From assembly GCA_963711565.1 (NCBI GenBank), contig CAVQEQ010000002.1, positions 240,181 to 304,180 of the forward strand: a DNA stretch of 64,000 nucleotides. Direction: 5' to 3'. The notes under the pieces were generated by a model. It was not told the DNA's origin. It saw nothing but the letters and a program-made list of their open reading frames with translations, and made no database searches. The position numbers and the translations under genes were made by a program. Positions 1 to 64,000 of this stretch are shown in pieces. Origin of the DNA: an uncultured delta proteobacterium. Lineage in GTDB: Bacteria > Desulfobacterota > Binatia > Binatales > Binataceae. Each line of letters starts with the position of its first letter. Position 1 is the first letter of the stretch.

Positions 1-11
1 ACCACGGTCTG

Positions 12-791
12 TTGCTCGCCCGTACCGATTGGGACGCGCCTAAGCACGAGGGCCTCTCGTATTTCGTGATCGACGTGAAGCAGCCCGGCGTTGACGTGCA
101 ACCGCTCAGGCAGATGAATGGCCATGCGTCGTTTAACCAGGTGTTCTTCACCGACGCGAAAATCCCGAAGGAGAATCTGGTGGGGCGCGTCGGCGATGGA
201 TGGAAGGTGGCGATGACGACGCTCGCGCACGAGCGCCGCGGCGCCGACGGACTGCCGGCGCCGTCAAAGCACGGAACGCGGGTTGGAAAGATACACGCCG
301 AAGAGCGGGCCGAAACCGAAAAGGCGAATCAGCCCTACAAGTGGTATCCGCAGCGCGCCGGCCGCGTGGACCTCATCATCGAGCGCGCGAAGGAGACGGG
401 CGCGAACAAGGATCCTTACGTCCGTCAGGAGATCGCCAGGCTGATGACCCTCGCCAAATGCGCCGAATGGACCGCGCGCCGCGCGCGCGCCGCTCAGCAA
501 CAGGGACGGCCGCAAGGTCCGGAAGGCTCGCTCGGAAAGCTCGCAGCCAGTCACGTCGCGCGATCTTGCTCCCGCGTACATACGCTGATTACGGGCACTG
601 AAGCGATGCTCACTGGACGCGAAAGCCCGCGGGAAGGAATCATCGCCGAAATTCTGGTCTCGGTGCCCGCCGTTTCGATCGCCGGGGGCACCGACGAAAT
701 CCAGCGCAACATCATCGCCGAGCGTGTGCTCGAGCTACCCAAGGAACCCCGGTTCGACACCGGCCCATTCCGCGACGTGCGAAAGAACTAG
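12..791 (+). CDS. acyl-CoA dehydrogenase, C-terminal part (5' end outside window)
   Basis: ARTD..APKHEGLSYF, PLRQMNG...FNQVFF and SIAGGTDEIQRNIIAERVL motifs of the ACAD family. Confidence 0.93.
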   Translation: MLARTDWDAPKHEGLSYFVIDVKQPGVDVQPLRQMNGHASFNQVFFTDAKIPKENLVGRVGDGWKVAMTTLAHERRGADGLPAPSKHGTRVGKIHAEERAETEKANQPYKWYPQRAGRVDLIIERAKETGANKDPYVRQEIARLMTLAKCAEWTARRARAAQQQGRPQGPEGSLGKLAASHVARSCSRVHTLITGTEAMLTGRESPREGIIAEILVSVPAVSIAGGTDEIQRNIIAERVLELPKEPRFDTGPFRDVRKN

Positions 792-795
792 GTCG

Positions 796-1248
796 TTACT
801 CGTCGCTGGAAGTCAGCGTCAGTACCGGGCACGCAGCCCGGCGCACGATCTGTTCAGCCACGCTGCCCAGGAGGAACTGGGTAAGCCCGTGGTGCCCGTG
901 AGTATTTAGAACTATTAGATCGGTGTGCAGGTCGGTCGCCACCTCTAACACGACCTTGGAAGTCTCGCCTCCAACGTCGAAGACTCGCGTGATGGCTTCG
1001 AATTTGAGTCCGGCCAGCTTTTCGGCGGCCATAGCCTGGAGCTTGAGACACGCGTCGGCCTCGGCGCGATTCTTCGCGGAGGCGACTACAGTTTCGGGCG
1101 CGTCAACCGCCTCTATCAACGCCACGACATGCAGCAGGTAGATCGTTGCGTCCATGTCCCTGGCGATCTTCGAGGCCAGCGTCAGCGCTGCCTGCTCAGA
1201 ATCTTCGAACTGTATGGGACAGAGAATTTTCTTGAACGGATAAGACAC
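796..1248 (-). CDS. universal stress protein (UspA family)
   Basis: FKKILCPI N-terminus; [10 protein letters not shown]...[18 protein letters not shown]. Confidence 0.92.
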
Positions 1249-1384
1249 TAGCCAAATATATCAGTTTCGCGGAGAACCCTGAATTAAATCTGCGAGCCGA
1301 AGTGGTGGCGAGTGAATCTGTTGCATCGACTGGCGAATTTCCTTGACGGCAGTGGGGCTATGCTGGGACTATAGATTCGCAAAT

Positions 1385-1440
1385 GGTGATGGGGTTCACC
1401 GATTAACCGCTCTCTGTTTCAGAGGCTGATGACCCCTGCG
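1385..1440 (+). promoter_or_regulatory. fluoride riboswitch (crcB motif) #1, upstream of ilvD-mutS-mutS
   Basis: GGTGATGGGGTTCACC-GATTAACC-GCTCTCTGTTTCAGAGGC-TGATGACCCCTGC: P1, P2 and GGGGT/ACCCC pseudoknot match the consensus. Confidence 0.93.
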
Positions 1441-1465
1441 GAAAAAGCCGTAGGGGTTTATTTTT
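1432..1465 (+). terminator. intrinsic terminator, expression platform of riboswitch #1
   Basis: ACCCCTGCGG-AAAAAG-CCGTAGGGGT followed by TTATTTTT; overlaps the pseudoknot strand. Confidence 0.85.
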
Positions 1466-1506
1466 GGAAGAGCGCCAGGGTTTCTTCAATAAGAGGATAC
1501 GATACC

Positions 1507-3180
1507 ATGCCTGAAAATCTTAGAAGTAAGACGATTACCGAGGGCGTCCAACGTTCACCGAATCGGTCAATGCTGCGCGCCGTTGGCTTCACCGACAGTG
1601 ATTTTCAGAAGCCAATTATCGGTATCGCCAACGCGTACAGCACGATCACCCCATGCAACATAAGTCTGAACGTACTCGCGCAGCGCGCAGAGTCCGCACT
1701 CAAGACGTCGGGTGCGATGCCGCAGGTATTCGGCACCATCACGGTTAGCGATGGCATAGCGATGGGAACCGAGGGCATGAAGTACTCGCTGGTATCGCGC
1801 GAGGTGATCGCGGATTCCATCGAGACGGCGTGCAGCGCTCAGTCGATGGACGGCGTAGTTGCGATCGGCGGTTGCGACAAGAACATGCCGGGCTCGATGA
1901 TGGCGATCGCGCGGATGAATATTCCAGCGATCTTCGTTTACGGTGGAACGATCAAGCCGGGACACTACAACGGCCGCGATCTGACGATCGTGAGCGCCTT
2001 CGAAGCAGTCGGGGAATTCAGCGCTCACAAGATCGGCGAGAAAGAATTGCTCGAGGTCGAGCGCCGCGCGTGTCCTGGGGCGGGTTCGTGCGGCGGGATG
2101 TATACCGCCAACACAATGTCGTCGGCGATCGAGGCGATGGGCATGAGCCTGCCGTATTCGTCAACGATGGCGGCCGAAGATTCCGAGAAGGCCGACAGTG
2201 CCGCGAAATCGGCGCAAGCCGTTGTCCAGGCGGTGCGCACGCAATTGCTGCCGCGACAAATCATGACGCGCAAGGCGTTCGAGAATGCGATCTCAGTCGT
2301 GATGGCGGTGGGAGGATCGACCAACGCCGTACTCCATCTGCTCGCGATGGCTCACACGGCTGAAGTGCCGCTGACTATCGACGACTTCGAGACGATTCGT
2401 CAGCGCGTACCGGTCCTGTGCGACATGAAGCCGTCGGGGCCTTACGCCACGACTGACTTGCACCGCGCGGGCGGGATCCCGCAGGTGATGAAAATGCTCC
2501 TGAACCGAGGGCTGCTGCACGGTGACGCGATCACCATCACCGGAAAAACGATTGCGGAGAATCTGGCCGAAGTCCCCGATGCGCCGGGTACGGATCAGGC
2601 GGTCATTCATCAGTGGAATAAGCCGGTCTATCCGCAGGGTCATCTGGCAATCATGCGGGGGAACCTGGCAACTGAAGGCGCCGTCGCAAAGATCACCGGG
2701 ATAAAGAGCCATCACATTACGGGACCGGCACGAGTGTTCGAAAGCGAGGAAGACTGCCTGAGTTCGATCCTCGCGGGCAAGATCAAAGCCGGTGACGTGG
2801 TCGTGATTCGCTACGAAGGGCCGAAGGGCGGACCTGGGATGCGCGAGATGCTGTCACCGACCTCGGCGATCATCGGCGCCGGGCTCGGCGATGCGGTCGG
2901 ACTCATAACCGACGGCCGTTTCTCGGGCGGTACCTATGGTTTGGTTGTGGGACACGTCGCCCCGGAAGCACAGGTGGGCGGACTGATCGCGCTGGTGCAC
3001 GAAGGGGACTCGATCACGATCGATGCGAACAAACATCTGCTTACGCTGAATGTGCCCGAAGCCGAGATCGCGCGGCGCCGGTCCGAATGGCGAGCGCCTA
3101 AGCCCCGATACACCCGAGGCGTGCTGGCGAAGTACGCGGCTCAAGTGTCATCGAGTAGCATCGGGGCCGTGACGGACTAA
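1507..3180 (+). CDS. ilvD: dihydroxy-acid dehydratase
   Basis: [54 protein letters not shown]; RBS AGAGGA before ATG 1507. Confidence 0.97.
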
Positions 3181-3232
3181 CGGGGTCGCCGCACATAGCC
3201 CTCTAACCGCGTGGGCATAGAAGTGTCCTTGG

Positions 3233-4766
3233 ATGACCTTCCACAGCATACTCTTCGAAGGTGCTAGCAACGGTGTCTCGGCGGTACGACCAGCCGCGCC
3301 CGATTCTTTTGTCGATCTCAATCTCGATCAGGTCGTGGCCGCTATCACCGCCGGCAAGGAAGAATATGACCTGAAACCTTTTTTCTATGCCTCCCTGCAT
3401 GACGCCGACGCGATCAACTACCGGCAGGAGGTCATGCAAGCGCTCGAAGAATGTTCCTCTCGCCGATAGCATCAGGGCCTTCGCCGCGCAGATGCATTCG
3501 ATGCGGCAGTATCTGGCTCAATCCGAGGAACTCGCGGGTCGCCAGAAAGAGCGATGGTTCCTCGATGCTGTCGATATCTATTGCGACGGGGTGACAGAAC
3601 TGGTCAACAACCTATCGACTACAGACCTGACGTCGCGTGGGCTCCTGGCTTTTCGGGAGTACGCGACCCAGTATGCTGCATCCGATCCCTTCGCGCGGCT
3701 CTTGAAGGAAACGAAAGAGCTTAAGTCCGCTCTCGCTTCAATCGAGTACTGCGTCCTTATCAACAGTCCCAACGTCCAGGTCCGCAAATACGAGGGCGAG
3801 CCCGACTACAGTGCGGATGTCCAGTCAACCTTCGAAAGGTTCAAGCAGGGTACGGTCACGGACTACAACTTCAAGTTTTTCGATTCACCTAAAATGGACC
3901 ACATCGAGGAGAAGATTTTCGACCTGGTCACCCGGCTCTATCCCGAAATATTCAGTCGACTGCAATCTTACTGCGCGAGCCACAAAGATTATCCAGACTA
4001 TGCGATCTTCACGTTCGACAAGGAGATCCAGTTCTATGTCGCCTACCTGGAGCATATCGCGCGATTCAAAAACGCCGGGTTGGATTTCTGTTATCCGCGA
4101 ATGGACAGGACCTGCAAGGAAGTTTACAGTTCTGCGGGCTTCGATCTCGCGTTGGCCGGCGCTCTTATAAGTGAACGGGCCATCCCTGTGAGCAATGACT
4201 TTCATCTCAAGGATCGCGAGCGGATGATCGTCGTCTCCGGTCCGAATCAAGGTGGCAAGACGACCTTTGCCCGTACCTTCGGGCAGTTGCACTATCTGGC
4301 GAGCCTCGGCTGTCCGGTGCCGGGAAAAGAAGCGCGCCTGTTTCTCTTCGACCAGATCTTTACGCATTTTGAACGAGAGGAAAATGCAAACAACCTGCGC
4401 GGCAAGCTACAGGACGATCTCCTTAGAGTGCATCAAATTCTCGAGCGCGCAACCCCTGACAGCATCATCATCATGAATGAGATTTTCACCTCCACTACAC
4501 TGCAAGACGCCGTCGTTCTCAGCAAGAAGATTGCCGCCAGGATAATGAAATTGGACCTCCTGTGCGTATGGGTGACGTTCGTCGAAGAGTTGGCGTCATT
4601 GAGCGAGCAGACCCTGAGCATGGTCAGTACTGTAGTGCCCGAGAGTCCGGCGCTGCGGACTTATAAGATTGTCAGGCGCCCCGCCGACGGGCTTTCCTAC
4701 GCAATGTCGATCGCGGAGAAATATCGGGTCACATACAAGACGCTCAAGGAACGACTCGGCTCGTGA
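3233..4766 (+). pseudogene. MutS-related ATPase (domain V only), single frameshift near 3450 (or sequencing error)
   Basis: MTFHSILF...DLNLDQVV frame ends at 3469; second frame continues NVPLADSIRAF...SGPNQGGKTTF, FTHFEREE, GKLQDDL, MNEIFTST. Confidence 0.85.
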
Positions 4767-6259
4767 AGGCGCATCTCCTGTACAGGGATCATGATTTCGA
4801 TTTGGAGCGGCCGTTGCCCTGGAATGAAGTCGCACTGGTTAAGGATCTGTCGCTGAGCACTCTGTTCGCCGCGATGGCGCGGGGCGACCAGTTGGTCTCT
4901 GAAGTCAGCAAGCGAGTTATCCTGCTGGGCTTCGATAACGGCCTCGAGACGATTCGCTATCGCCAGAGCGTTTTGCGGGACTGCCTCAACCAACCGTTCG
5001 TTGTCCGCGAGCTTTACGCGGTCGCAGTCGATGCGATGGAGAAGCAGAAGAGGCACTATCTTGGAATCTTCGCCCGCTACCCCGACTCGGTCCTTCGCCA
5101 TTCGATCGAACTGATGGAAACCTTCCTCAGCATGCTGAAGACCCTGCGGAAGATCACGGATTCGCACGCTGACAAGTTCGTTTCAGAGGGATGGACGGCG
5201 TTTTACGCGATGTTGCGGCGTGAGCTTGATGACGACTATTTTGCTCTCGTCGAGAATCACCTGGAACGATTGAAATTCCGCGGTGGGGTATTACTCAGCG
5301 CCAGGCTGGGTAAGGGGAACAAGGGCGATCCCTATGTCCTCCGTGAACCGCCCTATCGAAAAGAAACGTTCCTGACGCGGCTCTTCCGACAACAATCGTC
5401 TGCTTACAGCTTCACGCTCCATCCACGCGAAGAAAGTGGATTCAGGGCGCTATCAGAGTTACGAGACCGAGGGATAGGACTTGTCGCCAATGCGCTGGCC
5501 CGATCTACCGGACACGTGCGCAGTTTTTTCGACATGCTGCGGACGGAGCTAGCCTATTATGTGGGTTGCGTGAACCTGCACGAGGAGCTTAACCGAAAGA
5601 GAGTTTCGATGTCTTTTCCGTCGCTCGCAACCGCGGATGAGCGCAGGCTGTCCTTTCAGGGATTGTGCGATGCCTGCCTGGCGCTGAACATGGAGCAGCG
5701 GATAGTCGCCAACGACGCCGACGCTGACAAGCGAACCGTTGTGTTCGTCACCGGCGCCAACCAGGGCGGCAAATCGACTTTTCTACGAAGCATAGGATTG
5801 GCCCAGTTGATGACGCAGTGCGGAATGTTCGTGTCCGCCGAGTCGTTATGCTCCAGCATCCGCGATGGACTCTTCACCCATTACAAAAGGGAGGAAGATA
5901 CCGCCATGAAAAGCGGCAAGCTCGACGAGGAGCTCAGCCGCATGAGTGACATCGTTGACCATATCACTCCGCATTCCATGATCCTGTTCAATGAGTCCTT
6001 TGCGGCGACCAACGAGCGCGAAGGCTCGGAGATTGCCGGCCAGATCATATCCGCGCTCCTGGAAAAGCGGGTCAAGATTGTTTTCGTGACCCACCTTCAT
6101 GAGTTAGCCCGCGCCTTCTATGAGAGAGACAAGGCCGAGGTCTTGTTCTTACGGGCGGAAAGGCAGACCGACGGTGTCCGAACTTACAAGTTGCTCGAAG
6201 GAGAGCCGCTCCAGACCAGCTTCGGTGACGACTTGTACCAAAGCATTTTTGATGGCTAA
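4763..6259 (+). CDS. MutS-related ATPase (domain V only), second of pair
   Basis: TGANQGGKSTFLRSIG, FTHYKREED, SGKLDEEL, FNESFAATNEREG, VTHLHEL; GTGA overlap with previous gene. Confidence 0.9.
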   Translation: MKAHLLYRDHDFDLERPLPWNEVALVKDLSLSTLFAAMARGDQLVSEVSKRVILLGFDNGLETIRYRQSVLRDCLNQPFVVRELYAVAVDAMEKQKRHYLGIFARYPDSVLRHSIELMETFLSMLKTLRKITDSHADKFVSEGWTAFYAMLRRELDDDYFALVENHLERLKFRGGVLLSARLGKGNKGDPYVLREPPYRKETFLTRLFRQQSSAYSFTLHPREESGFRALSELRDRGIGLVANALARSTGHVRSFFDMLRTELAYYVGCVNLHEELNRKRVSMSFPSLATADERRLSFQGLCDACLALNMEQRIVANDADADKRTVVFVTGANQGGKSTFLRSIGLAQLMTQCGMFVSAESLCSSIRDGLFTHYKREEDTAMKSGKLDEELSRMSDIVDHITPHSMILFNESFAATNEREGSEIAGQIISALLEKRVKIVFVTHLHELARAFYERDKAEVLFLRAERQTDGVRTYKLLEGEPLQTSFGDDLYQSIFDG

Positions 6260-8010
6260 CCTTCGAGCGTTGAAGGATGGTCCGACGCCGGCTTGACCTT
6301 TGCGCGAAGACGCTCCAGACGTTCGAGACTCGATTTGACGGCCTCGGTTCCGGCAGCGCGCGTGGCCTCGGCGCGAGCCAGTGTGCTTTCGGCGGTGGTG
6401 CGCAATTCATTGAGCATGCCGCGGATCTCCGCCTCCAGGCGGCGCCCGCTCTCACGAACGATCACGTCGAAATCGTTCAGAATTCTTGTGCTGTTGAGCG
6501 ACAGCAACGTGACCAGATATCGCGCGACTTTCTTTTCGACGATTTCCAGCTGGCTGCGCCGGGTCCTGAAGATTCCGATGATCCGCTCCGCGACCGTCTG
6601 CCGCGGAAAACCGAAATGCTCGCCGAAGTAGAGCTTGCCCTTCACACGGAACCCGGACTCCTCGCTCACCGCCGACGGCAAATCAGACAGAAGCGAATCG
6701 CCGGACTCGGCAACCCGCTTCAGAAAATCGTTGGCGAGCTGCACGAAGCGGTGGGCGGACTCGCGGTACATCGCCTCGGCGGCGGGACGCTCCTCTTCGA
6801 GCCATTGATTGAGCAGCCGGCGTGAAATGGATTGCGCGATCTCCGTCGCGCAGTCATAAAGTGGCGACCCGCGCCCTTCGGTCGCTTGAGCGATTGCCTC
6901 GTGAAACTCTTGGCGGGCAGCCGGGATTGTGCGAGCAAGAAAGCTGTCGCGACGCTCGGTGCATCGGCGACTGACCCGTTCTTGCTCGGCCTTGAACAAA
7001 TGGCTCAGATCGCCAAGCGAACGTTCGGCGTCGGCGATCACCTCCCGCAGGCGTGACGCGATACGCTGCGACTCTTCAGCCGGCGCAATCAGCGCGTCGT
7101 GGAGGTTGTCGATTTCGCGGAGCAGGTTGCCGGTGAGCCGCTGGATGCCGCGGTTCTCCGCCGCTTCCACGAGGGCCGGGCCGGATTCGCGCGCGAGCCG
7201 TTCAAGCTCTGCCAACAGGGCCGGACCGTCGCGCGATGGACCCGCGGCGTTCAGCCATTCGGCTGCGCTGACCTGGAACACGCGTCCCACCTCGCGCTTG
7301 ATCTTCTGGGCCAAAGTACGTCGCGCAAATTCAATCGCCTCGCTACACTCACTGGCGGTGAGGCGGTCCGCCTTGCTGAGCACGAACACTATCTCCTGCA
7401 GCTGGGATGCGAGCTCTTCAAGAAGAATTAGTTCCTCACCCGATATCGGCGGATCGGCGCCAAGCACGATCAGGGCGGCGTCGATGTGAGGAACGAAAGC
7501 CCTGGTGACCGCAGTATTGCCGGCGAAGACTGAGCCGATACCGGGCGTGTCCACGAGGCACATGCCGGAAGCAAGCAGCGCAGCGGGCACAAAAACTTCG
7601 ACGGCGGCGACACCTCGAGAGTTTTCCGGGTTGCGCTCCTCGGAGACGTAGTCGGAGGTAGATTGCACCGAGACCTGCTGGCGCGATCCGTTTTCGAAGT
7701 GAACTTCAGCGTGAAGAATAGGCCCATACCGAACGATGGTTACGATCGCAGTGACGGGCACGACGCCGGTGGGCAGGACGGAGGTTCCGATCAACGCATT
7801 GAGGAGGCTCGACTTGCCGCGTTTGAACTGGCCGAGACAGGCGACAAAGAAGCGCTTATCGGCAACGCGCTCGGCCAGCGCGCGGGCCTCGCGCTCGACG
7901 CGCTGGCTATCCAGCTCGCTCGCGACGTCAATTAACGATAGGAGCGGAAGATGGCGCGAGATTCGTGCGTTACCCGCGAACTTCCCGGATGTATATTGCT
8001 CTTCGGGCAA
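6256..8010 (-). CDS. dynamin-like GTPase
   Basis: G1 GQFKRGKSS, G2 LPTGVVPVT, G3 DTPG, G4 SKAD, long helical C-terminus; start uncertain. Confidence 0.88.
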   Translation of the reverse strand: MPEEQYTSGKFAGNARISRHLPLLSLIDVASELDSQRVEREARALAERVADKRFFVACLGQFKRGKSSLLNALIGTSVLPTGVVPVTAIVTIVRYGPILHAEVHFENGSRQQVSVQSTSDYVSEERNPENSRGVAAVEVFVPAALLASGMCLVDTPGIGSVFAGNTAVTRAFVPHIDAALIVLGADPPISGEELILLEELASQLQEIVFVLSKADRLTASECSEAIEFARRTLAQKIKREVGRVFQVSAAEWLNAAGPSRDGPALLAELERLARESGPALVEAAENRGIQRLTGNLLREIDNLHDALIAPAEESQRIASRLREVIADAERSLGDLSHLFKAEQERVSRRCTERRDSFLARTIPAARQEFHEAIAQATEGRGSPLYDCATEIAQSISRRLLNQWLEEERPAAEAMYRESAHRFVQLANDFLKRVAESGDSLLSDLPSAVSEESGFRVKGKLYFGEHFGFPRQTVAERIIGIFRTRRSQLEIVEKKVARYLVTLLSLNSTRILNDFDVIVRESGRRLEAEIRGMLNELRTTAESTLARAEATRAAGTEAVKSSLERLERLRAKVKPASDHPSTLEG

Positions 8011-8019
8011 GGGATTTTC

Positions 8020-8550
8020 TTACCTGTCAGACTTGCGCGATGCTCGGGCGATTGCATCGCTGATGTACTCGAAGGTCTCGTCGAGTTCCATCCAGTGAGA
8101 GATTTTCTTCCGATCGCCTTCTTCAAGGTCCTTGTAGTGATTGAAGAAATGGCTGATCTGCTCATATAGAATGGCCGGGAGATCGGCCAGGGTGCGAACA
8201 TTTATGTAGTAGGGGTTCAATCTGTCCACGGGGACGGCGATGATCCTCTGGTCGTCGTCTTCCATCGCAAGCCCACCGATCGGGCGGGATCGAACGACCG
8301 CGAGCGGGACAATTGGGACCTGCGAGACGACCAGCACGTCGCACGGATCCCCATCGCGACACACAGTGTGCGGAATGAATCCGTAATTGGCGGGATAGTG
8401 CATCGGGGTATGCAGGAACCTGTCCACGAACAGCGAACCTGAAGCCGGATCGAACTCGTACTTGATCGGCGCGCCCTCTTGAGGAATCTCGATTATCACG
8501 TTGACCTCGGACGGAGGGTTGTCGCCGATTGAAATTTTGCGGATATCCAT
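8020..8550 (-). CDS. ppa: family I inorganic pyrophosphatase (variant active-site loop)
   Basis: IEIP..KYE, VDRFL, YPANYGFIPHT, DGDPCD, HFFNHYKDLE; start at MDIRK just after riboswitch #2. Confidence 0.92.
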   Translation of the reverse strand: MDIRKISIGDNPPSEVNVIIEIPQEGAPIKYEFDPASGSLFVDRFLHTPMHYPANYGFIPHTVCRDGDPCDVLVVSQVPIVPLAVVRSRPIGGLAMEDDDQRIIAVPVDRLNPYYINVRTLADLPAILYEQISHFFNHYKDLEEGDRKKISHWMELDETFEYISDAIARASRKSDR

Positions 8551-8583
8551 AAAAAAACTCCCACGGCGCCGCGCCGCAGGAGT
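8551..8583 (-). terminator. terminator/RBS-sequestering hairpin of riboswitch #2
   Basis: minus strand ACTCCTGCGGCG..CGCCGTGGGAGT followed by a T run and then ATG; the GGAG RBS is inside the stem. Confidence 0.8.
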
Positions 8584-8629
8584 CATCGGCCGCTCGACGA
8601 GAGCGGCAATTTTGGTGGACTCCACCACC
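8576..8629 (-). promoter_or_regulatory. fluoride riboswitch #2, upstream of ppa-dynamin
   Basis: minus strand GGTGGTGGAGTCCACC-AAAATT-GCCGCTC-TCGTC-GAGCGGC-CGATGACTCCTGC. Confidence 0.88.
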
Positions 8630-8638
8630 TTCGAGATC

Positions 8639-8668
8639 AAACTAGCAGAGCGATCGGTGCGCAGCCAA
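8639..8668 (-). promoter_or_regulatory. putative sigma70 promoter for riboswitch #2
   Basis: TTGGCT-18 nt-TAGTTT with TGn extension, about 10 nt before the aptamer. Confidence 0.5.
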
Positions 8669-8676
8669 GCTTTCAC

Positions 8677-9003
8677 TCACTCCAGAAGATTGGGCAGAAG
8701 ACCGCGGCGAAAAGCAGTGGCGAAGTCATAAAGGGCATCGGGCATAATAACGGACATCAGAAGAGAATCGGCGAATGAGACTCCCCAGAGTTTGGTAGCG
8801 GCTGAGGCGTGCCACGGATAGCAGAACACGATGCGACGCTCTCGGAGAATGACCAACGCGGTCATAGCCTTCGCGAGCGGGCATCGGCTGTCGGCGTCTT
8901 CCAGCGAACCGGGCGGAAACGATTCGAGCGGCGGTTCGCCGATTTCGCGTCTTACGGCGTTGACGAGACGCAGCGCCGAGGTAACCAGTTCCGTATATTC
9001 CAT
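8677..9003 (-). CDS. hypothetical protein (108 aa) under riboswitch #3
   Basis: ATG at 9003 preceded by GGAG; MEYTELV...CPLAKAM...FRRGLLPNLLE; no recognised family. Confidence 0.7.
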   Translation of the reverse strand: MEYTELVTSALRLVNAVRREIGEPPLESFPPGSLEDADSRCPLAKAMTALVILRERRIVFCYPWHASAATKLWGVSFADSLLMSVIMPDALYDFATAFRRGLLPNLLE

Positions 9004-9025
9004 GACTCCGCGATCAATCGCGATC

Positions 9026-9080
9026 CAGGAGTCATTGGCCCGGCCCGGCGGCCTAAGCGGGTTCGGCGGACTCCACCGCC
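9026..9080 (-). promoter_or_regulatory. fluoride riboswitch #3 (translational platform)
   Basis: minus strand GGCGGTGGAGTCCGCC-GAACCC-GCTTAGGCC-GCCG-GGCCGGGC-CAATGACTCCTG; its GACTCC can pair with GGAGTC directly before the ATG. Confidence 0.85.
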
Positions 9081-9185
9081 GTCTACAATAGAGATATCCG
9101 GTTTGGCGTGACGGTGAATTGGTCTTAACCGTATTGACCATCACCTTTGGTGATCTTACCTCAATCTCTGGCAAACTGGATGCCG

Positions 9186-9803
9186 ATGACGAAAATTATC
9201 TTGATCCGCCACGGTAACGTGGAAGGTCTTAAGCCCGAGCGCTTTCGCGGACGCGCCGATCTCGAGCTGACGCCATTTGGTGTGGCCCAAGCCACCGCTA
9301 CTGCTCAGAGGATCGCGGCGGCGTGGCACCCCTGCGCCATCTTTACAAGCCCTCTACGCCGATGCGTTTCGACCAGCAGGCCGATTGCCGACGCTTGCGG
9401 AGTACCCAGTGAGACGATCGACGGACTTGTCGACCTCGACTACGGCGCTTGGCAGTGGAAAACTCACGACGAAGCGCGGCGCGAATCGCCGCAGCTATTC
9501 GACGCATGGCGCAGTGCGCCGCAGCTGGTCCGTTTTCCAGAGGGTGAATCATTGCAAGATCTGGTCGCGCGAACGTCAGACGCGTTGCGGTTCGTGCTGA
9601 ACAAATACGCCGGGAACACCGTCGTTCTCGTCGGACATGACAGTGTCAACAAGGCTCTGCTCCTGCAGCTCATAGACCAGCCCCTCTCCGCCTATTGGCG
9701 CCTCGCGCAGGACTGTTGCGCAATCAACGAAATCGACATCGAGGAGACCACGATACGGGTGTCCCGGATCAACGAAACGCATCACCTCATTGGCGTGACC
9801 TGA
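9186..9803 (+). CDS. histidine phosphatase / phosphoglycerate mutase family protein
   Basis: LIRHG, FRGRAD..LT..G, TSPLRRC, DYGAW, FPEGES, LVGH. Confidence 0.92.
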   Translation: MTKIILIRHGNVEGLKPERFRGRADLELTPFGVAQATATAQRIAAAWHPCAIFTSPLRRCVSTSRPIADACGVPSETIDGLVDLDYGAWQWKTHDEARRESPQLFDAWRSAPQLVRFPEGESLQDLVARTSDALRFVLNKYAGNTVVLVGHDSVNKALLLQLIDQPLSAYWRLAQDCCAINEIDIEETTIRVSRINETHHLIGVT

Positions 9804-9877
9804 ATCGCAAACGCGAGCCCCAATGCTTCGCGGCGTTGACTCCCGAGCCAGATAGGTTATTTGATATAGTCGCAGAC

Positions 9878-9933
9878 GGTGATGGGGTTCCGCCGCTAAC
9901 CGCTCCCGCTTGAGTGAGCTAATGACCCCTACT
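9878..9933 (+). promoter_or_regulatory. fluoride riboswitch #4, upstream of DUF190-CBS and crcB
   Basis: GGTGATGGGGTTCCGCC-GCTAACC-GCTC..GAGC-TAATGACCCCTAC. Confidence 0.93.
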
Positions 9934-10001
9934 CTGGTGTTGAGCACAGGTAGGGGCTTTTCTTTTGAAAGGGCTCTGCCGAAAGGTAGAGGGCCTTTTT
10001 T
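9926..10001 (+). terminator. two tandem terminator hairpins after riboswitch #4
   Basis: CCCCTAC...GTAGGGG-CTTTTCTTTT, then AAAGGGCTCTGCC-GAAA-GGTAGAGGGCC-TTTTTT. Confidence 0.75.
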
Positions 10002-10092
10002 GATCGCAGCAGCTTGCAATTTGCTACGCTCTCGGAAGAACCGTTCGCAGGGGCGGGCCTGCGCTTTCACAACGCCAGGAGGGCAGTGATCG

Positions 10093-11373
10093 ATGTTCAC
10101 CGGAAGGGCCAAGCAGGTGACGATCTTCATCGGCGAAACGGACCAATATCATCACCAGGCGCTGTACATGACGATCATCGAGATGCTCCGGCGTGAGGGA
10201 TGCAGCGGTGCGACCGCCACTCGGGGCGTTGCCGGGTTTGGGGCTTCATCGATGATTCACACGGCGGCTATCCTTCGGCTGTCCTTCGATCAGCCAATCG
10301 TGATCACGGTCGTGGATCGCCCCGAGCGGATCGATCGCATTCTCGGTCCGCTGCGCGAAATGGCTCCCAGCGCCCTCATCACGGTTCAGGAGGTTGAAGT
10401 CGTCCAATCGGGTGCTCCCTTCAAAGAGGGTCTACCCGACCTGAAGGTCTCGGAAGTGATGCGCCGAGAGGTCGCGACAGTGCATGCCGACAGTCCAATC
10501 ACCCAGGTTATTGAGCTGCTGCTCGATAAGGACTTCACTGCGGTGCCTGTCGTCGACGACCAGGGCAAGGTGGTCGGGATGGTGAGCGACAACGATCTGC
10601 TCTTGCGCGGTGGGATGAACGTCACGATTAGCTTGAAAAAGGCCACCGATTTGGACTACGTGCGCGAGCTTCACGAGTCGCTCGAGAACCCGAACCGTAA
10701 AGTGTCTGAGGTGATGACGCGCGAGGTCGTGACGACTGCTCCGGATACCATTCTCGCCCGAGCGGCCAGAGTGATGGTCGATAAACATCTCAAGCGCCTG
10801 CCGGTCGTGGACGGCGACGGAAAGTTGGTGGGTATCCTTGGACGCCTGGACGTGTTGAACACGATCGCGGCGGTCCATCTGCCTGAGTGGCATCCCGAGG
10901 CGCATGCCGTCGGGGCGCAGGCTACGGTGGCCGAGGTGATGAGCCGTGACGTTCCCACCGTCCATGAAAATGCCACGGTGGAACAAATTTTCGATCTGCT
11001 CGTTTCGTCAACGCACAAGCGCGTGATCGTCGTGGACGACAAGCGGCATGTAGTCGGGATCGTCGCCGACTCGGATCTCATTTCCAAAGTGAGCCGTGAG
11101 AGCTGGCCGGGGGTAATGGAAATCCTCATCTCGAAGGTCCCGCTCGGCCGGGCCAGCGTGGAGGCGCGCAAGCACATTCAGAAGTTGCGCGCCCGTTTCG
11201 CAAAAGACCTGATGACGCGTGATGTGGTTACGGTTCGCGAGAAGATGCCGGTCGCCAGCGCCTTGGCGCTCTCTGCGGAAAAGCGGGTTAAGCGGCTGCC
11301 TGTGGTCGACGGCGACGGTGAGTTGGTTGGAATCGTCGGCCGCACCGAGATGTTGAGGGCGTTGCTCGCCTGA
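10093..11373 (+). CDS. DUF190 (PII-like) domain fused to four CBS domains
   Basis: IFIGETD..HQALY..I..G.SGAT..RGVAGFG..IHTA.IL.LS...P; repeated VSEVM..VVD..G.LVGI CBS motifs. Confidence 0.9.
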   Translation: MFTGRAKQVTIFIGETDQYHHQALYMTIIEMLRREGCSGATATRGVAGFGASSMIHTAAILRLSFDQPIVITVVDRPERIDRILGPLREMAPSALITVQEVEVVQSGAPFKEGLPDLKVSEVMRREVATVHADSPITQVIELLLDKDFTAVPVVDDQGKVVGMVSDNDLLLRGGMNVTISLKKATDLDYVRELHESLENPNRKVSEVMTREVVTTAPDTILARAARVMVDKHLKRLPVVDGDGKLVGILGRLDVLNTIAAVHLPEWHPEAHAVGAQATVAEVMSRDVPTVHENATVEQIFDLLVSSTHKRVIVVDDKRHVVGIVADSDLISKVSRESWPGVMEILISKVPLGRASVEARKHIQKLRARFAKDLMTRDVVTVREKMPVASALALSAEKRVKRLPVVDGDGELVGIVGRTEMLRALLA

Positions 11374-11400
11374 AGAAGAGGAGGAGGGATTCGGCGGCTG

Positions 11401-11772
11401 ATGGGAGTGTTGTTTGTCGCGGTAGGCGGAGCCATCGGATCCGTCACTCGCTATCTGGTCGGTGGATGGATTGCCGCTCGTTTTGGCAGTGCTTTTCCAT
11501 ACGGGACGCTGGTAATCAATGTCACCGCGAGTTTCATCATCGGCTTTTTCCTGGCGTTCGCTCAGGAGCGAGTGAGCTTGAATCCGAACTGGCGCCTTTT
11601 TGTCGCGGTCGGATTCGTTGGCGGTTACTCGACGTTCTCGACCTTCGAGTATGAGGGGATTCGATTATTGCAGGAGCGGGAGATGCTGGTCGGTTCGGTC
11701 TATCTCATTGGGAGTGTGATCGCGGGCGGCGTAGCCGCGATAGGCGGGATAGCACTCGGCAGTTGGGTTTGA
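11401..11772 (+). CDS. crcB: fluoride efflux channel Fluc
   Basis: GGAIGS..RY, FPYGTL.IN...SF, GFVGGYSTFSTF. Confidence 0.97.
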   Translation: MGVLFVAVGGAIGSVTRYLVGGWIAARFGSAFPYGTLVINVTASFIIGFFLAFAQERVSLNPNWRLFVAVGFVGGYSTFSTFEYEGIRLLQEREMLVGSVYLIGSVIAGGVAAIGGIALGSWV

Positions 11773-11792
11773 TTTCGGCGAGCGGGCTTGAG

Positions 11793-11820
11793 TTGACTGT
11801 GATAAAAGCACTGCTAAACT
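11793..11820 (+). promoter_or_regulatory. putative sigma70 promoter for riboswitch #5
   Basis: TTGACT-16 nt-TAAACT with TGn extension. Confidence 0.6.
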
Positions 11821-11835
11821 TCTGTTGACAGAGTT

Positions 11836-11892
11836 GGTGATGGGGTTCACCGCCGCAACCGCCCTTTCCTGAGCAGGGCTGATGACCCCTAC
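11836..11892 (+). promoter_or_regulatory. fluoride riboswitch #5, upstream of hyf/Ehr operon
   Basis: GGTGATGGGGTTCACC-GCCGCAACC-GCCCT..AGGGC-TGATGACCCCTAC; platform hairpin ACCCCTACC...GGTAGGGGT-TTGATT (11885-11920). Confidence 0.93.
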
Positions 11893-12025
11893 CGAGGCGT
11901 AAGCTGGTAGGGGTTTGATTAGTTCGGATTCCCTACCTGGTCATTGGAACTCTCGCGCGCGGGTCGCGCCTGCCGGAGATCATCGCGCGAGAAATAACGC
12001 CGCGCAGGAAAGAGCGTAGCGGACG

Positions 12026-12976
12026 ATGGCGCGTTCGATCGGGTTCAACCTGCTTCAGGTGCTGTTCGTGGTGGCGCTCGCCCCGCTGGTGGCGGGGGTG
12101 TTGTCGCGTCTGAAAGAGATCGTGCAATCGCGGCGCGGTCCCAGCGTTTTCCAGCCGTATCGCGACCTTCGCAAGCTATTCAATAAAGACGAAGTCGTCT
12201 CGGAGCAGGCTTCCTGGATTTTCCGCGTGACGCCTCACGTCGTCTTTGTCGCGCCGATCTTCGTCGCCACGCTGATTCCCGTTCTAACCAGCTATCCGCT
12301 CTTCTTCGCGTTCATGGGCGACATGCTGGGCGGAGGGTTTGTGCTGGCATTGGGCGGCTTCTTCGCGACGCTCGCGGCTGTGGATACAGCCAATCCTTAC
12401 GGTCCGATGGGCGCGAGCCGCACGCGCATGGTCGGCTTCCTGGCTGAGCCGGTCTTCATGATCGTTTTTTTCACCGTCTCGTTCGTTGCGGGCTCCACCA
12501 TTCCCTACATCGTTCAGCAGCATTGGGTCACTCCGCTGTCGAACTTCTTCGCGCCGTCGCATGTGCTGCTGGTGATCGCCTTCGTGATGCTCATTCTTGC
12601 TGAAGCCGGGCGGATCCCAGTTGACAATCCAACCGGTCATTTCGAGCTCGCGATGATCGACGAATCGAAAAGTCTCGAGTACTCGGGCACCGGCATGGCG
12701 CTGATGAAATGGGGCGGTCAGATGAAGCTGCTGGTGCTGATGTGCATTCTGCTCAACGTACTGGTTACCCCGTGGGGACTGGCAAGCGACAAGAGCACTC
12801 TTGAGGTCCTTTTGGCGGGACCGCTCGTGTTGTTCAAAATCGGGCTCTTCCTATTGGTGTTGGTGGTGATTGAATCCTCGCTGTCCAAACTGCGGCTCTT
12901 TCGGGTCAGCGAGTTCCTGGGGGCTGCGTTCGTAACCTCGGTGGTCGCGATGATCACCGGACTCCTGAACTTCTAG
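12026..12976 (+). CDS. HyfC/HycD (NuoH-like) membrane subunit
   Basis: QSRRGPS.FQPYRDL.KL, GASR, AE.GRIPVDNP..HFELAMI.E...LEYSG. Confidence 0.92.
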   Translation: MARSIGFNLLQVLFVVALAPLVAGVLSRLKEIVQSRRGPSVFQPYRDLRKLFNKDEVVSEQASWIFRVTPHVVFVAPIFVATLIPVLTSYPLFFAFMGDMLGGGFVLALGGFFATLAAVDTANPYGPMGASRTRMVGFLAEPVFMIVFFTVSFVAGSTIPYIVQQHWVTPLSNFFAPSHVLLVIAFVMLILAEAGRIPVDNPTGHFELAMIDESKSLEYSGTGMALMKWGGQMKLLVLMCILLNVLVTPWGLASDKSTLEVLLAGPLVLFKIGLFLLVLVVIESSLSKLRLFRVSEFLGAAFVTSVVAMITGLLNF

Positions 12977-12984
12977 GGGCTGAG

Positions 12985-13665
12985 ATGGCGAACTCCTACG
13001 CGCTCCTGACTTCGCTGAACGGACTGGCTGCGGGGCTGTTTCTGATGAGTTCGTTCGGGCTTGCGGCGACGCGGCAGATGCAGGGGTGCCAGCGATTCTA
13101 TATCACTGAGTCGATCTGCCTCGTGGTGTCCGCGCTATTGCTCGGCATTGGCTTGCACGCGCCCGACCTGCTGGCGGTCGCCGCGCTCGACGCGATAATG
13201 AAGCCCATCGTGATTCCGTATCTGCTTAAGCGCACGGTGCCTGAGGAGATTTTCAGAAGACGTGAGATCGATCAGGTCCTGAACATTCCCAGTTCGCTGC
13301 TGATTGCGCTTGCCCTGACCTTGCTTGCCTTCTACCTGAGCGGATTTCTCCCGCCCGCAGCCGGAAGCATTGCGGCAATCAATTTGCCCGTCGGGCTCGC
13401 CGGACTGTTTATCGGAGTCTACACGCTCACGGTGCGGCGCGAGGCCGTCCCGCAACTGATTGGCATCTTCGGCATCGAGAATGGCGCTCTGCTTTGCGGC
13501 TTCGCCATCGCGCCCACTTTGCCACTGGTCATTGAGATGGCTTTCCCGTTCGACATGCTGATCATCGCGCTCGTGATCGGAATCTTGACGCGGATAACGC
13601 AGGAACGAGTGGGAACGACCGAAGTCGGCGCGTTCGCAGCGCTCAAGGAAGGCGCCAGCAAATGA
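12985..13665 (+). CDS. HyfE-like membrane subunit
   Basis: hydrophobic; K.IVIP..L and QLIG...IENG motifs; operon position. Confidence 0.85.
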   Translation: MANSYALLTSLNGLAAGLFLMSSFGLAATRQMQGCQRFYITESICLVVSALLLGIGLHAPDLLAVAALDAIMKPIVIPYLLKRTVPEEIFRRREIDQVLNIPSSLLIALALTLLAFYLSGFLPPAAGSIAAINLPVGLAGLFIGVYTLTVRREAVPQLIGIFGIENGALLCGFAIAPTLPLVIEMAFPFDMLIIALVIGILTRITQERVGTTEVGAFAALKEGASK

Positions 13666-15110
13666 TACTGCTTGCCATCCTTGCCGTGCCGCTGATTGCC
13701 GCGCTGCTCTCGTGCTTGCCAGTCGGACGCCGGGTAGCGCCGGCGGTCACACTGACATCCTGCACGGTCGTGCTCGCGATGGTGATAGCAGCGGCGATGG
13801 GCGTGGTCGCTCGGGGCTCAGTTGTCGCAATTGCCAATTGGGTCTCTATCGACGGCCTGAGTGCGTTGATTCTGCTGCTGGTCGCGACGATCGGGAGCAC
13901 CGCCGCACTTTTCTCGTGGGGTTACATGGCGCACGAACCGAGCACGCCGCATCTGCGCCGTTACTACGCGAATTACAATCTGTTCGTCTTCGCGATGCTC
14001 TCGGTGCCCATGCTGGCGGAGCCGAACCTGGTTTGGACGGGAGTGGAAATGACGACCATCCTCTCCGTTTACCTTATAGCGTTCGAGAATACGCGCGAGG
14101 CACTGGAAGCCGCGTGGAAGTACTCGGTGTTGACGATCATGGGAGGAGCGATAGCACTCCTCGGGTTTCTGGCGCTGTTCGCCGCGACACGGGGTCAGTA
14201 CCCCGGCGGCGCCTATACATGGCAGACGCTGATCGAGTTGGCGCCGCGAGTTTCGCCGGGCGTGCTCGCGACCGCCTTTGTTCTGATCCTTGTGGGGTTC
14301 GGTGCAAAGGCCGGGTTGGTTCCATTGCACACCTGGCTACCCGACGCGCACAGTCAGGCGCCGAGTCCAATCTGCGCGCTGCTCTCCGGCATCAAGACCA
14401 CCGTCATCCTGTACGTAATATTGCGCCTGGTGCCGGTGCTTAACGCCTCGGGAAAGGTCGACGTCGATGGATGGGCAATGGTCGTTGGGCTGTTTTCGGT
14501 AGGTATCGCGGCGTTTCTCATCATCCAGGTAACCGACTATAAGCGCCTGTTCGCATTCTCCACGGTCGAACACATGGGCATTATCCTTACCGCCGCCGGC
14601 ATCGGCGGCGCCGCCGGGCACTACGGCGCGGTGTATCAAATACTCAATCACGCACTGACAAAGTCATTCTGTTTCTTCGCGGCCGGAGCAACTCTGCTCG
14701 TCGTCGATACACGACAGATAGCTGAAGTGCGGGGTTTGATACGAACCTCACCGTCGGCCGGCGCTGCCCTGCTATTCGGAGGAATCGCGATCGCCGGGGC
14801 GCCACCGCTCGCAGTGTTCCTGAGCGAATTCTCGATTCTGCGCTCCGGAATGGCGGAGCAACACTACCTTGCAAGCGGCTTGCTCGCCGCGTTCGTTATC
14901 GTCGCCTTTTTCGGAATTCTCTATCACCTTAATCTTATGGTCTTCGGACAAGCCTCGTCGCCCACCGTCGATAGCATTCCGGTAAGACTGCCGCGAAGCT
15001 GCGTGCTGACCCTTATTCTGGCCGCAGCGCCAATCATCATACTCGGGGTCTATATGCCGGAGCCGCTTCACAGGCTGCTCGAGATGGCGGCCGACGGCCT
15101 GTCGAGGTGA
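13662..15110 (+). CDS. HyfF-like proton-translocating (NuoL/M/N family) subunit
   Basis: EAAWKY, GFGAKAGLVPLHTWLPDAHSQAPSP, KRLFAFSTVEHMG, F.SEF. Confidence 0.92.
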   Translation: MILLAILAVPLIAALLSCLPVGRRVAPAVTLTSCTVVLAMVIAAAMGVVARGSVVAIANWVSIDGLSALILLLVATIGSTAALFSWGYMAHEPSTPHLRRYYANYNLFVFAMLSVPMLAEPNLVWTGVEMTTILSVYLIAFENTREALEAAWKYSVLTIMGGAIALLGFLALFAATRGQYPGGAYTWQTLIELAPRVSPGVLATAFVLILVGFGAKAGLVPLHTWLPDAHSQAPSPICALLSGIKTTVILYVILRLVPVLNASGKVDVDGWAMVVGLFSVGIAAFLIIQVTDYKRLFAFSTVEHMGIILTAAGIGGAAGHYGAVYQILNHALTKSFCFFAAGATLLVVDTRQIAEVRGLIRTSPSAGAALLFGGIAIAGAPPLAVFLSEFSILRSGMAEQHYLASGLLAAFVIVAFFGILYHLNLMVFGQASSPTVDSIPVRLPRSCVLTLILAAAPIIILGVYMPEPLHRLLEMAADGLSR

Positions 15111-15113
15111 ACG

Positions 15114-16703
15114 ATGCCCGTCGTACTGACTCAAGTGGTCGAGGAGGCCAGGGCACGCTGGGCCGGCAGAGTTAGCGCGACTATCAATGATCGCGTCGAT
15201 TCCGCGTGTCAGCTTGAATGTGAACCGGCAGCTCTACCAGAGATTTGCGAGTGGTTGTTTTCAAGTCTGCGCTACAGTTTCGGCAGTCTTATCGTCGAGC
15301 AGCGAGCGCGATGGGACCTGCGATACGTCTTCTACGGCGAACATGACGCTGGTTGGGTGCACGCGCTTACTCATTCGTCCAGTTCCGAAAATCGTGTACC
15401 CAGCATCAGCAAACAGATTCACGCCGCCGATTGGCACGAACGCGAGGTTGAGGACCTGTTTGGACTGGACTTCGAGGGACATCCGCGTCTCGGCGATTTC
15501 GTCCTTCACAATGACGCCTGGCAAGAGGGCGTCAATCCGATGCGCAAGAGCTTTGATGCGGCTCAGCCTGTACTGCATCGTGAGCCCGACCTGAATTGGA
15601 AGCCTCGCCAGATCGTCGAGGAGACCGGCTCTTTCCTCATGCCGGTAGGACCGGTCTTTTCCGCCGCAACCGGACCGGTACACTTTCAGCTCGAGACGGT
15701 CGGCGAGGATGTCATCCGCGCGTGGCCGCGCCTCTTCTACGCATACCGCGGTCTCGAGAAGATCGCCGAGGGCCGGCGGGCTGACGATGTCGTGCTTATA
15801 GCGGAGCGTATCAGCGGAACTTCGGCGTTCGCTCATTCGTTGGCGCTCTGTCAGGCCGTGGAACGAGCCTGCCATATCGAGGTGCCGCCGAAAGCGCGTG
15901 CGCTGAGGATATTTATCGCGGAGCTGGAACGCCTGCGTCATCATGTTGCGGCTATCGAGGGAATCTGCGAATCCACTGCGCTTGCGGTCGCCGCCGCCCA
16001 GGCCGCGATTCTCGAAGAGGACCTCTTACGGATTTCCGGCGCGCTGACGGGTCACCGTTATCTTTTCGGGCTGAATACCTTCGGCGGCCTGACGATGGAC
16101 CTCGAAGATACAGTCTGCAAGCGGACAGCGTCGCAGGTCCGCGATGTGGCCGCGAAGCTCTCACAGCTTGAGCGGATGCTGAGCACGTCGAGTAGTTTTC
16201 TCGACCGGCTGGAGGAAGTCGGCAACGTGTCAGCAGATGTTGCTCGCGAATTTGGCCTGGTGGGACCGATCGCCCGTGCGTCAGGCGTCTCGCGGGACCT
16301 GAGGAAGGCACAGCCATATTCCGGCTACGAGCAGATCGAGTTTGAAGTTCCGCAGGAGTCGGAGGGAGACGGTTTCGCGCGGTTGCGGCTGTTCTTCCGG
16401 GAGGCCGCACAATCCGCCCGAATAATCGCGCGGCTCGCGGAGACGATTCCCGACGGGCCGTTTCGCGTGCCTGAGGTGATGCTGCGGCCCGGCGCCGCGC
16501 TTGGCTGGGTCGAAGCGCCACGTGGAGCAGCGCTCCATTGGATTCGCCTCGGCGAGGCCGGCGTCGTGGATCGATACCGAATCGTGACGCCGTCATTCGC
16601 GAACTGGCACGGATTCAGACTCGCGGCGGAAAATTTCGCCTTTCAGGATTTCCCGATAATCCTCGCAACCTTTGCGCTCTCAGTTCACGAGAACGATCGC
16701 TAG
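15114..16703 (+). CDS. HyfG/HycE-like large subunit (NuoC-D fold) lacking NiFe-binding cysteines (Ehr type)
   Basis: EREVEDLFGL.FEGHP, GPV, ELERL, GLVGP.ARASG, VEAPRG; ERISGTS replaces RxCGxC and ATFALSVHENDR replaces DPCxxC. Confidence 0.9.
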   Translation: MPVVLTQVVEEARARWAGRVSATINDRVDSACQLECEPAALPEICEWLFSSLRYSFGSLIVEQRARWDLRYVFYGEHDAGWVHALTHSSSSENRVPSISKQIHAADWHEREVEDLFGLDFEGHPRLGDFVLHNDAWQEGVNPMRKSFDAAQPVLHREPDLNWKPRQIVEETGSFLMPVGPVFSAATGPVHFQLETVGEDVIRAWPRLFYAYRGLEKIAEGRRADDVVLIAERISGTSAFAHSLALCQAVERACHIEVPPKARALRIFIAELERLRHHVAAIEGICESTALAVAAAQAAILEEDLLRISGALTGHRYLFGLNTFGGLTMDLEDTVCKRTASQVRDVAAKLSQLERMLSTSSSFLDRLEEVGNVSADVAREFGLVGPIARASGVSRDLRKAQPYSGYEQIEFEVPQESEGDGFARLRLFFREAAQSARIIARLAETIPDGPFRVPEVMLRPGAALGWVEAPRGAALHWIRLGEAGVVDRYRIVTPSFANWHGFRLAAENFAFQDFPIILATFALSVHENDR

Positions 16704-16712
16704 CGCGCGCGA

Positions 16713-17456
16713 ATGGCCAGCATGAGCAATTGGGTTATCAAAGGTCTTACAACCGGAATCAAGAGTACGCGCTACCCGCGCGTCGAGGAGACCGCCGCTG
16801 GAACTTCACCGGGACTTCCGGGCGCTGTTACACTCCCGCCGGAGTTGGCGCAATCGGTGGTGGCGCGCTGTCCGACTGACGCGCTTGAATTGGGGCCTGC
16901 CGGCGTCAACGTCAACCTCCGCCGATGTATCAACTGCTTCCGATGCGTGCGCGGCGCCAACAGTCCGGTCAACTGGGATCGCGGGTACGAATGCGCGGTG
17001 GCGGTTAATCACGACGATAGCGGGATAGACGGATTCGGCACGGCCTTCCGCCGCTCGCTGCAGATTCTCGTCGTCGATGCGGGCGATTGCGGCGCCTGTC
17101 TCAACGAGGTCAAGCAGCTCAACAATCCTTACTACAACTTGCACCGGCTAGGGTTCTTCCTGACTCCGACGCCGCGCCATGCTGACGTGATGCTCGTGGT
17201 CGGAGCGCTTACCGACCACATGCGAGTGCCGCTGCGCAAGGCCTACGACGCCATGCCGGGACCAAAACGAGTCGTCGCAGTCGGAGCATGTGCATTGTCG
17301 GGAGGAGTCTTCGGTCGCAGCTTTATTTGCGCCGGCGGAGTAGCTGAAATGCTCCCGGTCGATGTCGAGGTGCCGGGCAATCCGCCACCACCGCTCGCGA
17401 TACTGCATGGGCTGCTGGTCGCGGTGGGTCGAAAACCGTCCGCAGGTTCCAGGTGA
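16713..17456 (+). CDS. HyfI/NuoB-like small subunit with N-terminal ferredoxin-like region
   Basis: CPTDAL, CINCFRC, DAGDCGACLNE, TPRHADV, VAVGACA.SGG, VPGNPP. Confidence 0.9.
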   Translation: MASMSNWVIKGLTTGIKSTRYPRVEETAAGTSPGLPGAVTLPPELAQSVVARCPTDALELGPAGVNVNLRRCINCFRCVRGANSPVNWDRGYECAVAVNHDDSGIDGFGTAFRRSLQILVVDAGDCGACLNEVKQLNNPYYNLHRLGFFLTPTPRHADVMLVVGALTDHMRVPLRKAYDAMPGPKRVVAVGACALSGGVFGRSFICAGGVAEMLPVDVEVPGNPPPPLAILHGLLVAVGRKPSAGSR

Positions 17457-19600
17457 TCGCCATGGCCGTGCTGCTAGTTCTCATCCTGACACTCTGCGCC
17501 GCCGGCGTGATTCTTCCGCTCGTTCTTGAGCAACGACTAACGCCGTTAATCGTCGGCTTGGTTGGGGCAAGCGCGTCGGTCCTTCTGCTATGTTTCAGCG
17601 CGGCATCGCTGTTTGCCGGTGTATCTTTCAGCGCGACGCTATGGACCATTCCTTCGCTCGCAACGCTCACGCTGTCACTCGACAGGCTCTCCGCGCTGTT
17701 CCTTTTCGTTTCCGGCCTGGTGCTGCTACCTGGTTCGATTTTCGCCGCGGGCAATCTCAGCAAGTACATCGGCCGTTACAGTCTCAGGGCTTTCAGCGTT
17801 CCATACTTCGCGCTCTTTGCGACGCTGGTGCTGATCCCGCTGTCCGCCGACGCGGTCTCCTTCCTGATGCTGTGGGAGTCGATGTCGATCCTGATCTACC
17901 TGCTGGTCAACTACGAAGACAAAGTCGAAGAGCACACGCGCGCCGGATACCTGATGCTGGCGGTGGGCGAAGCGGGTACGCTGCTCATCGCGCTCGCGTT
18001 TATCGTCCTTGCCAACAACGGCTCGCTGGAGTTTGCGGCGATGAAGGACGCGGGCACCGCGCTTGGTGACTACGCGCGATGGGCGGTATTCCTGCTTGCG
18101 TTCTTTGGCTTCGGCGTGAAGGGGGGGATCATTCCGGTTAATTTCTGGCTCCCGCGCGCGTACACCGCGGCGCCTGACGCTTTCGTTCCGGTGCTGGCGG
18201 GAGCGACGTTGAACCTGGGCTTTTACGGAATTGTCAGGCTCAACGGCGACCTGCTGCCGGCGACTATGGTAGGCCCCGGCCTGGTTGCGCTCATCATCGG
18301 CACCGTCACCGCGCTACTCGGTATTCTCTACGCGACGACCCAGAGCGATCTCAAAACTCTGCTTGCGCACAGCTCGATCGAGAATGCCGGCATCATCACG
18401 GCGGCGTTGGGGGCGGGATTCATATTCGTCGCGTCAGGGCATTTTCCGATCGCGGCTATCGCGTTCGCCGCCGCCTTCTACCACATGGCGAACCACTCGA
18501 TTTACAAAGCTCTACTGTTCTTTTCGACCGGCGCGGTCGATTCGAGTGTGGGAACCCGGAATATCGACCGGCTGGGAGGCTTGATCAAGACGATGCCATA
18601 CAGCGCGTTGTTCTTCCTGGTCGGCGCGCTGTCGATCGCGGCGCTGCCGCCCTTCAACGGTTTCGTCAGTGAATGGCTCACGCTGCAGACGATGTTGCAG
18701 AGCGCGGAACTGGCCGCGACCGGCGTGAAAATCGTCTTCGCGCTGTGCGGCGCCGTTCTCGCGCTGACCACCGCGCTCGCGGTGACATGCTTCGTCAAGG
18801 CGTTCGCGATGAGTTTCCTGGGCATGGCGCGATCCGATGCGGTGACGCAGGCGCGTCCAGCGAGACTCTCTGCGACGGGTCCGATGACCTTTCTCGCACT
18901 GCTCTGCTTGATACTCGGAGTCACTCCGACCTACGTCATTCCGATCCTCGACGGCGCGATCGCGCCGATTGCCCAGCAAGCGCGCGCCGCGGATGCCCTT
19001 GTGCCGCCCTTCTTTGCCGGCAACCTCGATCACGGCGAATTGCCCGCGGCGTTCGTCGCGGATTTTCACGCCCTGGGTGCGCAAGTCGGACAAAGCGTCA
19101 TGCCAGGACGTGGTCTCGTCGTGATGCATCGCGGCGGCGCCGCCAATCCGGTGGTGTTCGCGATGTCCACCTCGTACATGGCGGTAGTCCTTGCACTGAT
19201 GCTGCTCGCTACCTACATCGTGTTCCGATTGATCGTCGCTCGAAACCGCGCCTTTGTGCGGCGCGAGGTGTGGGCTGGTGGAATCCGCCGCTTGCTGCCG
19301 GAGATGACCTACACCGGTACCGGATTCTCGAACCCGGTGCGTGTTATCTTCGAGGCGGTGTTCAGGCCCACAACTGTGGAAGACACTCGCGAGACTGTCG
19401 GTCTGCACTTTCGCGCGGCGATTCGACGCACGCGCGGTGAAAACCACGTGCTCGACCGCTTAGTACTTAATCCGGTCGCGGATGCGGCACTGTGGATCTC
19501 AAACGGCTTCGCCCGCATGCATCATGGCTTCCTGAACGCGTACGTTCTTTACGGACTAAGCGCGCTGATCGTGGCGCTTCTGATCGCGAGGTTCTCGTGA
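17453..19600 (+). CDS. HyfB-like proton-translocating subunit
   Basis: FLMLWESMS, GFGVKGG..P...WLP.AY, LLAHSSIEN.G, NHSIYKALLF, LPPFNGFVSEW. Confidence 0.92.
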   Translation: MIAMAVLLVLILTLCAAGVILPLVLEQRLTPLIVGLVGASASVLLLCFSAASLFAGVSFSATLWTIPSLATLTLSLDRLSALFLFVSGLVLLPGSIFAAGNLSKYIGRYSLRAFSVPYFALFATLVLIPLSADAVSFLMLWESMSILIYLLVNYEDKVEEHTRAGYLMLAVGEAGTLLIALAFIVLANNGSLEFAAMKDAGTALGDYARWAVFLLAFFGFGVKGGIIPVNFWLPRAYTAAPDAFVPVLAGATLNLGFYGIVRLNGDLLPATMVGPGLVALIIGTVTALLGILYATTQSDLKTLLAHSSIENAGIITAALGAGFIFVASGHFPIAAIAFAAAFYHMANHSIYKALLFFSTGAVDSSVGTRNIDRLGGLIKTMPYSALFFLVGALSIAALPPFNGFVSEWLTLQTMLQSAELAATGVKIVFALCGAVLALTTALAVTCFVKAFAMSFLGMARSDAVTQARPARLSATGPMTFLALLCLILGVTPTYVIPILDGAIAPIAQQARAADALVPPFFAGNLDHGELPAAFVADFHALGAQVGQSVMPGRGLVVMHRGGAANPVVFAMSTSYMAVVLALMLLATYIVFRLIVARNRAFVRREVWAGGIRRLLPEMTYTGTGFSNPVRVIFEAVFRPTTVEDTRETVGLHFRAAIRRTRGENHVLDRLVLNPVADAALWISNGFARMHHGFLNAYVLYGLSALIVALLIARFS

Positions 19601-19606
19601 TCGAGC

Positions 19607-19635
19607 TTGACCGGCGCAGCAGCGAGACTTAGTTT
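19607..19635 (+). promoter_or_regulatory. putative sigma70 promoter for riboswitch #6
   Basis: TTGACC-17 nt-TAGTTT, about 10 nt before the aptamer. Confidence 0.65.
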
Positions 19636-19644
19636 AAGACTGTA

Positions 19645-19691
19645 GGCGGTGGAGTCCGCCAATAACTGCCATCAGGCCAATGACTCCTTGC
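19645..19691 (+). promoter_or_regulatory. fluoride riboswitch #6, upstream of Zn-motif/phosphoesterase/HEAT/dynamin/MFS operon
   Basis: GGCGGTGGAGTCCGCC-AATAACT-GCC-ATCA-GGC-CAATGACTCCTTG; platform hairpin GACTCCTTGC...GCGGGAGTC-GTTCCTT (19682-19725). Confidence 0.87.
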
Positions 19692-19775
19692 AGCGGGTAG
19701 AGACCCGGCGCGGGAGTCGTTCCTTCCAACGTCTCGAGTCTCCAGCCCGCTCCGAACGAAATCGGAGGTCGAGTT

Positions 19776-20600
19776 GTGCTGGAGCGACTGAAACACAATT
19801 TTCGCCTGCTGCTGAATGCTTTTGACGGCGCGGTCTGCCCGCTGTGCAACGTCCGCACGAGGCTCGAAACGTCTGAAGCTGAGCGTCTGCACGCCAAGGG
19901 AGACCTCAACGCGGCGCTGTGCGCAACGCACCTTGAGTCGTACTTTGGATGTACCGACGATCGCTCCGCGCGGGCCCGGGTGACGCGCAGGATTCTCGAA
20001 ACGATAATTGCCGGAAGACCCGCGTGTCAGGTCTGTGAATACTTGCGCCGTGTCGAGGAACGGCTGGCGCGAGCTATACGCCGGCTCGACAACCGGATGC
20101 GATTCCGCAAGGCGCTGGAGATGGCGCCGCTATTCTGCCGGCGGCACGTAAACCTCGTCGTGTCCGATCCTCTCGTCGCGAATTTTGCCCAGGTGCAACG
20201 CGCAAAGCTCCAACGTCTGCGCGACGATCTAGCCCAAGCCGAAATTCTCAATCGCGAGAGCCTCGATGCGCTGACTCTGTCAGCTATCGCGTATCTAGGC
20301 GATCTTGTTCTGGAGCAATCAGCGCTGCAACTTCAGGATTCGGCCGACATGCCCGCAGTCGAGGTTTCTGAATTTGAAAGGTGGGACGACGAACTTCAAC
20401 TCAGACATCTGGGCAAACTCGAGAGCGAGGCCGCCAGCTTGCGCTATCGGAACGCAACGCTTTCCGAAGAGAACCGCAGACTCAAGGCTGCCCGCGTGGC
20501 CAGTGAAGGCACGCGGCGCGACCTCGAGCGCGATCTGGCGCAACTCCTCGCCGCGGCGGGAGAACGCGATTCAAATTCCTTGAAGACTCCGAATCAATAA
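19776..20600 (+). CDS. hypothetical protein, DUF6062-like Cys/His motifs plus coiled coil
   Basis: CPLC...LCATH...CQVC...FCRRH; heptad-rich C-terminus. Confidence 0.7.
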   Translation: MLERLKHNFRLLLNAFDGAVCPLCNVRTRLETSEAERLHAKGDLNAALCATHLESYFGCTDDRSARARVTRRILETIIAGRPACQVCEYLRRVEERLARAIRRLDNRMRFRKALEMAPLFCRRHVNLVVSDPLVANFAQVQRAKLQRLRDDLAQAEILNRESLDALTLSAIAYLGDLVLEQSALQLQDSADMPAVEVSEFERWDDELQLRHLGKLESEAASLRYRNATLSEENRRLKAARVASEGTRRDLERDLAQLLAAAGERDSNSLKTPNQ

Positions 20601-20622
20601 CGGTGAGGATCGAATCATCTCC

Positions 20623-21318
20623 ATGCGAATCTGCATCATTTCCGACCTGCACGCGAATATCGAAGCTCTCTCAGGGTTGCCCCGCGACTATGATGAGTTG
20701 TGGGTACTCGGCGACCTGGTCAACTACGGTCCCGATCCGGCCGAGACGATCGAGTTCGTGCGCTCGCATGCCTCGACGGTCCTTCGTGGTAATCATGACA
20801 ATTCGGTGGGGTTCGGCGCGGATTGCCGATGCTCTCCCCGCTTCCGTGCGATGGCGGATGCGACGCGAGACTTTACGGTGTCTGCCATCTCAGCCGCGGA
20901 CAAGCAGTATCTCCGCAATCTTCCGACCTGTGCGTGCCGACAACTCAACGGCGATGTCTTCTTCCTGTGTCATGCCACCCCCGCTGATCTTCTCTACGAG
21001 TATCGCCCGCCCGATTCACCGCTGTGGGCCAGGGAGGAGGAGGCGAGCTCAGGAGCCAACGTCATTCTGGCCGGCCACACCCATCTGCCGTTTTCGCACA
21101 CGTTCAGGAACCGGCGAGTGGCCAATCCCGGCAGTCTGGGGCAATCGAAAGCCGGAGACTCGCGCGCCCGCTACGCGATTTGGCAGGATGGTCAAATTGA
21201 ACTCAAGGCTTATCCGTATCCGGTCGAGAAGACCGTCGCCAAAATCCTCGCTCTCCCGGTGCCCGAGGAAGTAAAGCACGACCTGGTTCAGGTCCTGCGC
21301 ACAGGAAAGGTGCCGTGA
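20623..21318 (+). CDS. calcineurin-like metallophosphoesterase
   Basis: SDLHAN, GDLVNYG, RGNHD, GHTH, NPGSLGQ. Confidence 0.93.
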   Translation: MRICIISDLHANIEALSGLPRDYDELWVLGDLVNYGPDPAETIEFVRSHASTVLRGNHDNSVGFGADCRCSPRFRAMADATRDFTVSAISAADKQYLRNLPTCACRQLNGDVFFLCHATPADLLYEYRPPDSPLWAREEEASSGANVILAGHTHLPFSHTFRNRRVANPGSLGQSKAGDSRARYAIWQDGQIELKAYPYPVEKTVAKILALPVPEEVKHDLVQVLRTGKVP

Positions 21319-22310
21319 GCGCCGGGCACAATCGCGATGTTGCGGCGCGGCCAATTGCTGATCCGGTTGGCGAGGTGAAGCTGGACGAGCTGGCACGCAG
21401 GCTGAGATCGCTGACAGAGGGGGATATCGCCGTGATCGACGCGATCGCGATCGGCGCTCCCGCGATTCCGGTTCTACGCGGACTTTTGTTTGAAAGAGAT
21501 CCCGCGGGAATTTTCGAGCCGCGGCGGCGAGCAGTTCATGCGCTCATAGTTCTCAAGGCTACCGACGCGTTGAAAGAGTTTGTCGCGGGCTGGAAGCCGG
21601 CTGCGGATCCCGTCGAACGCTTCGGCGACGAGGTGGTGCTGGGCGCTGCGGCCAGGGCGCTCGGCACGACCCTCAATGATGAGTTCTACCCCGTGCTCGC
21701 AGCCGTCGCCGGCAAGTATCCGGTATCGGAAGTCATCGAGGCACTGGGATACTTCAGACGCTCTGAGTCGATTCCGATTCTGCTTGCGGCCCTGGCGGAC
21801 GATTTCAGCCGGACTGCGGCCGAACAGGCATTCAGATTACTCGGTCAACCCGCGGCTCCGGCTCTGATGGAGGTCGCGTCGCGTTGCGGCACAAATTTCA
21901 GCGGACGCGAAAGTCAATCGAGCATTCGGCAGCGGCGCAGCGCCTTGAGACTGATGCTCGAGCTCGGTCCCACTCGCGAGCTCTGGGAGCGCTTGAGCGA
22001 CCTTGTACAGGATTCGGACACCGAAATTGCGGTGCTCGGATGCCGGATCGGTCTCGCCGCGGCTGGCGATACTGCTGGGCGCGATTGCGCGTGCAGGCTG
22101 GTGGCGCTTCTGCCGCGAGCTCGATGGCCCCTCAATCAGGAAATTGAAGACTGCTTAAGAGACAACCTTGCCATAGCCTGTGAGTTCGTTGATCGCGCGT
22201 TGTCAGGATGGATAGGCGGCAGCACCAACGAAATTGAGCGCGCACGGTTCAAACGATCGCTTAGAAGAGTGAAAGCGCTCGGGTCTGCAAGACTCGACGC
22301 TGAGAGCTGA
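21315..22310 (+). CDS. HEAT-repeat / alpha-solenoid protein
   Basis: AIPVLRGLL, IEALG...SIPILLAALAD..R.AA..A...LG.PA.PAL; GTGA overlap. Confidence 0.7.
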   Translation: MSAGHNRDVAARPIADPVGEVKLDELARRLRSLTEGDIAVIDAIAIGAPAIPVLRGLLFERDPAGIFEPRRRAVHALIVLKATDALKEFVAGWKPAADPVERFGDEVVLGAAARALGTTLNDEFYPVLAAVAGKYPVSEVIEALGYFRRSESIPILLAALADDFSRTAAEQAFRLLGQPAAPALMEVASRCGTNFSGRESQSSIRQRRSALRLMLELGPTRELWERLSDLVQDSDTEIAVLGCRIGLAAAGDTAGRDCACRLVALLPRARWPLNQEIEDCLRDNLAIACEFVDRALSGWIGGSTNEIERARFKRSLRRVKALGSARLDAES

Positions 22311-22315
22311 TCGAT

Positions 22316-24799
22316 ATGTCAGAGGCGGCGTCGCAGATGGCCAACTTCGCGGGTGACGCGATCCGCCGCTACGACGATCTCAAACTTGAGATCGCGGCAA
22401 TCGCGCAGGCGGCGATGCTTCAGTGTGGGAAAGACAAGGACCCTGAAGGCGAACGTTCGTTCCAGCAGTTGCCGGCGCGGTTGGCGGAGGATCGCTTCAA
22501 CCTCGCCGTCGTCGGCCCGTTTAGTCGCGGCAAAAGCAGCTTGATGAACGCGATCCTTGGATTCGACGGCTTGCCTACCGGCATCCTGCCCCACACATCG
22601 GTCATCACGACAGTGAGTTACGGGCCCCGCGAGCGCGTCCTCGTCCGCTGCGACGGCTGGTCGTTGTCTGAGGAGATTAGACTCGATCAACTCGAAGAAT
22701 ATGTCACCGAACGCGGAAATCCTGGGAATCGGCGGCGCGTGGCGTTGGCGGAGATCGAGCTGCCCGCGGAGATTTTGCTGCACGGCCTCCACTTCATCGA
22801 TACACCCGGTCTTGGTTCCCCGATCGTCGCGAACACGAACACAACCGAACGTTTCCTTCCCGAGATCGATGCGGCAATATTCGTCTCGAGTTTCGATTTC
22901 GCCCTCAGCGAGGCCGACATTGAATTCCTCCGCAGAGTTCACGCGACCGTCGGCGTCGTGTTCGTCGTCCTCAACAAATTGGATCTCGTGTCGGATTCGG
23001 AGCGCGAAGAAGTCCTGAGATTCGTCCGCGATCGTCTCGATCGGGAACTGGGAATCGGAGGTTACAAACTCTTCGCCGTATCCGCTAAACGCGGGCTGGA
23101 AGCGAAGCTGCGCGGCGACTCAAGCAATCTGGCCCAGTCCGGATTGTCTGATCTGGAAGCCGCGCTCGCTATGTTCATGACCCGCGATAAGACTCGCCAG
23201 TTGGCAGTGCGCGTGATGGACCGGCTCGTCACGCACCTGCAGCGCGAGCGGATGCATGCCGGCTTGGCCGCGACCGCGGAGCGGTCTCCCGCGCAGGTCT
23301 CCGTTGCTCTCGACAAATTCGATGAAGACCTGGCGAAGCTCAATGCGCGCCGCGCGGAGCTCGTCACTAATCTTCAGACCATTGGAATTGAAGCACCGCG
23401 TTCCCTTGAACCTCGCATCGACCTTGCTTTCGCGAACCTTAGGCAAAGCGCCCTCAAGAAATTCAAACCTGATTTTTCAGGCAGCAGAATGTTTTCGAAG
23501 CCGGGCGCATTCGAATCCTTGACGCGCAATGTCTCGACATTTTGCGAGCGATCGCTCGCGCGTGAGCTGAGGGTCTACGAGGCCGCCCTGAACGAGCACT
23601 TCGAACGGAATGCGGCTGTGGTCCTCGCCCAAATCTACGCGCTGCCGGAAGAACTCTTCGCTATCGCGATAAACGGCGACGCAGGCAGTCGCGAGACGGC
23701 AACGCCGACCACGGATATTGCTCGGCCCGATGTGGTAATCGGCGGATTAGCCCGCTTCAATTGGAATCCGAGCCTGCCCTGGTGGGCGTACGTCGCTCCG
23801 TCGCGTTGGTTTCCGAGCTTGATTGTAAGCCGATTTTCCACGGCGCTCGATAATTTGCTTGCTCAATATCGGTCTAACGTCGATGCGGCAATCAGCAGCG
23901 GCGTACGCGAATATGGCGATAGAGTAGGCTTCGACATCGGGAGAGGGATCGAAGCGAGCGCCAATCGCATCAAAGAATTGCTGCGGTCGAAAGTGCCGGC
24001 GACCGGGCGCAACGTATTCGACGAACTGCTGAACCGAGCCATAGCTCAGCGACGACAATTCGACAGCAACGGGGAGGGCGAGAAGTCACCGAACAACAAC
24101 GGCTCGGTTAGCTCCCGAGGTACAGCCGGAAAGCCCTCGCCCGCCGCGGGCGCTGTGCGCGCGTGTTCAGTTTGCAATGCGGTAGTCAGAGCGGTTTTCG
24201 ATTTTCTGAGCAAGCTGCAATACGAATTGAGCATGGAGGACGGCGCTCAACGTCAGCACGCCGAGACGGGAGGCTTTTGCCCGGTTCACACTTGGCTCTA
24301 TGCGAAGATGACCTCGCCGTTGGGCGTAGCGCGCGCCTATCCGACCGTCCTCAAGGCTCGCGCAGCCGAGTTGAGCAATCTCTGTCGAACTGCGGAAACG
24401 ATCGAAGAACTGGCAAGCGGCGTCAACGATTCATCAAGTTTGCATCCAGACTGCAAAGTCTGCGGGGTTGCGACTGACGCACGTGACGAGGCGGTCGCTC
24501 GCCTGCTCACCAGCTTGCTTGCGAGCGACTCACAGGAGCCTCCCTCACTTTGCCTGCCACACTTGCAGCCGGCCTTGAGCCGATGCACTGATCTGAAAAG
24601 TGGCCGGGAGCTGGTGGGCGAATGCAGCCGGGTCCTGGACCGCGTCGCGGACGATATGCGCCGTTATGCGCTCAAGCGCGACGCCATCCGGCGAAATCTG
24701 ACCACTGCGAACGAACGCGAAGCACATCAAGTCGGACTCAGTAAACTCGCCGGTGACAGGCGACTGTCATTGACTGAGACCGAAGACGATCAGCTGTGA
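22316..24799 (+). CDS. dynamin-like GTPase fused to C-terminal DUF6062-like Cys/His domain
   Basis: GPFSRGKSS, LPTGILPHTS, DTPG, NKLD; C-terminal CSVC..GFCPVH..CKVC..LCLPH. Confidence 0.88.
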   Translation: MSEAASQMANFAGDAIRRYDDLKLEIAAIAQAAMLQCGKDKDPEGERSFQQLPARLAEDRFNLAVVGPFSRGKSSLMNAILGFDGLPTGILPHTSVITTVSYGPRERVLVRCDGWSLSEEIRLDQLEEYVTERGNPGNRRRVALAEIELPAEILLHGLHFIDTPGLGSPIVANTNTTERFLPEIDAAIFVSSFDFALSEADIEFLRRVHATVGVVFVVLNKLDLVSDSEREEVLRFVRDRLDRELGIGGYKLFAVSAKRGLEAKLRGDSSNLAQSGLSDLEAALAMFMTRDKTRQLAVRVMDRLVTHLQRERMHAGLAATAERSPAQVSVALDKFDEDLAKLNARRAELVTNLQTIGIEAPRSLEPRIDLAFANLRQSALKKFKPDFSGSRMFSKPGAFESLTRNVSTFCERSLARELRVYEAALNEHFERNAAVVLAQIYALPEELFAIAINGDAGSRETATPTTDIARPDVVIGGLARFNWNPSLPWWAYVAPSRWFPSLIVSRFSTALDNLLAQYRSNVDAAISSGVREYGDRVGFDIGRGIEASANRIKELLRSKVPATGRNVFDELLNRAIAQRRQFDSNGEGEKSPNNNGSVSSRGTAGKPSPAAGAVRACSVCNAVVRAVFDFLSKLQYELSMEDGAQRQHAETGGFCPVHTWLYAKMTSPLGVARAYPTVLKARAAELSNLCRTAETIEELASGVNDSSSLHPDCKVCGVATDARDEAVARLLTSLLASDSQEPPSLCLPHLQPALSRCTDLKSGRELVGECSRVLDRVADDMRRYALKRDAIRRNLTTANEREAHQVGLSKLAGDRRLSLTETEDDQL

Positions 24800-24847
24800 C
24801 GAAACAGAATGCCCCGGTTAGCATCTGAAGCTGGTTGGAGTTGTTGG

Positions 24848-26056
24848 ATGAATCTGCGACCCGGACCTGAAGAACCCGACCTCGAACCGGCTGGAGCGGC
24901 CGAACCCTGGCTGAATCGCAATATAGTCGGCATGGGAATCTCCAGTCTGTTTTCGGACTGGGGCCACGAGATGGCCACCGCGATCCTGCCACTGTTCATT
25001 GTGACGATCGGTGCTTCCCCTGCCGCACTCGGAGTAATCGAAGGCGCCTCCGACGGCGCGGCTACTTTCGCAAAGCTCGCCGGTGGACGGCTTGCCGATC
25101 GAGTGGGAGTGCGGCACCTCGCCGCGACTCTCGGCTATCTGATAACTGGACTCGCGACCGGCTCATTTGCACTCGCTCAGACATGGTTCGAATTGTTGAT
25201 CGCGCGCACCGTGGGATGGATGGCGCGTGGCGTACGCGGACCTTGCCGCGACAACCTGTTGGTCGAATCAGTTCCGGCCGCGAAGGTCGGCACCGCCTTC
25301 GGCTTCCATCGCTCGTTCGACACGCTCGGGGCGATCATTGGTCCGCTGTGCGCTATGTTTCTGTTGCATCGGATCGGCTTCCGCAGCATCTTCGTGCTGA
25401 GCCTCGTCCCGGGAGTCTTATCAGCAGTCTCATTTTTCTTCTTCGTCCGTGAACCTAAGGAGGAGCATCTCGAAGGCCCCCGCGCGTTTCCGGGATGGAA
25501 CGCCGCAATGCCGCCGGCGTTTCGGCGCTTCCTGCTCGCGGTTGGCGTCTTCGGGATAGGCGACTTCGCGCACAGCATGCTCATCCTTCGCGCGGCCCAG
25601 TTGATGGGCTCCTCGGCCAAAGCGATGAGCATCGCAGTCGGTCTGTACGTCGTCCACAACGTCGCGCATGCGATATTGGACTATCCGATCGGCGTCGCGG
25701 GCGATCGCTATCAGCGGCGTTATCTGCTGGCGGGATGGTACGTCGTAAGCCTGATCGCGGCCATTGGATTCGCAATTGGACCAACCAGCTTCGTATCGCT
25801 GGTGGTTCTCTTTATTCTCGAAGGCACGGTGATGGCTGCTGAAGAAACGCTTGAGTCGGCTGTGGCCGCTGATCTCTTGCCTGCGAATGTACGCGGCACT
25901 GGTTTCGGAATCCTGGCCGGCGTGAATGGGGTCGGCGACTTGGTGTCGAGCGTCGCAGTCGGGTTACTGTGGACTCATCTATCGGCGGAGGCTGCATTTG
26001 GCTACGCCGCTTTGATGAGCGCAATGGGTTCGGTACTGCTTTTCCTCGCCGTATGA
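24848..26056 (+). CDS. MFS transporter
   Basis: about 12 hydrophobic segments; SSLFSD..HEM, G.LADRVG, FGFHRSFDTLGA; GGAG before ATG 24848. Confidence 0.92.
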   Translation: MNLRPGPEEPDLEPAGAAEPWLNRNIVGMGISSLFSDWGHEMATAILPLFIVTIGASPAALGVIEGASDGAATFAKLAGGRLADRVGVRHLAATLGYLITGLATGSFALAQTWFELLIARTVGWMARGVRGPCRDNLLVESVPAAKVGTAFGFHRSFDTLGAIIGPLCAMFLLHRIGFRSIFVLSLVPGVLSAVSFFFFVREPKEEHLEGPRAFPGWNAAMPPAFRRFLLAVGVFGIGDFAHSMLILRAAQLMGSSAKAMSIAVGLYVVHNVAHAILDYPIGVAGDRYQRRYLLAGWYVVSLIAAIGFAIGPTSFVSLVVLFILEGTVMAAEETLESAVAADLLPANVRGTGFGILAGVNGVGDLVSSVAVGLLWTHLSAEAAFGYAALMSAMGSVLLFLAV

Positions 26057-26475
26057 ACTGGTCCCACGTCAGAAGGATCTCAATTGTGATGCGTGCGCTG
26101 GAAGACGCCACGCTCGAGATTGAAGGCGCCCTCGAGACTCGCGGCGATCGCACGCGCCTGCTGACTACGCTTGAGGACGATATTGACGACTCTGTAAAGC
26201 CGATAATCCTCGGTAAGATGGGACAGATTCGGTCGGAGATCCGCGACCTGAAGAGTTACTACGACCTGGAGTCGATTACGGTCTCCAGCCGGCGTCATAT
26301 CTCAACCAAGCTTGCGATCCTGGCGATCGATCTGACCGAGTGCCTCTCGCAGTACCTTCGCAGCTACGGCGAAGTTCCAGAAGCGGAACGAGCTACGCTC
26401 GACGAGCGGGTGTCACGATTGGAAGCGCTGGTTAACGAAGCGAGCAAACTCATCGTCTCCAATCGCAGAGGTTGA
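26053..26475 (+). CDS. hypothetical helical protein (140 aa), last gene of operon
   Basis: ATGA overlap with MFS; MNWSHVRRISIV...LRSYGEV. Confidence 0.7.
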   Translation: MNWSHVRRISIVMRALEDATLEIEGALETRGDRTRLLTTLEDDIDDSVKPIILGKMGQIRSEIRDLKSYYDLESITVSSRRHISTKLAILAIDLTECLSQYLRSYGEVPEAERATLDERVSRLEALVNEASKLIVSNRRG

Positions 26476-26659
26476 TCTGCCCGGCCTCTTCTCGACTTCG
26501 CTATATCCCATGTTCATGATCGGATTCTCCCACTGCATGTTCCTGACGAAGCATGCCCGCGGTTTGCGGTCAAACTAATTTCAGGCCGCACCTGTCGGCG
26601 GGGGCTGGCTTGCCTTCGAGACAAACCAGCCCCGCTGCAGGACTCGCGGAAAGGTCTGG

Positions 26660-27997
26660 TTATGGAGCCGCTTTTACCATCGCGTCCGGGTCGAAGAAGC
26701 TGCGGTCCACCGCGCCCATATTGATATACCAGCATTCCTTTTCCGGAGTGTTGCGACTTGGCAGATAGCACATCGCCGACATTCCGGTTTGCACGTCGGT
26801 GGCAGCCGCTCCAACGACGAACGAGCGCTTGAACGGATAGATCGCTACGCGCGCGTCGGGCACCGGTCGATCGCGATAAGTCAGCCAGTAGATGTGGTCT
26901 TGCCACAGCTGACCCTGTGAATCGTAGGCGTCCTCATAAAGCGGGAACCATACTTCGCTGTCGATGTAGAGCACTGTGCGCGATTGCAGCGTCTGCGAGG
27001 CGTTCGAGTGCCTGGGGGTAGCTTCCACGATGTACATTTGGCGCGTCTCCCAGTTTTCCGGGCACGCACTTCCGCCGCCGTCGGTGAGGCAGGTGACTTC
27101 GGGCGAATGGGCCGCGTGGACCACGCCGAGCATGCTCTTCGAACCCAGAAATTTATAGTTGTACTCCTCGACCTTGGCGTTGAAGCCGGAGTAGTGATCC
27201 GGATCGAACACCACGATATTGCCGCCGCCCTCGCTCGGCAGTCCACTACCGGTTACCGCGTCGCTCATCAAGCCTTCGTCGAGGCGGCGCAGCCTGCGCG
27301 TACCGGTATTCCATGACCATATGTCGTCGGACTTTTTCGGATCGGCGTAGCGGTAGCGCAGAAAGCCGGCCCCGCGCATACCTTCCGGCGCCATGATCGG
27401 ATAAAGCCCGAACAGCCAGTAGCGCCCGGTCTTCTTGAAGTCCTGATCGATCGGCATTGGATCGACCTCGGTCCGTCCAATCTCGTTGTAGCCGGCGTAG
27501 TGACCTACATCGATCTCATCGATCACGCGGTAGGGAACGTTGCGCCCGCTCCGCACATTTTCACACGAGAAGTAACGCAGATCGTAGTCATCGGTCTGCA
27601 GCGGTCGAAACACGTTGTTCCAGATGATCTTGGTCGCAACTTTAGGATCGTTGGGATCGAGGAATGGAAATGGCTGGCCCGCTACATAGTTCTCAACCGT
27701 GCGCCCATCTGGCGACAGGCGGACCTGCTCAGAATACTTCTCGGTTGCGTCCTTGTAAGGCGGCGGCCAATCGACACGATCAGAGGGCACGATTTTCATC
27801 TCCATCCCCTGCTGGACCTTATAGAAGACCCCTGGGGAGACAAGGTCTTTGACCTTGTAAGCATTGTCCGGAGTGATGACGTCGCCGGGCTTAACCTGGG
27901 CCAATGCGAGGGAAGCCGTCAGAAAAGCCAGAAGCAAGACCGCGGGAACTATTGCAATTGCATAGAGCTGAAATTTAATTCGTTTCAACCGAAACAT
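26660..27997 (-). CDS. DUF1329-family exported protein
   Basis: signal peptide; VKPGDVIT.DN, YVAGQPFP.LDPNDP, DDIWSW...RRLRR, YD.QGQLW. Confidence 0.85.
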   Translation of the reverse strand: MFRLKRIKFQLYAIAIVPAVLLLAFLTASLALAQVKPGDVITPDNAYKVKDLVSPGVFYKVQQGMEMKIVPSDRVDWPPPYKDATEKYSEQVRLSPDGRTVENYVAGQPFPFLDPNDPKVATKIIWNNVFRPLQTDDYDLRYFSCENVRSGRNVPYRVIDEIDVGHYAGYNEIGRTEVDPMPIDQDFKKTGRYWLFGLYPIMAPEGMRGAGFLRYRYADPKKSDDIWSWNTGTRRLRRLDEGLMSDAVTGSGLPSEGGGNIVVFDPDHYSGFNAKVEEYNYKFLGSKSMLGVVHAAHSPEVTCLTDGGGSACPENWETRQMYIVEATPRHSNASQTLQSRTVLYIDSEVWFPLYEDAYDSQGQLWQDHIYWLTYRDRPVPDARVAIYPFKRSFVVGAAATDVQTGMSAMCYLPSRNTPEKECWYINMGAVDRSFFDPDAMVKAAP

Positions 27998-28144
27998 ATA
28001 AGAGCTCCTCTAGTAGCTATACCTTTCATTCTGAGGCATCATCCGTCGTCGTCGGAGCCGCGTAGAAGCGGCCGCCAACAACTGTGTCGCTGACGATGCC
28101 GGCGCGCTGGTTAGGCGCGAATCATGAGAATTTATTGGTGGAGA

Positions 28145-28492
28145 CTAGTTGCCGTCATCAGGTGACGGCGGCAGCATTCGGCGGTGAAAGTGGCATTTGG
28201 AGGGCCACTCGGTTACATCGGCTTCATTGCTCTTGTTCGCAGCCGTGGATTTTGGTTTGGACTCCACTACCACGAGTGACACCGTCATGAAGCTGCTTAT
28301 GCTGAGGTCGATAGGCCTGCTGCCGACTTCCTCGAATGTACGCGCGAGCTTTTGAATGGGAATCGCAACTGTCGGCGCGCTCGATAACGTGAGCGTAGAA
28401 AGCCTGGTAGATTGCGAAACCGCCAGCGCGCCGAGTAGCACCGCCAGCATCAGGCAAAGGGACCGCCGCAAATTGCTTCTCTCCGTGAGCAT
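28145..28492 (-). CDS. small membrane-anchored hypothetical, paralog A (possible leader peptide)
   Basis: MLTERS..RR.L.LMLA hydrophobic segment...FHRRMLPPSPDD; similar to 29065-29421. Confidence 0.6.
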   Translation of the reverse strand: MLTERSNLRRSLCLMLAVLLGALAVSQSTRLSTLTLSSAPTVAIPIQKLARTFEEVGSRPIDLSISSFMTVSLVVVESKPKSTAANKSNEADVTEWPSKCHFHRRMLPPSPDDGN

Positions 28493-28653
28493 GCGCAAAA
28501 CCCGCCGCAACACGTGAATTAATCGTACGTCCCGATATCAATTGAACTGCTGAATTCAAATCCAGTCAAGGGGCGAGGAAAACGATGAGCCGAAGGGTTG
28601 CCCTCGCGCGTTCAGCGCTGGCGCATCGAGCCCTCTCCGGTAGTGGGCTCCTT

Positions 28654-28914
28654 TCAATTCATCCACCTTTTGACGGCATCTTTAGACAGATGGCGCGGAT
28701 ATTCGTTCTGTTCGCTTTTATTCGCCTTGTCAGCCAACTTGTTTCGCTCAGCAAACGGAAGTGCAAAACACTCACGGCAGATCGCGTGATTGGCTAAAGC
28801 TCGAGCTGGGTTGATGCCGCATAGCTCTTGCAACATATCTCGGGCTTCCGGACTGAGCGGAAAGGGATCGATCTTAACTTCGATAGATGTCTTGGCGCAT
28901 AGAACGCATTTCAT
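28654..28914 (-). CDS. small Zn-finger-like hypothetical
   Basis: MKCVLC...HAICREC. Confidence 0.55.
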   Translation of the reverse strand: MKCVLCAKTSIEVKIDPFPLSPEARDMLQELCGINPARALANHAICRECFALPFAERNKLADKANKSEQNEYPRHLSKDAVKRWMN

Positions 28915-29064
28915 AAAGATTTCCGTTTTCGACGAAGTAATCTACTTTGCTCCGATGGGCGAGCACCGCCTGTCCCGTTGCGCCGGCGCGAAGACCGGCA
29001 GCGATACCTACATCGCCGACGATGTTCGATCGGTGGTTAAGCGCGAAATTCGAGAATTAAGGAG

Positions 29065-29421
29065 CTAGTCGCTGTCGTCCGGCGACCGCCGTGGAGTTCG
29101 CCGGCGAAAGAGGTACTTGGAAGGTGACTCGGTCAGGTCAACCTCATCAGGCATGCTCGTGGCCGCAAGGTCTCCTTCGCGTTCCGCTACCGGAAGCATG
29201 AAGGTAAAGTGGCAGCTTGCTGTGGCTATATCGATAGGCTTATTGCTGACTTCTTCAGGGGTGTTGCGAGTAAACCTCTGGTGACGAGTTGCCACTCTAG
29301 GAGTGCTACTGAGCGTGATGGCCGAGAGCGGTCTCGCGAGTTGCAAGACCGTGATAGTACAGAACAACGCTGCCAGCATTAAAGGCAGCAAGCGCCGCAT
29401 TTGACTTCTCTCTGTGAGCAT
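29065..29421 (-). CDS. small membrane-anchored hypothetical, paralog B
   Basis: MLTERSQMRRLLPLMLA...EEVSNKPID...FRRRTPRRSPDD. Confidence 0.6.
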   Translation of the reverse strand: MLTERSQMRRLLPLMLAALFCTITVLQLARPLSAITLSSTPRVATRHQRFTRNTPEEVSNKPIDIATASCHFTFMLPVAEREGDLAATSMPDEVDLTESPSKYLFRRRTPRRSPDDSD

Positions 29422-29658
29422 CCGCAATAGCTGCTCCAACGCATTGACCAACTCTGAAGCACGAAACGGAAGCCAACCACTGCCTCCGGATGAAGTCAAG
29501 CGGTCATATAAAGTCACCGCGCAGAACGCTTATCGTCTTGGCATCGCGTTATGGGAATTCGCCGGACATTCGCTGCGACCCATTTCGGATTTTCTTGTAA
29601 CCCGCGCGGGAGCGTTTCGTCTTCTGGTTAGGGCGTAGGTCCTCGGGTTTCGAGATAT

Positions 29659-29985
29659 ATGAGAACTACTCGATCTAGATTATTCATCAGCGCGACGGCA
29701 CTTCTTCTGCTGGCTTGTCTCGTATTGCCGGGTTCGTCACGGGCACAAGGGATCGACGGAGTCTCGCAATTGTTGGGCGGGTTAGGACTCTCGGGCAATT
29801 CGGGCCAAACCGCCGCCGCCCCTGTCACAGTCCAGCGTAACGCTCCGCCCTATACTGGGATGTTCAGCGGCAAGGAAACGTCGGGCTCCGAAACCAGGAG
29901 TCTGGATGCCAAGTTTCAGTGCTATCCGGCGCATGACCCCGCTTTCGAACAGACCGACGCGTTCATCTGCTATGCCGCCCAGTGA
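29659..29985 (+). CDS. small secreted hypothetical protein
   Basis: signal peptide ending SRA-Q; two C-terminal Cys. Confidence 0.65.
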   Translation: MRTTRSRLFISATALLLLACLVLPGSSRAQGIDGVSQLLGGLGLSGNSGQTAAAPVTVQRNAPPYTGMFSGKETSGSETRSLDAKFQCYPAHDPAFEQTDAFICYAAQ

Positions 29986-30903
29986 ATGACCTGACGGCGA
30001 GTCGCTAGAAGTCTCAACCGAGCGTCGTCCGTTAGCGAGGCACGCGCGCTCGCACGGGCGAGAGTCAACTTCATTCACGCTGGCTGCAACGTCTCGGACA
30101 GGGCTCGCGGTTACGGCAGTCTCTCCATTAATGTCCGAGGCCGCGGCGGCGGCCATGCAGCGGAGCTTGACGATCTCGCGCGGAGAGCCGGCCAGTACGT
30201 AGCTCAAGATCCGATACACCTCGACGTTCACCACCAGATCGGTATGCAGGCCGTCAACTTCATAGTTATCGCCGTTCTCGGTGGCAGCGAATCTCCAATC
30301 AACTATCCCGTCCTGTCGAGAATATATCGAAGTGAAACGGACGCCGGGCGGCAACTGGGCGCCGTGAGTTTCTTTTGAAAAGCAACACGTACATCGTTCA
30401 GTCCCGCAATCCTGAGGCGTCTCGATGAACCTTTGAAAAAATGTATGAATCGCGAACAGCGCCGACCGCACTTCGGGCGTGACAGCCTGCCATCCGCTGC
30501 GCAAAGGTGAACCAATCGCAATGACATGACGGACCAGCTCGGGGCGCTGCCGAGCGAGAGCGCAGCCGACTAATCCGCCCAAGCTATGGCCGATGATAAC
30601 AATCGGGCCTCCCGCCTCTTTCGAGATTTCTTCCAGACGCCCCAGCATGCGCTCGACCTTGCGCTGCGGGCATCCCACGTTCACGCTGATCCCCGAGTGG
30701 TGCGTGCGATACCCAATCTGTTGTAGCCATGGCGACATCGTGTTGAACGTCCAGTCGCCGGCGGTAAAGCCCGGAATCAACAGAATCGCATGGCCTTGTC
30801 CTTTGGGAATACCGTTGCCCTGAAAGACAGGATCCAAAAGAAGAGCTGAGCGCTTGCTGCTGTAGTCTCGGTATGCGCTGTATATGAAAGTGCCTACGGC
30901 CAA
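29782..30903 (-). CDS. alpha/beta hydrolase (lipase/esterase)
   Basis: LLIPGF, GHSLGG, TSIYSRQDGIVDW, H in VDGLH; ends uncertain and the tail overlaps the opposite gene. Confidence 0.82.
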   Translation of the reverse strand: MAVGTFIYSAYRDYSSKRSALLLDPVFQGNGIPKGQGHAILLIPGFTAGDWTFNTMSPWLQQIGYRTHHSGISVNVGCPQRKVERMLGRLEEISKEAGGPIVIIGHSLGGLVGCALARQRPELVRHVIAIGSPLRSGWQAVTPEVRSALFAIHTFFQRFIETPQDCGTERCTCCFSKETHGAQLPPGVRFTSIYSRQDGIVDWRFAATENGDNYEVDGLHTDLVVNVEVYRILSYVLAGSPREIVKLRCMAAAAASDINGETAVTASPVRDVAASVNEVDSRPCERACLANGRRSVETSSDSPSGHSLGGIADERVGLFESGVMRRIALKLGIQTPGFGARRFLAAEHPSIGRSVTLDCDRGGGGLARIARES

Positions 30904-31184
30904 CGCTTTAACTCCTGCTACCGGAGATAGAGCAAAAGCCGCGCCGACCCGAATCCCTGAAAACCCTTCAGCGCTCGAGTTTATTTTACCGCTGGTGTGT
31001 AAAATCTATATTGTAAAATCTGCGGGCTGGGTGAACCGCGCGGACTACGCCATCGAATCGGTTTTCGTCTTCTTTCTTCTCTAAGCACCCTCTCGCGCAG
31101 CGGGCCCGATGACGCTAGTATTCTGGCGTCATCGGGCCGGCGTTGCCGGCCGTTGAGTTCCTGTCACTTAGTTGAGGAGGCCTC

Positions 31185-31622
31185 ATGTCATTCCCGCGTC
31201 TCTTAGTGTTTGCAATCTTCCTGACACTTGCGGCAGCGCCCCTGGCTTCCCGGCCCGCGTGGGCCGCCGGCGAAGTAACCACGCCAAGCGGCCTGCGCAT
31301 CATCAACGTCAAGCCGGGCACCGGACCCGTGCCGCAAGCCGGCCAGACCGTGACGGTCAACTACACAGGCTGGCTGTTCGTCAACGGCAAAAAGGGCAAG
31401 AAATTCGATAGCTCGCTCGACCGTGGCCAGCCGTTTTCTTTCACGCTCGGCCAGGGCCAGGTCATCAAGGGCTGGGACGAAGGCCTCGCCACCATGCATG
31501 TCGGGGGCAAGCGCACGCTGATCATTCCGCCGGACTTGGGCTATGGCGCAAGCGGCGCCGGCGCCGACATCCCGCCGGGAGCCACTCTGATATTCGAGGT
31601 CGATCTTCTCAGCGTGAAGTAG
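31185..31622 (+). CDS. FKBP-type peptidyl-prolyl isomerase, exported
   Basis: [39 protein letters not shown]. Confidence 0.96.
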
Positions 31623-31948
31623 CGGCGCTCGGCAGAGAACGCGAAAATCGCAGACTGGATGGCGGATGACGCAGTCTGGTGTGAACGAGTCTCAGCAGTA
31701 GATTCGCAATTGCTCGGTGGGACGTTGCGGCCGTGAAACAGGTCGAAGCGTTCAAAGCCCGTAACTCTATCGATATCGGCTACGATCTATCCAGAGTTAC
31801 ATCCGGCGTCAACTGATCAACATACCCGACCCTGCCCGCAGGTCGCGAGCTTGGACCTGACGATTTCACGCTCGAACCGTTCTAGTCTTCCGGCAGTCGA
31901 TTTGAGAAAATTTGAAGGCGCAACACCTGAAGGCAAACCGTACGCGCA

Positions 31949-33463
31949 ATGATGTTGAGATTCTCCCTGCACGCATTTTTTCTCGTTTCCGCACTGGGGT
32001 TCGTACTCCCTTCGCAAGCCCTTGCGCAGCTATCGATTCCGGGCAAGGTGATGACCTACCGAACTCTCGACCTCGACTCGGGGGAAGAGCTGGAACGGTC
32101 GCGCAGCTGGCAGGTATTGGATGCCCATCGCGCCCGGGAGTTAACGGCGATCACTTACGCGATCGGAACCGAAGTCGTCGGCGAATGCACTTTCGCGAAT
32201 GGATTCGATCGGCCGGCCACGACCTTCCGATCGATCATGCGCAGCAAGACGGGTGAGCTCGAACGCTCCGATTTTGACACGTTCGATCCCAGCTACTATC
32301 CGTTTCTCGCCAAACCTATCGCCGCGAACGCGCAACCCGGCGCCTGCGTGTCAAAGAGGTCTCTCGATTTGGGGACTCTTGTGCGCGGAGGTCAAATCGA
32401 GACCTGGATTTGGTCCGACGGCGGATCTGTCGGGGCGATTTTTCGACCCGAAGATAACGAGAAGCTGGCTGTACCGGCCGGCACCTTCGATTCCCTGCGG
32501 GTCCGTATCGATCTCGATCTGAGCAAGGTTTTTCCGCACGTACCGGAGCTGTTCCTCAAGCTGGTCAAGCCTCATTTCACCATTTGGATTACGTGCCGCG
32601 AACCTTACTACGTGCTCAAGATGGCGGGATTTGGCACGCCAAATAGCAAACTGCACACGAACACCGTGACCGAGTTGGCCTCGATTGGCGAACTGACTGC
32701 GAACGATTCGAAAATACCTGCTGAACTGGCGCAGGCCGATTCTGCCGGCGAACAGCCGCGCCTCCATGCCATCAACTCCGGCAGCTTCAGGCAAGGAGAT
32801 CGCGCCGGTCACGTGACGTTCGCCAGCGCGTCGACCCCCGCGGGCGAGGAGCTGGCGGCTCGTGTCGCATTCAGCAATGGGCTGGCAACTGAAAGCCGCA
32901 CGCTAATAGATCGCGGCGCATCGCCGGCCACAGTCTACCTGGACGATCGCAGCCTTGCTGCGAACGGCGCGCTCGTTCGTAAGCATGTCATTTTCTTTCG
33001 TAAAGCCGCTTTTCCTAACGATCCAAAGAAGGACCTACCTGCGGATCTGTACGGGGCGGACATGACGCTTGGCGCTATCCTGCCGCGTCTGCTGCCTGAA
33101 GGAAGCGACGAGGCGAGTTTTCACGTGATGGATTTTTCAGGTGAGGTGAACCAGCTGACCATTCACCGCGACGGGATGATGACGGTTGCTCTGGGTGGCG
33201 ACGACAAGAGCTCGATTCATGCGAAGCTGAAGCCCATCGTCGATACTCCGATTCTGATGCGACCGCTGGCGTACTTCTTCATTCCTTCATTCGACGCCTA
33301 CTTCGATGCCGATTCGGGCCATCGCCTGCTGAAGTTCGAGGGTCCGCTTGGTCCGCCTGGCGTTCCGAACGCGACGATGCTTGCCGATGAGAGGTTATCG
33401 GGCTCTGCAGACGGTGCGGCACTTCCTGGGAATCAGCAGGATCAGGATTTCAGCCCTCGATAA
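31949..33463 (+). CDS. secreted hypothetical protein with two related beta-rich domains
   Basis: signal peptide ALA-Q; VPAGTFD; both halves end in similar P.F..W/F...P/H...LK..G..G.P. Confidence 0.75.
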   Translation: MMLRFSLHAFFLVSALGFVLPSQALAQLSIPGKVMTYRTLDLDSGEELERSRSWQVLDAHRARELTAITYAIGTEVVGECTFANGFDRPATTFRSIMRSKTGELERSDFDTFDPSYYPFLAKPIAANAQPGACVSKRSLDLGTLVRGGQIETWIWSDGGSVGAIFRPEDNEKLAVPAGTFDSLRVRIDLDLSKVFPHVPELFLKLVKPHFTIWITCREPYYVLKMAGFGTPNSKLHTNTVTELASIGELTANDSKIPAELAQADSAGEQPRLHAINSGSFRQGDRAGHVTFASASTPAGEELAARVAFSNGLATESRTLIDRGASPATVYLDDRSLAANGALVRKHVIFFRKAAFPNDPKKDLPADLYGADMTLGAILPRLLPEGSDEASFHVMDFSGEVNQLTIHRDGMMTVALGGDDKSSIHAKLKPIVDTPILMRPLAYFFIPSFDAYFDADSGHRLLKFEGPLGPPGVPNATMLADERLSGSADGAALPGNQQDQDFSPR

Positions 33464-33633
33464 CTGCTAGCGGGCACCAAGAAATCCCTCCTAGGCAGGT
33501 GCGAATCGAACACGCATGGATTGGTTTTCATGCGCCACGAGTTCGGGCGTCGCGGTTACTCGGTATTCTGCCGCGATTTTGTCGCACATCGCGACCGAAT
33601 CCAAGCTTCTCCGTTGGATGCATACGCCGGAAA

Positions 33634-34413
33634 ATGCAAAATAGTTCGCCCGGACTTGACGGGTCGGCATCTGTGCAGCGGTTCACTCTGCCCAGTCTCA
33701 CGAAGGATATAAGCTACGACTTGGGCAGCAACAAATTCGACGGAGCCTACTTCGCATTGGATCTTCAGGTCGCGCCAGGCGCGCCACATACAACCGCTGT
33801 CAGCCTTGGAAACACGAGCGTAAGTCCGGAAGCAGAGGGGGGCGTCGTAATTTACGACGACGCGACCCCTCGCACCAACATCGCGGACGGATGGGATGCC
33901 GCGCCGGATCTTTACGATTCGCTTCAATGGGGCGCCGACGATACGGTGCTTTATGCCGCCAACACGGAAGACACCGCCTTCGACTTCTATAGCCTCGCGA
34001 TCAACTCGATGGGGGTCGCGTCGGACGACGATTATTCGGCCACTTTTGCATCTTTCAACGACAATATTCATTTCGACCAAACTACCGGACTCATCTATGC
34101 GGACTATGGCCTCGTTATAAATCCTTCGAATGCGCAGCTGGTCGGCACTTTCTCGCCAAGCAACTTTCCGACCGTGATGGTGCCTGATTCGACGCTGAAC
34201 GGGGCATTCTTTATCGAAGACGGCGGCACCCTCCAAAGCTTCAATCTGGATGAGTTCACTCGCATAAACTCCATCACAATCCCGGATTTTCAGGGAGACA
34301 TCGTCGACTATCCCGGTGCTTTCATTCGAATCGTCCGATTTGGCAACAATGGCCTCGCCTTCAATACCTACGATGGCCCCGTTTACCTGATCGGCGGGAA
34401 TTTCGTGCACTGA
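33634..34413 (+). pseudogene. C-terminal fragment of a beta-propeller surface protein
   Basis: LQVAPGAPHTTAVS, SLQWG.D...LYA, RFG.NGLAF; no signal peptide, apparently 5'-truncated. Confidence 0.5.
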
Positions 34414-34672
34414 GGGCTAATAAGACGACAGGTGAGAAGGGGCACCGGCTCAGTTCTCAACAGAGAGAATCGCGCACGAGTCAGCTGCCGACCGCCGAAT
34501 CCGAGCTTCTTCGGTGCCCACAGAAGCTCGAGCGCGGCAGCATGACACCGGTTCATACTCGCGCTTCTACTCCGCAAGACCCTGAAGCGAAAGGCTGCCT
34601 AGTCGTTACATCGGTCGGAAATCGCCGTGCCGCGAGTGCGCCCGGGCCTTGCGGGACAAAGGCGGTGGTACT

Positions 34673-35113
34673 ATGAGGTCGGGCGTGGCTGGCGAACGTC
34701 CGGATGCGGAGATCATGGCGCCGATCGAGCGGATCGCGCGGTTCATGGAAACTCTCGATTCCCAATTTCTCAACGATTCCTTCGCGGGCGGAGAGGTCGT
34801 GCTGATCGAGAATTTCCCGCCCTACGTTTTCGAGGGCGGCGATGCAGTTGCGCGATGGGCGACAGGTTTCGCGGAGCATGCGAAAAATATCAGGGATCTC
34901 CGACATTCTTTCGGCGATCCGCACGATTTTCACCAAGACGGCGAGCTTGCGTTCCTTTCTCTGCCTACGACCTGGCGAGGCACAATCGGCGCAAGGTCAT
35001 TCATCGAAACCGGCGGCTGGGCCTTCGTGCTCGTGAAGCATGCAGGCAGCTGGCGCGTGCGGAACTATGGTTGGGCGGTGACGAGCGTCGCCCTAAAGGC
35101 CCGCGCCAGTTGA
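34673..35113 (+). CDS. SnoaL/NTF2-like protein
   Basis: F....V.IENFPPYVFEG..AV..W; ETGGWAFVLVK.AG.WRV..YGW. Confidence 0.75.
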   Translation: MRSGVAGERPDAEIMAPIERIARFMETLDSQFLNDSFAGGEVVLIENFPPYVFEGGDAVARWATGFAEHAKNIRDLRHSFGDPHDFHQDGELAFLSLPTTWRGTIGARSFIETGGWAFVLVKHAGSWRVRNYGWAVTSVALKARAS

Positions 35114-35115
35114 TT

Positions 35116-35238
35116 CATCCCGAAGGGACCAAGGATCCGATCGGACGCTTCGAGGCGACGATGGGCCCGGTCAGCGAACAAGCGAAGGAGCGATTCTACA
35201 GCCGCAACCTCGCCGAGATGATGAGTGACGCCGCATGA
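35116..35238 (+). pseudogene. C-terminal remnant of amidohydrolase-family gene
   Basis: HPEGTKDPIGRFEATM...KERFYSRN.AEMM resembles the end of amidohydrolase_2 proteins. Confidence 0.5.
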
Positions 35239-35387
35239 CTTGAGTTCATCGGACGGGAACCGGGCAACTCTTGTCGAGCGAAAGATGAATCGCTCCAGCC
35301 TTTGGGTAAGCCGTGCTGGGAGTTTCGCGCGCCGACCTTACATACAAACTAGGAAACCATTGGATTGAAGCCGGCCGAGAAACTTCG

Positions 35388-36164
35388 TCAACTATCCGCG
35401 ATCACGATCCAGGTGGGCGCGTGATCACTCGCTTTTTCCCAGCCGCGAACTTCGCGATCGACGCCTGCGCTAATGAGTCGCGGCGCTGCCGACGGACTCA
35501 GAAGCAGATGATCGATACGCAAGCCCGCATCGCGCGCATAGTTGTTTCGGAAGTAATCCCAAAAAGTGTAGATACGCTCATCCGGATGCAGCTTGCGCAA
35601 AGAGTCAGTCCAGCCCATCGCGACAAGATTGGCGAACGCGCTGCGTACCTCCGGCAGAAAGAGCGCATCCTTGATCCAGTGTTCTGGCTTGTAGACGTCA
35701 ATCTCGGTCGGGATAACGTTGTAGTCGCCGGCCAGAACTACGGGCTCAGCCGTGGCGAGTAGCTCTTGCGCGTGATTCGTCAAGCGTTCCAACCATCGCA
35801 GTTTGTAATCGAACTTCGGGCCGGGCGCTGGATTGCCGTTAGGCAGATAGAGACATCCTACGCGCACACCGTTGATCAGCGCTTCAATATAGCGACTGTG
35901 TGTGTCGTCTGGATCGCCGGGCAGGCCGCGACGACTCTCGACAGGATCTGCGCCGCGAGCAAGGATTGCTACACCATTCCAGCTCTTCTGCCCGTGCCAG
36001 ATCACGCCATAGCCGGCTTCGCGAACAGCGACTTCGGGAAATTTCTCCTGAGGCGCCTTCAACTCCTGAAGACACGCGACATCCGGCTTGGATTCCGCGA
36101 GCCAGCGTAGCAGCGCCGGCAGGCGCGCACCGATGCCATTGACGTTGTAGGTCGCTATCTTCAT
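35388..36164 (-). CDS. xth: exodeoxyribonuclease III / AP endonuclease
   Basis: MKIATYNVNGI, CLQELK, NGVAIL, YLPNGN, GDYNV, GLRIDH, SDHAP. Confidence 0.96.
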   Translation of the reverse strand: MKIATYNVNGIGARLPALLRWLAESKPDVACLQELKAPQEKFPEVAVREAGYGVIWHGQKSWNGVAILARGADPVESRRGLPGDPDDTHSRYIEALINGVRVGCLYLPNGNPAPGPKFDYKLRWLERLTNHAQELLATAEPVVLAGDYNVIPTEIDVYKPEHWIKDALFLPEVRSAFANLVAMGWTDSLRKLHPDERIYTFWDYFRNNYARDAGLRIDHLLLSPSAAPRLISAGVDREVRGWEKASDHAPTWIVIADS

Positions 36165-36238
36165 TGAGCCTTCGATTGGTCCGCGACAGAGTCAGATCAA
36201 ACCTGTTACATCGCGCCAATGATTTGTAGACTTAGCTT

Positions 36239-37546
36239 GTGCCGAAGGAAGACGCTACCGAGTTGCTCTCGATAAACGGACACGAGGTTCGCGTTAGCAA
36301 CCCGAACAAGCTGTATTTCTCGAAGCAGACGAAGCTCTCGAAACTGGAGCTAATTCGCTATTACTTGTCGATCGCGCCGGGCGCGCTCGCTGGAATCTGC
36401 GACCGTCCCCTGGTCCTCAAGCGCTACGTCAACGGAGCCGAAGGCGAGGCCTTCTATCAGAAGCGCGCACCAGCGCAGCGCCCGCTGTGGCTGCGAACGA
36501 TAACGCTCGCGTTCCCCTCAGGCCGCACTGCGGAAGAAATCGTTGTCGATGACGCTGCAGGGCTTGCCTGGATCGTAAATCTTGGTTGCATCGAGCTGCA
36601 TCCGCATCCTGTGCGCTCCAGCAATCTCGATCATCCGGACGAGTTGAGGGTCGATCTCGATCCCGGTCCTGGCGTCAGTTGGCCGGACGTGCGCACTGTC
36701 GCGCTCGAGGTGAAGTCGATTCTGACTGAGATGGGCCTTCGCGGCTGGCCCAAGACCAGCGGGTCGCGCGGGATACACATCAACGTGCGGATCTTTCCGC
36801 GATGGACCTTCGACGAGGTGCGTCGGGCGGCGCTCGCTCTATCACGGGCGGTCGAACGGCGCGCGCCCACATTGGCCACATCTAAATGGTGGAAAGAGGA
36901 GCGGCATGGCGTTTTCCTCGACTACAATCAGAACGCGAAGGACCGCACGACCTGCTCGGCATATTCTGTGCGACCGGTCCTGGACGCTCGCGTCTCGGCG
37001 CCGCTTCACCGGCACGAAGTTCCTGACTGCGCGGCGTCCGACTTTACTGTGCTCACAATTCCGAAACGATTCGCCGAGATTGGCGATCCGCAAGAAGGCA
37101 TCGACGGGGCGGCGGGATCGCTCGAAAAACTACTCGAGCTTGCTGCACGAGACGAGGCCGCGGGCCTTGGCGATGCGCCCTGGCCGCCGCATTTTCGCAA
37201 GACGGAGAACGAACCGCGTCGGGTGGCACCTTCGCGCGCCAAGCCCGTCTCGAAACCGCCACGAACGAAGATGCCTTTGATTGTTGTTGCGAACTCACCA
37301 AGTAAGGCGGCCGCGCTTTCGGGTCTGGAAAGATGGCGCCACAAACATCCCGAGGTCGCGAAGCTTCTCGCCGCCGATGACGTGCTGGTCGATTCTATGC
37401 GGGGCAGATCGTCCAGCTGGACGCGAATTCGAATCAACCTGCGCCATGTGCCCGAAGAACTACGGCCTCTGAATGAAACTCCCGATCCTGATGACGACCC
37501 AACTCGCGAATGGCGCAAGATGCACGCGTCGAAGAAATCTACTTGA
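36239..37546 (+). CDS. LigD polymerase-domain / Prim-PolC-like primase-polymerase
   Basis: FYQKRAP, NLGCIELH, PDELRVDLDP, KTSGSRGIH, DYNQNAKDRT, SAYSVR. Confidence 0.92.
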   Translation: MPKEDATELLSINGHEVRVSNPNKLYFSKQTKLSKLELIRYYLSIAPGALAGICDRPLVLKRYVNGAEGEAFYQKRAPAQRPLWLRTITLAFPSGRTAEEIVVDDAAGLAWIVNLGCIELHPHPVRSSNLDHPDELRVDLDPGPGVSWPDVRTVALEVKSILTEMGLRGWPKTSGSRGIHINVRIFPRWTFDEVRRAALALSRAVERRAPTLATSKWWKEERHGVFLDYNQNAKDRTTCSAYSVRPVLDARVSAPLHRHEVPDCAASDFTVLTIPKRFAEIGDPQEGIDGAAGSLEKLLELAARDEAAGLGDAPWPPHFRKTENEPRRVAPSRAKPVSKPPRTKMPLIVVANSPSKAAALSGLERWRHKHPEVAKLLAADDVLVDSMRGRSSSWTRIRINLRHVPEELRPLNETPDPDDDPTREWRKMHASKKST

Positions 37547-37558
37547 GCAGAGTACGCC

Positions 37559-38641
37559 CTAGATGTCTCCCGCGAAAATCGCTTTCAGCTCGTGCGGCGG
37601 AACGACTTCAAGCTGCGCGTAGGTGCAATCGCGCGGCTTCTTGTCGGTACGCCATTTCCGGAACTGCGCCATATGACGGAATCGCCTGCCCTGCATATGC
37701 TCGTACGCAACTTCGACTACCAGTTCGGGTCGGAGAGGCTCCCAAGACAGATCCTTGCCGTGGCTCCAACGGCTCTGGCCTCCCGGCATCCGATGCGTTG
37801 CGTCATTTGAAGTCAGCTCGTCCCACGACTTCCATGGATGATCGGCGAGAGCGTCGCGCCGATAGGAAGCCAGAAACTTCACCAGCTCCCGGCGCTTGGT
37901 TTGCGTGAAGCTCGCGCAAACGCCGACGTGTTGCAGAGCGCCCGAATCGTCATATAGGCCGAGCAGCAGCGAGCCCACGGCCGTCTCCTCGCCTCCTTTG
38001 TGCCATCGAAAGCCGGCCACGACGCAATCGCAGTCGCGCTCATGCTTAACCTTGAACATCACCCGCTTGTCAGGTTGATAGGTAGCGGAAATCGGCTTGG
38101 CCATAACCCCGTCGAGGCCCGCGCCTTCAAAACGCCTGAACCAATCCGACGCGACACTTGCTTCACGAGTCGCCGGAGTCAGATGGATTGGCGGCGTCGC
38201 GCGTGCCAGCAACGACTCCAACTTTTCGCGCCGCCGCTCGAACGGTTCGCTCCGCCAATCGCTATCGCCTTCGCACAACAGATCGAAAAAGACGATCGAC
38301 GCCGGACTCTGTTGCGACAGCAGTTTCACCCGCGAGGCAGCCGGATGAATCCGAAGCTGCAATTCCTCGAAGTCGAGCCCGTCGTTCTTTGCGACCACGA
38401 TCTCGCCGTCGAGAACACATCGGGCGGGAAGCTGCGAACCCAGTGTCTCGACTAACTCTGGGAAGTATCGATTCAGGGATTTCGCATCGCGGCTCTGAAT
38501 GAGGATTTCGTCCCCATCGCGAAAGACCAACGCGCGAAACCCATCCCACTTCGGTTCGAAGATCCAGGTTTGGCCCGCCGGCAACTCGTTAGTCCGCTTC
38601 GCGAGCATCGGCAGCACCGGCGGGTTCACGGGAAGATGCAC
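37559..38641 (-). CDS. ligC: ATP-dependent DNA ligase, LigC type
   Basis: PMLAK, FEPKWDGFR, LDGEIV, LDGVMAK, KVKHER, GSLLLGLYD, RFRH, WR.DK. Confidence 0.93.
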   Translation of the reverse strand: MHLPVNPPVLPMLAKRTNELPAGQTWIFEPKWDGFRALVFRDGDEILIQSRDAKSLNRYFPELVETLGSQLPARCVLDGEIVVAKNDGLDFEELQLRIHPAASRVKLLSQQSPASIVFFDLLCEGDSDWRSEPFERRREKLESLLARATPPIHLTPATREASVASDWFRRFEGAGLDGVMAKPISATYQPDKRVMFKVKHERDCDCVVAGFRWHKGGEETAVGSLLLGLYDDSGALQHVGVCASFTQTKRRELVKFLASYRRDALADHPWKSWDELTSNDATHRMPGGQSRWSHGKDLSWEPLRPELVVEVAYEHMQGRRFRHMAQFRKWRTDKKPRDCTYAQLEVVPPHELKAIFAGDI

Positions 38642-39176
38642 GCTTCCACGCTATTACCGCGATGCGAGCGAAATCTACAACTGGTTCGCCGAATGCTTCG
38701 ACAGCCCGATCGCAACCTAAGTGAGAAGCGTCAAGAACGTTACGTCCTCGACCGGCTATCTGGTGGACAAGACAACCGACCAGATCCTTGAGCAGGTAGT
38801 CAACTACTACAATCGACAGGGCTGGTCGTCCTGATGAATCAAGCCCCAGGCGCTAATGTGCGATCACCAGAGCGCTTCCGAAGAGGGCAATGCAATCGCG
38901 AAGCCTGCGCATACGTGGCAGAAGCAGGAGGAGTATGAATACTGTGTAAAGGGCCGTTCCCAAGAGCAGCGGAGTCGCCGTGCGCGGCGGTCGAAGGGCT
39001 CGAACTCCGGCTCGCCTACGAATGCTGGAGCCCGCCGATCGTCACCCAGGTCGCGACTTGACACCGAGATCAGTGAATGGCAGGAATCGAGCTTTGAAAG
39101 CTAAAAAGGAAATTCCGGCTTACTGTCTGCTGCCCCCTCTCAATCGTTGTCCTGATGTTATGGCTGGATCACCTGG

Positions 39177-40796
39177 ATGCTGAAGAAATCACTGTGCAAG
39201 CGCAGAAGATCTGTAAGCATTGTGGGTCTGGTTCGGCTGATGGTGCTCGGCCTCAGCGCACTCACCGGCGCCTGCATGATCGGCCCGGATTACAAGCCGC
39301 CGCCCGCGCCCGTCGCCAAAGTTTGGATGGAGCGCGGCAAGGCGTCGGTCGATACGGGACGGCAGGAGTATCGGGATTGGTGGTCGGTCTTTAACGATCC
39401 GGTACTGTCGCGGCTGATTGAAATCGCGTATCGGCAGAACCTGACGCTGATGACTGCTGGTGTGCGTGTGCTCGAAGCTCGTGCGCAACTGGGTGTGGCT
39501 ATTGGCGAATTCTTTCCGCAACAGCAGTCGGTGGGAGCGTCGGTCAGCTACAACCGGCTTCCCATTTCGGTTCCGTACCATCTTCTCAGCAACACTTACT
39601 GGTCGGATTCATTCGGCGCCCAGGCGGGTTGGGAACTGGACGTATGGGGAAAGTTACGTCGCGGAATCGAGACGGCCGACGACTCGTTCCTGGCGTCGGT
39701 AGCCGACTATGACGATGTGCTGGTGACGCTGACCGGCGACGTTGCCAGTGACTATGTACAAATTCGAACAATCGAAAAGCAGATCATGATTGCGCGCGAC
39801 AACGTGGTGCGGCAACGAGATGCGTACAAGATAGCGGTAGCAAAGTATCGCGGCGGTGCGGCGACCAAGCGAGACGTTTATCAGTCGGAGAACGTGCTTG
39901 ATACGACGCAAGCATCGATCCCGCAATTGGATCTTCAATTGCAACAGACCAAGAACGCAGTGTCGGTGCTGCTGGGGATGCCGCCGGGAACGCTGGACCA
40001 ATACCTGGCGGGTAGTTCGGAGATTCCCACTGCGCCGGACAAGGTCGCGGTGGGTATCCCGGCGGACCTGCTCCTGCGCCGACCGGATCTTCGCAAGGCA
40101 GAACTGCAGGCCGCTGCCCAATGCGCGCAGATAGGTTTCGTCAAGGCCGATCTGCTGCCCGCCTTCAACTTAACGGGTAGTATCTCGACGGTGGCGGCAA
40201 CGATATCAGGAGGCACTCTGGCAAGCGTCTTCACAGGAAGCAGCTTGACGTGGAATGTCGGTCCCAACGTGCAATGGAATATCCTCAACTATGGGCAGAT
40301 CACCAACAACGTTCGCGTGCAGGACGCGAAATTTCAGGAGCTTCAGATCACCTATCAGAATCAGGTGCTGACGGCTCAGCAGGAGGTCGAGAACGGAATC
40401 ATCGCGTTTGTGGACTCGCGGCTTGCCGTCGATTTTCTCCAGAAAAGCGTGATTGCGGCGGAGGGGGCTTTGAACATCGCGATGATCCAGTACAACCAGG
40501 GCATCCTGGATTTCACGACCGTGCTGACGGCGGAGCAGAACCTCTACCAGGCGCAGAACAGCCTCGCGATCGAGATGGGAGACGTTCCGCAGGCATTGAT
40601 CGCGACATATCGCGCGCTCGGTGGCGGTTGGCAGATTCGGGAAGGCAATGATTTTGTGCCGCGAGAGGTGCAGGCCACGATGGCGAATCGCACAAATTGG
40701 GGAACCCTGCTTTCGCCCGAACTCCTGCAGCCACGCGCGCCAGGGGTGCCGTCACCCAAGGACGAGGGCTCCCTGATCCGGCCGCCCGAATGGTGA
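39177..40796 (+). CDS. RND efflux outer-membrane lipoprotein (NodT/OprM family)
   Basis: lipobox LTGAC-MIGPDY, WELDVWG, PADLL.RRPD, YRALGGGW. Confidence 0.93.
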   Translation: MLKKSLCKRRRSVSIVGLVRLMVLGLSALTGACMIGPDYKPPPAPVAKVWMERGKASVDTGRQEYRDWWSVFNDPVLSRLIEIAYRQNLTLMTAGVRVLEARAQLGVAIGEFFPQQQSVGASVSYNRLPISVPYHLLSNTYWSDSFGAQAGWELDVWGKLRRGIETADDSFLASVADYDDVLVTLTGDVASDYVQIRTIEKQIMIARDNVVRQRDAYKIAVAKYRGGAATKRDVYQSENVLDTTQASIPQLDLQLQQTKNAVSVLLGMPPGTLDQYLAGSSEIPTAPDKVAVGIPADLLLRRPDLRKAELQAAAQCAQIGFVKADLLPAFNLTGSISTVAATISGGTLASVFTGSSLTWNVGPNVQWNILNYGQITNNVRVQDAKFQELQITYQNQVLTAQQEVENGIIAFVDSRLAVDFLQKSVIAAEGALNIAMIQYNQGILDFTTVLTAEQNLYQAQNSLAIEMGDVPQALIATYRALGGGWQIREGNDFVPREVQATMANRTNWGTLLSPELLQPRAPGVPSPKDEGSLIRPPEW

Positions 40797-40803
40797 GAAC
40801 CCG

Positions 40804-42000
40804 GTGACCAGTTCATTGAATAGCTTGAATACTTTGCGGACGTGTCGATTGCGAAATTGTGCCTTATTGATGGCGGCGGCGATTGCAATTTCCGCATGCG
40901 GAAAGAAGACCGGCCCAGCCATCACGCCTCCCACCGTTACGGTCGCGACTCCGGTTACACAGGACGTAGCGGATCACCTCGACTTTACCGGCAACACGGT
41001 AGCGGTGGATTCTGTGACGCTGGTCGCGCGGGTGGAAGGTTATCTGGACAAGGTCCACTTTACCGACGGGGCGCTGGTTAAGAAGGGCGACCTGCTGTTC
41101 ACGATTCAACAGCAACAGTACAAAGATCAGTTACAACAGGCACTGGCGCAGGTCGCGACGCAGAAGGCAGCACTATTCCATTCGACCACTGAGCTGGCGC
41201 GCTACAAGGGCCTTGAAAAGCAGGGCGCTGCCACGCAAACGGAAGTGGATCACTGGCAGTACGAGCGGGCGGCCGCGGCTGCCGGTCTCTCCAGTGCCCA
41301 GGCACAGACCAGTCTTGACCGGCTGAACCTCAGTTACACTGAAGTGCGCGCCCCTTTTGATGGCCGGATGGGACGTCACCTGGTAAATCCCGGCAACCTG
41401 GTTGGCGCTGGCACCAACATACAGCTAGCCGAGATCAACCGCGTCGATCCCATGTACGTCTATTTCACGGTTGCTGAGACCGAACTGCTCAAGATTCGCC
41501 GGCGCATGAAAGAACCCTCCGGCGGCGAACTCCCGTCGCAGCCGATCCCGTTCTACTTCGGCCTTACGGATGAGGAAGGCTATCCGCATCAAGGGAAACT
41601 CGATTTCGCTTCGCTCAGCGTCGCGCCGACCACGGGCACACTGCAGTTGCGAGGCATCTTTCCCAATCCGGGGTCGTTCATAGTTCCCGGCTTGTTCGTG
41701 CGGGTCAGGGTGGTCGCGCCCGAGAAGCATCCTGCTCTGCTGATCCCGGCCACTGCCGTGAGCTTCGATGAACAGGGTGAGTACGTCCTGGTTGTAGATA
41801 GCCAGAACATCGTTCGGCGCAAAAGCGTAAAAACCGGTACTCAGATCGGTCAACAGTACGTGATTGATGAAGGCCTGAGTCCGCAGGATCGAGTTGTTAC
41901 CGAGGGGCTGCTGCAAGCTATTCCAGGCCGCGAAGTCAATCCCGAACTGCAATCGCAGGGCACCGCACAGGACGCCGGCCAGGCAGCGAGTAGTCACTAA
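40804..42000 (+). CDS. RND efflux membrane-fusion protein
   Basis: ARVEGYL, VKKGDLLF.I, YTEVRAPFDG, TGTLQLRG.FPNP. Confidence 0.93.
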   Translation: MTSSLNSLNTLRTCRLRNCALLMAAAIAISACGKKTGPAITPPTVTVATPVTQDVADHLDFTGNTVAVDSVTLVARVEGYLDKVHFTDGALVKKGDLLFTIQQQQYKDQLQQALAQVATQKAALFHSTTELARYKGLEKQGAATQTEVDHWQYERAAAAAGLSSAQAQTSLDRLNLSYTEVRAPFDGRMGRHLVNPGNLVGAGTNIQLAEINRVDPMYVYFTVAETELLKIRRRMKEPSGGELPSQPIPFYFGLTDEEGYPHQGKLDFASLSVAPTTGTLQLRGIFPNPGSFIVPGLFVRVRVVAPEKHPALLIPATAVSFDEQGEYVLVVDSQNIVRRKSVKTGTQIGQQYVIDEGLSPQDRVVTEGLLQAIPGREVNPELQSQGTAQDAGQAASSH

Positions 42001-42009
42001 GGCTAGCCA

Positions 42010-45000
42010 ATGTCGAAGTTCTTTATCGAGCGGCCGGTCCTCGCGAACGTCTTCGCGGTAGTGATCGTACTGCTCGGGTTTGTTTGTCTCTACTCCTTGC
42101 CCGTCTCACAGTATCCGCCAATCGTGCCGCCGACGATCCAGGTGACCACGAACTATCCGGGCTCGAGCGCTGAAACTGTCGCCAAGACGGTGGGCGTACC
42201 GATCGAGCAGTCGGTCAACGGCGTAAAGAACGCGATCTACATGCAATCCACCAGCGGCAGCGACGGAAGTTATACGCTGACCGTCTCCTTCACGATCGGA
42301 ACCGATCTCGACACCTCGCTCGCGCTGGTCCAGAACGCGGTCAACGGATCGCTCTCGGAACTGCCTGCGCCCGTGAAGGACCAGGGAGTGAACGTCAAGG
42401 AAGTCACCACCAACATCCTGCTGATGGAGAGTCTTTACTCGGATGACAACCGCTTCGATGAAACTTTCCTCAGCAACTATGCGACCATCAACCTGGTTAA
42501 TCCTATCGCTCGCATCCCAGGGGTAGGTCAGGTCAAGGTCATAGGCGCCGGTGCCTATAGCATGCGCATCTGGCTCGATCCCAACAAGCTCAAAACCTTC
42601 GGGCTGACCGTGCTCGATGTACAGAACTCGATTCAGTCTCAAAACAACCAGGTCGCCTCGGGTCAGATAGGTGGGCCGCCGGTTCCATCGAACCAGGTCT
42701 TCCAGTTCACGGTTAACACCCAGGGACGCCTGTCGGATCCGAAAGAGTTCGAAAACATCATCATCAAAAGTCGCCTTGCGCCGACCCTGGCAGGACAAAC
42801 CGTTAACAGCGCTCAACCGAGCGAGACTGCCTCGATAGTGCGGCTCAAAGACGTTGCAAAGATCGAGATGAGCCAGCAGCAGTTCACGCTGTTCTCCAAT
42901 CTGAGCGGCAAAAAGGCAGGCCATATCGCGATCTATGCGCTGCCCGGCGCAAATTCGCTGCAGGTCGCGTCCGCCGTGCGCGCACTGATGGCGAAGATGA
43001 GCAGCACCTTCCCGGAAGGACTCAAATACACTCCGCTCTATGACACCACCGTCTTCATTGGCCAGGCAATTCACGCGGTGTATGTGACGCTGGGCGAGGC
43101 GGGCATCCTCGTTCTGATCGTCATCGTAATTTTTCTTCAGAACTTCCGCGCGATGCTGGTTCCCGCTACGACCGTACCAGTCACGATAATAGGCGCTTTT
43201 GCGGCGATGGCATTGCTCGGTTTTTCGGTCAACTTGATGACTCTGTTCGCCTTGATCCTTGCGATCGGAATCGTAGTGGATGACGCTATCGTCATTGTCG
43301 AGAACTGTACGCACTACATAGAAGAAGGACTCAGTCCCAAGGACTCGGCCATCAAAGCCATGGGCGAGCTCACTGGCCCTGTTCTTGGCGTCACCCTGGT
43401 TCTTACTTCAGTCTTCTTGCCGGCTTCTTTCCTGCCCGGTATCACCGGACAGATGTTTCGTCAGTTCGCGCTGGTGATCGCATCGACCGCACTTATCAGC
43501 GCTGCCAACGCACTCACGCTCAAGCCCACACAGTGTGCGCTCTATCTCAGACCCAGGCCTAAGGACTACAAACCCAACTGGTTTTACAGTGAGTTCAATC
43601 GAGGGTTTGCGGCCGTCGAGGATCGCTACATAGGACTTGTCAGCTGGATGGTCGCTCGCCCTTTCACGATGGTAGCAGGGTTCTTCGCCGTATTGTTCCT
43701 GGTTGGATTTGCTTTCTCGATCTACCCGACTTCCTTGCTGCCGCTCGAAGACCAGGGATACTGCATCATTTCGGCTGAACTACCCGAGGGATCCGCTCAG
43801 CCCCGGGTAAGAGAGGTCTCCGACCGAATCAACGCGATATTGAAAGAGAGTCCCGGCATCAAGGGCTGGGTTACGATGGGTGGATTCTCGGCGCTGGACT
43901 CCGCCAACGTTTCGAACTACGTCACGGTGTTCTGCATCTATGATGACTGGAGCAAGCGTCCAGCAGGTCTGACCCAGGCCGGAATAATTAAACATATTCA
44001 GGAAAAGGTTCAGTCTATTCGCACAGCTTCATTCGATGTGATGCCGCCGTCTCCGATTCCCGGCCTGGGAACGGCGTTCGGATTTCAGATGGTAGTCGAG
44101 GATCGCGCCAGCAATGGACTCCGCGAATTGCAGAAGGCCACTCACGTGTTGCTCGATCGGGCGCAGAGCGTGGATGGCTTTCTGCGCCTCGGCTTTACCA
44201 CCTTCAGCGATAACAGTCCGCAGATCTATCTCAACATCGATCGAACGATGGCCGAGTCGCTTGGTGTTCCGGTCAACGATGTTTCCGAGACTCTGCAAAC
44301 CTATCTCGGCTCGACCTACGTAAATCAGTTCAACAAATTCAACCAGGCCTTTCAGGTTCGCGTTCAGGCCGAGGCCGACTCTCGTCGCGCACTGGCCGAC
44401 ATACAAAATCTCGACGTGATGAACAAGGAAGGCCAGATGGTGCCCCTGGGTGCGCTGCTTTCGGTCCGCAGGATGCTGGGCTCCGAGCTGGTCACGCGCT
44501 ACAACCTTTATCCCGCTGCTATCCTGACCGGAATTCCGATGCCCTCGTACAGCTCCGGACAGGCACTAAGCATGATGGCGAACTTCGCCGATGAAACGCT
44601 GCCTGCAGGTATGAGTTACGAATGGACGGGACTTGCCTATCAGGAAGAACAAACCGGGAGTCAGGCTTACTTTATCTTTGCACTGTCGATCACGCTCGTC
44701 TATCTGGTCCTCGCGGCGCAGTACGAGAGCTGGACCGATCCTATCGCAGTTATCCTGGTAGTACCGACGGCTCTCATAGGTATCCTCGTAGCGTTGGTTA
44801 TCCGGAAGTTTCCTGTGGATCTGTACACGCAGATAGGACTGGTCCTTATGATCGCGCTGGCAGCGAAGAACGCGATCCTTATTGTCGAGTTTGCTCGTGA
44901 TCTTGCGGCGCAAGGGATGGGAACCATGGAAGCCGCCGTGGAAGCAACCCGCCGACGCTTTCGGCCGATACTAATGACGTCCATCGCGTTCATTCTCGGC

Positions 45001-45213
45001 GTGGTTCCGCTGTTGACCGCCACCGGCGCCGGCGCCGCGAGCCAGCAGTCATTAGGTACGGTAGTCTTCGGCGGAATGCTCGCTTCGACTCTTCTTGCGA
45101 TCCCCTTCGTGCCGGTGTTCTTTGTCTCCGTCCGCCACATCTTCGGACCGCTATCAGCGCCAGCAGTAGCACCCGGCGCTCCGCGTCAGGGGCCAGCTGT
45201 GCCCTCGAATTGA
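42010..45213 (+). CDS. RND efflux permease (AcrB/HAE1 family)
   Basis: FFIERPV, IGIVVDDAIVIVEN, LAAQYESW, AKNAILIVEFA, RFRPILMTS. Confidence 0.96.
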   Translation: MSKFFIERPVLANVFAVVIVLLGFVCLYSLPVSQYPPIVPPTIQVTTNYPGSSAETVAKTVGVPIEQSVNGVKNAIYMQSTSGSDGSYTLTVSFTIGTDLDTSLALVQNAVNGSLSELPAPVKDQGVNVKEVTTNILLMESLYSDDNRFDETFLSNYATINLVNPIARIPGVGQVKVIGAGAYSMRIWLDPNKLKTFGLTVLDVQNSIQSQNNQVASGQIGGPPVPSNQVFQFTVNTQGRLSDPKEFENIIIKSRLAPTLAGQTVNSAQPSETASIVRLKDVAKIEMSQQQFTLFSNLSGKKAGHIAIYALPGANSLQVASAVRALMAKMSSTFPEGLKYTPLYDTTVFIGQAIHAVYVTLGEAGILVLIVIVIFLQNFRAMLVPATTVPVTIIGAFAAMALLGFSVNLMTLFALILAIGIVVDDAIVIVENCTHYIEEGLSPKDSAIKAMGELTGPVLGVTLVLTSVFLPASFLPGITGQMFRQFALVIASTALISAANALTLKPTQCALYLRPRPKDYKPNWFYSEFNRGFAAVEDRYIGLVSWMVARPFTMVAGFFAVLFLVGFAFSIYPTSLLPLEDQGYCIISAELPEGSAQPRVREVSDRINAILKESPGIKGWVTMGGFSALDSANVSNYVTVFCIYDDWSKRPAGLTQAGIIKHIQEKVQSIRTASFDVMPPSPIPGLGTAFGFQMVVEDRASNGLRELQKATHVLLDRAQSVDGFLRLGFTTFSDNSPQIYLNIDRTMAESLGVPVNDVSETLQTYLGSTYVNQFNKFNQAFQVRVQAEADSRRALADIQNLDVMNKEGQMVPLGALLSVRRMLGSELVTRYNLYPAAILTGIPMPSYSSGQALSMMANFADETLPAGMSYEWTGLAYQEEQTGSQAYFIFALSITLVYLVLAAQYESWTDPIAVILVVPTALIGILVALVIRKFPVDLYTQIGLVLMIALAAKNAILIVEFARDLAAQGMGTMEAAVEATRRRFRPILMTSIAFILGVVPLLTATGAGAASQQSLGTVVFGGMLASTLLAIPFVPVFFVSVRHIFGPLSAPAVAPGAPRQGPAVPSN

Positions 45214-45287
45214 CGACCTAGTTCGTCTCCATAGAGTTGGCGCACGCGACACCTAAGCAAAACCGGATCCTGAGGAGCGAGACCAAC

Positions 45288-48026
45288 ATGCCCGCCGAGC
45301 GAGAACGTCTCTACCAGGAGCGCATTCACCAAACGCCGTGGAAGCGGTGGGGTCCTTACCTTAGCGAGCGCCAGTGGGGCACCGTACGCGAAGACTATAG
45401 CGACACGGGCGACGCTTGGAACTACTTCAGCCATGATCAGGCCCGCTCGCGTGCCTACCGATGGGGCGAGGACGGCCTGGCAGGTCTCTCCGACGACAAG
45501 CAAGCGCTGTGCTTTGCACTAGCTCTATGGAACGGCAAGGACCCTATCTTAAAGGAGCGGCTCTTCGGACTCACGAACAGCGAGGGAAACCATGGCGAGG
45601 ACGTGAAAGAGTACTACTTCTACCTTGACAGTACGCCGACACACTCGTACATGAAGTACCTCTACAAGTATCCCCAAGCGGCCTATCCTTACGGCGACCT
45701 GATAAAAGTCAATGCGCGCCGCACACGCAACGACCCAGAGTATGAGCTTCTGGACACGGGAATCTTTGACGGCGACCGTTATTTCGACATTTTTGTAGAA
45801 TATGCCAAGGCCGCCCCCGACGACATTCTAATAAGGATAACGGTGTGGAACCGGGGACCCGAACCGGCGCCACTGTATTTGTTGCCGACTCTCTGGTTCC
45901 GCAATGACTGGTCATCATGGATTTCTAGACCCGCCGAGCGACCGACTCTCAAGTGGATCGAAGCTCCGTCTGGTAGCACAGCCATAGCCGCTGAGCATCG
46001 CGAACTCGGAAAGTACCATCTGTATTGCGAAGGTGAGGTGCCGCTTCTCTTTACCGAGAACGAGACCAACAACCAGCGCCTCTTTCCCGAATATCCCAAC
46101 GCCTGCCCCTATGTGAAAGACGGCATCAACGACTTCGTGACGAATGGGAAACCAACGGTGAATCCGGACCTGCGCGGGACCAAAGCCGCGGCGCGCTACC
46201 GATTCACGATAAACTCTGGGCAATCGGCAACGGCGCGATTACGCTTGACTGGTCAAGCGCTCGGGGAACAGTCAAAGGGCGGCGGGAAAGATGCTTTTTC
46301 GTTCGGGAAGAATTTTGATGAGATCTTTGCAGCCCGCCTGGACGAGGCCGACGAGTTCTACCGGTCGGTGATCCCGGCTGCGGCGTCCCCGGACGCGGCC
46401 AATGTGATGCGTCAAGCGCTCGCTGGAATGCTGTGGACTAAGCAGTTCTACTACCTGGACGCGGATAAGTGGTTGGACGAACATCGCGCCAATCCGTTGA
46501 AACACGGAATCCGGCACTCCCGCAACCAGGAGTGGTACCACATGCTCAACGACGACGTCATCTCGATGCCCGACAAATGGGAGTATCCATGGTATGCGGC
46601 TTGGGACCTCGCCTTTCATACCGTCGCGCTTTCGACCGTGGACCCGGAGTTCGCCCGTCAGCAGATACGTCTCATGCTCAAGGGGTTATATATGCACCCC
46701 AACGGCCAGATTCCCGCCTACGAGTGGAACTTCAGCGATGTTAACCCGCCGGTCCATGCCTGGGCGACTCTATTCCTGCATCGCACGGAGCAGGCCCTGG
46801 GGGCCGAAACTGATATCGATTTCCTCAAGTGGTGTTTTGAAAAGCTCCTCTTGAATTTCACTTGGTGGATCAATCGCAAGGACCGGTTCGGCAAGAATGT
46901 TTTCGAAGGTGGTTTCCTGGGTCTCGACAATATCGGGATTTTCGATCGGAGCGCACCTTTGCCCACTGGAGGCAGCCTCGAGCAGGCCGACGGCACCGCA
47001 TGGATGGCGCTGTACAGCCAAAACATGGCAGAACTGGCGATAGAACTCCTTGCCTACGACCACACCTCCGAAGATATGGTGGTCAAGTTCCTCGAGCACT
47101 TCCTTTACATCGCTACAGCTATGAACCGTCCCGGCGACGACGGGATGTGGGACGAGGAAGACGGCTTCTACTACGATCTCTTGCGACTCCCGGACGGCAG
47201 CGCCAAACGGCTCAAGGTGCGATCGATGGTAGGGCTGCTGCCGCTCTGCGCAACCACTGTCGTCGAGCGATGGCAACGCGAACGGATGCCGTCGGCGATG
47301 ACTCTCTTGGATAGACGGCGCCAGCGGATGCCCGAGCTATGGAATTACATTCATCCTACCGGGCCCGGGCATTTCGGAATCTACGAGCGCGGCATCATAG
47401 CTTTGGTTGGTCCCGAGCGTTTGCGCCGAATCCTTTCTAGAGTGCTCGATGAGAACGAATTTCTGGGTCCTACCGGCATTCGTTCTCTATCGAAGTTTCA
47501 CGAGCATCATCCCTATATCCTGAACGTCGGTGACCGGGAGTATCGCGTAGACTACTTGCCGGCGGAGTCGAACACCGGCATGTTTGGCGGTAACTCAAAC
47601 TGGCGAGGCCCAGTGTGGTTTCCGGTGAATATCATAGTTATTCGGGCACTATTGCAGTTCTATCTCTATTACGGCGACAACTTTAAGATCGAATGCCCTA
47701 CTGGTTCCGGCAAACTAATGAATCTTTTTCAAGTGAGCCACGAGATAACCCGTAGGCTTGGCGCTACCTTTCTGCGTGACAAAGATGGCCGTCGTCCTGT
47801 GTACGGGGGCAGCGAGAAATTTCAGTCCGACCCGCATTGGCGCGACTATATTCTGTTCTACGAGTACTTCCACGGCGACAACGGCGCCGGGCTCGGCGCA
47901 AGCCATCAGACTGGATGGACCGGCCTCGTGGCCAAGACTATCCAGCTTTTCGATACCCTCGATGCTAAGGAATTCCTGGAGGTTGGCAGGTCGGCCGTCT
48001 TCTTGGCCGAACTGAAAGAGCGGTAA
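45288..48026 (+). CDS. MGH1-like glycoside hydrolase (GH63 glucosidase)
   Basis: WGPYLSERQWGTVREDYS, SMPDKWEYPWYAAWDLAFH, YEYFHGDNGAGLGASHQTGWT. Confidence 0.93.
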   Translation: MPAERERLYQERIHQTPWKRWGPYLSERQWGTVREDYSDTGDAWNYFSHDQARSRAYRWGEDGLAGLSDDKQALCFALALWNGKDPILKERLFGLTNSEGNHGEDVKEYYFYLDSTPTHSYMKYLYKYPQAAYPYGDLIKVNARRTRNDPEYELLDTGIFDGDRYFDIFVEYAKAAPDDILIRITVWNRGPEPAPLYLLPTLWFRNDWSSWISRPAERPTLKWIEAPSGSTAIAAEHRELGKYHLYCEGEVPLLFTENETNNQRLFPEYPNACPYVKDGINDFVTNGKPTVNPDLRGTKAAARYRFTINSGQSATARLRLTGQALGEQSKGGGKDAFSFGKNFDEIFAARLDEADEFYRSVIPAAASPDAANVMRQALAGMLWTKQFYYLDADKWLDEHRANPLKHGIRHSRNQEWYHMLNDDVISMPDKWEYPWYAAWDLAFHTVALSTVDPEFARQQIRLMLKGLYMHPNGQIPAYEWNFSDVNPPVHAWATLFLHRTEQALGAETDIDFLKWCFEKLLLNFTWWINRKDRFGKNVFEGGFLGLDNIGIFDRSAPLPTGGSLEQADGTAWMALYSQNMAELAIELLAYDHTSEDMVVKFLEHFLYIATAMNRPGDDGMWDEEDGFYYDLLRLPDGSAKRLKVRSMVGLLPLCATTVVERWQRERMPSAMTLLDRRRQRMPELWNYIHPTGPGHFGIYERGIIALVGPERLRRILSRVLDENEFLGPTGIRSLSKFHEHHPYILNVGDREYRVDYLPAESNTGMFGGNSNWRGPVWFPVNIIVIRALLQFYLYYGDNFKIECPTGSGKLMNLFQVSHEITRRLGATFLRDKDGRRPVYGGSEKFQSDPHWRDYILFYEYFHGDNGAGLGASHQTGWTGLVAKTIQLFDTLDAKEFLEVGRSAVFLAELKER

Positions 48027-48462
48027 ACGCAGCAGCTCCGGAGCCACGCCGGCTCAACGCAACGGCGCAGTTCCTCCTCCAATCGCAAACCTTCACTCAT
48101 ATCGCTGGCGGCAACACTGCAAACGGATTGTTTCAGACCCCAATTGCCGCATGAATTGGAATTCGCCACAGACGGGCCGCTTCAAGCTGCACGGCGATTA
48201 CCGAATCCCAGGTCGGGCGGACTCAAGAAGCCTCGTATTGATTTCCCTCGCTTGAAGGCGATGTCCTGGCGAAGACGTTTTTGGCGGACAGTGATGCGAA
48301 GAGCACCGGCTGTCAACGCCGGAGCAAAAGTACATCAACAGGCCGGAGTAAAAATGCATCACTCCTGGCCGGGTTAGTTTGAGCTCTGGGCAGGAGGAGC
48401 GCGAGGGGGATTTTCCCCCTCGCCCATCTGTGGAACTAAGGGCTGAGCGACCCGGTGGTGGG

Positions 48463-49242
48463 TCAGCCGGGTTCTTGCGGTGGTTGCTCTTCTACGATCT
48501 GACCTCTGCTGTGCTTAAGCCTGAAGCTATCGCCGTTCATCTCGAGGATGTGGACATGATGGGTGAGGCGATCGAGCAGCGCGCCGGTCAGTCGCTCGGA
48601 GCCGAACACGCCGGTCCACTCATCGAAGGGCAGATTGCTGGTCACGATGATCGAGCCGCGTTCGTAGCGCTGGCTGAAGACCTCGAACAGCAACTCGGCG
48701 CCGGTCTGTGACAGCGGAACGTAGCCGAGCTCGTCGACGATCAGCAGCTTTAAGCCGGCGAGTTGCCGTTGCAGTCGCTGCAGACGCTTTTCGTCGTGTG
48801 CTTCGTGCAGTTCGTTGACCAGGGCCGCAGCGGTAGTGAAGCCAACCGCGAGACCCTTCTGGCACGCTGCCAGTCCGAGCCCCAGCGCGATGTGAGTCTT
48901 GCCGGTGCCGCTGTTACCGAGCGCGATGACGTTCTCACGGCGGCCGACGTACTCCGAGCGGGCCAGTTCCAGCACCAAGGTCTTGTTGAGCGAGGGGATG
49001 GCGGTGAAGTCGAAGCTGTCGAGGCTCTTCACTGCGGGGAACCTGGCTTCCTTGATCCGGCGCTCGATGGTCCGCCGTTCCCGGTCGATCATCTCAAGCT
49101 CGGCCAGCCGCAACAGGTAGCGCGAGTGATCGACACCTTCGGCGGCGCACTGGCGCGCCAGCTTGTCGTACTCACGCAGGAAGGTTGGGAGCCTCAGCGC
49201 CTTAAGGTGGTGAGCGAGCAGAACCTGCGGTGTGTCGCTCAT
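48463..49242 (-). CDS. istB: IS21 helper ATPase
   Basis: LKALRLP, GNSGTGKTH, IVDELGY, TSNL, LLDRLTHH. Confidence 0.95.
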   Translation of the reverse strand: MSDTPQVLLAHHLKALRLPTFLREYDKLARQCAAEGVDHSRYLLRLAELEMIDRERRTIERRIKEARFPAVKSLDSFDFTAIPSLNKTLVLELARSEYVGRRENVIALGNSGTGKTHIALGLGLAACQKGLAVGFTTAAALVNELHEAHDEKRLQRLQRQLAGLKLLIVDELGYVPLSQTGAELLFEVFSQRYERGSIIVTSNLPFDEWTGVFGSERLTGALLDRLTHHVHILEMNGDSFRLKHSRGQIVEEQPPQEPG

Positions 49243-50742
49243 GACGATGCCCCTCCCGCCAGCAGGCTCAAGTAGGCCCGGGCCGAGGTGGTCGCGACGG
49301 TGGCGCGCGGCAAGTAGGGATAGATCTTCATGTCCAGCCGCGGTGGGCGGCGTTCGATGCGGCACAACACCAGATGCTTGACTGCGTCGAAGCTGATCAC
49401 TCCGCGCGCGATCGCTTCTCTCACCGCCGCTGATACGTCATCGGTGCGGAACACTTCTAGCAGGCGCAGCACCTGCACGAACTCGCGTTTGCCCGGCTTG
49501 CTCAGGCGAGCCTCGAGCAGACGGCGCAGGGTCGCGAACTCTTCAGGCAGTTCCCAACCGACCAGTGGCGCGGCCTGGTCCAGCGCACCGATCTTCCGTT
49601 CCAGCAGCGCCAGGTAGTGCAGCGGATCGAAGATGAAGTCTTCGCGCTCGTAGGAGCGCAGATGACGCGCGATCTCTTCCGCCGCGCAGGCGATCACCAC
49701 TTCGTGGACGTAACCGCGAACCAGCACCTCGCGGTGGCCGTAAGCGGTGGGCACCGAATAGTCGTTGCCCCGATAGCGCACCAGCGAGAGCGAGCTGACT
49801 CGCGCTGCTCTCTTCTCGCAGGCATCGTAGTGAGTGGCGCGGCAACGGCAGGAAGGCAGCGCGGTCTCGCACCAGTCGCTCGGCGATGGTCTGATCATGG
49901 CCACGCAGCCGATCGTTCAACCTACGGCGGCAGTCCTCCAGCAAGCGCGCGTTGAGTTCGGCGAAGCTGGCCGCATGAGGGATCGGCACCATGAAGTTGC
50001 GCCGCGCGTAGCCGACCAACCCTTCGACCTTGCCCTTGTCATTGCCCTTCCCGGGTCGTCCGAAGCGATCGGTGAACAGGTAGTGGGACTGCAGCTCGCT
50101 GAAGACCCGGATCCTTAGCCGCCGGCCGTCTCCCAGGATGCGCGCCACCGCCAGCTTGAGGTTGTCGTACAGGATCGAGCGCGGCACGCCGCCGAAGAAC
50201 TCGAAGCCGACGTTGTGTCCTTCACAGAAGGCTTCGCTGCTCTCCGATGGATAGGCCTGTACCAGGCAGCTGTCGCTGTGCGGCAGATCCATCGCGAAGA
50301 AGTGGATCTTCCGCTCCACTCCGCCGATCACTGCCAGCGCTTCGCCGAAGTCAACCTGTGCGTGTCCCGGTTCGTGGCGCAACGGCACGAACATCTCACG
50401 CGACCGCTGCCGCCGCTCGTGCACGTAGTCCTTTACAACGGTGATCCCGCCGGCGTAGCCGTGCTCGTCTCGCAGCCGCTCGAAAATCCGCTTCGAGGTA
50501 TGCTGCTGCTTGGCTGGCTGTCCCTTATCTTCCTCCAGGATCCGATCGATGATCCCAACGAACGGATCCAGCTTCGGCCGCGCCGGCGGCCGGCCCCGCC
50601 GGTATCCCGGCGGCACCGAGAACGCCAGCATCTTCGCCACCGTCCGTGGGTCGATCCCGAATCGCCGCGCTGCCTCGCGCCGGCTCAGTCCTTCAACATA
50701 AACCGCTCGTCGCACCTGCCCATACAGTTCCACGCCTTTCAT
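49239..50742 (-). pseudogene. istA: IS21 transposase, frameshifted near 49840
   Basis: AQVDFG, YDN, KGKVE in one frame; ATHYDACEK...YSVP continues in another frame. Confidence 0.9.
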
Positions 50743-50915
50743 CCCTCCGCCTTCAACCCTCCAGGCTGAAGGCTATCTCGTGCTGGAGTTTTACTCCGGC
50801 GCGACCGGTCTATCCGGCCGCTTCACTGAGGGATTTTCTCTCCGGCGCTTACACCATACGAAAAGCTCGTTAAATCGCGTACTTAAAGGCGTTTGAAGGC
50901 CCATTTTGGCGGTTT

Positions 50916-50961
50916 CAGCGTGACAGCCAGCGTGACATCCGGCTCGCCGAGCAGCGTGACA
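50916..50961. repeat. three direct copies of CAGCGTGACA
   Basis: at 50916, 50928 and 50952; followed by two inverted repeats (50964-50988, 50989-51017). Confidence 0.8.
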
Positions 50962-51168
50962 AGTCAAGATCACCACCGTGGATCTTGAAATCAAAATTCC
51001 AACCGGGAATTTTGATTCGAGCCGTATCGCCGCGCTGTCGTATTCGACGATCGGCTCTCCCAAGGTGCCGGCGCTATTTGGGCCACAGGTGCCAGCAGCT
51101 CCCGTAAGTTCGTGCTTTACTCGGAAGCGCCCGTCGTTGTCATCATCATGTTCCCACTTGGAACATGA

Positions 51169-51984
51169 TCAGGTATCGATGTCCAGCAACGAACGGCCGC
51201 ACACCAAAATGATGCGGCCGAATATTCGCACTTGCGGCCAGACGAAGAGATCGGGCGACGGTGCGAGCGTCTGCTCCGGTGCGCCCATCCTCACGATGCC
51301 GGGTAGGCTCGCTTGATCGATCGATCCTATCGATACGCGACCGCTCGGTTCAAACCCGGCAAGCCGCGCGAGAACTTTGCCCTCTCGCGACAGAATGACC
51401 GGCGCGACGATCCGGTCGGAACTAACAGGCACGCCGGCGCGCAATACGATAGCGACATCGCCGTCATCGATCAGCGGTCGCATCGCACCATCAGAACCGG
51501 CCATCCGAACCGCAAAGAGTTCGCGCGTAGCGATCATCGGGTTCTGCCACCGCTCAATGTATTGCTTACTGAGCGCGCTAGCACCGCCGAGCCATTTGAG
51601 ATTGAAGGTAGTCCACCGCAGCGTTGGTTCTGGTTTTGGCGATTCCCCGGATTCAAGGAACACTTCGTTGAAGCCTTGCGACTCTCTCAAGTCGTAAAAG
51701 CGCAACTGCGCGTATAGTTCGCCGGAGACCAACCAATCGAGCGAGACGTGCGCGGCGTCGGCGATCCGCCTCAATGCATCGCGCTTGGGCTCGGCCTGCT
51801 TGAGCCAGGCATGAACCGTTGACTCAAACTTCACGCCGCTGATCGCTGCCAGCGCGCGCACCGTTCCTACGTACGGACTGTCCGCGACCAGACGCAACCG
51901 CTCTGCGAATGCATCGTGCTCCGACTTTGGAGAGCGACCATGCTCCGGCTCGATAGGCGACCCTTTTTTACTTAGTGTTTTCAC
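51169..51984 (-). CDS. phage repressor-like protein (HTH plus degenerate S24-like domain)
   Basis: FAERLR...RALA...STVHAWL..AEP....L.RIA.A..VSLDWLVSG; AM.PLI.DGD; divergent from ner. Confidence 0.8.
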   Translation of the reverse strand: MKTLSKKGSPIEPEHGRSPKSEHDAFAERLRLVADSPYVGTVRALAAISGVKFESTVHAWLKQAEPKRDALRRIADAAHVSLDWLVSGELYAQLRFYDLRESQGFNEVFLESGESPKPEPTLRWTTFNLKWLGGASALSKQYIERWQNPMIATRELFAVRMAGSDGAMRPLIDDGDVAIVLRAGVPVSSDRIVAPVILSREGKVLARLAGFEPSGRVSIGSIDQASLPGIVRMGAPEQTLAPSPDLFVWPQVRIFGRIILVCGRSLLDIDT

Positions 51985-52023
51985 TTGCTAGAGCCAAGTT
52001 TTTTCGCTAGTCTTGATTGCGCG

Positions 52024-52308
52024 ATGCCGCAAGGCCAAAAAACAATATCCCGCAGTCGTCGCAGACGCGCAAGCGATTGGAGCAGCGCGCGGATCATCTA
52101 TCTGCTGCGTGAACGAGGGACTTCCGTGCGACAGCTCTCGATCGCACATGGCCTACGGCCGGCAACGCTTGGAGACGCTGTCTACCGGAGCTGGCCTAAG
52201 GGCGAACGGATAATTGCTGACGCGATCGGAGTCGCGCCGTCCGTCATTTGGCCGTCGCGGTATGCGTTACGCGCGTCGCGGGCGCGGCGAAAGGCGATCC
52301 GCCGATGA
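52024..52308 (+). CDS. ner: Ner/SfsB-like DNA-binding protein
   Basis: DW..ARI...L..RGTS..QLS...GL...TL......WPKGERIIADAIGV.P..IWPSRY. Confidence 0.92.
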   Translation: MPQGQKTISRSRRRRASDWSSARIIYLLRERGTSVRQLSIAHGLRPATLGDAVYRSWPKGERIIADAIGVAPSVIWPSRYALRASRARRKAIRR

Positions 52309-54263
52309 CGGAGCAGCCAGTCACCGCGAGCGAATTGCAGATGTTGCTCGGTGAGGCGAAGAGTGCTGCGACGCGCCGACAGAAGGTTGCGCGCTTCGTT
52401 AGGAAGCACGCGCTCAAACCGATCGGAGTCGGCGAACACGGCGAGCGGCAGTACGCCTTTTCCGATCTGTTCGAGCGCTTGTCGGGCGACGCCGCCGGGG
52501 AGCTGCTCCGGATGCGCGCGGCGCGGAAGGCGCCGGCCGCGAAGCCGGCAACGACGGCGACTGCCGTCGCGGCGGTGAGCGTCGAGGAGTTGGGCGCGCT
52601 TGAGGAAGACTTTGAAAGCGCATCCGACGAACGACGCGCACGAGCTGGAAAGCTTCACAATTACGTTTTAGACACCGCAAAGGCGGAAGGGCTCGAACCG
52701 GGAAAGTTGAGAGAGTTAGCGGACCGCGACCTCCATCGAGCTTGCAAGGCAATTGCAGCTCGATATGGCGTGGGCTGGTTCACGATCCGCCGCGCCGTGG
52801 TGAAAGTACGAAACCGGCCGACGCAAGCTTGGCTCTTCCTGCTGCTCGACAAAAATCGCGGCCGGTCGCGTCACGAATATGGGCGCGAGTGGGATCGTTA
52901 CTTTCGGTCCTACTATTTGGCCGCGACTAAGCCGGCTGCGAGTGTCTGCCGCAACCTGTCCTGCAAGTCAATCGCGAAGATGGACGTAGAATCAGCGCGT
53001 CGCGCCGGCATTCGCGTACCGACCGCGAAAGCGTTGCTCGATCGAATGCATAACGACTTGAGCGAGGAAGCTATTGTGCTGGCGCGGTGCGGCGAGGACG
53101 CCGTCGCGGCGCGACACTACCAGACTCGTGACTACTCTTCGCTCGCACCAGGCGAGGCGCTGAACGGCGACGGCCATCGTCTCGATTGGTTTGTGAAGTG
53201 GCCGGACGGCCACACCGGTCGGCCGCACCTCTTCGCGTTGCAGTGCTTGTTTTCAAACTCGATCACTGGTTGGCGAATCGATAGGACCGAGAATCAGGAT
53301 TTAGTGCGACTGTGCGCGGCCGATGCCTTCCGACGAGCGCTTCCCAAGATTTTATTTTTCGACAATGGCCGCGCCGGCGCTAGCAAGTGGTTGACGGGCG
53401 GCGTGAGTCTCGGGCAGCGGTTTCGCTTCAAGACCAAGAGTGAGGACGCTGTCGGCGTCTTCCGCCTGCTCGATATCGACGTTCGATTCACAAACCCCTA
53501 CGCCGGCCGCTCGAAAAGAATCGAGCGATTTTGGGGCGACTTGGAGTCGCATCTTCGGCCGCGCCCTGAGTTCCGCCTTGCGTATGCCGGCAACCGCAAA
53601 GATGAGCAGGCAGACGGCGCCGCCGCGCACGCCGTGCCGCTCGACACTTTCATCTGCGTGCTCGCCGCGGAAATCGCCGCCTACAACGCGCGCGGACATG
53701 ATACGCCGATCGCGAAAGGGGCTTCCTGTAATGAGCTTTGGGATCGATCGGTGGCGTCCGGGGCGGTGATTCGCAAGGCGACGGACTCGCAACTACGCTT
53801 GCTATTGCTCGCGGCGCAAAAGGTGCGCGTCCACGCGAAAGATGCATGCGTGCATTTGTTCGGGAATCGATACGAGGTTTCTGACGCTCCCGCCGGCAAG
53901 GACGTTATTGTTCGCTTCGATCCGGCGCGGCTCCACGACGATCTGCATCTTTATGACCGCGAAGGGCACTATCTCGGCGCGGCGAAGTGCGTTGCGCCGG
54001 TCGGCTTCGCGGACCATGCGGCGGCGCGCGAGACCGCGCGGCTCAACAAGGTGCGCAAGCGCGCTCTGCGCACGGAGTTGGAAGCGCAAAACCTGCTCGA
54101 CCGGATCGAACTCGCGGGCACGCTACCGCAAATCGAGCCGCCGGCGCCGGCCGCCGCAAAGGTTGTGCGGCCGTTGCGATCACCCATCGAGGCGCCGCGC
54201 CCGCGTGAGCCGGAAATTTTCGACTCCTCGATGGATATCTACGACGATGAAAAGAGTGCGTGA
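52305..54263 (+). CDS. Mu-like DDE transposase A
   Basis: NGDGH..D, FDNGR, SK.IER.W DDE motifs; C-terminal GNRY...VRFDP..LH...YD. Confidence 0.92.
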   Translation: MTEQPVTASELQMLLGEAKSAATRRQKVARFVRKHALKPIGVGEHGERQYAFSDLFERLSGDAAGELLRMRAARKAPAAKPATTATAVAAVSVEELGALEEDFESASDERRARAGKLHNYVLDTAKAEGLEPGKLRELADRDLHRACKAIAARYGVGWFTIRRAVVKVRNRPTQAWLFLLLDKNRGRSRHEYGREWDRYFRSYYLAATKPAASVCRNLSCKSIAKMDVESARRAGIRVPTAKALLDRMHNDLSEEAIVLARCGEDAVAARHYQTRDYSSLAPGEALNGDGHRLDWFVKWPDGHTGRPHLFALQCLFSNSITGWRIDRTENQDLVRLCAADAFRRALPKILFFDNGRAGASKWLTGGVSLGQRFRFKTKSEDAVGVFRLLDIDVRFTNPYAGRSKRIERFWGDLESHLRPRPEFRLAYAGNRKDEQADGAAAHAVPLDTFICVLAAEIAAYNARGHDTPIAKGASCNELWDRSVASGAVIRKATDSQLRLLLLAAQKVRVHAKDACVHLFGNRYEVSDAPAGKDVIVRFDPARLHDDLHLYDREGHYLGAAKCVAPVGFADHAAARETARLNKVRKRALRTELEAQNLLDRIELAGTLPQIEPPAPAAAKVVRPLRSPIEAPRPREPEIFDSSMDIYDDEKSA

Positions 54264-54277
54264 AAAGGGGTTAAGCG

Positions 54278-55054
54278 ATGCGTGAACAATTTGTCGAAGA
54301 TTCGAGATACGCTCGGACGAAAAGCTTGCTAACAGAAGTATTCGCTTCGCCGATCAGTATGCCGAAAGTCATCGTCGCGATCGCTCCGCCCGGCGTTGGG
54401 AAAACGACGCTCTTAAAGCATCTCTGCATCGAGCTTCGCTGGTGCTACTTTCCTCTCAAAGAATACCAATCCGCGAGCTGGCTAGTTGGGGCGTTGGCCG
54501 ACGAAATCTGCGGCTATTCGTACCGCACTATCCAGGAAAACTATGGCGAGATAATCGGCGCGCTACGACACAGGCCACGCGGAATCGTCTGCGACGAAGC
54601 GCATCGCGTTGCTCGCTATCTTAGCCGCTATGAAGTGCTTCGCGACATTTCCGACGAGGCCGGCGTGCCGTTGGTATTGTCTGGGACCGAAGATTTAGCT
54701 CGCGCGGTGCACGCTCTGCCGCCGCTGGAATCTCGCGTCGCCGGCTGGACCACGATCGCGCTCTGCAATTTGACCGATGCGAAATTATTTGCCGAGCAAT
54801 TGTGCGAGATCGCGATCGCGGAAGACTTGCTTAAAACTGTTCTCGAAGTCACTAGCGGTTCAGCGCGCGGGATTGTGATCGCGTTAAACCGACTGGAATC
54901 GTTGGCACGTCGGCGAGGCAAAACGCGGCTGCGCTTGGCCGACATTCCCGAGAGATTCAGCTTTACGTACACGACGCGCAATCGGCGGCATGCGATCGCG
55001 CCGGATACCGGCGCCAGTGAGTCGGCCGCGTCGGCGCTCAGGGTGGTCAGTTAG
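54278..55054 (+). CDS. MuB-like AAA+ transposition ATPase
   Basis: PPGVGKTT, VCDEAH, LRDISD...VPLVLSG, SRV. Confidence 0.9.
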   Translation: MREQFVEDSRYARTKSLLTEVFASPISMPKVIVAIAPPGVGKTTLLKHLCIELRWCYFPLKEYQSASWLVGALADEICGYSYRTIQENYGEIIGALRHRPRGIVCDEAHRVARYLSRYEVLRDISDEAGVPLVLSGTEDLARAVHALPPLESRVAGWTTIALCNLTDAKLFAEQLCEIAIAEDLLKTVLEVTSGSARGIVIALNRLESLARRRGKTRLRLADIPERFSFTYTTRNRRHAIAPDTGASESAASALRVVS

Positions 55055-55483
55055 ATGCCGCGTCGGATGCCCAAGCGAGCACTAGCCGGAGCGCCAAGCG
55101 ACGCGCGTGACAAGATGTGGCGCGCGATGCGGATGCAGCCAGCCTTCCGAGTCCAGGAGCTGATCGGGCTCTGCGGCGTGCGGCGCAAGGCGGCCGAGAA
55201 ATTCCTGCTGCCACTGGTTCGGGCGGGCTATCTGCGCGCGGAAGGCGCAGGACCGGCGCGTCGCTACATGCTGATTCGCGATACGGGATCGGTGCCGCCG
55301 CGCGCCGGCCGCAGCGGCGTATTCGACGTAAACGAGGCGATCGCGCGCGATCGGGCGCGTTACGTCGAGCTGATCAAGGAAGTTCGGCAGATCGAGGAGC
55401 GGCTGATCGCATACGGCGCCTATGTCGAGAAGTTCCAGCCGCATCATCCGGAGGAGACCAATGGAAATGGCCCGCGCGCTTAA
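55055..55483 (+). CDS. winged-helix hypothetical typical downstream of B in Mu-like phages
   Basis: MWRAMRM...F...EL...L.RAGYLR...Y.LIRDTG..PP. Confidence 0.75.
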   Translation: MPRRMPKRALAGAPSDARDKMWRAMRMQPAFRVQELIGLCGVRRKAAEKFLLPLVRAGYLRAEGAGPARRYMLIRDTGSVPPRAGRSGVFDVNEAIARDRARYVELIKEVRQIEERLIAYGAYVEKFQPHHPEETNGNGPRA

Positions 55484-55826
55484 ATCATCGGACGCATTCG
55501 AGACGACGCTCCAGATGCGACTCAAAGAAGAGATCGCCGGTATGCGATTCGGCGGATGCGCCGACGCGATCGGCATCTTGCCGACGTTGTTGCGCGACTA
55601 CCTGGCGGACAAGGCGCTCAAGAGCGTCGAAGGCATGGAGATGCGAGTCGAGCAGTGGCTCGACGAGCGGAAGCGCTGGCACGAATCTGTCAAGGCGGCC
55701 GTCAGTGCGGGCGAATGTCGGCGTCTGCGGACGACGTTGGCCGGCAGATCGAAGGGCTGCTCGAGAAGCTCCGCGGATTTAAGGGCGACTGCCCCGCGGC
55801 GGCGGAATGTCGCGAGCACGTCCTGA
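55461..55826 (+). CDS. hypothetical protein (may be frameshift-joined to next ORF)
   Basis: GGAGGAG RBS before ATG 55461; overlaps next ORF by about 110 nt. Confidence 0.5.
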   Translation: MEMARALKSSDAFETTLQMRLKEEIAGMRFGGCADAIGILPTLLRDYLADKALKSVEGMEMRVEQWLDERKRWHESVKAAVSAGECRRLRTTLAGRSKGCSRSSADLRATAPRRRNVASTS

Positions 55827-56104
55827 ACGTGCTTGACGATTTACTCTCTATCGATCCGGCGCACATGGACCGCGCGACGTGCTACCGCTGCGATGCCGAT
55901 TTGACTTTGCATCCCGACATCGAGAGCGAAATCGAAAAGGCCGTCAAGATCGCGGCATGGTCAGGGTGGCTCGCGGATCTTGTGCGCGCCAGGTTGCGGC
56001 CGGTTTTGGCGCCTGGAGATGTAGTACTGCGTTCTGACCACGGCGCGATTGCCGTGCGGCGCGCAGACGGCAGCTTATTCGCGGTTAGGAAGACCGACGA
56101 CTGA
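55715..56104 (+). CDS. hypothetical protein
   Basis: open frame filling the operon up to gemA. Confidence 0.5.
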   Translation: MSASADDVGRQIEGLLEKLRGFKGDCPAAAECREHVLNVLDDLLSIDPAHMDRATCYRCDADLTLHPDIESEIEKAVKIAAWSGWLADLVRARLRPVLAPGDVVLRSDHGAIAVRRADGSLFAVRKTDD

Positions 56105-56110
56105 AACAAG

Positions 56111-56584
56111 ATGAAGGCAGGAGCACAATCATCTCCAGCGATAGCGCGCGGCCGGCGCAATGCGGAGCTGGCGGCGATTCACGTCGCGGTCAAGCAGCTC
56201 GGCCTGGACGATTCGACGTATCGCGCTCTCTTATTCGCGACTACTGGACATCGATCGGCGGCCGAGCTGGACGACGGCCAGCGGCAGCAGGTTATCGAGC
56301 TGCTGCGCAGCCGCGGCTTCAAGCGCACGCCGGCGGAAGAGAAGCGCGCGCGTCGGATGGCCGATAACAGGCAGCTCGCGATGATTCGCGGCCTGTGGAA
56401 AAAGCTCCACTATGCCGGCGCGCTCTCCAATCCGAGCGATCGCCATCTTTCCGCGTTCGTAAAAAAGTTGACGGGGATCGAGCGGGCCGAATGGCTCGCG
56501 CCCGAAGAGGCGATCAAGGTGATCGAAGTTCTCAAGGGTTGGCTCGCTCGCGTGGTCGCAAAGGCGCCGGAGCCAGGGAGATGA
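56111..56584 (+). CDS. GemA / Mu gp16 (DUF1018) family protein
   Basis: LAAIHVA.KQLGLDD.TYR.LL...TG.RS..EL; IR.LW..L; L.AFVK..TG; VIE.LK.W. Confidence 0.9.
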   Translation: MKAGAQSSPAIARGRRNAELAAIHVAVKQLGLDDSTYRALLFATTGHRSAAELDDGQRQQVIELLRSRGFKRTPAEEKRARRMADNRQLAMIRGLWKKLHYAGALSNPSDRHLSAFVKKLTGIERAEWLAPEEAIKVIEVLKGWLARVVAKAPEPGR

Positions 56585-56838
56585 AATCAGTAGTCGAGAA
56601 ACTGCCGCGCGACGATCGGCGTTTCGTCGATCGGTATCTGATCGACCACGACTTCCGCGGCTACGACAATCTCGTCGAGCTGCTGCGACGCCGCGGCCTC
56701 GATATCGGCGTCTCGGCGTTGAAGCGTTACGGCAGGAGACTCCGAACGAAGCGAGAAGGCGATCGAATAATCGCGCAGACGACCGCCGCCGCGCTGATGA
56801 TACGAGGATCGAAGCGGAAGGAAATCGCGTCGTCATGA
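56581..56838 (+). CDS. DUF3486 / Mu gp27-like small terminase (short form)
   Basis: S.VEKLP...R..VD..L....F.GY..L...L...G.DI..SAL.RYG. Confidence 0.75.
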   Translation: MKSVVEKLPRDDRRFVDRYLIDHDFRGYDNLVELLRRRGLDIGVSALKRYGRRLRTKREGDRIIAQTTAAALMIRGSKRKEIASS

Positions 56839-56841
56839 AAA

Positions 56842-57543
56842 ATGGAATCACAGCGCGCCGCATCGTGCGGCGCCCTGAACAAAGGTGAGGGGAGAACGCC
56901 CGTGAAAAAGACCGAGAAGGAAAATGTCGTAGCAATCGAGAGCCGTGCGCAATCGAGAGGGTCAGACGACGCGAAGGAGGACCTACGCGGCACGATTACG
57001 GCGCTGCGCGGACTGGTTGAGCAGGCCGCGAGCGGCGGCCACGTTTGCCATCGTCTTCGTCGCGAACTCACCGCCGCGCAGCGGCAAGACATGTTGTGTA
57101 AGGACGGAAACGCTCTGAGAGGCGCATACGAGGCGCGGCAGCTTGCGCTGCTGGAAGAAACGGAGAGCTTGCGTGAAGTCCTCTCGCAGCTCGCGACGTT
57201 TCCCGCGCTCGCCAAGGTTTTGCATTTGATGGTGGTTTTGCGCGGTGAAGAAAAAGACCGAGAGCACGATCCCGATCTCGGATGGGGCTTATGGCACAAG
57301 GCCGAGGACGCATGTCAGATCATGGCCGATGTAGTCTCCCAGTGGGGGCAATTGTCGCGGCTTTGCGAGCTGAAGGATTCGCCGCATGCCGCATCGCTAC
57401 TGGACGCTCCCGACCTGGTCGCGGCCGCGGCCGCGCACGCCATTCCTTCAGAGGACAAAATCAACGCAATTGTTGCGGCCGGCATAACGTGCGTGTCGCT
57501 CCTGGAAGTTTTTTGCGGTTACCGAGGAATCCCAACCGACTGA
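56842..57543 (+). CDS. hypothetical protein
   Basis: 233-aa ORF in tight operon; start uncertain. Confidence 0.6.
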   Translation: MESQRAASCGALNKGEGRTPVKKTEKENVVAIESRAQSRGSDDAKEDLRGTITALRGLVEQAASGGHVCHRLRRELTAAQRQDMLCKDGNALRGAYEARQLALLEETESLREVLSQLATFPALAKVLHLMVVLRGEEKDREHDPDLGWGLWHKAEDACQIMADVVSQWGQLSRLCELKDSPHAASLLDAPDLVAAAAAHAIPSEDKINAIVAAGITCVSLLEVFCGYRGIPTD

Positions 57544-57578
57544 AAAATGTCCTCAACAAAGCAAGAGATGGTGACGAG

Positions 57579-58271
57579 ATGATTCACGAAGTAGGAAGGG
57601 ATGCGGCGGCGGCCGAAATCGATCGAGTTGTGAACGCCGCGCCGATCGCCGTCGTCGGTGAAGTCGATGGAGCTGCGGGAGCAGACGCTGCGCTCGACGC
57701 GATGGACGCGGAGCTACTCAAAAGCGCCCAGCAGCTCGCCGCCGTGGTGGAAAAAGCCACAGAGCAAGTGTCCGCGAGTCCGCAGAAGCGCTGCGCCGAT
57801 CTAATCGCGAAGGCCGTCGAATATTTGAAGCCCAACTCTAATGTTGCACAGGTACGACACGTCGCGAGTCAGATTTCAGCCTTCGCGCGCCAGGCCGAGG
57901 ATTATCTGATGCGCGGCGACCATCATGCCCTTGACGGCGCCATCAATAGGTTCTGGAACGGCGTGCGCGATGCCGACAAACTCGCGACGCCGCTGCCGCC
58001 GCTGATGCCGTCCGGCGATATCGTTTTTTACTTCGCCGGCTGGAGCGCCGAAGAAACAATCGGTTTGCGCAATATTCTTGGGAAGGGGCTGTGCGGGGTT
58101 ACAATGGGCGATCGCGCTATCTCTATCGACAAGCAGGGCGCGGATCTCGCGTCGGGAAAGCGGATATCTAAAAAAGAGGCGCTCGACGCGTACGTGCCGC
58201 CAGCGTACGGCAAACTGATCGCAGTCGGTAGTCTTCCGCGGGTGCTTGCGGTGTTGAGGGCGCTGCAATGA
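57579..58271 (+). CDS. hypothetical protein
   Basis: ORF with ATGA overlap into next gene. Confidence 0.6.
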   Translation: MIHEVGRDAAAAEIDRVVNAAPIAVVGEVDGAAGADAALDAMDAELLKSAQQLAAVVEKATEQVSASPQKRCADLIAKAVEYLKPNSNVAQVRHVASQISAFARQAEDYLMRGDHHALDGAINRFWNGVRDADKLATPLPPLMPSGDIVFYFAGWSAEETIGLRNILGKGLCGVTMGDRAISIDKQGADLASGKRISKKEALDAYVPPAYGKLIAVGSLPRVLAVLRALQ

Positions 58272-58741
58272 ACCTGACGAAAACTCCATCCCCGATGAAC
58301 ACGTTGCGCACGCTGCATAGTGCTACGCGGTTCGGCGGCGGCGGAGCAATTCTGATCGTGGGCGGTCTCGATCAGAACGGAAACCCGCTCGCCTCTGCCG
58401 AGATTTTCTATCCAGCGACCGGCGCGTTTGTCGCGCTCGCCGGCCAGCTCAACACGCCGCGATACGATCATGCAGCTATCGTTACGGCGAACGGAGCCGT
58501 GCTGATTTTCGGCGGGATTGGCGCGGGCATGACGTACCTGGCGAGCGTCGAGATTTTCGTGCCCGGCTCGGGGCGCCCGGAAGTTACAGGAACCTTCGCG
58601 ATAGCCAGCGGTTCTCTCTCCACGCCTCGCGCCGGGATGAAGGCGGAAATACTTAGCGCTGGCGGAATCCTCGTAACAGGCGGCCAGGACGGCAGCGACC
58701 AGGCTCTTGCGCTCGCGGAGATTTACACGCCCGGAATCTGA
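58268..58741 (+). CDS. Kelch-repeat protein (three blades)
   Basis: three copies of [M/L]xTxR..H/K.A.....G.[I/V]L..GG......AEI[F/Y].P. Confidence 0.85.
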   Translation: MNLTKTPSPMNTLRTLHSATRFGGGGAILIVGGLDQNGNPLASAEIFYPATGAFVALAGQLNTPRYDHAAIVTANGAVLIFGGIGAGMTYLASVEIFVPGSGRPEVTGTFAIASGSLSTPRAGMKAEILSAGGILVTGGQDGSDQALALAEIYTPGI

Positions 58742-58770
58742 AACGCCCGCACCGTCCGTGGTGGAGAGTT

Positions 58771-59439
58771 GTGGTGAGGAACAGCGGAGCGGACCGACGC
58801 ATCGAACAAATTCTAGGACTTCAGGACGGCCAATTCTCGGCCGCATTCTCGCCGAGCGGCCGCGCGCCGGTGCTGTCGAATACGGAACGTGAAATCTGCC
58901 GGATGATGAATCATGATCCGCGCGATTTCGCGCGCGCTCGGGCGCGCCTATTCGGACGCACGGTCCTGATGAGCATGACGAAGTCGCTGCCGGCTGACGG
59001 CCGCGCGCCCGAATGGATCGAGATTCTGCCGTTGGGCGATTTCACTACGAGGGGTAGCGACGGACGCGGCCCGTTTCACGCCGACGGTGCGAAAGTGATA
59101 GCAGCGACGAAGGCTAACGGGCTCGCACGCGGACTGCCGATCGATTACGACCATCGCACTTACGTCGCCGACGATTCCCGCGCGGCCGGATGGATTCGTG
59201 ACTTACAAATCCGCGCCCAGACATTGTGGGCCCGCGTTGACTGGACCCCGGCAGCGAAGGCCGCGATCGCGAGGAAAGAATTTCGATTCATCTCGCCTGT
59301 GTTCAAATGCCAGCCCGACGATCCCGACGCGTCCGCAGATGATATTTCAGGCGAGGTGCTGTTTCTGCGAGGCGCCGCGTTGACCAACGACCCGGCACTT
59401 TCGCTGGGAGAGCTTAGCCTGGCTAGCGGCCTAAAATAA
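58771..59439 (+). CDS. Mu-like prohead protease (gpI/gp32), without usual C-terminal scaffold
   Basis: PEWIEILP.G, DGRGPF, LPIDYDH, AAGWI, VDWT..A...I..KEFRFISPVF, AALTN.PAL. Confidence 0.9.
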   Translation: MVRNSGADRRIEQILGLQDGQFSAAFSPSGRAPVLSNTEREICRMMNHDPRDFARARARLFGRTVLMSMTKSLPADGRAPEWIEILPLGDFTTRGSDGRGPFHADGAKVIAATKANGLARGLPIDYDHRTYVADDSRAAGWIRDLQIRAQTLWARVDWTPAAKAAIARKEFRFISPVFKCQPDDPDASADDISGEVLFLRGAALTNDPALSLGELSLASGLK

Positions 59440-59469
59440 ATCACGAAGGGAAGGAACGGAGGAATCTCA

Positions 59470-59844
59470 ATGCCCAGTGATGAAGAAGATCGGAAACAGG
59501 CATGGCTAGCGGGTGTCTCGGTTGAGGAATGGCGAAGGCGCCGACAAGTTGCGCTCAGCAGCAGGGAAACAGAGACCGCGGGCGGCTTCGTCATGTCGCA
59601 AGTGCAGCCCGACGGCCATATCGCTCGCATGAACGGTAGCGAGGACTCAAACGGTGACAGCTCGACGGCCGATGAGATGGCGGCCGAGGCGATGGGCCAC
59701 TTGCAAAAGTTCCGCGACAATCCGAAGGCGAAAAATGCGCACGAACATATCGCGAGAGCAAGTGCGATGTGCAGCGCGGCACTCTCGCGATGCGCGCGCG
59801 ACAACGCCTCGCGCGACAGCGGATTCGCGACGTTCCGCGGATAA
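59470..59844 (+). CDS. hypothetical protein
   Basis: GGAGG RBS; 124 aa. Confidence 0.65.
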   Translation: MPSDEEDRKQAWLAGVSVEEWRRRRQVALSSRETETAGGFVMSQVQPDGHIARMNGSEDSNGDSSTADEMAAEAMGHLQKFRDNPKAKNAHEHIARASAMCSAALSRCARDNASRDSGFATFRG

Positions 59845-59998
59845 AAGGCGCGCGTCGAGTGTTAAAGCAGATGGCCGGGGATGCAGTCGCTGCCGGTGGA
59901 CCGTCGCCGCGGCCGTGCGGATCGAGGCTCTGCGCGGCAGGCCCCGGCCAGTCCGGTTATTTGCCGGCTCGCGGTGCAGTCTGATGCTGGTGACCTGA

Positions 59999-61048
59999 AT
60001 GAGTAGTTCGATTCCAGTTCCTTCGCCGGCGTGGACGCTCAAATATTCCGGCATCGCGATCACCGCGCGGATTGAAAAGATGGTTCTCGCGATCGAGTAC
60101 ACGAGCTTCGAGGGCGGCGAGTCACCCGACCTGGAAATCACGCTCGAAGATCGCGACCGGCGCTGGCAGAACCAATGGTTCCCGCAGCGCGGCGACCAGG
60201 TAGATCTGTCGATCGGGTACACCGGCGCGCTGGCGTCGTGCGGGACCTTCCAGGTTGATGAAGTCGAGCTGGATTTGCCGCCCGACCAGGTGAAGATGAA
60301 ATGCCTGGCTGTGACGATCACGCCCGACGCGCGCACGCCGAACAGCCTGCCATATGAGAACATGACGCTGGCGGCGATCGCGAAGATCATCGCCGGCAAG
60401 CACGGCTGGACGCTCATCCATGCGCCGGAGGCAATCAACATCCAGTACGACCGCGTGACGCAGAATCAGGAAACCGACGTTGAGTTTCTGCATCGGCTCG
60501 CGCGCGAGAACAATTACGATTTCACGGTCAAGGGCGGCCAACTGATCTTCTATTCGCGCACGCAGCTCGATCAGCAGGCGCCGGTCGCGACGTTCCGCCG
60601 CGGCGACGGAAATATCGTGCGCGGCAACTTCAAAGCGAAGACGCTGCCGACTTACAAGTCATCAACCGTCAGCTATCAGAACCCCGATACGAAGGAATTG
60701 ATCACGGGAACGGCGGATGCTGATCCGCCGGTCGCAGTGGGCGATACGCTGACGCAGCAAATGCAATGCGAAAATGCGCAGGACGCGACGCAGAAAGCGC
60801 GGGCGGCGCTTTACGATCACAACATGCTGATCGTAACCGGCACGCTCAATATTCCGGGCCAGATGGTATTGACCGGGCAGCCGATAGCGGTCGCCGGCTT
60901 CGGAAAGTTCGACGGCAATTACATGGTTTCCAAAGCAATCCACCGGCTCGGTCGCGACCAGGGATATTCGACGCAGTTAGAGCTGCGGAGCCTTAACGCG
61001 CCGGCCGAGGGAAGCGGACCAGATGCGGGGAGTGGCGATGATGGGTGA
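59999..61048 (+). CDS. phage late control D / baseplate hub protein (GPD family)
   Basis: D.LEITLED.D.RW...WFP..GD, G.F.VDE.E, VTQNQETD.EFL.RLA, G.GKFDG.Y.V..A.H.L. Confidence 0.9.
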   Translation: MSSSIPVPSPAWTLKYSGIAITARIEKMVLAIEYTSFEGGESPDLEITLEDRDRRWQNQWFPQRGDQVDLSIGYTGALASCGTFQVDEVELDLPPDQVKMKCLAVTITPDARTPNSLPYENMTLAAIAKIIAGKHGWTLIHAPEAINIQYDRVTQNQETDVEFLHRLARENNYDFTVKGGQLIFYSRTQLDQQAPVATFRRGDGNIVRGNFKAKTLPTYKSSTVSYQNPDTKELITGTADADPPVAVGDTLTQQMQCENAQDATQKARAALYDHNMLIVTGTLNIPGQMVLTGQPIAVAGFGKFDGNYMVSKAIHRLGRDQGYSTQLELRSLNAPAEGSGPDAGSGDDG

Positions 61049-61343
61049 GCGCGTGAAAATGGTACCGACCGCCGCGGACCAGGTTGTCAACGAGCTCGAG
61101 GCGCTGGCTAAGCCGCTCGTCGCCGCGATCGCCACGGCGCGACGGATACGCGCGATTTCGCTGCCGGGCGCCGACGATGCGCGCAACGGCAACGGACTCT
61201 TTCAGATCGCGCGTGGCTTCGGCAAAGAATTTCGCGGCGCAGTCGCCGCCGCCGAACGGTTCGCGCGCGACCTGAAGGCGTTGGAAGAGGCGATGCAGAA
61301 AACTGCGGACCGTGTTTCCTGGCATCAGCGCGGCGAGTTCTGA
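61038..61343 (+). CDS. small helical hypothetical protein
   Basis: between gpD and tape measure, overlapping start. Confidence 0.55.
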   Translation: MMGERVKMVPTAADQVVNELEALAKPLVAAIATARRIRAISLPGADDARNGNGLFQIARGFGKEFRGAVAAAERFARDLKALEEAMQKTADRVSWHQRGEF

Positions 61344-61348
61344 CGCGT

Positions 61349-63310
61349 ATGGCGCTGCGCGACTTTCTTTTCGGCTTCAAGTTCCTCGCGACAGATTACG
61401 TCTCGCCGGTTCTCAAAAATATCGAGCGGGGGATTGACGCGGTCAACGAGCAGGTTAAGAACACCGCGCGTTGGCGTGAAACGGCAACCAATTTAGGGAT
61501 GCTCGGCGCCGGTATGATCGGGTTAGGCGGTGGCGTCGGCTACGTGATTAAGGGTTTCGTCGATAACGCCGCGGACCTGGACGAACATCTCCGGCACTTG
61601 AGCACGACACTCGACTCGGGCGCCGCCGGCGTTCGCGAGCTGGCCCAGGCGCATCAGTTAGCCGCGAAATGGTCCGTCCAATATAACTACGCGCAGAAAG
61701 ATATTATCGACAATTTGTACAAGTCGATCAGTTTCACCGGCAGCTATGCCGCCGGCTTGGCGGTCACAAATGCGTCCCTGGCGGTTGCCAAGGGGAACAT
61801 GGGCGACGTCGCAACGACTGGCCAGTCACTCTCGATCATGCTTAACGACTGGCCGGGAAAAGTCGGGCAGACCGCCGCGCAAGTGAAGCATTTGGCTGAC
61901 CTGGTCGCACACACGAGCCGGCACGGCGCCTTCGGTTCGGTGAACGATCTCACATCCGCCGTATCGATAGCGGCGGGCTCGATAAAAGCGGCCGGTCTGG
62001 GGCCAGAAGATACGATGGCGCTGGTTCAGGCGTACTCGCGCGTTGGAATGGTCAGCACGGAGGCTGGCTCGGCAATCATCGAGACGCTGTCAGCGTTCTC
62101 GAAAGGGAAGCTGCAAAAAGAACTCGGCGTCGCGCTTGCAACGACCAGGAGCGGCGCGCTCGATGTCATCGGGACGATGGTCAATCTGCGCCACGAGATG
62201 GGTTCCGGCGTCATCACCGCGCAGCAGTTTCAACGCGCCTCCGCGGCGCTGGGAATACGTGGCGAGCGCGCTCTCGCGGTGGACGTCAATGCCCTGGTGG
62301 ATTTTCGCAAGCAGCTCAGCAATCCGAACCTCATCAACGGCGCTGCGATGCAAGGCGCGATGACGATGATGGGCGCGTTCAACGAACAGATGGGCTCACT
62401 CGGCAAGCGGTTTGACATTCTGTCTGAGGCACTCGGCACACCCTTGCTCGGTCCGATTACGAGCATCGGCAATGCGATGGGCTATGTTCTCGACGAGGTT
62501 ACCGCATTCGTAAATTATGCTCCGGGCGTCGCGAAATGGGCGGTGATCGGCGCCGCTGTCGGTTCCGCGATACTGGTGGTCGGCGGCGGCCTGCTGGTAG
62601 CAACGGGCGCGCTGTTTGCGGCCTTTTCGTTTCTCCCGGCGATGGCGACAGTGACAGCCGCGGTCGGCGGTGCCTTCTCTTTTCTGGGCAGCGCGGCGAC
62701 GTTCGCATGGACGGCGGTCACCGGCCCGATCGGGCTGGCAATAATCGGCATCGCAGCGGTGGCCGCTGCCGCGTATGAGGTCTATGAGCACTGGGCGGCC
62801 GTCAAAGCATTCCTGGTGAGCTGGGGCAGTGCGGCGACGTGGAAGAACCTCGGCATGAATATCCTCAGAGGCATCGGCGAGGGAATCGCCACTGGCGCTG
62901 TTTACTTGCTCGGGCCGCTGGGCGGTGTCGCGAAACTGATCATGGATCATTTTCCGCATTCGCCGGCGCGTCTCGGTCCGCTGCGGTATCTGCACCAAGT
63001 ACACATCGTCGAGGAGCTGTCGCGCTCGATTCAGCCAGGCCCCGCGCTGAGGGCGATAGGGCGCACGGCCGCGGCCATCGCGATCGCGGCGCCGATGGTG
63101 ATGTCGCCGATGATGGTATCGCCAGCGATGGCGGGAACCTCAAGCGGCTCGCATGGCGGAATCGTAATCCAGGTGCGTCAAGAGATTCGCATCGACGGTG
63201 CGATCGCCGGCGACGAGCAAAAGCTGATGGCGATGCTGCGACATCATGGGGAGGAGCTGGCCGAAATAATCGATCGGCGGATACAGCACAAGTTGCGCCG
63301 CGGGTTTTAA
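61349..63310 (+). CDS. phage tail tape-measure protein
   Basis: ATDYVS..L.NI N-terminus; Ala/Gly-rich; GPIGL.I.GIA......YE.YEHW..VK; PHSPA..GPL. Confidence 0.9.
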   Translation: MALRDFLFGFKFLATDYVSPVLKNIERGIDAVNEQVKNTARWRETATNLGMLGAGMIGLGGGVGYVIKGFVDNAADLDEHLRHLSTTLDSGAAGVRELAQAHQLAAKWSVQYNYAQKDIIDNLYKSISFTGSYAAGLAVTNASLAVAKGNMGDVATTGQSLSIMLNDWPGKVGQTAAQVKHLADLVAHTSRHGAFGSVNDLTSAVSIAAGSIKAAGLGPEDTMALVQAYSRVGMVSTEAGSAIIETLSAFSKGKLQKELGVALATTRSGALDVIGTMVNLRHEMGSGVITAQQFQRASAALGIRGERALAVDVNALVDFRKQLSNPNLINGAAMQGAMTMMGAFNEQMGSLGKRFDILSEALGTPLLGPITSIGNAMGYVLDEVTAFVNYAPGVAKWAVIGAAVGSAILVVGGGLLVATGALFAAFSFLPAMATVTAAVGGAFSFLGSAATFAWTAVTGPIGLAIIGIAAVAAAAYEVYEHWAAVKAFLVSWGSAATWKNLGMNILRGIGEGIATGAVYLLGPLGGVAKLIMDHFPHSPARLGPLRYLHQVHIVEELSRSIQPGPALRAIGRTAAAIAIAAPMVMSPMMVSPAMAGTSSGSHGGIVIQVRQEIRIDGAIAGDEQKLMAMLRHHGEELAEIIDRRIQHKLRRGF

Positions 63311-63317
63311 AAGAAAA

Positions 63318-63539
63318 ATGCGAGCCGTGATTGTCGCGGCGCTGGCAGCCGCGATGCTGATCACAATCATCGCGACGGTGATGGCTTCGCCGACCGCAAC
63401 GCCGACCGCAACGCCGAGCGCGACCGCGACGGCTCTGCGATTAACCAGGACGAATGAAAATGAGCAGGATGCCGGCAATATGGGAAAAGCGCAGCGGTGG
63501 CGTGGGCGCGTATTTGAGGCCAACCGATCGATCGGCTAG
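63318..63539 (+). CDS. small secreted/membrane protein with PTAT repeats
   Basis: hydrophobic N-terminus followed by SPTATPTATPSATAT. Confidence 0.45.
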   Translation: MRAVIVAALAAAMLITIIATVMASPTATPTATPSATATALRLTRTNENEQDAGNMGKAQRWRGRVFEANRSIG

Positions 63540-63544
63540 CCGAT

Positions 63545-63855
63545 TTGTTCGCCGGCGATGCGATCCTGTCGTCGCAATTCTTTGGTCTCCGGCGATCCGT
63601 ATCGCCAACCTATCGGCCGATTCAGAGGCTAATGCTCGCGACGCTCGCGGACGCGATGAACTGTTTTCTCAACTATGCCGAGGTGCATCCCGTCAGTCGG
63701 CGTGGCCGTCTGCGCAGTGAAGCTGGACGATGGCTCTTCGATGAGGCGGCGGCCGCGCCTTCTCATTCGGCTGGATCTGTGACGGGCTCGGAATCGACGC
63801 GGCCTATCTGCGGGGCGGAATCCGACGGCTTGCAGGCTCATCAAATGGCCTTTGA
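63545..63855 (+). pseudogene. frameshifted conserved hypothetical (RLMLA.L.DA..CF / FSF.WIC..LG.D..YLR type)
   Basis: first frame QRLMLATLADAMNCF...WLFDE; shifted frame from 63760 FSFGWICDGLGIDAAYLRGGIRR. Confidence 0.6.
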
Positions 63856-63929
63856 AAGGCGCTCAGTGGATTAAAACTGACCGTCGAAGTGAGGGCGCTG
63901 ATAGCCTGACGGTCGGTTATAGCTCAGGT

Positions 63930-63995
63930 ATGATCAAAGCTAGCTTCCCGGAGATGATCAAAGCTAGCTTCCGAGCGCGATCAAACCGAGCTTCT
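63930..63995. repeat. tandem 19-bp repeats, period 23-24 bp
   Basis: ATGATCAAAGCTAGCTTCC at 63930 and 63954; degenerate GCGATCAAACCGAGCTTCT at 63977. Confidence 0.85.
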
Positions 63996-64000
63996 CCCGA

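Follow-up and report, generated by a model that had tools for sequence, protein, structure and literature searches.

The locus comprises six co-oriented open reading frames on the plus strand of the window (the whole stretch of 64,000 nucleotides analysed), which span positions 19776–26475 and lie behind their own promoter and riboswitch. The frames are tightly packed, with ORF2 and ORF3 overlapping as GTGA and ORF5 and ORF6 as ATGA, which confirms the six-gene operon described in the original prediction. The identities given there for the phosphoesterase, HEAT, dynamin, and MFS genes agree with the Pfam assignments (metallophosphoesterase, HEAT_2, Dynamin_N, and MFS_1), and DUF6062 is found below threshold in ORF1 and in the C-terminus of ORF4. 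Gene 1 (19776..20600; 274 aa) encodes a DUF6062-like helical domain with two CxxC..CxxH units (residues 1–175), followed by a long predicted coiled coil (residues 193–268). Gene 2 (20623..21318; 231 aa) encodes a calcineurin-like, ApaH/YfcE-like metallophosphoesterase, the metal ligands of which (D8, H10, D31, N57, H58, H117, H152, and H154) are intact and at least 90% conserved among 41 sequences. Gene 3 (21315..22310; 331 aa) is a HEAT-repeat protein according to Pfam, and gene 4 (22316..24799; 827 aa) is a dynamin-like GTPase of the type A long form. Gene 5 (24809..26056) encodes an MFS transporter (MFS_1) with conserved D50 and E54 in TM1; judging from the homologues, its translation likely starts at Met14 (24848). 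Gene 6 (26053..26475) encodes a helical protein of 140 aa, and the alternative GTG start at 25969 was rejected because the homologues place the start at ATG 26053.

A sigma-70-type promoter, TTGACC-17-TAGTTT, is predicted at 19607..19635 of the plus strand from the sequence and the homologous leaders. It falls below the consensus rule of the promoter scanner. Of 21 non-identical homologous leaders, 17 have an element of the form TTGA..N17–18..TA...T, with divergent spacers, 8–10 nt ahead of the aptamer, and this recurrence bears out the earlier claim that the operon has a promoter of its own. The fluoride riboswitch aptamer (Rfam Fluoride, RF01734; 19636..19696, plus strand) scores 34.4 bits, which is marginal against the cut-off of 34; its close homologues reach 58.6–65 bits with the model built in this analysis. 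In the aptamer, the long-range pair is G-C instead of the usual A-U, and the G-for-A variant covaries with the partner position (19 AU, 13 GC, and 3 other among 35 aptamers). Across the P1 stem, the GGAGU/ACUCC pseudoknot, and the long-range pair of these 35 aptamers, 96.6% of the cells are paired with 31 two-sided changes, while slid alignments used as a control give 40–61%. The aptamer was found at 25 of 28 gene-1 loci, and two of the three misses are truncated by a contig edge. The riboswitch proposed earlier is thus supported by a score at or above the Rfam cut-off and by covariation, and its ligand class is fluoride. In riboswitches of the RF01734 class, fluoride switches the downstream genes on. 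The fold and the leader alignment predict an off-state hairpin (19679..19722, plus strand), which would take the 3′ strand of the aptamer. No U-tract lies 3′ of this hairpin, and the leader is devoid of an intrinsic-terminator U-tract. A translational on/off switch acting on the Shine-Dalgarno sequence is unsupported, as its exposure rose in only 5 of 21 leaders upon constrained folding.

The product of gene 4 consists of a G domain, a neck, a trunk with a W/Y/R-rich tip (around residues 481–500), and a C-terminal DUF6062-like module (around 617–820). It matches Dynamin_N with E 1e-23, and its G1–G4 motifs are intact, with no variation at G67, G72, K73, T94, DTPG, and NKxD among 31 sequences. 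The best Foldseek matches of the AlphaFold model (pLDDT 76, pTM 0.52) are BDLP (2j69, E 1e-17), IniA (6j72), and Cj-DLP, with TM values of 0.3–0.4 for BDLP and IniA and an identity of 13–20% to BDLP/IniA-type structures in the structural alignments. On the basis of this model, gene 4 is probably a membrane-binding dynamin of the BDLP/IniA fold. The aromatic/basic segment between the trunk helices, a putative lipid-binding tip, is kept in most of the long forms and lies at about the same sequence position as the lipid-interacting loop of IniA, given as residues 480–492 in the accessible text of PMC6715688. The predicted G domain-neck-trunk fold, the G1–G4 motifs, and the trunk-tip loop are shared with BDLP of Nostoc, IniA/IniC of Mycobacterium, and DynA of Bacillus, as are stress-linked expression, here predicted, and the frequent presence of a second dynamin, which lies nearby in 36 of the 80 dynamin loci compared. 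Unlike these proteins, gene 4 carries a C-terminal DUF6062-like module, would be controlled by a fluoride riboswitch, and has mostly trunkless relatives: 60 of 78 typed loci have a short form that lacks both trunk and tip. The GTPase tree, which separates types A and B, left out type C, missed by the motif filter.

The original prediction stated that the same twice-repeated CxxC..CxxH module is common to gene 1 and the C-terminus of the dynamin. Comparison of the two profiles (A1 against A4) upholds this statement (E 1.6e-7, probability 94%, 54 columns), and each of the eight Cys/His positions is either invariant or conserved to at least 90% in the two families; pairwise BLAST of the two modules is not significant (E 0.069). 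Both resemble DUF6062 (PF19538) in having a helical domain with two CxxC..CxxH units, but differ from it in being fused, one to the dynamin and the other to a coiled coil. They are named DUF6062-like because gene 1 scores 21.2 bits and the gene-4 module 23.4, short of the curated threshold of 27 bits. The gene-1 homologue P0040 passes it at 28.4 bits, 51 of 73 relatives match PF19538 at E<=0.01, and the ESM Atlas score for DUF6062 is 0.94. Fold searches with gene 1 returned generic coiled coils or nothing, with no clear fold match, and PDB sequence searches with the module gave no match. The conserved residues suggest putative zinc binding.

Judging by homology, gene 6 encodes what in a third dynamin (type C, around 700 aa) is the N-terminal domain, here detached: the HMM built from its stand-alone copies matches the N-termini of 17 type-C dynamins with E 1e-16 to 8e-6. 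The domain was found in a single copy in this genome, and the type-C GTPase, its usual carrier, was not found there. A PDB sequence search with gene 6 returned a designed protein only, and the ESM Atlas search returned only unnamed clusters below 0.9. The proposition that a short form with type C is equivalent to a long form with a free gene 6 holds only loosely, as type C adjoins 13 of the 60 short forms and 2 of the 13 long ones. A related arrangement is the DLP1/DLP2 heterotetramer of Campylobacter jejuni, in which Cj-DLP1 uses an N-terminal assembly domain of 119 aa (PMC6104087, available text). Likewise, type C has an extra N-terminal helical domain of around 140 aa and usually shares its island with a plain type B. 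Unlike in Cj-DLP1, the domain of gene 6 stands as a gene of its own and lacks its GTPase, and the search returned no sequence match to the Cj assembly domain; the likeness is one of domain architecture alone and therefore only an analogy.

The operon is part of a larger fluoride island. Five above-cut-off fluoride riboswitches were found in the genome (4.84 Mb), all within one island of approximately 25 kb (150 of 720 candidates were scored). The rest of the island (796..19600) contains four of them, together with genes for USP, ilvD, a MutS_V pair, ppa, a His-phosphatase, DUF190-CBS, crcB, and an Ehr/FHL-like complex. It also encodes a second dynamin, type B (6256..8010, minus strand; 584 aa), located behind ppa and its own fluoride riboswitch (8570–8638), and this dynamin may be the partner of either gene 4 or gene 6. 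The riboswitch ligand and this surrounding island, neither of which is named in the written finding of the original prediction, are the main clues to the operon. The tetranucleotide make-up of the island is ordinary (34/150 and 52/150 random stretches are equally distant) and the single tRNA of the contig is far away, thus the composition does not show recent transfer.

Conservation of the gene order, a point raised by the original prediction, was addressed by a neighbourhood comparison, in which 10 of 13 informative relatives, mostly Binatia, have all six genes in the same order. Across the 80 dynamin loci, which come from several phyla, a nhmmer profile places a fluoride riboswitch within 10 kb at 75, with 0 matches in shuffled DNA. 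An Rfam rescan of 8 loci confirmed it in 7 and added two more, which raises the count to 77/80. At 19 loci the riboswitch precedes the dynamin gene itself by no more than 300 nt. The most constant partner of the dynamin is the HEAT gene (49/80 loci, immediately upstream in 31/80), while gene 1 is present in 8/80 and the MFS gene in 14/80. Several relatives are without HEAT, dynamin, trunk, or MFS parts, and several Binatia have a deleted or split dynamin. As genes are so often lost, the comparison does not bear out the earlier idea of a single dedicated machine with six parts. None of 149 genomes drawn evenly from the phylum of Acidicapsa contained the module, and the control was consequently redone at the family level. 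Among the Acidobacteriaceae genomes drawn evenly for it, 8 carry the module and have 2–10 riboswitches each, with one lying within 5 kb in 7 of these 8; of the 30 without the module, 28 have 0–1. Among the neighbours related to membrane and pH are cyclopropane-fatty-acid synthase (19/78 typed loci), Na+/H+ exchangers, and Ehr subunits.

On the leading explanation, the operon is a fluoride-induced membrane-maintenance module, in which a dynamin-like GTPase would bind and remodel the inner membrane together with inferred partners; the probability of this reading is roughly 45%. Its link to the fluoride regulon is strong, whereas we infer its mechanism and its binding. The sequence shows the promoter, the aptamer, and the genes to be linked and conserved, and fluoride, entering as HF at low pH, is the cue that switches on genes behind this riboswitch class. 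According to its predicted fold, gene 4 would then attach to the membrane through the aromatic/basic tip of the trunk and, probably with the type-B dynamin, seal or reshape it, so that the proton-motive force would be kept for CrcB, the antiporters, and the Ehr complex. The DUF6062-like modules, the HEAT protein, and gene 6 would act as assembly or regulatory subunits, gene 6 perhaps taking the role that the N-terminal assembly domain has in C. jejuni DLP1, and the phosphoesterase and the MFS transporter would be co-induced, non-obligatory helpers. Such a scheme presupposes that fluoride would damage membranes in a way that needs a dynamin. Several observations count against it: the dominant short form, without trunk and tip, could not alone bind the membrane through the tip; an island (L135) keeps DUF6062, phosphoesterase, HEAT, module, and gene 6 without the type-A GTPase; and the Binatia deletions and splits and the missing type-C GTPase point the same way.

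The dominance of the trunkless form and the make-up of L135 favour an unlikely alternative, in which the DUF6062-like module is the core that regulates CrcB, Na+/H+ exchanger, H+-pyrophosphatase, and MFS, and the GTPase is a nucleotide switch, possibly a second fluoride sensor locked by GDP-metal-fluoride. GDP-AlF4 is a standard transition-state mimic for dynamins (PMC6104087, available text). The module does occur on its own: stand-alone DUF6062 genes of Bacillota adjoin crcB, Na+/H+ exchanger, or apparent H+-PPase genes, and 4 of their 16 loci have a fluoride riboswitch no more than 1.5 kb away (immediately upstream at two); a third stand-alone subfamily comes after crcB in Acidobacteria; and 23 of 75 fusion loci contain an additional stand-alone module. 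This independence from the GTPase, seen also in L135, fits the putative adaptor or sensor role of the module. However, 12 of the 16 Bacillota loci, including the two best-scoring, are without the riboswitch in their 1.5 kb flanks, the long form retains the full trunk and tip, and the module has neither structure nor function on record. A further reading is distinctly unlikely: a second, protein-level fluoride response of three dynamins (A, B, and C), in which the DUF6062 modules and the gene-6 domain would join trunkless and trunk-bearing GTPases to fluoride/proton transporters, and GDP-metal-fluoride would lock the GTPases in an active, membrane-bound state.

It is also unlikely that the genes form a loose set, without a complex, of spare fluoride-sensitive phosphoryl-transfer enzymes and accessory genes, overproduced against inhibition or to bind metal-fluoride. 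The piecemeal gene loss among relatives agrees with such a set, as do the neighbours of the dynamin loci, mostly enzymes of this kind (enolase in 36/78 typed loci, ppa in 15/80, MutS-like ATPases in 30–33/80, and an AAA ATPase), and the overproduction logic is on record for enolase and PPase in the available text of PMC11139923 and PMC5533749. But there is no housekeeping dynamin to back up, with no match outside the island in this genome and none in 36/36 same-genus genomes, and HEAT, DUF6062, and gene 6 stay by the dynamin without a recognisable catalytic motif. It is highly improbable that the operon is a DynA/LeoA-like dynamin system for phage defence or general stress, brought near fluoride genes by co-transfer, for which the patchy distribution, the delay of phage lysis by B. 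subtilis DynA (PMC8844932, accessible text), and weak PADLOC matches to LeoA/LeoBC (E 1e-12 and 2e-10) might speak. These matches fall on two dynamins 14 kb apart on opposite strands, so that the Dynamins (LeoABC) system is not recognised; the best LeoA stretch is confined to the P-loop region, and none of the other five genes gives a PADLOC match. The riboswitch directly upstream of the dynamin at 19 of 80 loci with rearranged neighbourhoods also argues against co-transfer.

Fluoride resistance is mostly attributed to exporters and spare enzymes. One known fluoride-riboswitch regulon is the FRM operon of Enterobacter cloacae, ppaC-uspA-eno-gpmA-crcB-orf5249 (PMC5533749, available text), and the fluoride riboswitch (crcB motif) is associated with mutS and formate-hydrogen-lyase genes (PMC2864571). 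The present island resembles known RF01734 regulons in aptamer class and in carrying crcB, ppa, USP, His-phosphatase, the MutS-like pair, and the FHL/Ehr-like complex, but the cargo of the operon, a dynamin-like GTPase, DUF6062 modules, a HEAT protein, and a detached dynamin domain, is unlike theirs. The word "GTPase" is absent from the available main text of a 2024 review (PMC11139923), and "GTP" from the available part of the FRM paper (PMC5533749). No paper on a fluoride-linked dynamin operon was found in the searchable literature, which left out Baker 2012. The operon likely represents a branch of the bacterial fluoride response that maintains membranes. To our knowledge, no physiological trigger is established for most bacterial dynamins, and a riboswitch of known ligand before dynamin genes in several phyla is a direct and cheap handle on such a trigger. 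DUF6062 would gain its first functional context, and the genes are a possible source of tolerance parts for organofluorine-degrading strains. Carriers named to species are Mesorhizobium composti (L100), Acidicapsa dinghuensis (L101), and Rhodopila globiformis (L069).

The operon at 19645..26475 is genuine, conserved and led by a riboswitch, and it unites two known elements, fluoride regulons and bacterial dynamins, via an uncharacterised domain. The original prediction described six tightly packed or overlapping genes, which encode a DUF6062-like protein, a phosphoesterase, a HEAT protein, a dynamin, an MFS transporter and a helical protein (genes 1 to 6). The ORF and domain searches matched this description, with the start of gene 6 corrected to 26053; gene 5 probably starts at 24848. 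The riboswitch proposed at the head of the operon is the fluoride riboswitch RF01734 (19636-19696, slightly above the cut-off). The same aptamer variant is present at the head of 25/28 gene-1 loci; covariation links its unusual G to a C in the pairing position. The proposed promoter is preserved as well, with equal spacing in 17 of the 21 non-identical leaders, though it falls short of the scanner's rule. A hairpin competing with the aptamer, with no U-tract, is predicted in the leader. A translational switch as the output of the riboswitch was seen in 5/21 leaders and is not supported.

The gene-neighbourhood analysis covered 28 gene-1 loci, including 4 duplicates. Among the 13 non-duplicates with at least 6.9 kb downstream, the full six-gene order is kept in 10, and the closest named relatives are Binatia. 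Most of these loci carry an extra small zinc-ribbon-HEAT gene ahead of gene 6, absent from the window. The dynamin is split in some loci, and others have lost the HEAT protein and the dynamin, the dynamin middle, or the dynamin trunk and the MFS transporter. The genome scan with gene 4 returned 326 relatives among 185,579 species, and the best 80 were retained as dynamin loci. The C-terminal DUF6062-like module is present in 79 of these 80, which are spread over Binatia, Acidobacteriota, Alpha- and Betaproteobacteria, Chloroflexota, Bacillota and Actinomycetota. Their partners are HEAT (49 loci), another dynamin (36), MutS-like proteins (30-33), phosphoesterase (31), DUF190 (22), crcB (22), ppa (15), MFS (14) and gene 1 (only 8). 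Because of these counts, the six-gene form is regarded as a lineage version of a wider dynamin-DUF6062/HEAT/phosphoesterase core.

A covariance model built for this analysis detected 258 aptamers in 100 loci, and an nhmmer profile derived from its alignment detected 241, versus 0 in shuffled DNA. By nhmmer, at least one aptamer is present in 75 of the best 80 (of 326) dynamin loci, lying at most 300 nt upstream of the dynamin gene in 18 and within 3.5 kb in 52. Since 29 of the 35 training sequences originated from these same loci, 8 loci were rescanned with Rfam, with two short loci outside the rescan. Aptamers were found in 7/8, two of them new and one directly upstream of the dynamin; the Rfam rescan found none in locus L068. 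Both methods together place a riboswitch at 77 of these 80 loci, directly upstream in 19. In the Acidobacteriaceae, 8 module-bearing genomes were compared with 32 of the 141 without the module, from which two genomes marked as unpublished were dropped. At E<=0.001, with 98 candidates scored per genome, the carriers hold 2-10 fluoride riboswitches each versus 0-1 in 28/30 genomes without the module, in a set of related, non-independent genomes in which some carriers may also belong to the 80 dynamin loci. The operon very probably belongs to the fluoride regulon. An unusually dense region of Mesorhizobium composti (L100) contains ten fluoride-riboswitch matches in 21.6 kb by nhmmer and 8 by Rfam. 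Full-text searches returned no paper on a fluoride riboswitch with a dynamin, and the gene lists of Baker et al. 2012 could name such GTPases. Judged by title and abstract start, none of the listed matches on fluoride riboswitches and GTPases concerned this operon type, and the term dynamin was absent among the matches listed in further literature searches.

The module proposed to be common to gene 1 and the gene 4 C-terminus is indeed homologous in both, and DUF6062-like. The fold and PDB searches gave no structural match for the module or gene 1, and a full-text search gave no paper under the name DUF6062. With 528 representatives at E<=1e-30 and 3,517 at E<=1e-3, the family is large but sparse per genome, occurring in 0/149 genomes drawn across the Acidicapsa phylum and 8/149 within the Acidicapsa family. 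In Bacillota, where the scan covered 19/27 loci and the remainder were second matches in the same genes, stand-alone DUF6062 is fluoride-linked without a dynamin in 4/16 loci; no such link was seen in the remaining 12, the two best-scoring loci among them. A fluoride riboswitch immediately precedes each of two Bacillota DUF6062 genes (L110:1459-2277; L125:1441-2221); the next gene, identified by visual inspection of its translation, is an apparent H+-pyrophosphatase or Na+/H+ exchanger.

The predicted fold of gene 4 resembles BDLP and IniA, and its G1-G4 motifs are conserved. The trunk tip carries a W/Y/R-rich segment, retained in most long forms; IniA is described as binding lipid via loop 480-492 (PMC6715688). 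Gene 2 retains every metal ligand, and ApaH-like enzymes are among its relatives in the PDB. In the MFS transporter, D50 and E54 are conserved in TM1, which suggests that it may be proton-coupled. By sequence comparison, gene 6 corresponds to the N-terminal domain of a dynamin of ~700 aa (type C) found in 17 loci; a search of this genome did not find the type-C dynamin. By analogy, gene 6 recalls the 119-aa N-terminal assembly domain described for C. jejuni DLP1 (PMC6104087), without a sequence match in the search.

The favoured function, at a probability of roughly 0.45, is that the operon would act as a fluoride-induced membrane-maintenance module. It is preferred because fluoride stress is reported to be connected with pH stress, with fluoride export needing the proton-motive force (PMC11139923), because related dynamins are described in membrane upkeep (PMC6715688; PMC8844932), and because cyclopropane-fatty-acid synthase, Na+/H+ exchangers and Ehr subunits are frequent in dynamin islands. 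Two observations argue against membrane maintenance being the full account. Among 78 typed dynamin loci from the best 80 of 326, 13 are long, 60 are short, i.e., trunkless, and 5 are broken or cut. In addition, the relative L135 (genome G399; 5410-17100) keeps the order DUF6062-phosphoesterase-HEAT-module-gene 6 without the type-A GTPase, i.e., that of gene 4, so that neither the type-A module nor the gene-6 domain is joined to its own GTPase, with two crcB genes and a type-B dynamin (the kind of the island's second dynamin) alongside. The same two observations support a different explanation, with the DUF6062 module as a regulator of transporters, which is still considered unlikely. Ranked just behind it is the doubtful option that the genes are a loose set of spare enzymes, and a role in phage defence is highly improbable.

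The islands of other genomes recurrently contain genes absent from the window: a cyclopropane-fatty-acid synthase (L062:7699-8997), an AAA_16 ATPase (L078:12296-13129) and, in 9 alpha/proteobacterial loci, a ~125-aa protein without a Pfam match (L072:9460-9846). The island of the window has five fluoride riboswitches, all within 1.4 to 19.7 kb, and no further one above the cut-off was found in the genome among 150/720 candidates scored. Downstream of them lie USP/ilvD, a MutS_V pair, ppa plus the second dynamin, DUF190-CBS plus crcB, and an Ehr/FHL-like complex. The riboswitch and the ilvD gene (dihydroxy-acid dehydratase) behind it together span 1376-3180 (+ strand), and ilvD is also found near 3 of the best 80 (of 326) dynamin loci. 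The tandem pair of MutS_V-only ATPases (3387-6259, + strand) recurs close to 30-33 of the same 80, and mutS is among the reported associations of the crcB motif (PMC2864571). A sixth, sub-cut-off aptamer (23.6 bits; 9019-9089, - strand) lies upstream of the aptamer at 8570-8638, and the two may form a tandem in front of ppa. The six-gene Ehr/formate-hydrogenlyase-like complex (12026-19600, + strand) has its own fluoride riboswitch and ends 6 nt before the operon promoter; no terminator was found between it and gene 1 in the window, and in most Binatia loci such a complex is the immediate upstream neighbour of gene 1. The dynamin was not found in any of the 36 same-genus genomes searched, 7 of which have any fluoride riboswitch. 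The island is accessory, though its composition is not odd. Farther along, 48463-64000 holds an IS21-type element (48.5-50.7 kb) and a Mu-like prophage remnant with transposase, AAA, protease I, baseplate hub and tape measure genes.

Follow-up and report, generated by a model that had tools for sequence, protein, structure and literature searches.

In the accessible part of their description, the Mu/B3 transposable phages (proposed Saltoviridae) possess genomes of 36-39 kb (PMC8705779). PLE11, a satellite of the Vibrio cholerae phage ICP1, carries a tape measure together with an optional hub or chaperone as its chimeric-tail set, as far as the available text of that study sets out (PMC12987554), and the EPIP satellites of Mycolicibacterium are described, in the available portion of the source, as encoding a serine integrase and head-tail adaptor genes (PMC12822802). 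Across the accessible sections of these papers, the satellite classes either rely on recombinases or are described without mention of transposition. A literature search with most subscription journals outside its reach yielded no naturally occurring satellite with Mu-type transposition as its mode of replication. It likewise returned no paper on gene transfer agents of the Binatota and, in the accessible text on Binatia prophages, domesticated Mu-like gene transfer agents and tRNA hot spots of Mu, no description of such a system. The PLE chassis depends on excision by an integrase, SaPIs redirect capsid assembly through a scaffold mimic, and laboratory mini-Mu vectors are packaged by helper Mu.

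The DNA studied here is a 64,000-nucleotide stretch (the window) from G000, a genome of the soil-bacterial family Binataceae. It contains a Mu-type element of ~13 kb, designated W, whose right terminus lies at the end of contig C2 (position 64000; Table 1). On balance, we favor the view that W belongs to a family of Mu-type transposons 11-15 kb in length and is likely a phage satellite packaged in borrowed Mu-like particles.

Table 1. Features of element W and of the insertion sequence at its left border (window positions).
Feature	Position	Strand	Evidence or remarks
IS21-family insertion sequence, istA/istB	48311..50853	-	IstB_IS21; outside element proper
Inner left-end remnant	50854..51000	.	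three 10-bp repeats at 50916, 50928, 50952
Repressor, HTH + S24-like domain	51169..51984	-	PHROGs repressor families; Peptidase_S24 weak, E 0.029
Ner-like regulator	52024..52308	+	HTH_35 E 4.7e-23; phrog_769
MuA-type DDE transposase, 652 aa	52305..54263	+	DDE_2 E 2.9e-28, HTH_Tnp_Mu_2, Mu-transpos_C
MuB-type target ATPase	54278..55054	+	AAA_22; phrog_296 DNA transposition protein
Winged-helix regulator	55055..55483	+	phrog_2030
Conserved gene of no assigned function	55461..56104	+	214 aa in relatives; cluster of 11/23 elements
GemA	56111..56584	+	PF06252 E 5e-33
Mu Gp27/small-terminase-like, N-terminal 85 aa	56581..56838	+	PF11985 positions 1-73 of 173; phrog_426
Variable gene	56842..57543	+	no family match; of 23 elements, only G028 shares its cluster
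h230, family-marker protein	57579..58271	+	24/26 elements; helical bundle + small beta domain
Short kelch-repeat protein	58268..58741	+	Kelch_1; 11/26 elements
Mu I-type prohead protease domain	58771..59439	+	PF10123 positions 1-131 of 330
h124, scaffold-like family	59470..59844	+	25/26 elements; alignment
Baseplate hub, P2 GpD type	59999..61048	+	Phage_GPD; phrog_52 E 1.8e-87
h106, small helical protein	61041..61343	+	directly 5' of tape measure; HMM match in 19/26 elements
Full-length tape measure, 653 aa	61349..63310	+	PhageMin_Tail; phrog_28; 24/26 elements
Two small ORFs	63318..63874	+	second one recurs before several relatives' right end
Right end	63929..64000	.	three tandem ~23-bp repeats, likely transposase sites

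Searches against Pfam and PHROGs recovered, each at the place assigned to it in an earlier sequence-only reading of this DNA, the genes for the repressor, Ner, MuA, MuB, the Gp27/DUF3486 protein, the protease, the GpD hub and the tape measure. That reading made no mention of GemA, of the kelch protein or of the marker genes at 57579-58271 and 59470-59844. Its description of the transposition module as intact holds for the repressor, ner, A and B genes, all of which are present, but not for the element's outer left end, which is missing and has an IS21 copy in its place. The stretch 50854..51000 aligns with positions 235-383 of the left end of a relative in genome G027 (86%); the outer ~235 bp, including the terminal TG, are gone from W, their place is occupied by the IS21 copy, and no copy of them was found in G000. 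The same insertion sequence is present in G000 in four further full copies and one partial copy (~99% identity), and no target duplication accompanies the copy next to W. At the opposite side, the right end matches those of the relatives G070, G003:C12 and G027 base for base; these finish in CA, and contig C2 breaks off 2 nt before this terminal dinucleotide. Contigs covering the right end contain no sequence past 64000, so that the true right flank was not found. A 25-nt copy of the terminus near tRNA-Ser(CGA) on contig C1 was considered as the junction of W and rejected: contigs from X1 and X3 cross it unchanged, which makes it a chromosomal scar. The last 30 kb of C1 hold no recognizable phage genes. 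Without its left end, this copy of W is probably immobile in its present form. Summed contig depth, a poor measure of copy number, revealed no excess of W over flanking DNA in four runs.

The ORFs of W are tightly packed, with 15 of 16 junctions at or below 35 bp and ATGA overlaps at three of the 16, just as had been noted from the sequence. Equally borne out was the absence of virion and lysis genes: no capsid, portal, large terminase, sheath, tube, wedge, fibre or lysin gene was detected among the 19 ORFs by Pfam and PHROGs, nor in W by tblastn with the genes of its relatives. Among the ORFs of the window, the same two databases returned no integrase, the DDE transposase standing in its place, and no TnsA or TniQ/TnsD target selector. 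Rfam had no match in window positions 36000-64000 and, at 15 loci, only a single tRNA.

The catalytic residues D289, D353 and E407 of the transposase are invariant in all eight aligned transposases. The winged-helix regulator falls into a cluster with members in 13 of 23 elements and in the full Mu-like prophage G175:C22. The ORFs 55422-55826 and 55556-56104 represent a single gene read in two frames, its product being 214 aa long in relatives; one short-read contig carries an additional base at 55745, so the frame split may stem from a mistake in assembly. The two small ORFs next to the right end likewise differ by single-base indels in short-read contigs. The prohead protease consists of the catalytic domain only, without its scaffold, and retains the His and Ser motifs; residues 29-58 of its ORF resemble the C-terminal tail of a scaffold (HMM E 2.8e-6; best reversed control sequence, E 0.27). 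The tape measure displays three hydrophobic segments in a hydrophobicity scan. The late genes are under purifying selection: dN/dS values of W versus G003W and G070 are 0.12-0.45, at dS values of 0.8-1.8 that are near saturation, with 0.18 and 0.32 for the Gp27/DUF3486-like piece, 0.23 for the GpD hub, and 0.29 and 0.38 for the tape measure. The claim that W has kept a packaging-specificity subunit was partly right, since W holds a truncated small terminase (TerS) piece only; full-length TerS occurs in just three of 26 family members.

These 26 elements, found at many loci, comprise 24 from 21 Binataceae genomes and two public contigs; the borders of eight were drawn by eye. Left out were five transposase matches whose contigs were short or cut (G175:C70, G110:C2, G019, G149 and G155:C179) and G171, in which transposase and late module lie on separate contigs. 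Thirteen elements possess Mu-type TG...CA ends and target duplications of 5-7 bp, mostly 5-6 bp and 7 bp in two of them, and these thirteen are 10.9-15.0 kb long; a 17-bp repeat was found in one element. Lengths measured between ends run from 9.8 to 15.0 kb. None of the 26 contains a gene for capsid, portal, TerL, sheath, tube, wedge, neck, lysin, gpF or gpG. A hub is encoded by seven (once as a remnant), a tail assembly chaperone by two, with h106 occupying the same slot, a Mor-like activator by 11, and the scaffold-tail motif by 12; some members have added a spike or decoration protein. Eight of 17 elements lie 11-109 bp from the 3' end of a tRNA gene, mostly Ser, and a gene-cluster comparison by eye disclosed no gene that separates the tRNA-adjacent members from the others. 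In total, Mu-type mini elements are present in ~22 of 165 genomes, about 13% of the family. One member, L136, is represented in a viral-contig collection, which does not imply packaging, and when viral contigs were scanned with the W transposase as the only query, no relative was found.

The sequence-only reading had named three findings that would speak against a DDE-transposase-based satellite: phage genes just downstream of 64000, the lack of a second element with this reduced architecture, and neutral evolution of the late genes. None was made. There are no phage genes downstream, because the right terminus lies at the contig end; the architecture recurs throughout the family, with one more element in G000 itself; and the late genes do not evolve neutrally. 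These outcomes lend support to such a satellite. Features by which satellites are recognized were found together here, namely an incomplete virion set, own functions for replication and integration, a recurrent conserved architecture and satellite-specific genes.

Among the latter, h230 and h124 gave no match at E<0.01 when 15 control loci, from full phages or the host cluster, were searched. h230 occurs in 38 of 165 Binataceae genomes versus 0 of 297 genomes of other families; together with h106, it is also located beside tape-measure genes in integrase-primase islands, and no capsid gene was present at 20 further h230 loci. Judged by its sequence matches, h230 is a satellite-specific marker, and it could serve to find both transposon and integrase satellites. 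The idea that h230 hides a capsid or portal fold was rejected: its model (pLDDT 85) consists of helices plus a small beta domain, and Foldseek matched it to nothing in PDB or BFVD at E<=0.001. The h124 fold gave only generic helical-hairpin matches (Z<=7.3), and in two members (G108 and G110a) h124 is fused to the protease. The ESM Atlas contained no usable match for h230 and only sub-0.9 matches for h106, whose candidacy as a tail assembly chaperone was dismissed after comparison with the chaperone profile (hhalign probability, 0.1%).

In the scheme that we consider best, the element would multiply by replicative transposition through MuA/MuB. Head assembly of a helper would then be steered by h230, the scaffold-like protein and the loose protease domain, probably toward heads suited to a 13-kb genome; what points to such a role of h230 and h124 is where their genes lie, how they are distributed and a single short motif. 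The element's own tape measure, along with the hub where present, would replace that of the helper in a chimeric contractile tail, as in PLE11. Mobilization by a helper is likely, and the best candidate would be a full Mu-like myophage of the G175:C22/L128 lineage; against this, full prophages with the tail-completion gene of this lineage are rare, being present in two of 165 genomes versus ~22 with Mu-type minis. In trees, the transposase, tape-measure and hub genes of the mini elements are intermingled with their counterparts from full phages or from complete tail modules, which suggests that full Mu-like phages trade genes with the minis.

The host's domesticated virion cluster may be a second source of parts. 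This Mu-like cluster, D, has neither a transposase nor a full tape measure, and its dN/dS values are 0.03-0.11; its capsid protein is 69% identical to the full-phage one. A D-type capsid query matches 32 of 32 genomes of the genus and 107 of 151 of the family, mostly once each, a few of the matches being prophages. In G000, tblastn located capsid, portal, TerL, sheath and tube genes in D only, and the only MuA/MuB and long tape measures found there are those of the genome's two minis. The tape-measure slot of D holds a short hydrophilic ORF in seven of seven genomes, is short in 23 and empty in five of 28 D-type viral contigs, and is empty in G090 and G141, both of which carry minis. All this, along with the confinement of h230 to the Binataceae and the Mor-like activator of some minis, would fit a split transposable virus, in which D acts as the main helper and the mini-Mu adds transposase and tape measure, completing infectious particles without a visiting phage. 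We hold this to be possible but clearly the less probable course, and give the same modest credence to its wider form, in which tRNA-targeting mini-Mus and unrelated integrase islands supply ruler and head-steering proteins to the domesticated cluster. The DNA-pilot protein gpF and the tail-completion protein gpG, which are needed for infectivity (Mu/P2), are missing from D and supplied by no mini; G166 (100% complete) and G100 carry minis, yet no D-type capsid was found in them; the mini hubs and the W-type protease fall outside the D clade of their hosts; and the resident clusters of G088 and G136 lie near a long tape-measure match. Co-occurrence of minis with D is uninformative within the genus, because D is universal there. 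If true, the split virus would mean that a domesticated phage has a satellite of its own and that a Mu-type transposon lacking TniQ can select its sites.

A truncated TerS and a scaffold-less protease could also be dominant negatives, and PLE11 is, in the accessible text, a precedent for a satellite that restricts tail assembly. The elements might then be selfish transposons that jam the assembly of incoming Mu-like phages and spread on vehicles other than virions; several of them indeed have further mobile DNA as neighbors, for instance recombinase or integrase islands. We regard this as rather improbable: a full-length tape measure with hydrophobic segments and of phage-like length (median of 647 aa in minis vs 625-693 aa in full phages) suits building over jamming, the catalytic motifs of the protease are intact, and some members bring a chaperone, a spike, a decoration protein or a full TerS. 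Damaged copies, such as W without its left end or G003:C12 with a broken transposase, and the polyphyly of the transposases with respect to full prophages might recall Mu-like prophages that decayed independently. This reading is already largely refuted, and we accord it hardly any probability, given that 13 elements of similar size have both ends and target duplications intact, that identical genes are always missing, that the marker genes were not found in full phages, that selection maintains the late genes, and that the sister element E1 occurs at two sites, its ends being joined to another tRNA-Ser site in related soil populations, where the overlap is 7 bp (two runs, one study). The element family is not a product of decay.

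With packaging in borrowed Mu-like particles as the preferred reading, the W family would offer a Mu-type-transposing satellite in a sizeable share of the genomes of one soil bacterial family, and would add a third, unrelated chassis to the two, PLE and EPIP, on which tape measures are swapped. Two questions are raised: how a MuA/MuB system without TniQ comes to prefer tRNA-Ser flanks, and how a host is served by a conserved phage cluster that lacks a full tape measure.

The mini elements resemble the Mu/B3 phages in their repressor-ner-A-B layout, GemA, Mor in part of the family, TG...CA ends and mostly 5-6-bp duplications; they differ in being only a third of the size, in lacking portal, capsid, large terminase, neck, tube, sheath and lysin, in the 7-bp duplications of two minis and in a strong bias to tRNA 3' flanks. 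With the PLEs, so far as the accessible text goes, they share an own tape measure nearly always, a hub or a tail chaperone in some, and the absence of capsid and tube; however, they carry Mu-type DDE transposition genes instead of excising by an integrase, their candidate helpers are Mu-like, and their chimeric tails are predicted from gene content. Like EPIP elements in the available description, they are small and combine a tape measure, small terminase and scaffold-type genes with an incomplete virion set, but use MuA/MuB and have no serine integrase or head-tail adaptor genes. PICI/SaPI and P4 satellites are comparable in size (~11-15 kb), near-tRNA preference, scaffold-like proteins and, in some, a small terminase, whereas the minis lack integrase, primase and excision origin and bring their own tape measure. 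Unlike Tn7-like transposons, W has no TnsA or TniQ/TnsD, yet its family inserts near tRNAs. Laboratory mini-Mu vectors consist, in the accessible part of their description, of Mu ends with or without A/B (PMC3145075); the W family, in contrast, is natural, under selection and equipped with genes that appear dedicated to modifying virions.

Pfam and PHROGs confirm the genes that the sequence-only reading had assigned to W, the reduced Mu-type element at the right-hand side of the window (Table): a repressor, Ner, MuA and MuB are joined by selected late genes, namely those for a protease domain, an 85-aa Gp27-like piece, the GpD hub and a tape measure of 653 aa. They add GemA, a kelch protein and unknown ORFs. 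Genes are spaced by ≤35 bp at 15 of 16 junctions, with three ATGA overlaps. The window spans G000:C2:240181-304180; since contig C2 comprises 304,180 bases, window position 64000 is the contig end. The final 72 bases of W hold three tandem repeats that align to the right ends of three relatives (G070, G003:C12, G027), all of which finish in CA two bases beyond W's last base; W therefore stops at the contig end and no phage genes are concealed downstream. Contig breaks within 1-2 bases of an element terminus also occur in G003:C12 and G070:C5. On the left side, an IS21 element adjoins sequence of W that matches the G027 left end from position 235 inwards, and the more distal stretch of W's left end was not found in the G000 source genome; this copy of W is probably immobile. 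The istA frame of the IS21 is split, and short-read contigs differ there by one base.

Table. Positions of W and of the features discussed with it
Feature	Window	Other location
W	50854-64000	
IS21	48311-50853	
istA frame of IS21	49543-50742, split near 49838	
9.3-kb block, two copies	38979-48311	G000:C1:1260226-1269560
E1, second mini-Mu of G000		about C1:1,246,880-1,260,180
E1 junctions in runs X1 and X3		C1, about 157,514-157,520
25-nt copy of W's right terminus		L227:3584-3608 (C1:157584-157608)
Cluster D, domesticated Mu-like head-and-tail cluster		G000, about C4:1,523,500-1,565,000 (L004-L006)
Gene between tail chaperone and tape-measure slot		L005:8098-8379 (cluster D); L214:1894-2208 (full phage)
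Integrase-type island		L041:10787-20000

W belongs to a family of such elements. The second mini-Mu of the same genome, E1, has a transposase other than that of W, carries a tape measure, hub and Mor, and is bounded by inverted ends 13,300 bp apart. Searching 165 Binataceae genomes with a transposase profile gave 33 matches, spread over 26 genomes; after each locus had been fetched, 24 matches sorted into 23 reduced elements (G171 only as probable), four into large prophages (G125, G063, G155:C207, G175:C22), and five were unclassifiable. Ends with an exact target duplication are seen in E1 and G003E (7 bp), in G108 (6 bp) and in nine further elements (5 bp; G006, G016, G061, G110a, G074, G141, G090, G134, G028). 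G027 has a 5-bp duplication and a left end reading AG, a 17-bp direct repeat instead of 5-7 bp flanks the element of G100 (L218, G100:C2), and G034b has ends without duplication. Apart from the latter (9.8 kb), sizes range from 10.9 to 15.0 kb. On one contig (L222, G110:C17), the late regions of two mini-Mus lie head to head.

The gene census covered 26 elements (24 from 21 genomes, plus L136 and L280; the borders of eight were placed by eye), and queries for capsid, portal, large terminase, sheath, tube, wedge, neck, lysin, gpF, gpG and fibre matched none of them. The reduced architecture noted in W thus recurs at other loci and in other genomes. Nearly universal are the tape measure (24/26) and the family-marker proteins h230 (24/26) and scaffold-like h124 (25/26); h106, a small helical protein encoded before the tape measure, is present in 19, Mor and kelch in 11 each, the protease in nine, the hub in seven, a chaperone in two, and a spike and a decoration protein in one each. 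Pairwise dN/dS (Nei-Gojobori) between W and G003W, rough values because dS is near saturation, is 0.12 for the protease, 0.18 for the Gp27 piece, 0.23 for the hub, 0.38 for the tape measure and 0.45 for h230. Between E1 and G003E it is 0.14 (hub) and 0.24 (tape measure); three short, nearly identical genes gave 0.67, 0.68 or no value. The satellite reading of W survives all tests open to sequence data.

With the h230 and h124 profiles, no match at E<0.01 was obtained in 15 loci of full-phage or host-cluster DNA that served as controls. h230 occurs in 38 of 165 Binataceae genomes and in none of the 297 phylum-sample genomes from other families; it also matches 338 clusters at 50% identity. Within the stretches fetched around 20 new h230 loci there is no capsid gene; most match integrase, primase or terminase, two are of Mu type, and a tape measure is matched in seven. 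Five integrase-type islands of about 10-13 kb (L041, L131, L242, L037, L039) bear a tape measure, h230-like and scaffold-like genes and a primase or their own large terminase. Among such islands with a tape measure, profiles found h230 in four of five and h106 in two of five; of two islands scanned with PHROGs, both have an integrase, one has a primase and the other a large terminase from a different family. These islands represent a second, PICI-like class of putative satellites that shares the mini-Mu module. Twelve of the 26 elements are matched by a profile built on the C-terminal tail of the protease-scaffold; W is among them, at residues 29-58 of its protease ORF (E 2.8e-6 after one iteration; best reversed control 0.27). 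Scaffold C-terminal tails bind capsid protein, and SaPIs shrink heads by means of a scaffold mimic; by analogy, the motif may have a capsid-binding or head-shrinking role in the mini-Mu elements.

Of 17 elements for which an end is defined, eight have a tRNA 3' end 11-109 bp away (Ser(GGA/CGA) six, Sec one, Val one). These look like separate insertions because distances and orientations to the tRNA differ. The per-element chance of such proximity is about 0.003, and the binomial P is about 1e-8 even at 0.03, a value to be read with the non-independence of kin and a possible bias from survival in harmless sites. No TniQ-like gene was found among the window ORFs by Pfam or PHROGs. Two runs of one study, X1 and X3, show both ends of E1 joined to C1 some 125-130 bp past tRNA-Ser(CGA), while E1 sits elsewhere in G000; no other observation points as clearly to recent movement. 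About 37 bp past tRNA-Ser(CGA) lies a 25-nt copy of W's right terminus, likely a scar from an earlier insertion, at which run X2 shows a different allele. Element pairs also lie near shared host genes, which we take to be iscS-like (L225 and L226; G141, G090) and mraZ-like (L043 and L217; G061, G182); the duplications of G141 and G090 differ, suggesting further preferred sites. A 9.3-kb block (98.8% identical copies, presumably encoding RND efflux and glucosidase-like proteins) adjoins the left end of a mini-Mu at each copy; its depth in X1-X3, about twice that of the element, is consistent with a real duplication, possibly a Mu-mediated rearrangement.

Two candidate helpers have to be weighed. 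Full Mu-like myophages of the family (G175:C22 and the 47.5-kb viral contig L128) share a complete late region that includes gpF and gpG; the tape measure of L128 has 693 aa. In a quick tree of 31 rows, the mini transposases are intermixed with those of four large prophages. A FastTree of 40 rows likewise mixes mini tape measures with five taken from complete tail modules, and the tape measure of W groups there with L130. Hubs of the minis cluster with L128 and L144 (91/93, not starred), apart from the genus D clade. Some of the rows entered as 'full' derive from partial contigs that are assumed to be phage. Only two of 165 genomes have the tail-completion gene of the G175:C22/L128 lineage. 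The other candidate, host-resident cluster D, holds terminases, portal, protease-scaffold, capsid, neck, sheath, tube, chaperone, baseplate, fibre, lysin, Mor and repressor genes; 107 of 151 Binataceae genomes have a match to its capsid gene, and five genes are under strong purifying selection (dN/dS 0.03-0.11). It lacks A and B, and its tape-measure slot is empty or filled by a short ORF without hydrophobic segments, so that D and the minis are mutually complementary for A, B and tape measure. We nevertheless rank full phages first and D second as the putative helper, because gpF and gpG are also missing from D, no D-type capsid was found in G166 and G100, which both carry minis, and the W-type protease forms its own long-branched clade (100/99) that is not nested in host D.

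Candidate roles for D itself are GTA-like, decoy or defence. In several genomes it adjoins a gene that we take to be Mur-ligase-like. Between tail chaperone and tape-measure slot, both D and the full phage have a gene that resembles one for an RNA-recognition-motif protein, and the integrase islands carry similar genes. Other resident Mu-like late clusters have the tape measure missing from its usual slot or broken (L268-L269 in G074, L270 in G080, L220 in G155), and its loss appears recurrent among them.

The minis would be packaged by a helper, with predicted remodelling of its head. PLE11 equips chimeric tails with a tape measure and hub of its own and also encodes a chaperone; the hub is not universal among PLEs, and, according to that paper, tape measures had not previously been described in other satellites (PMC12987554). 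EPIPs combine one with a serine integrase (PMC12822802). The published definition of transposable phages comprises A/B, a duplication of 5-6 bp and a length of 36-39 kb (PMC8705779). The literature searched, mostly at the level of listings, yielded no natural satellite bearing a transposase. The mini-Mu family belongs to none of the satellite families compared, nor to the transposable phages; it probably works like a PLE-style tail-swapping satellite, with predicted chimeric tails.
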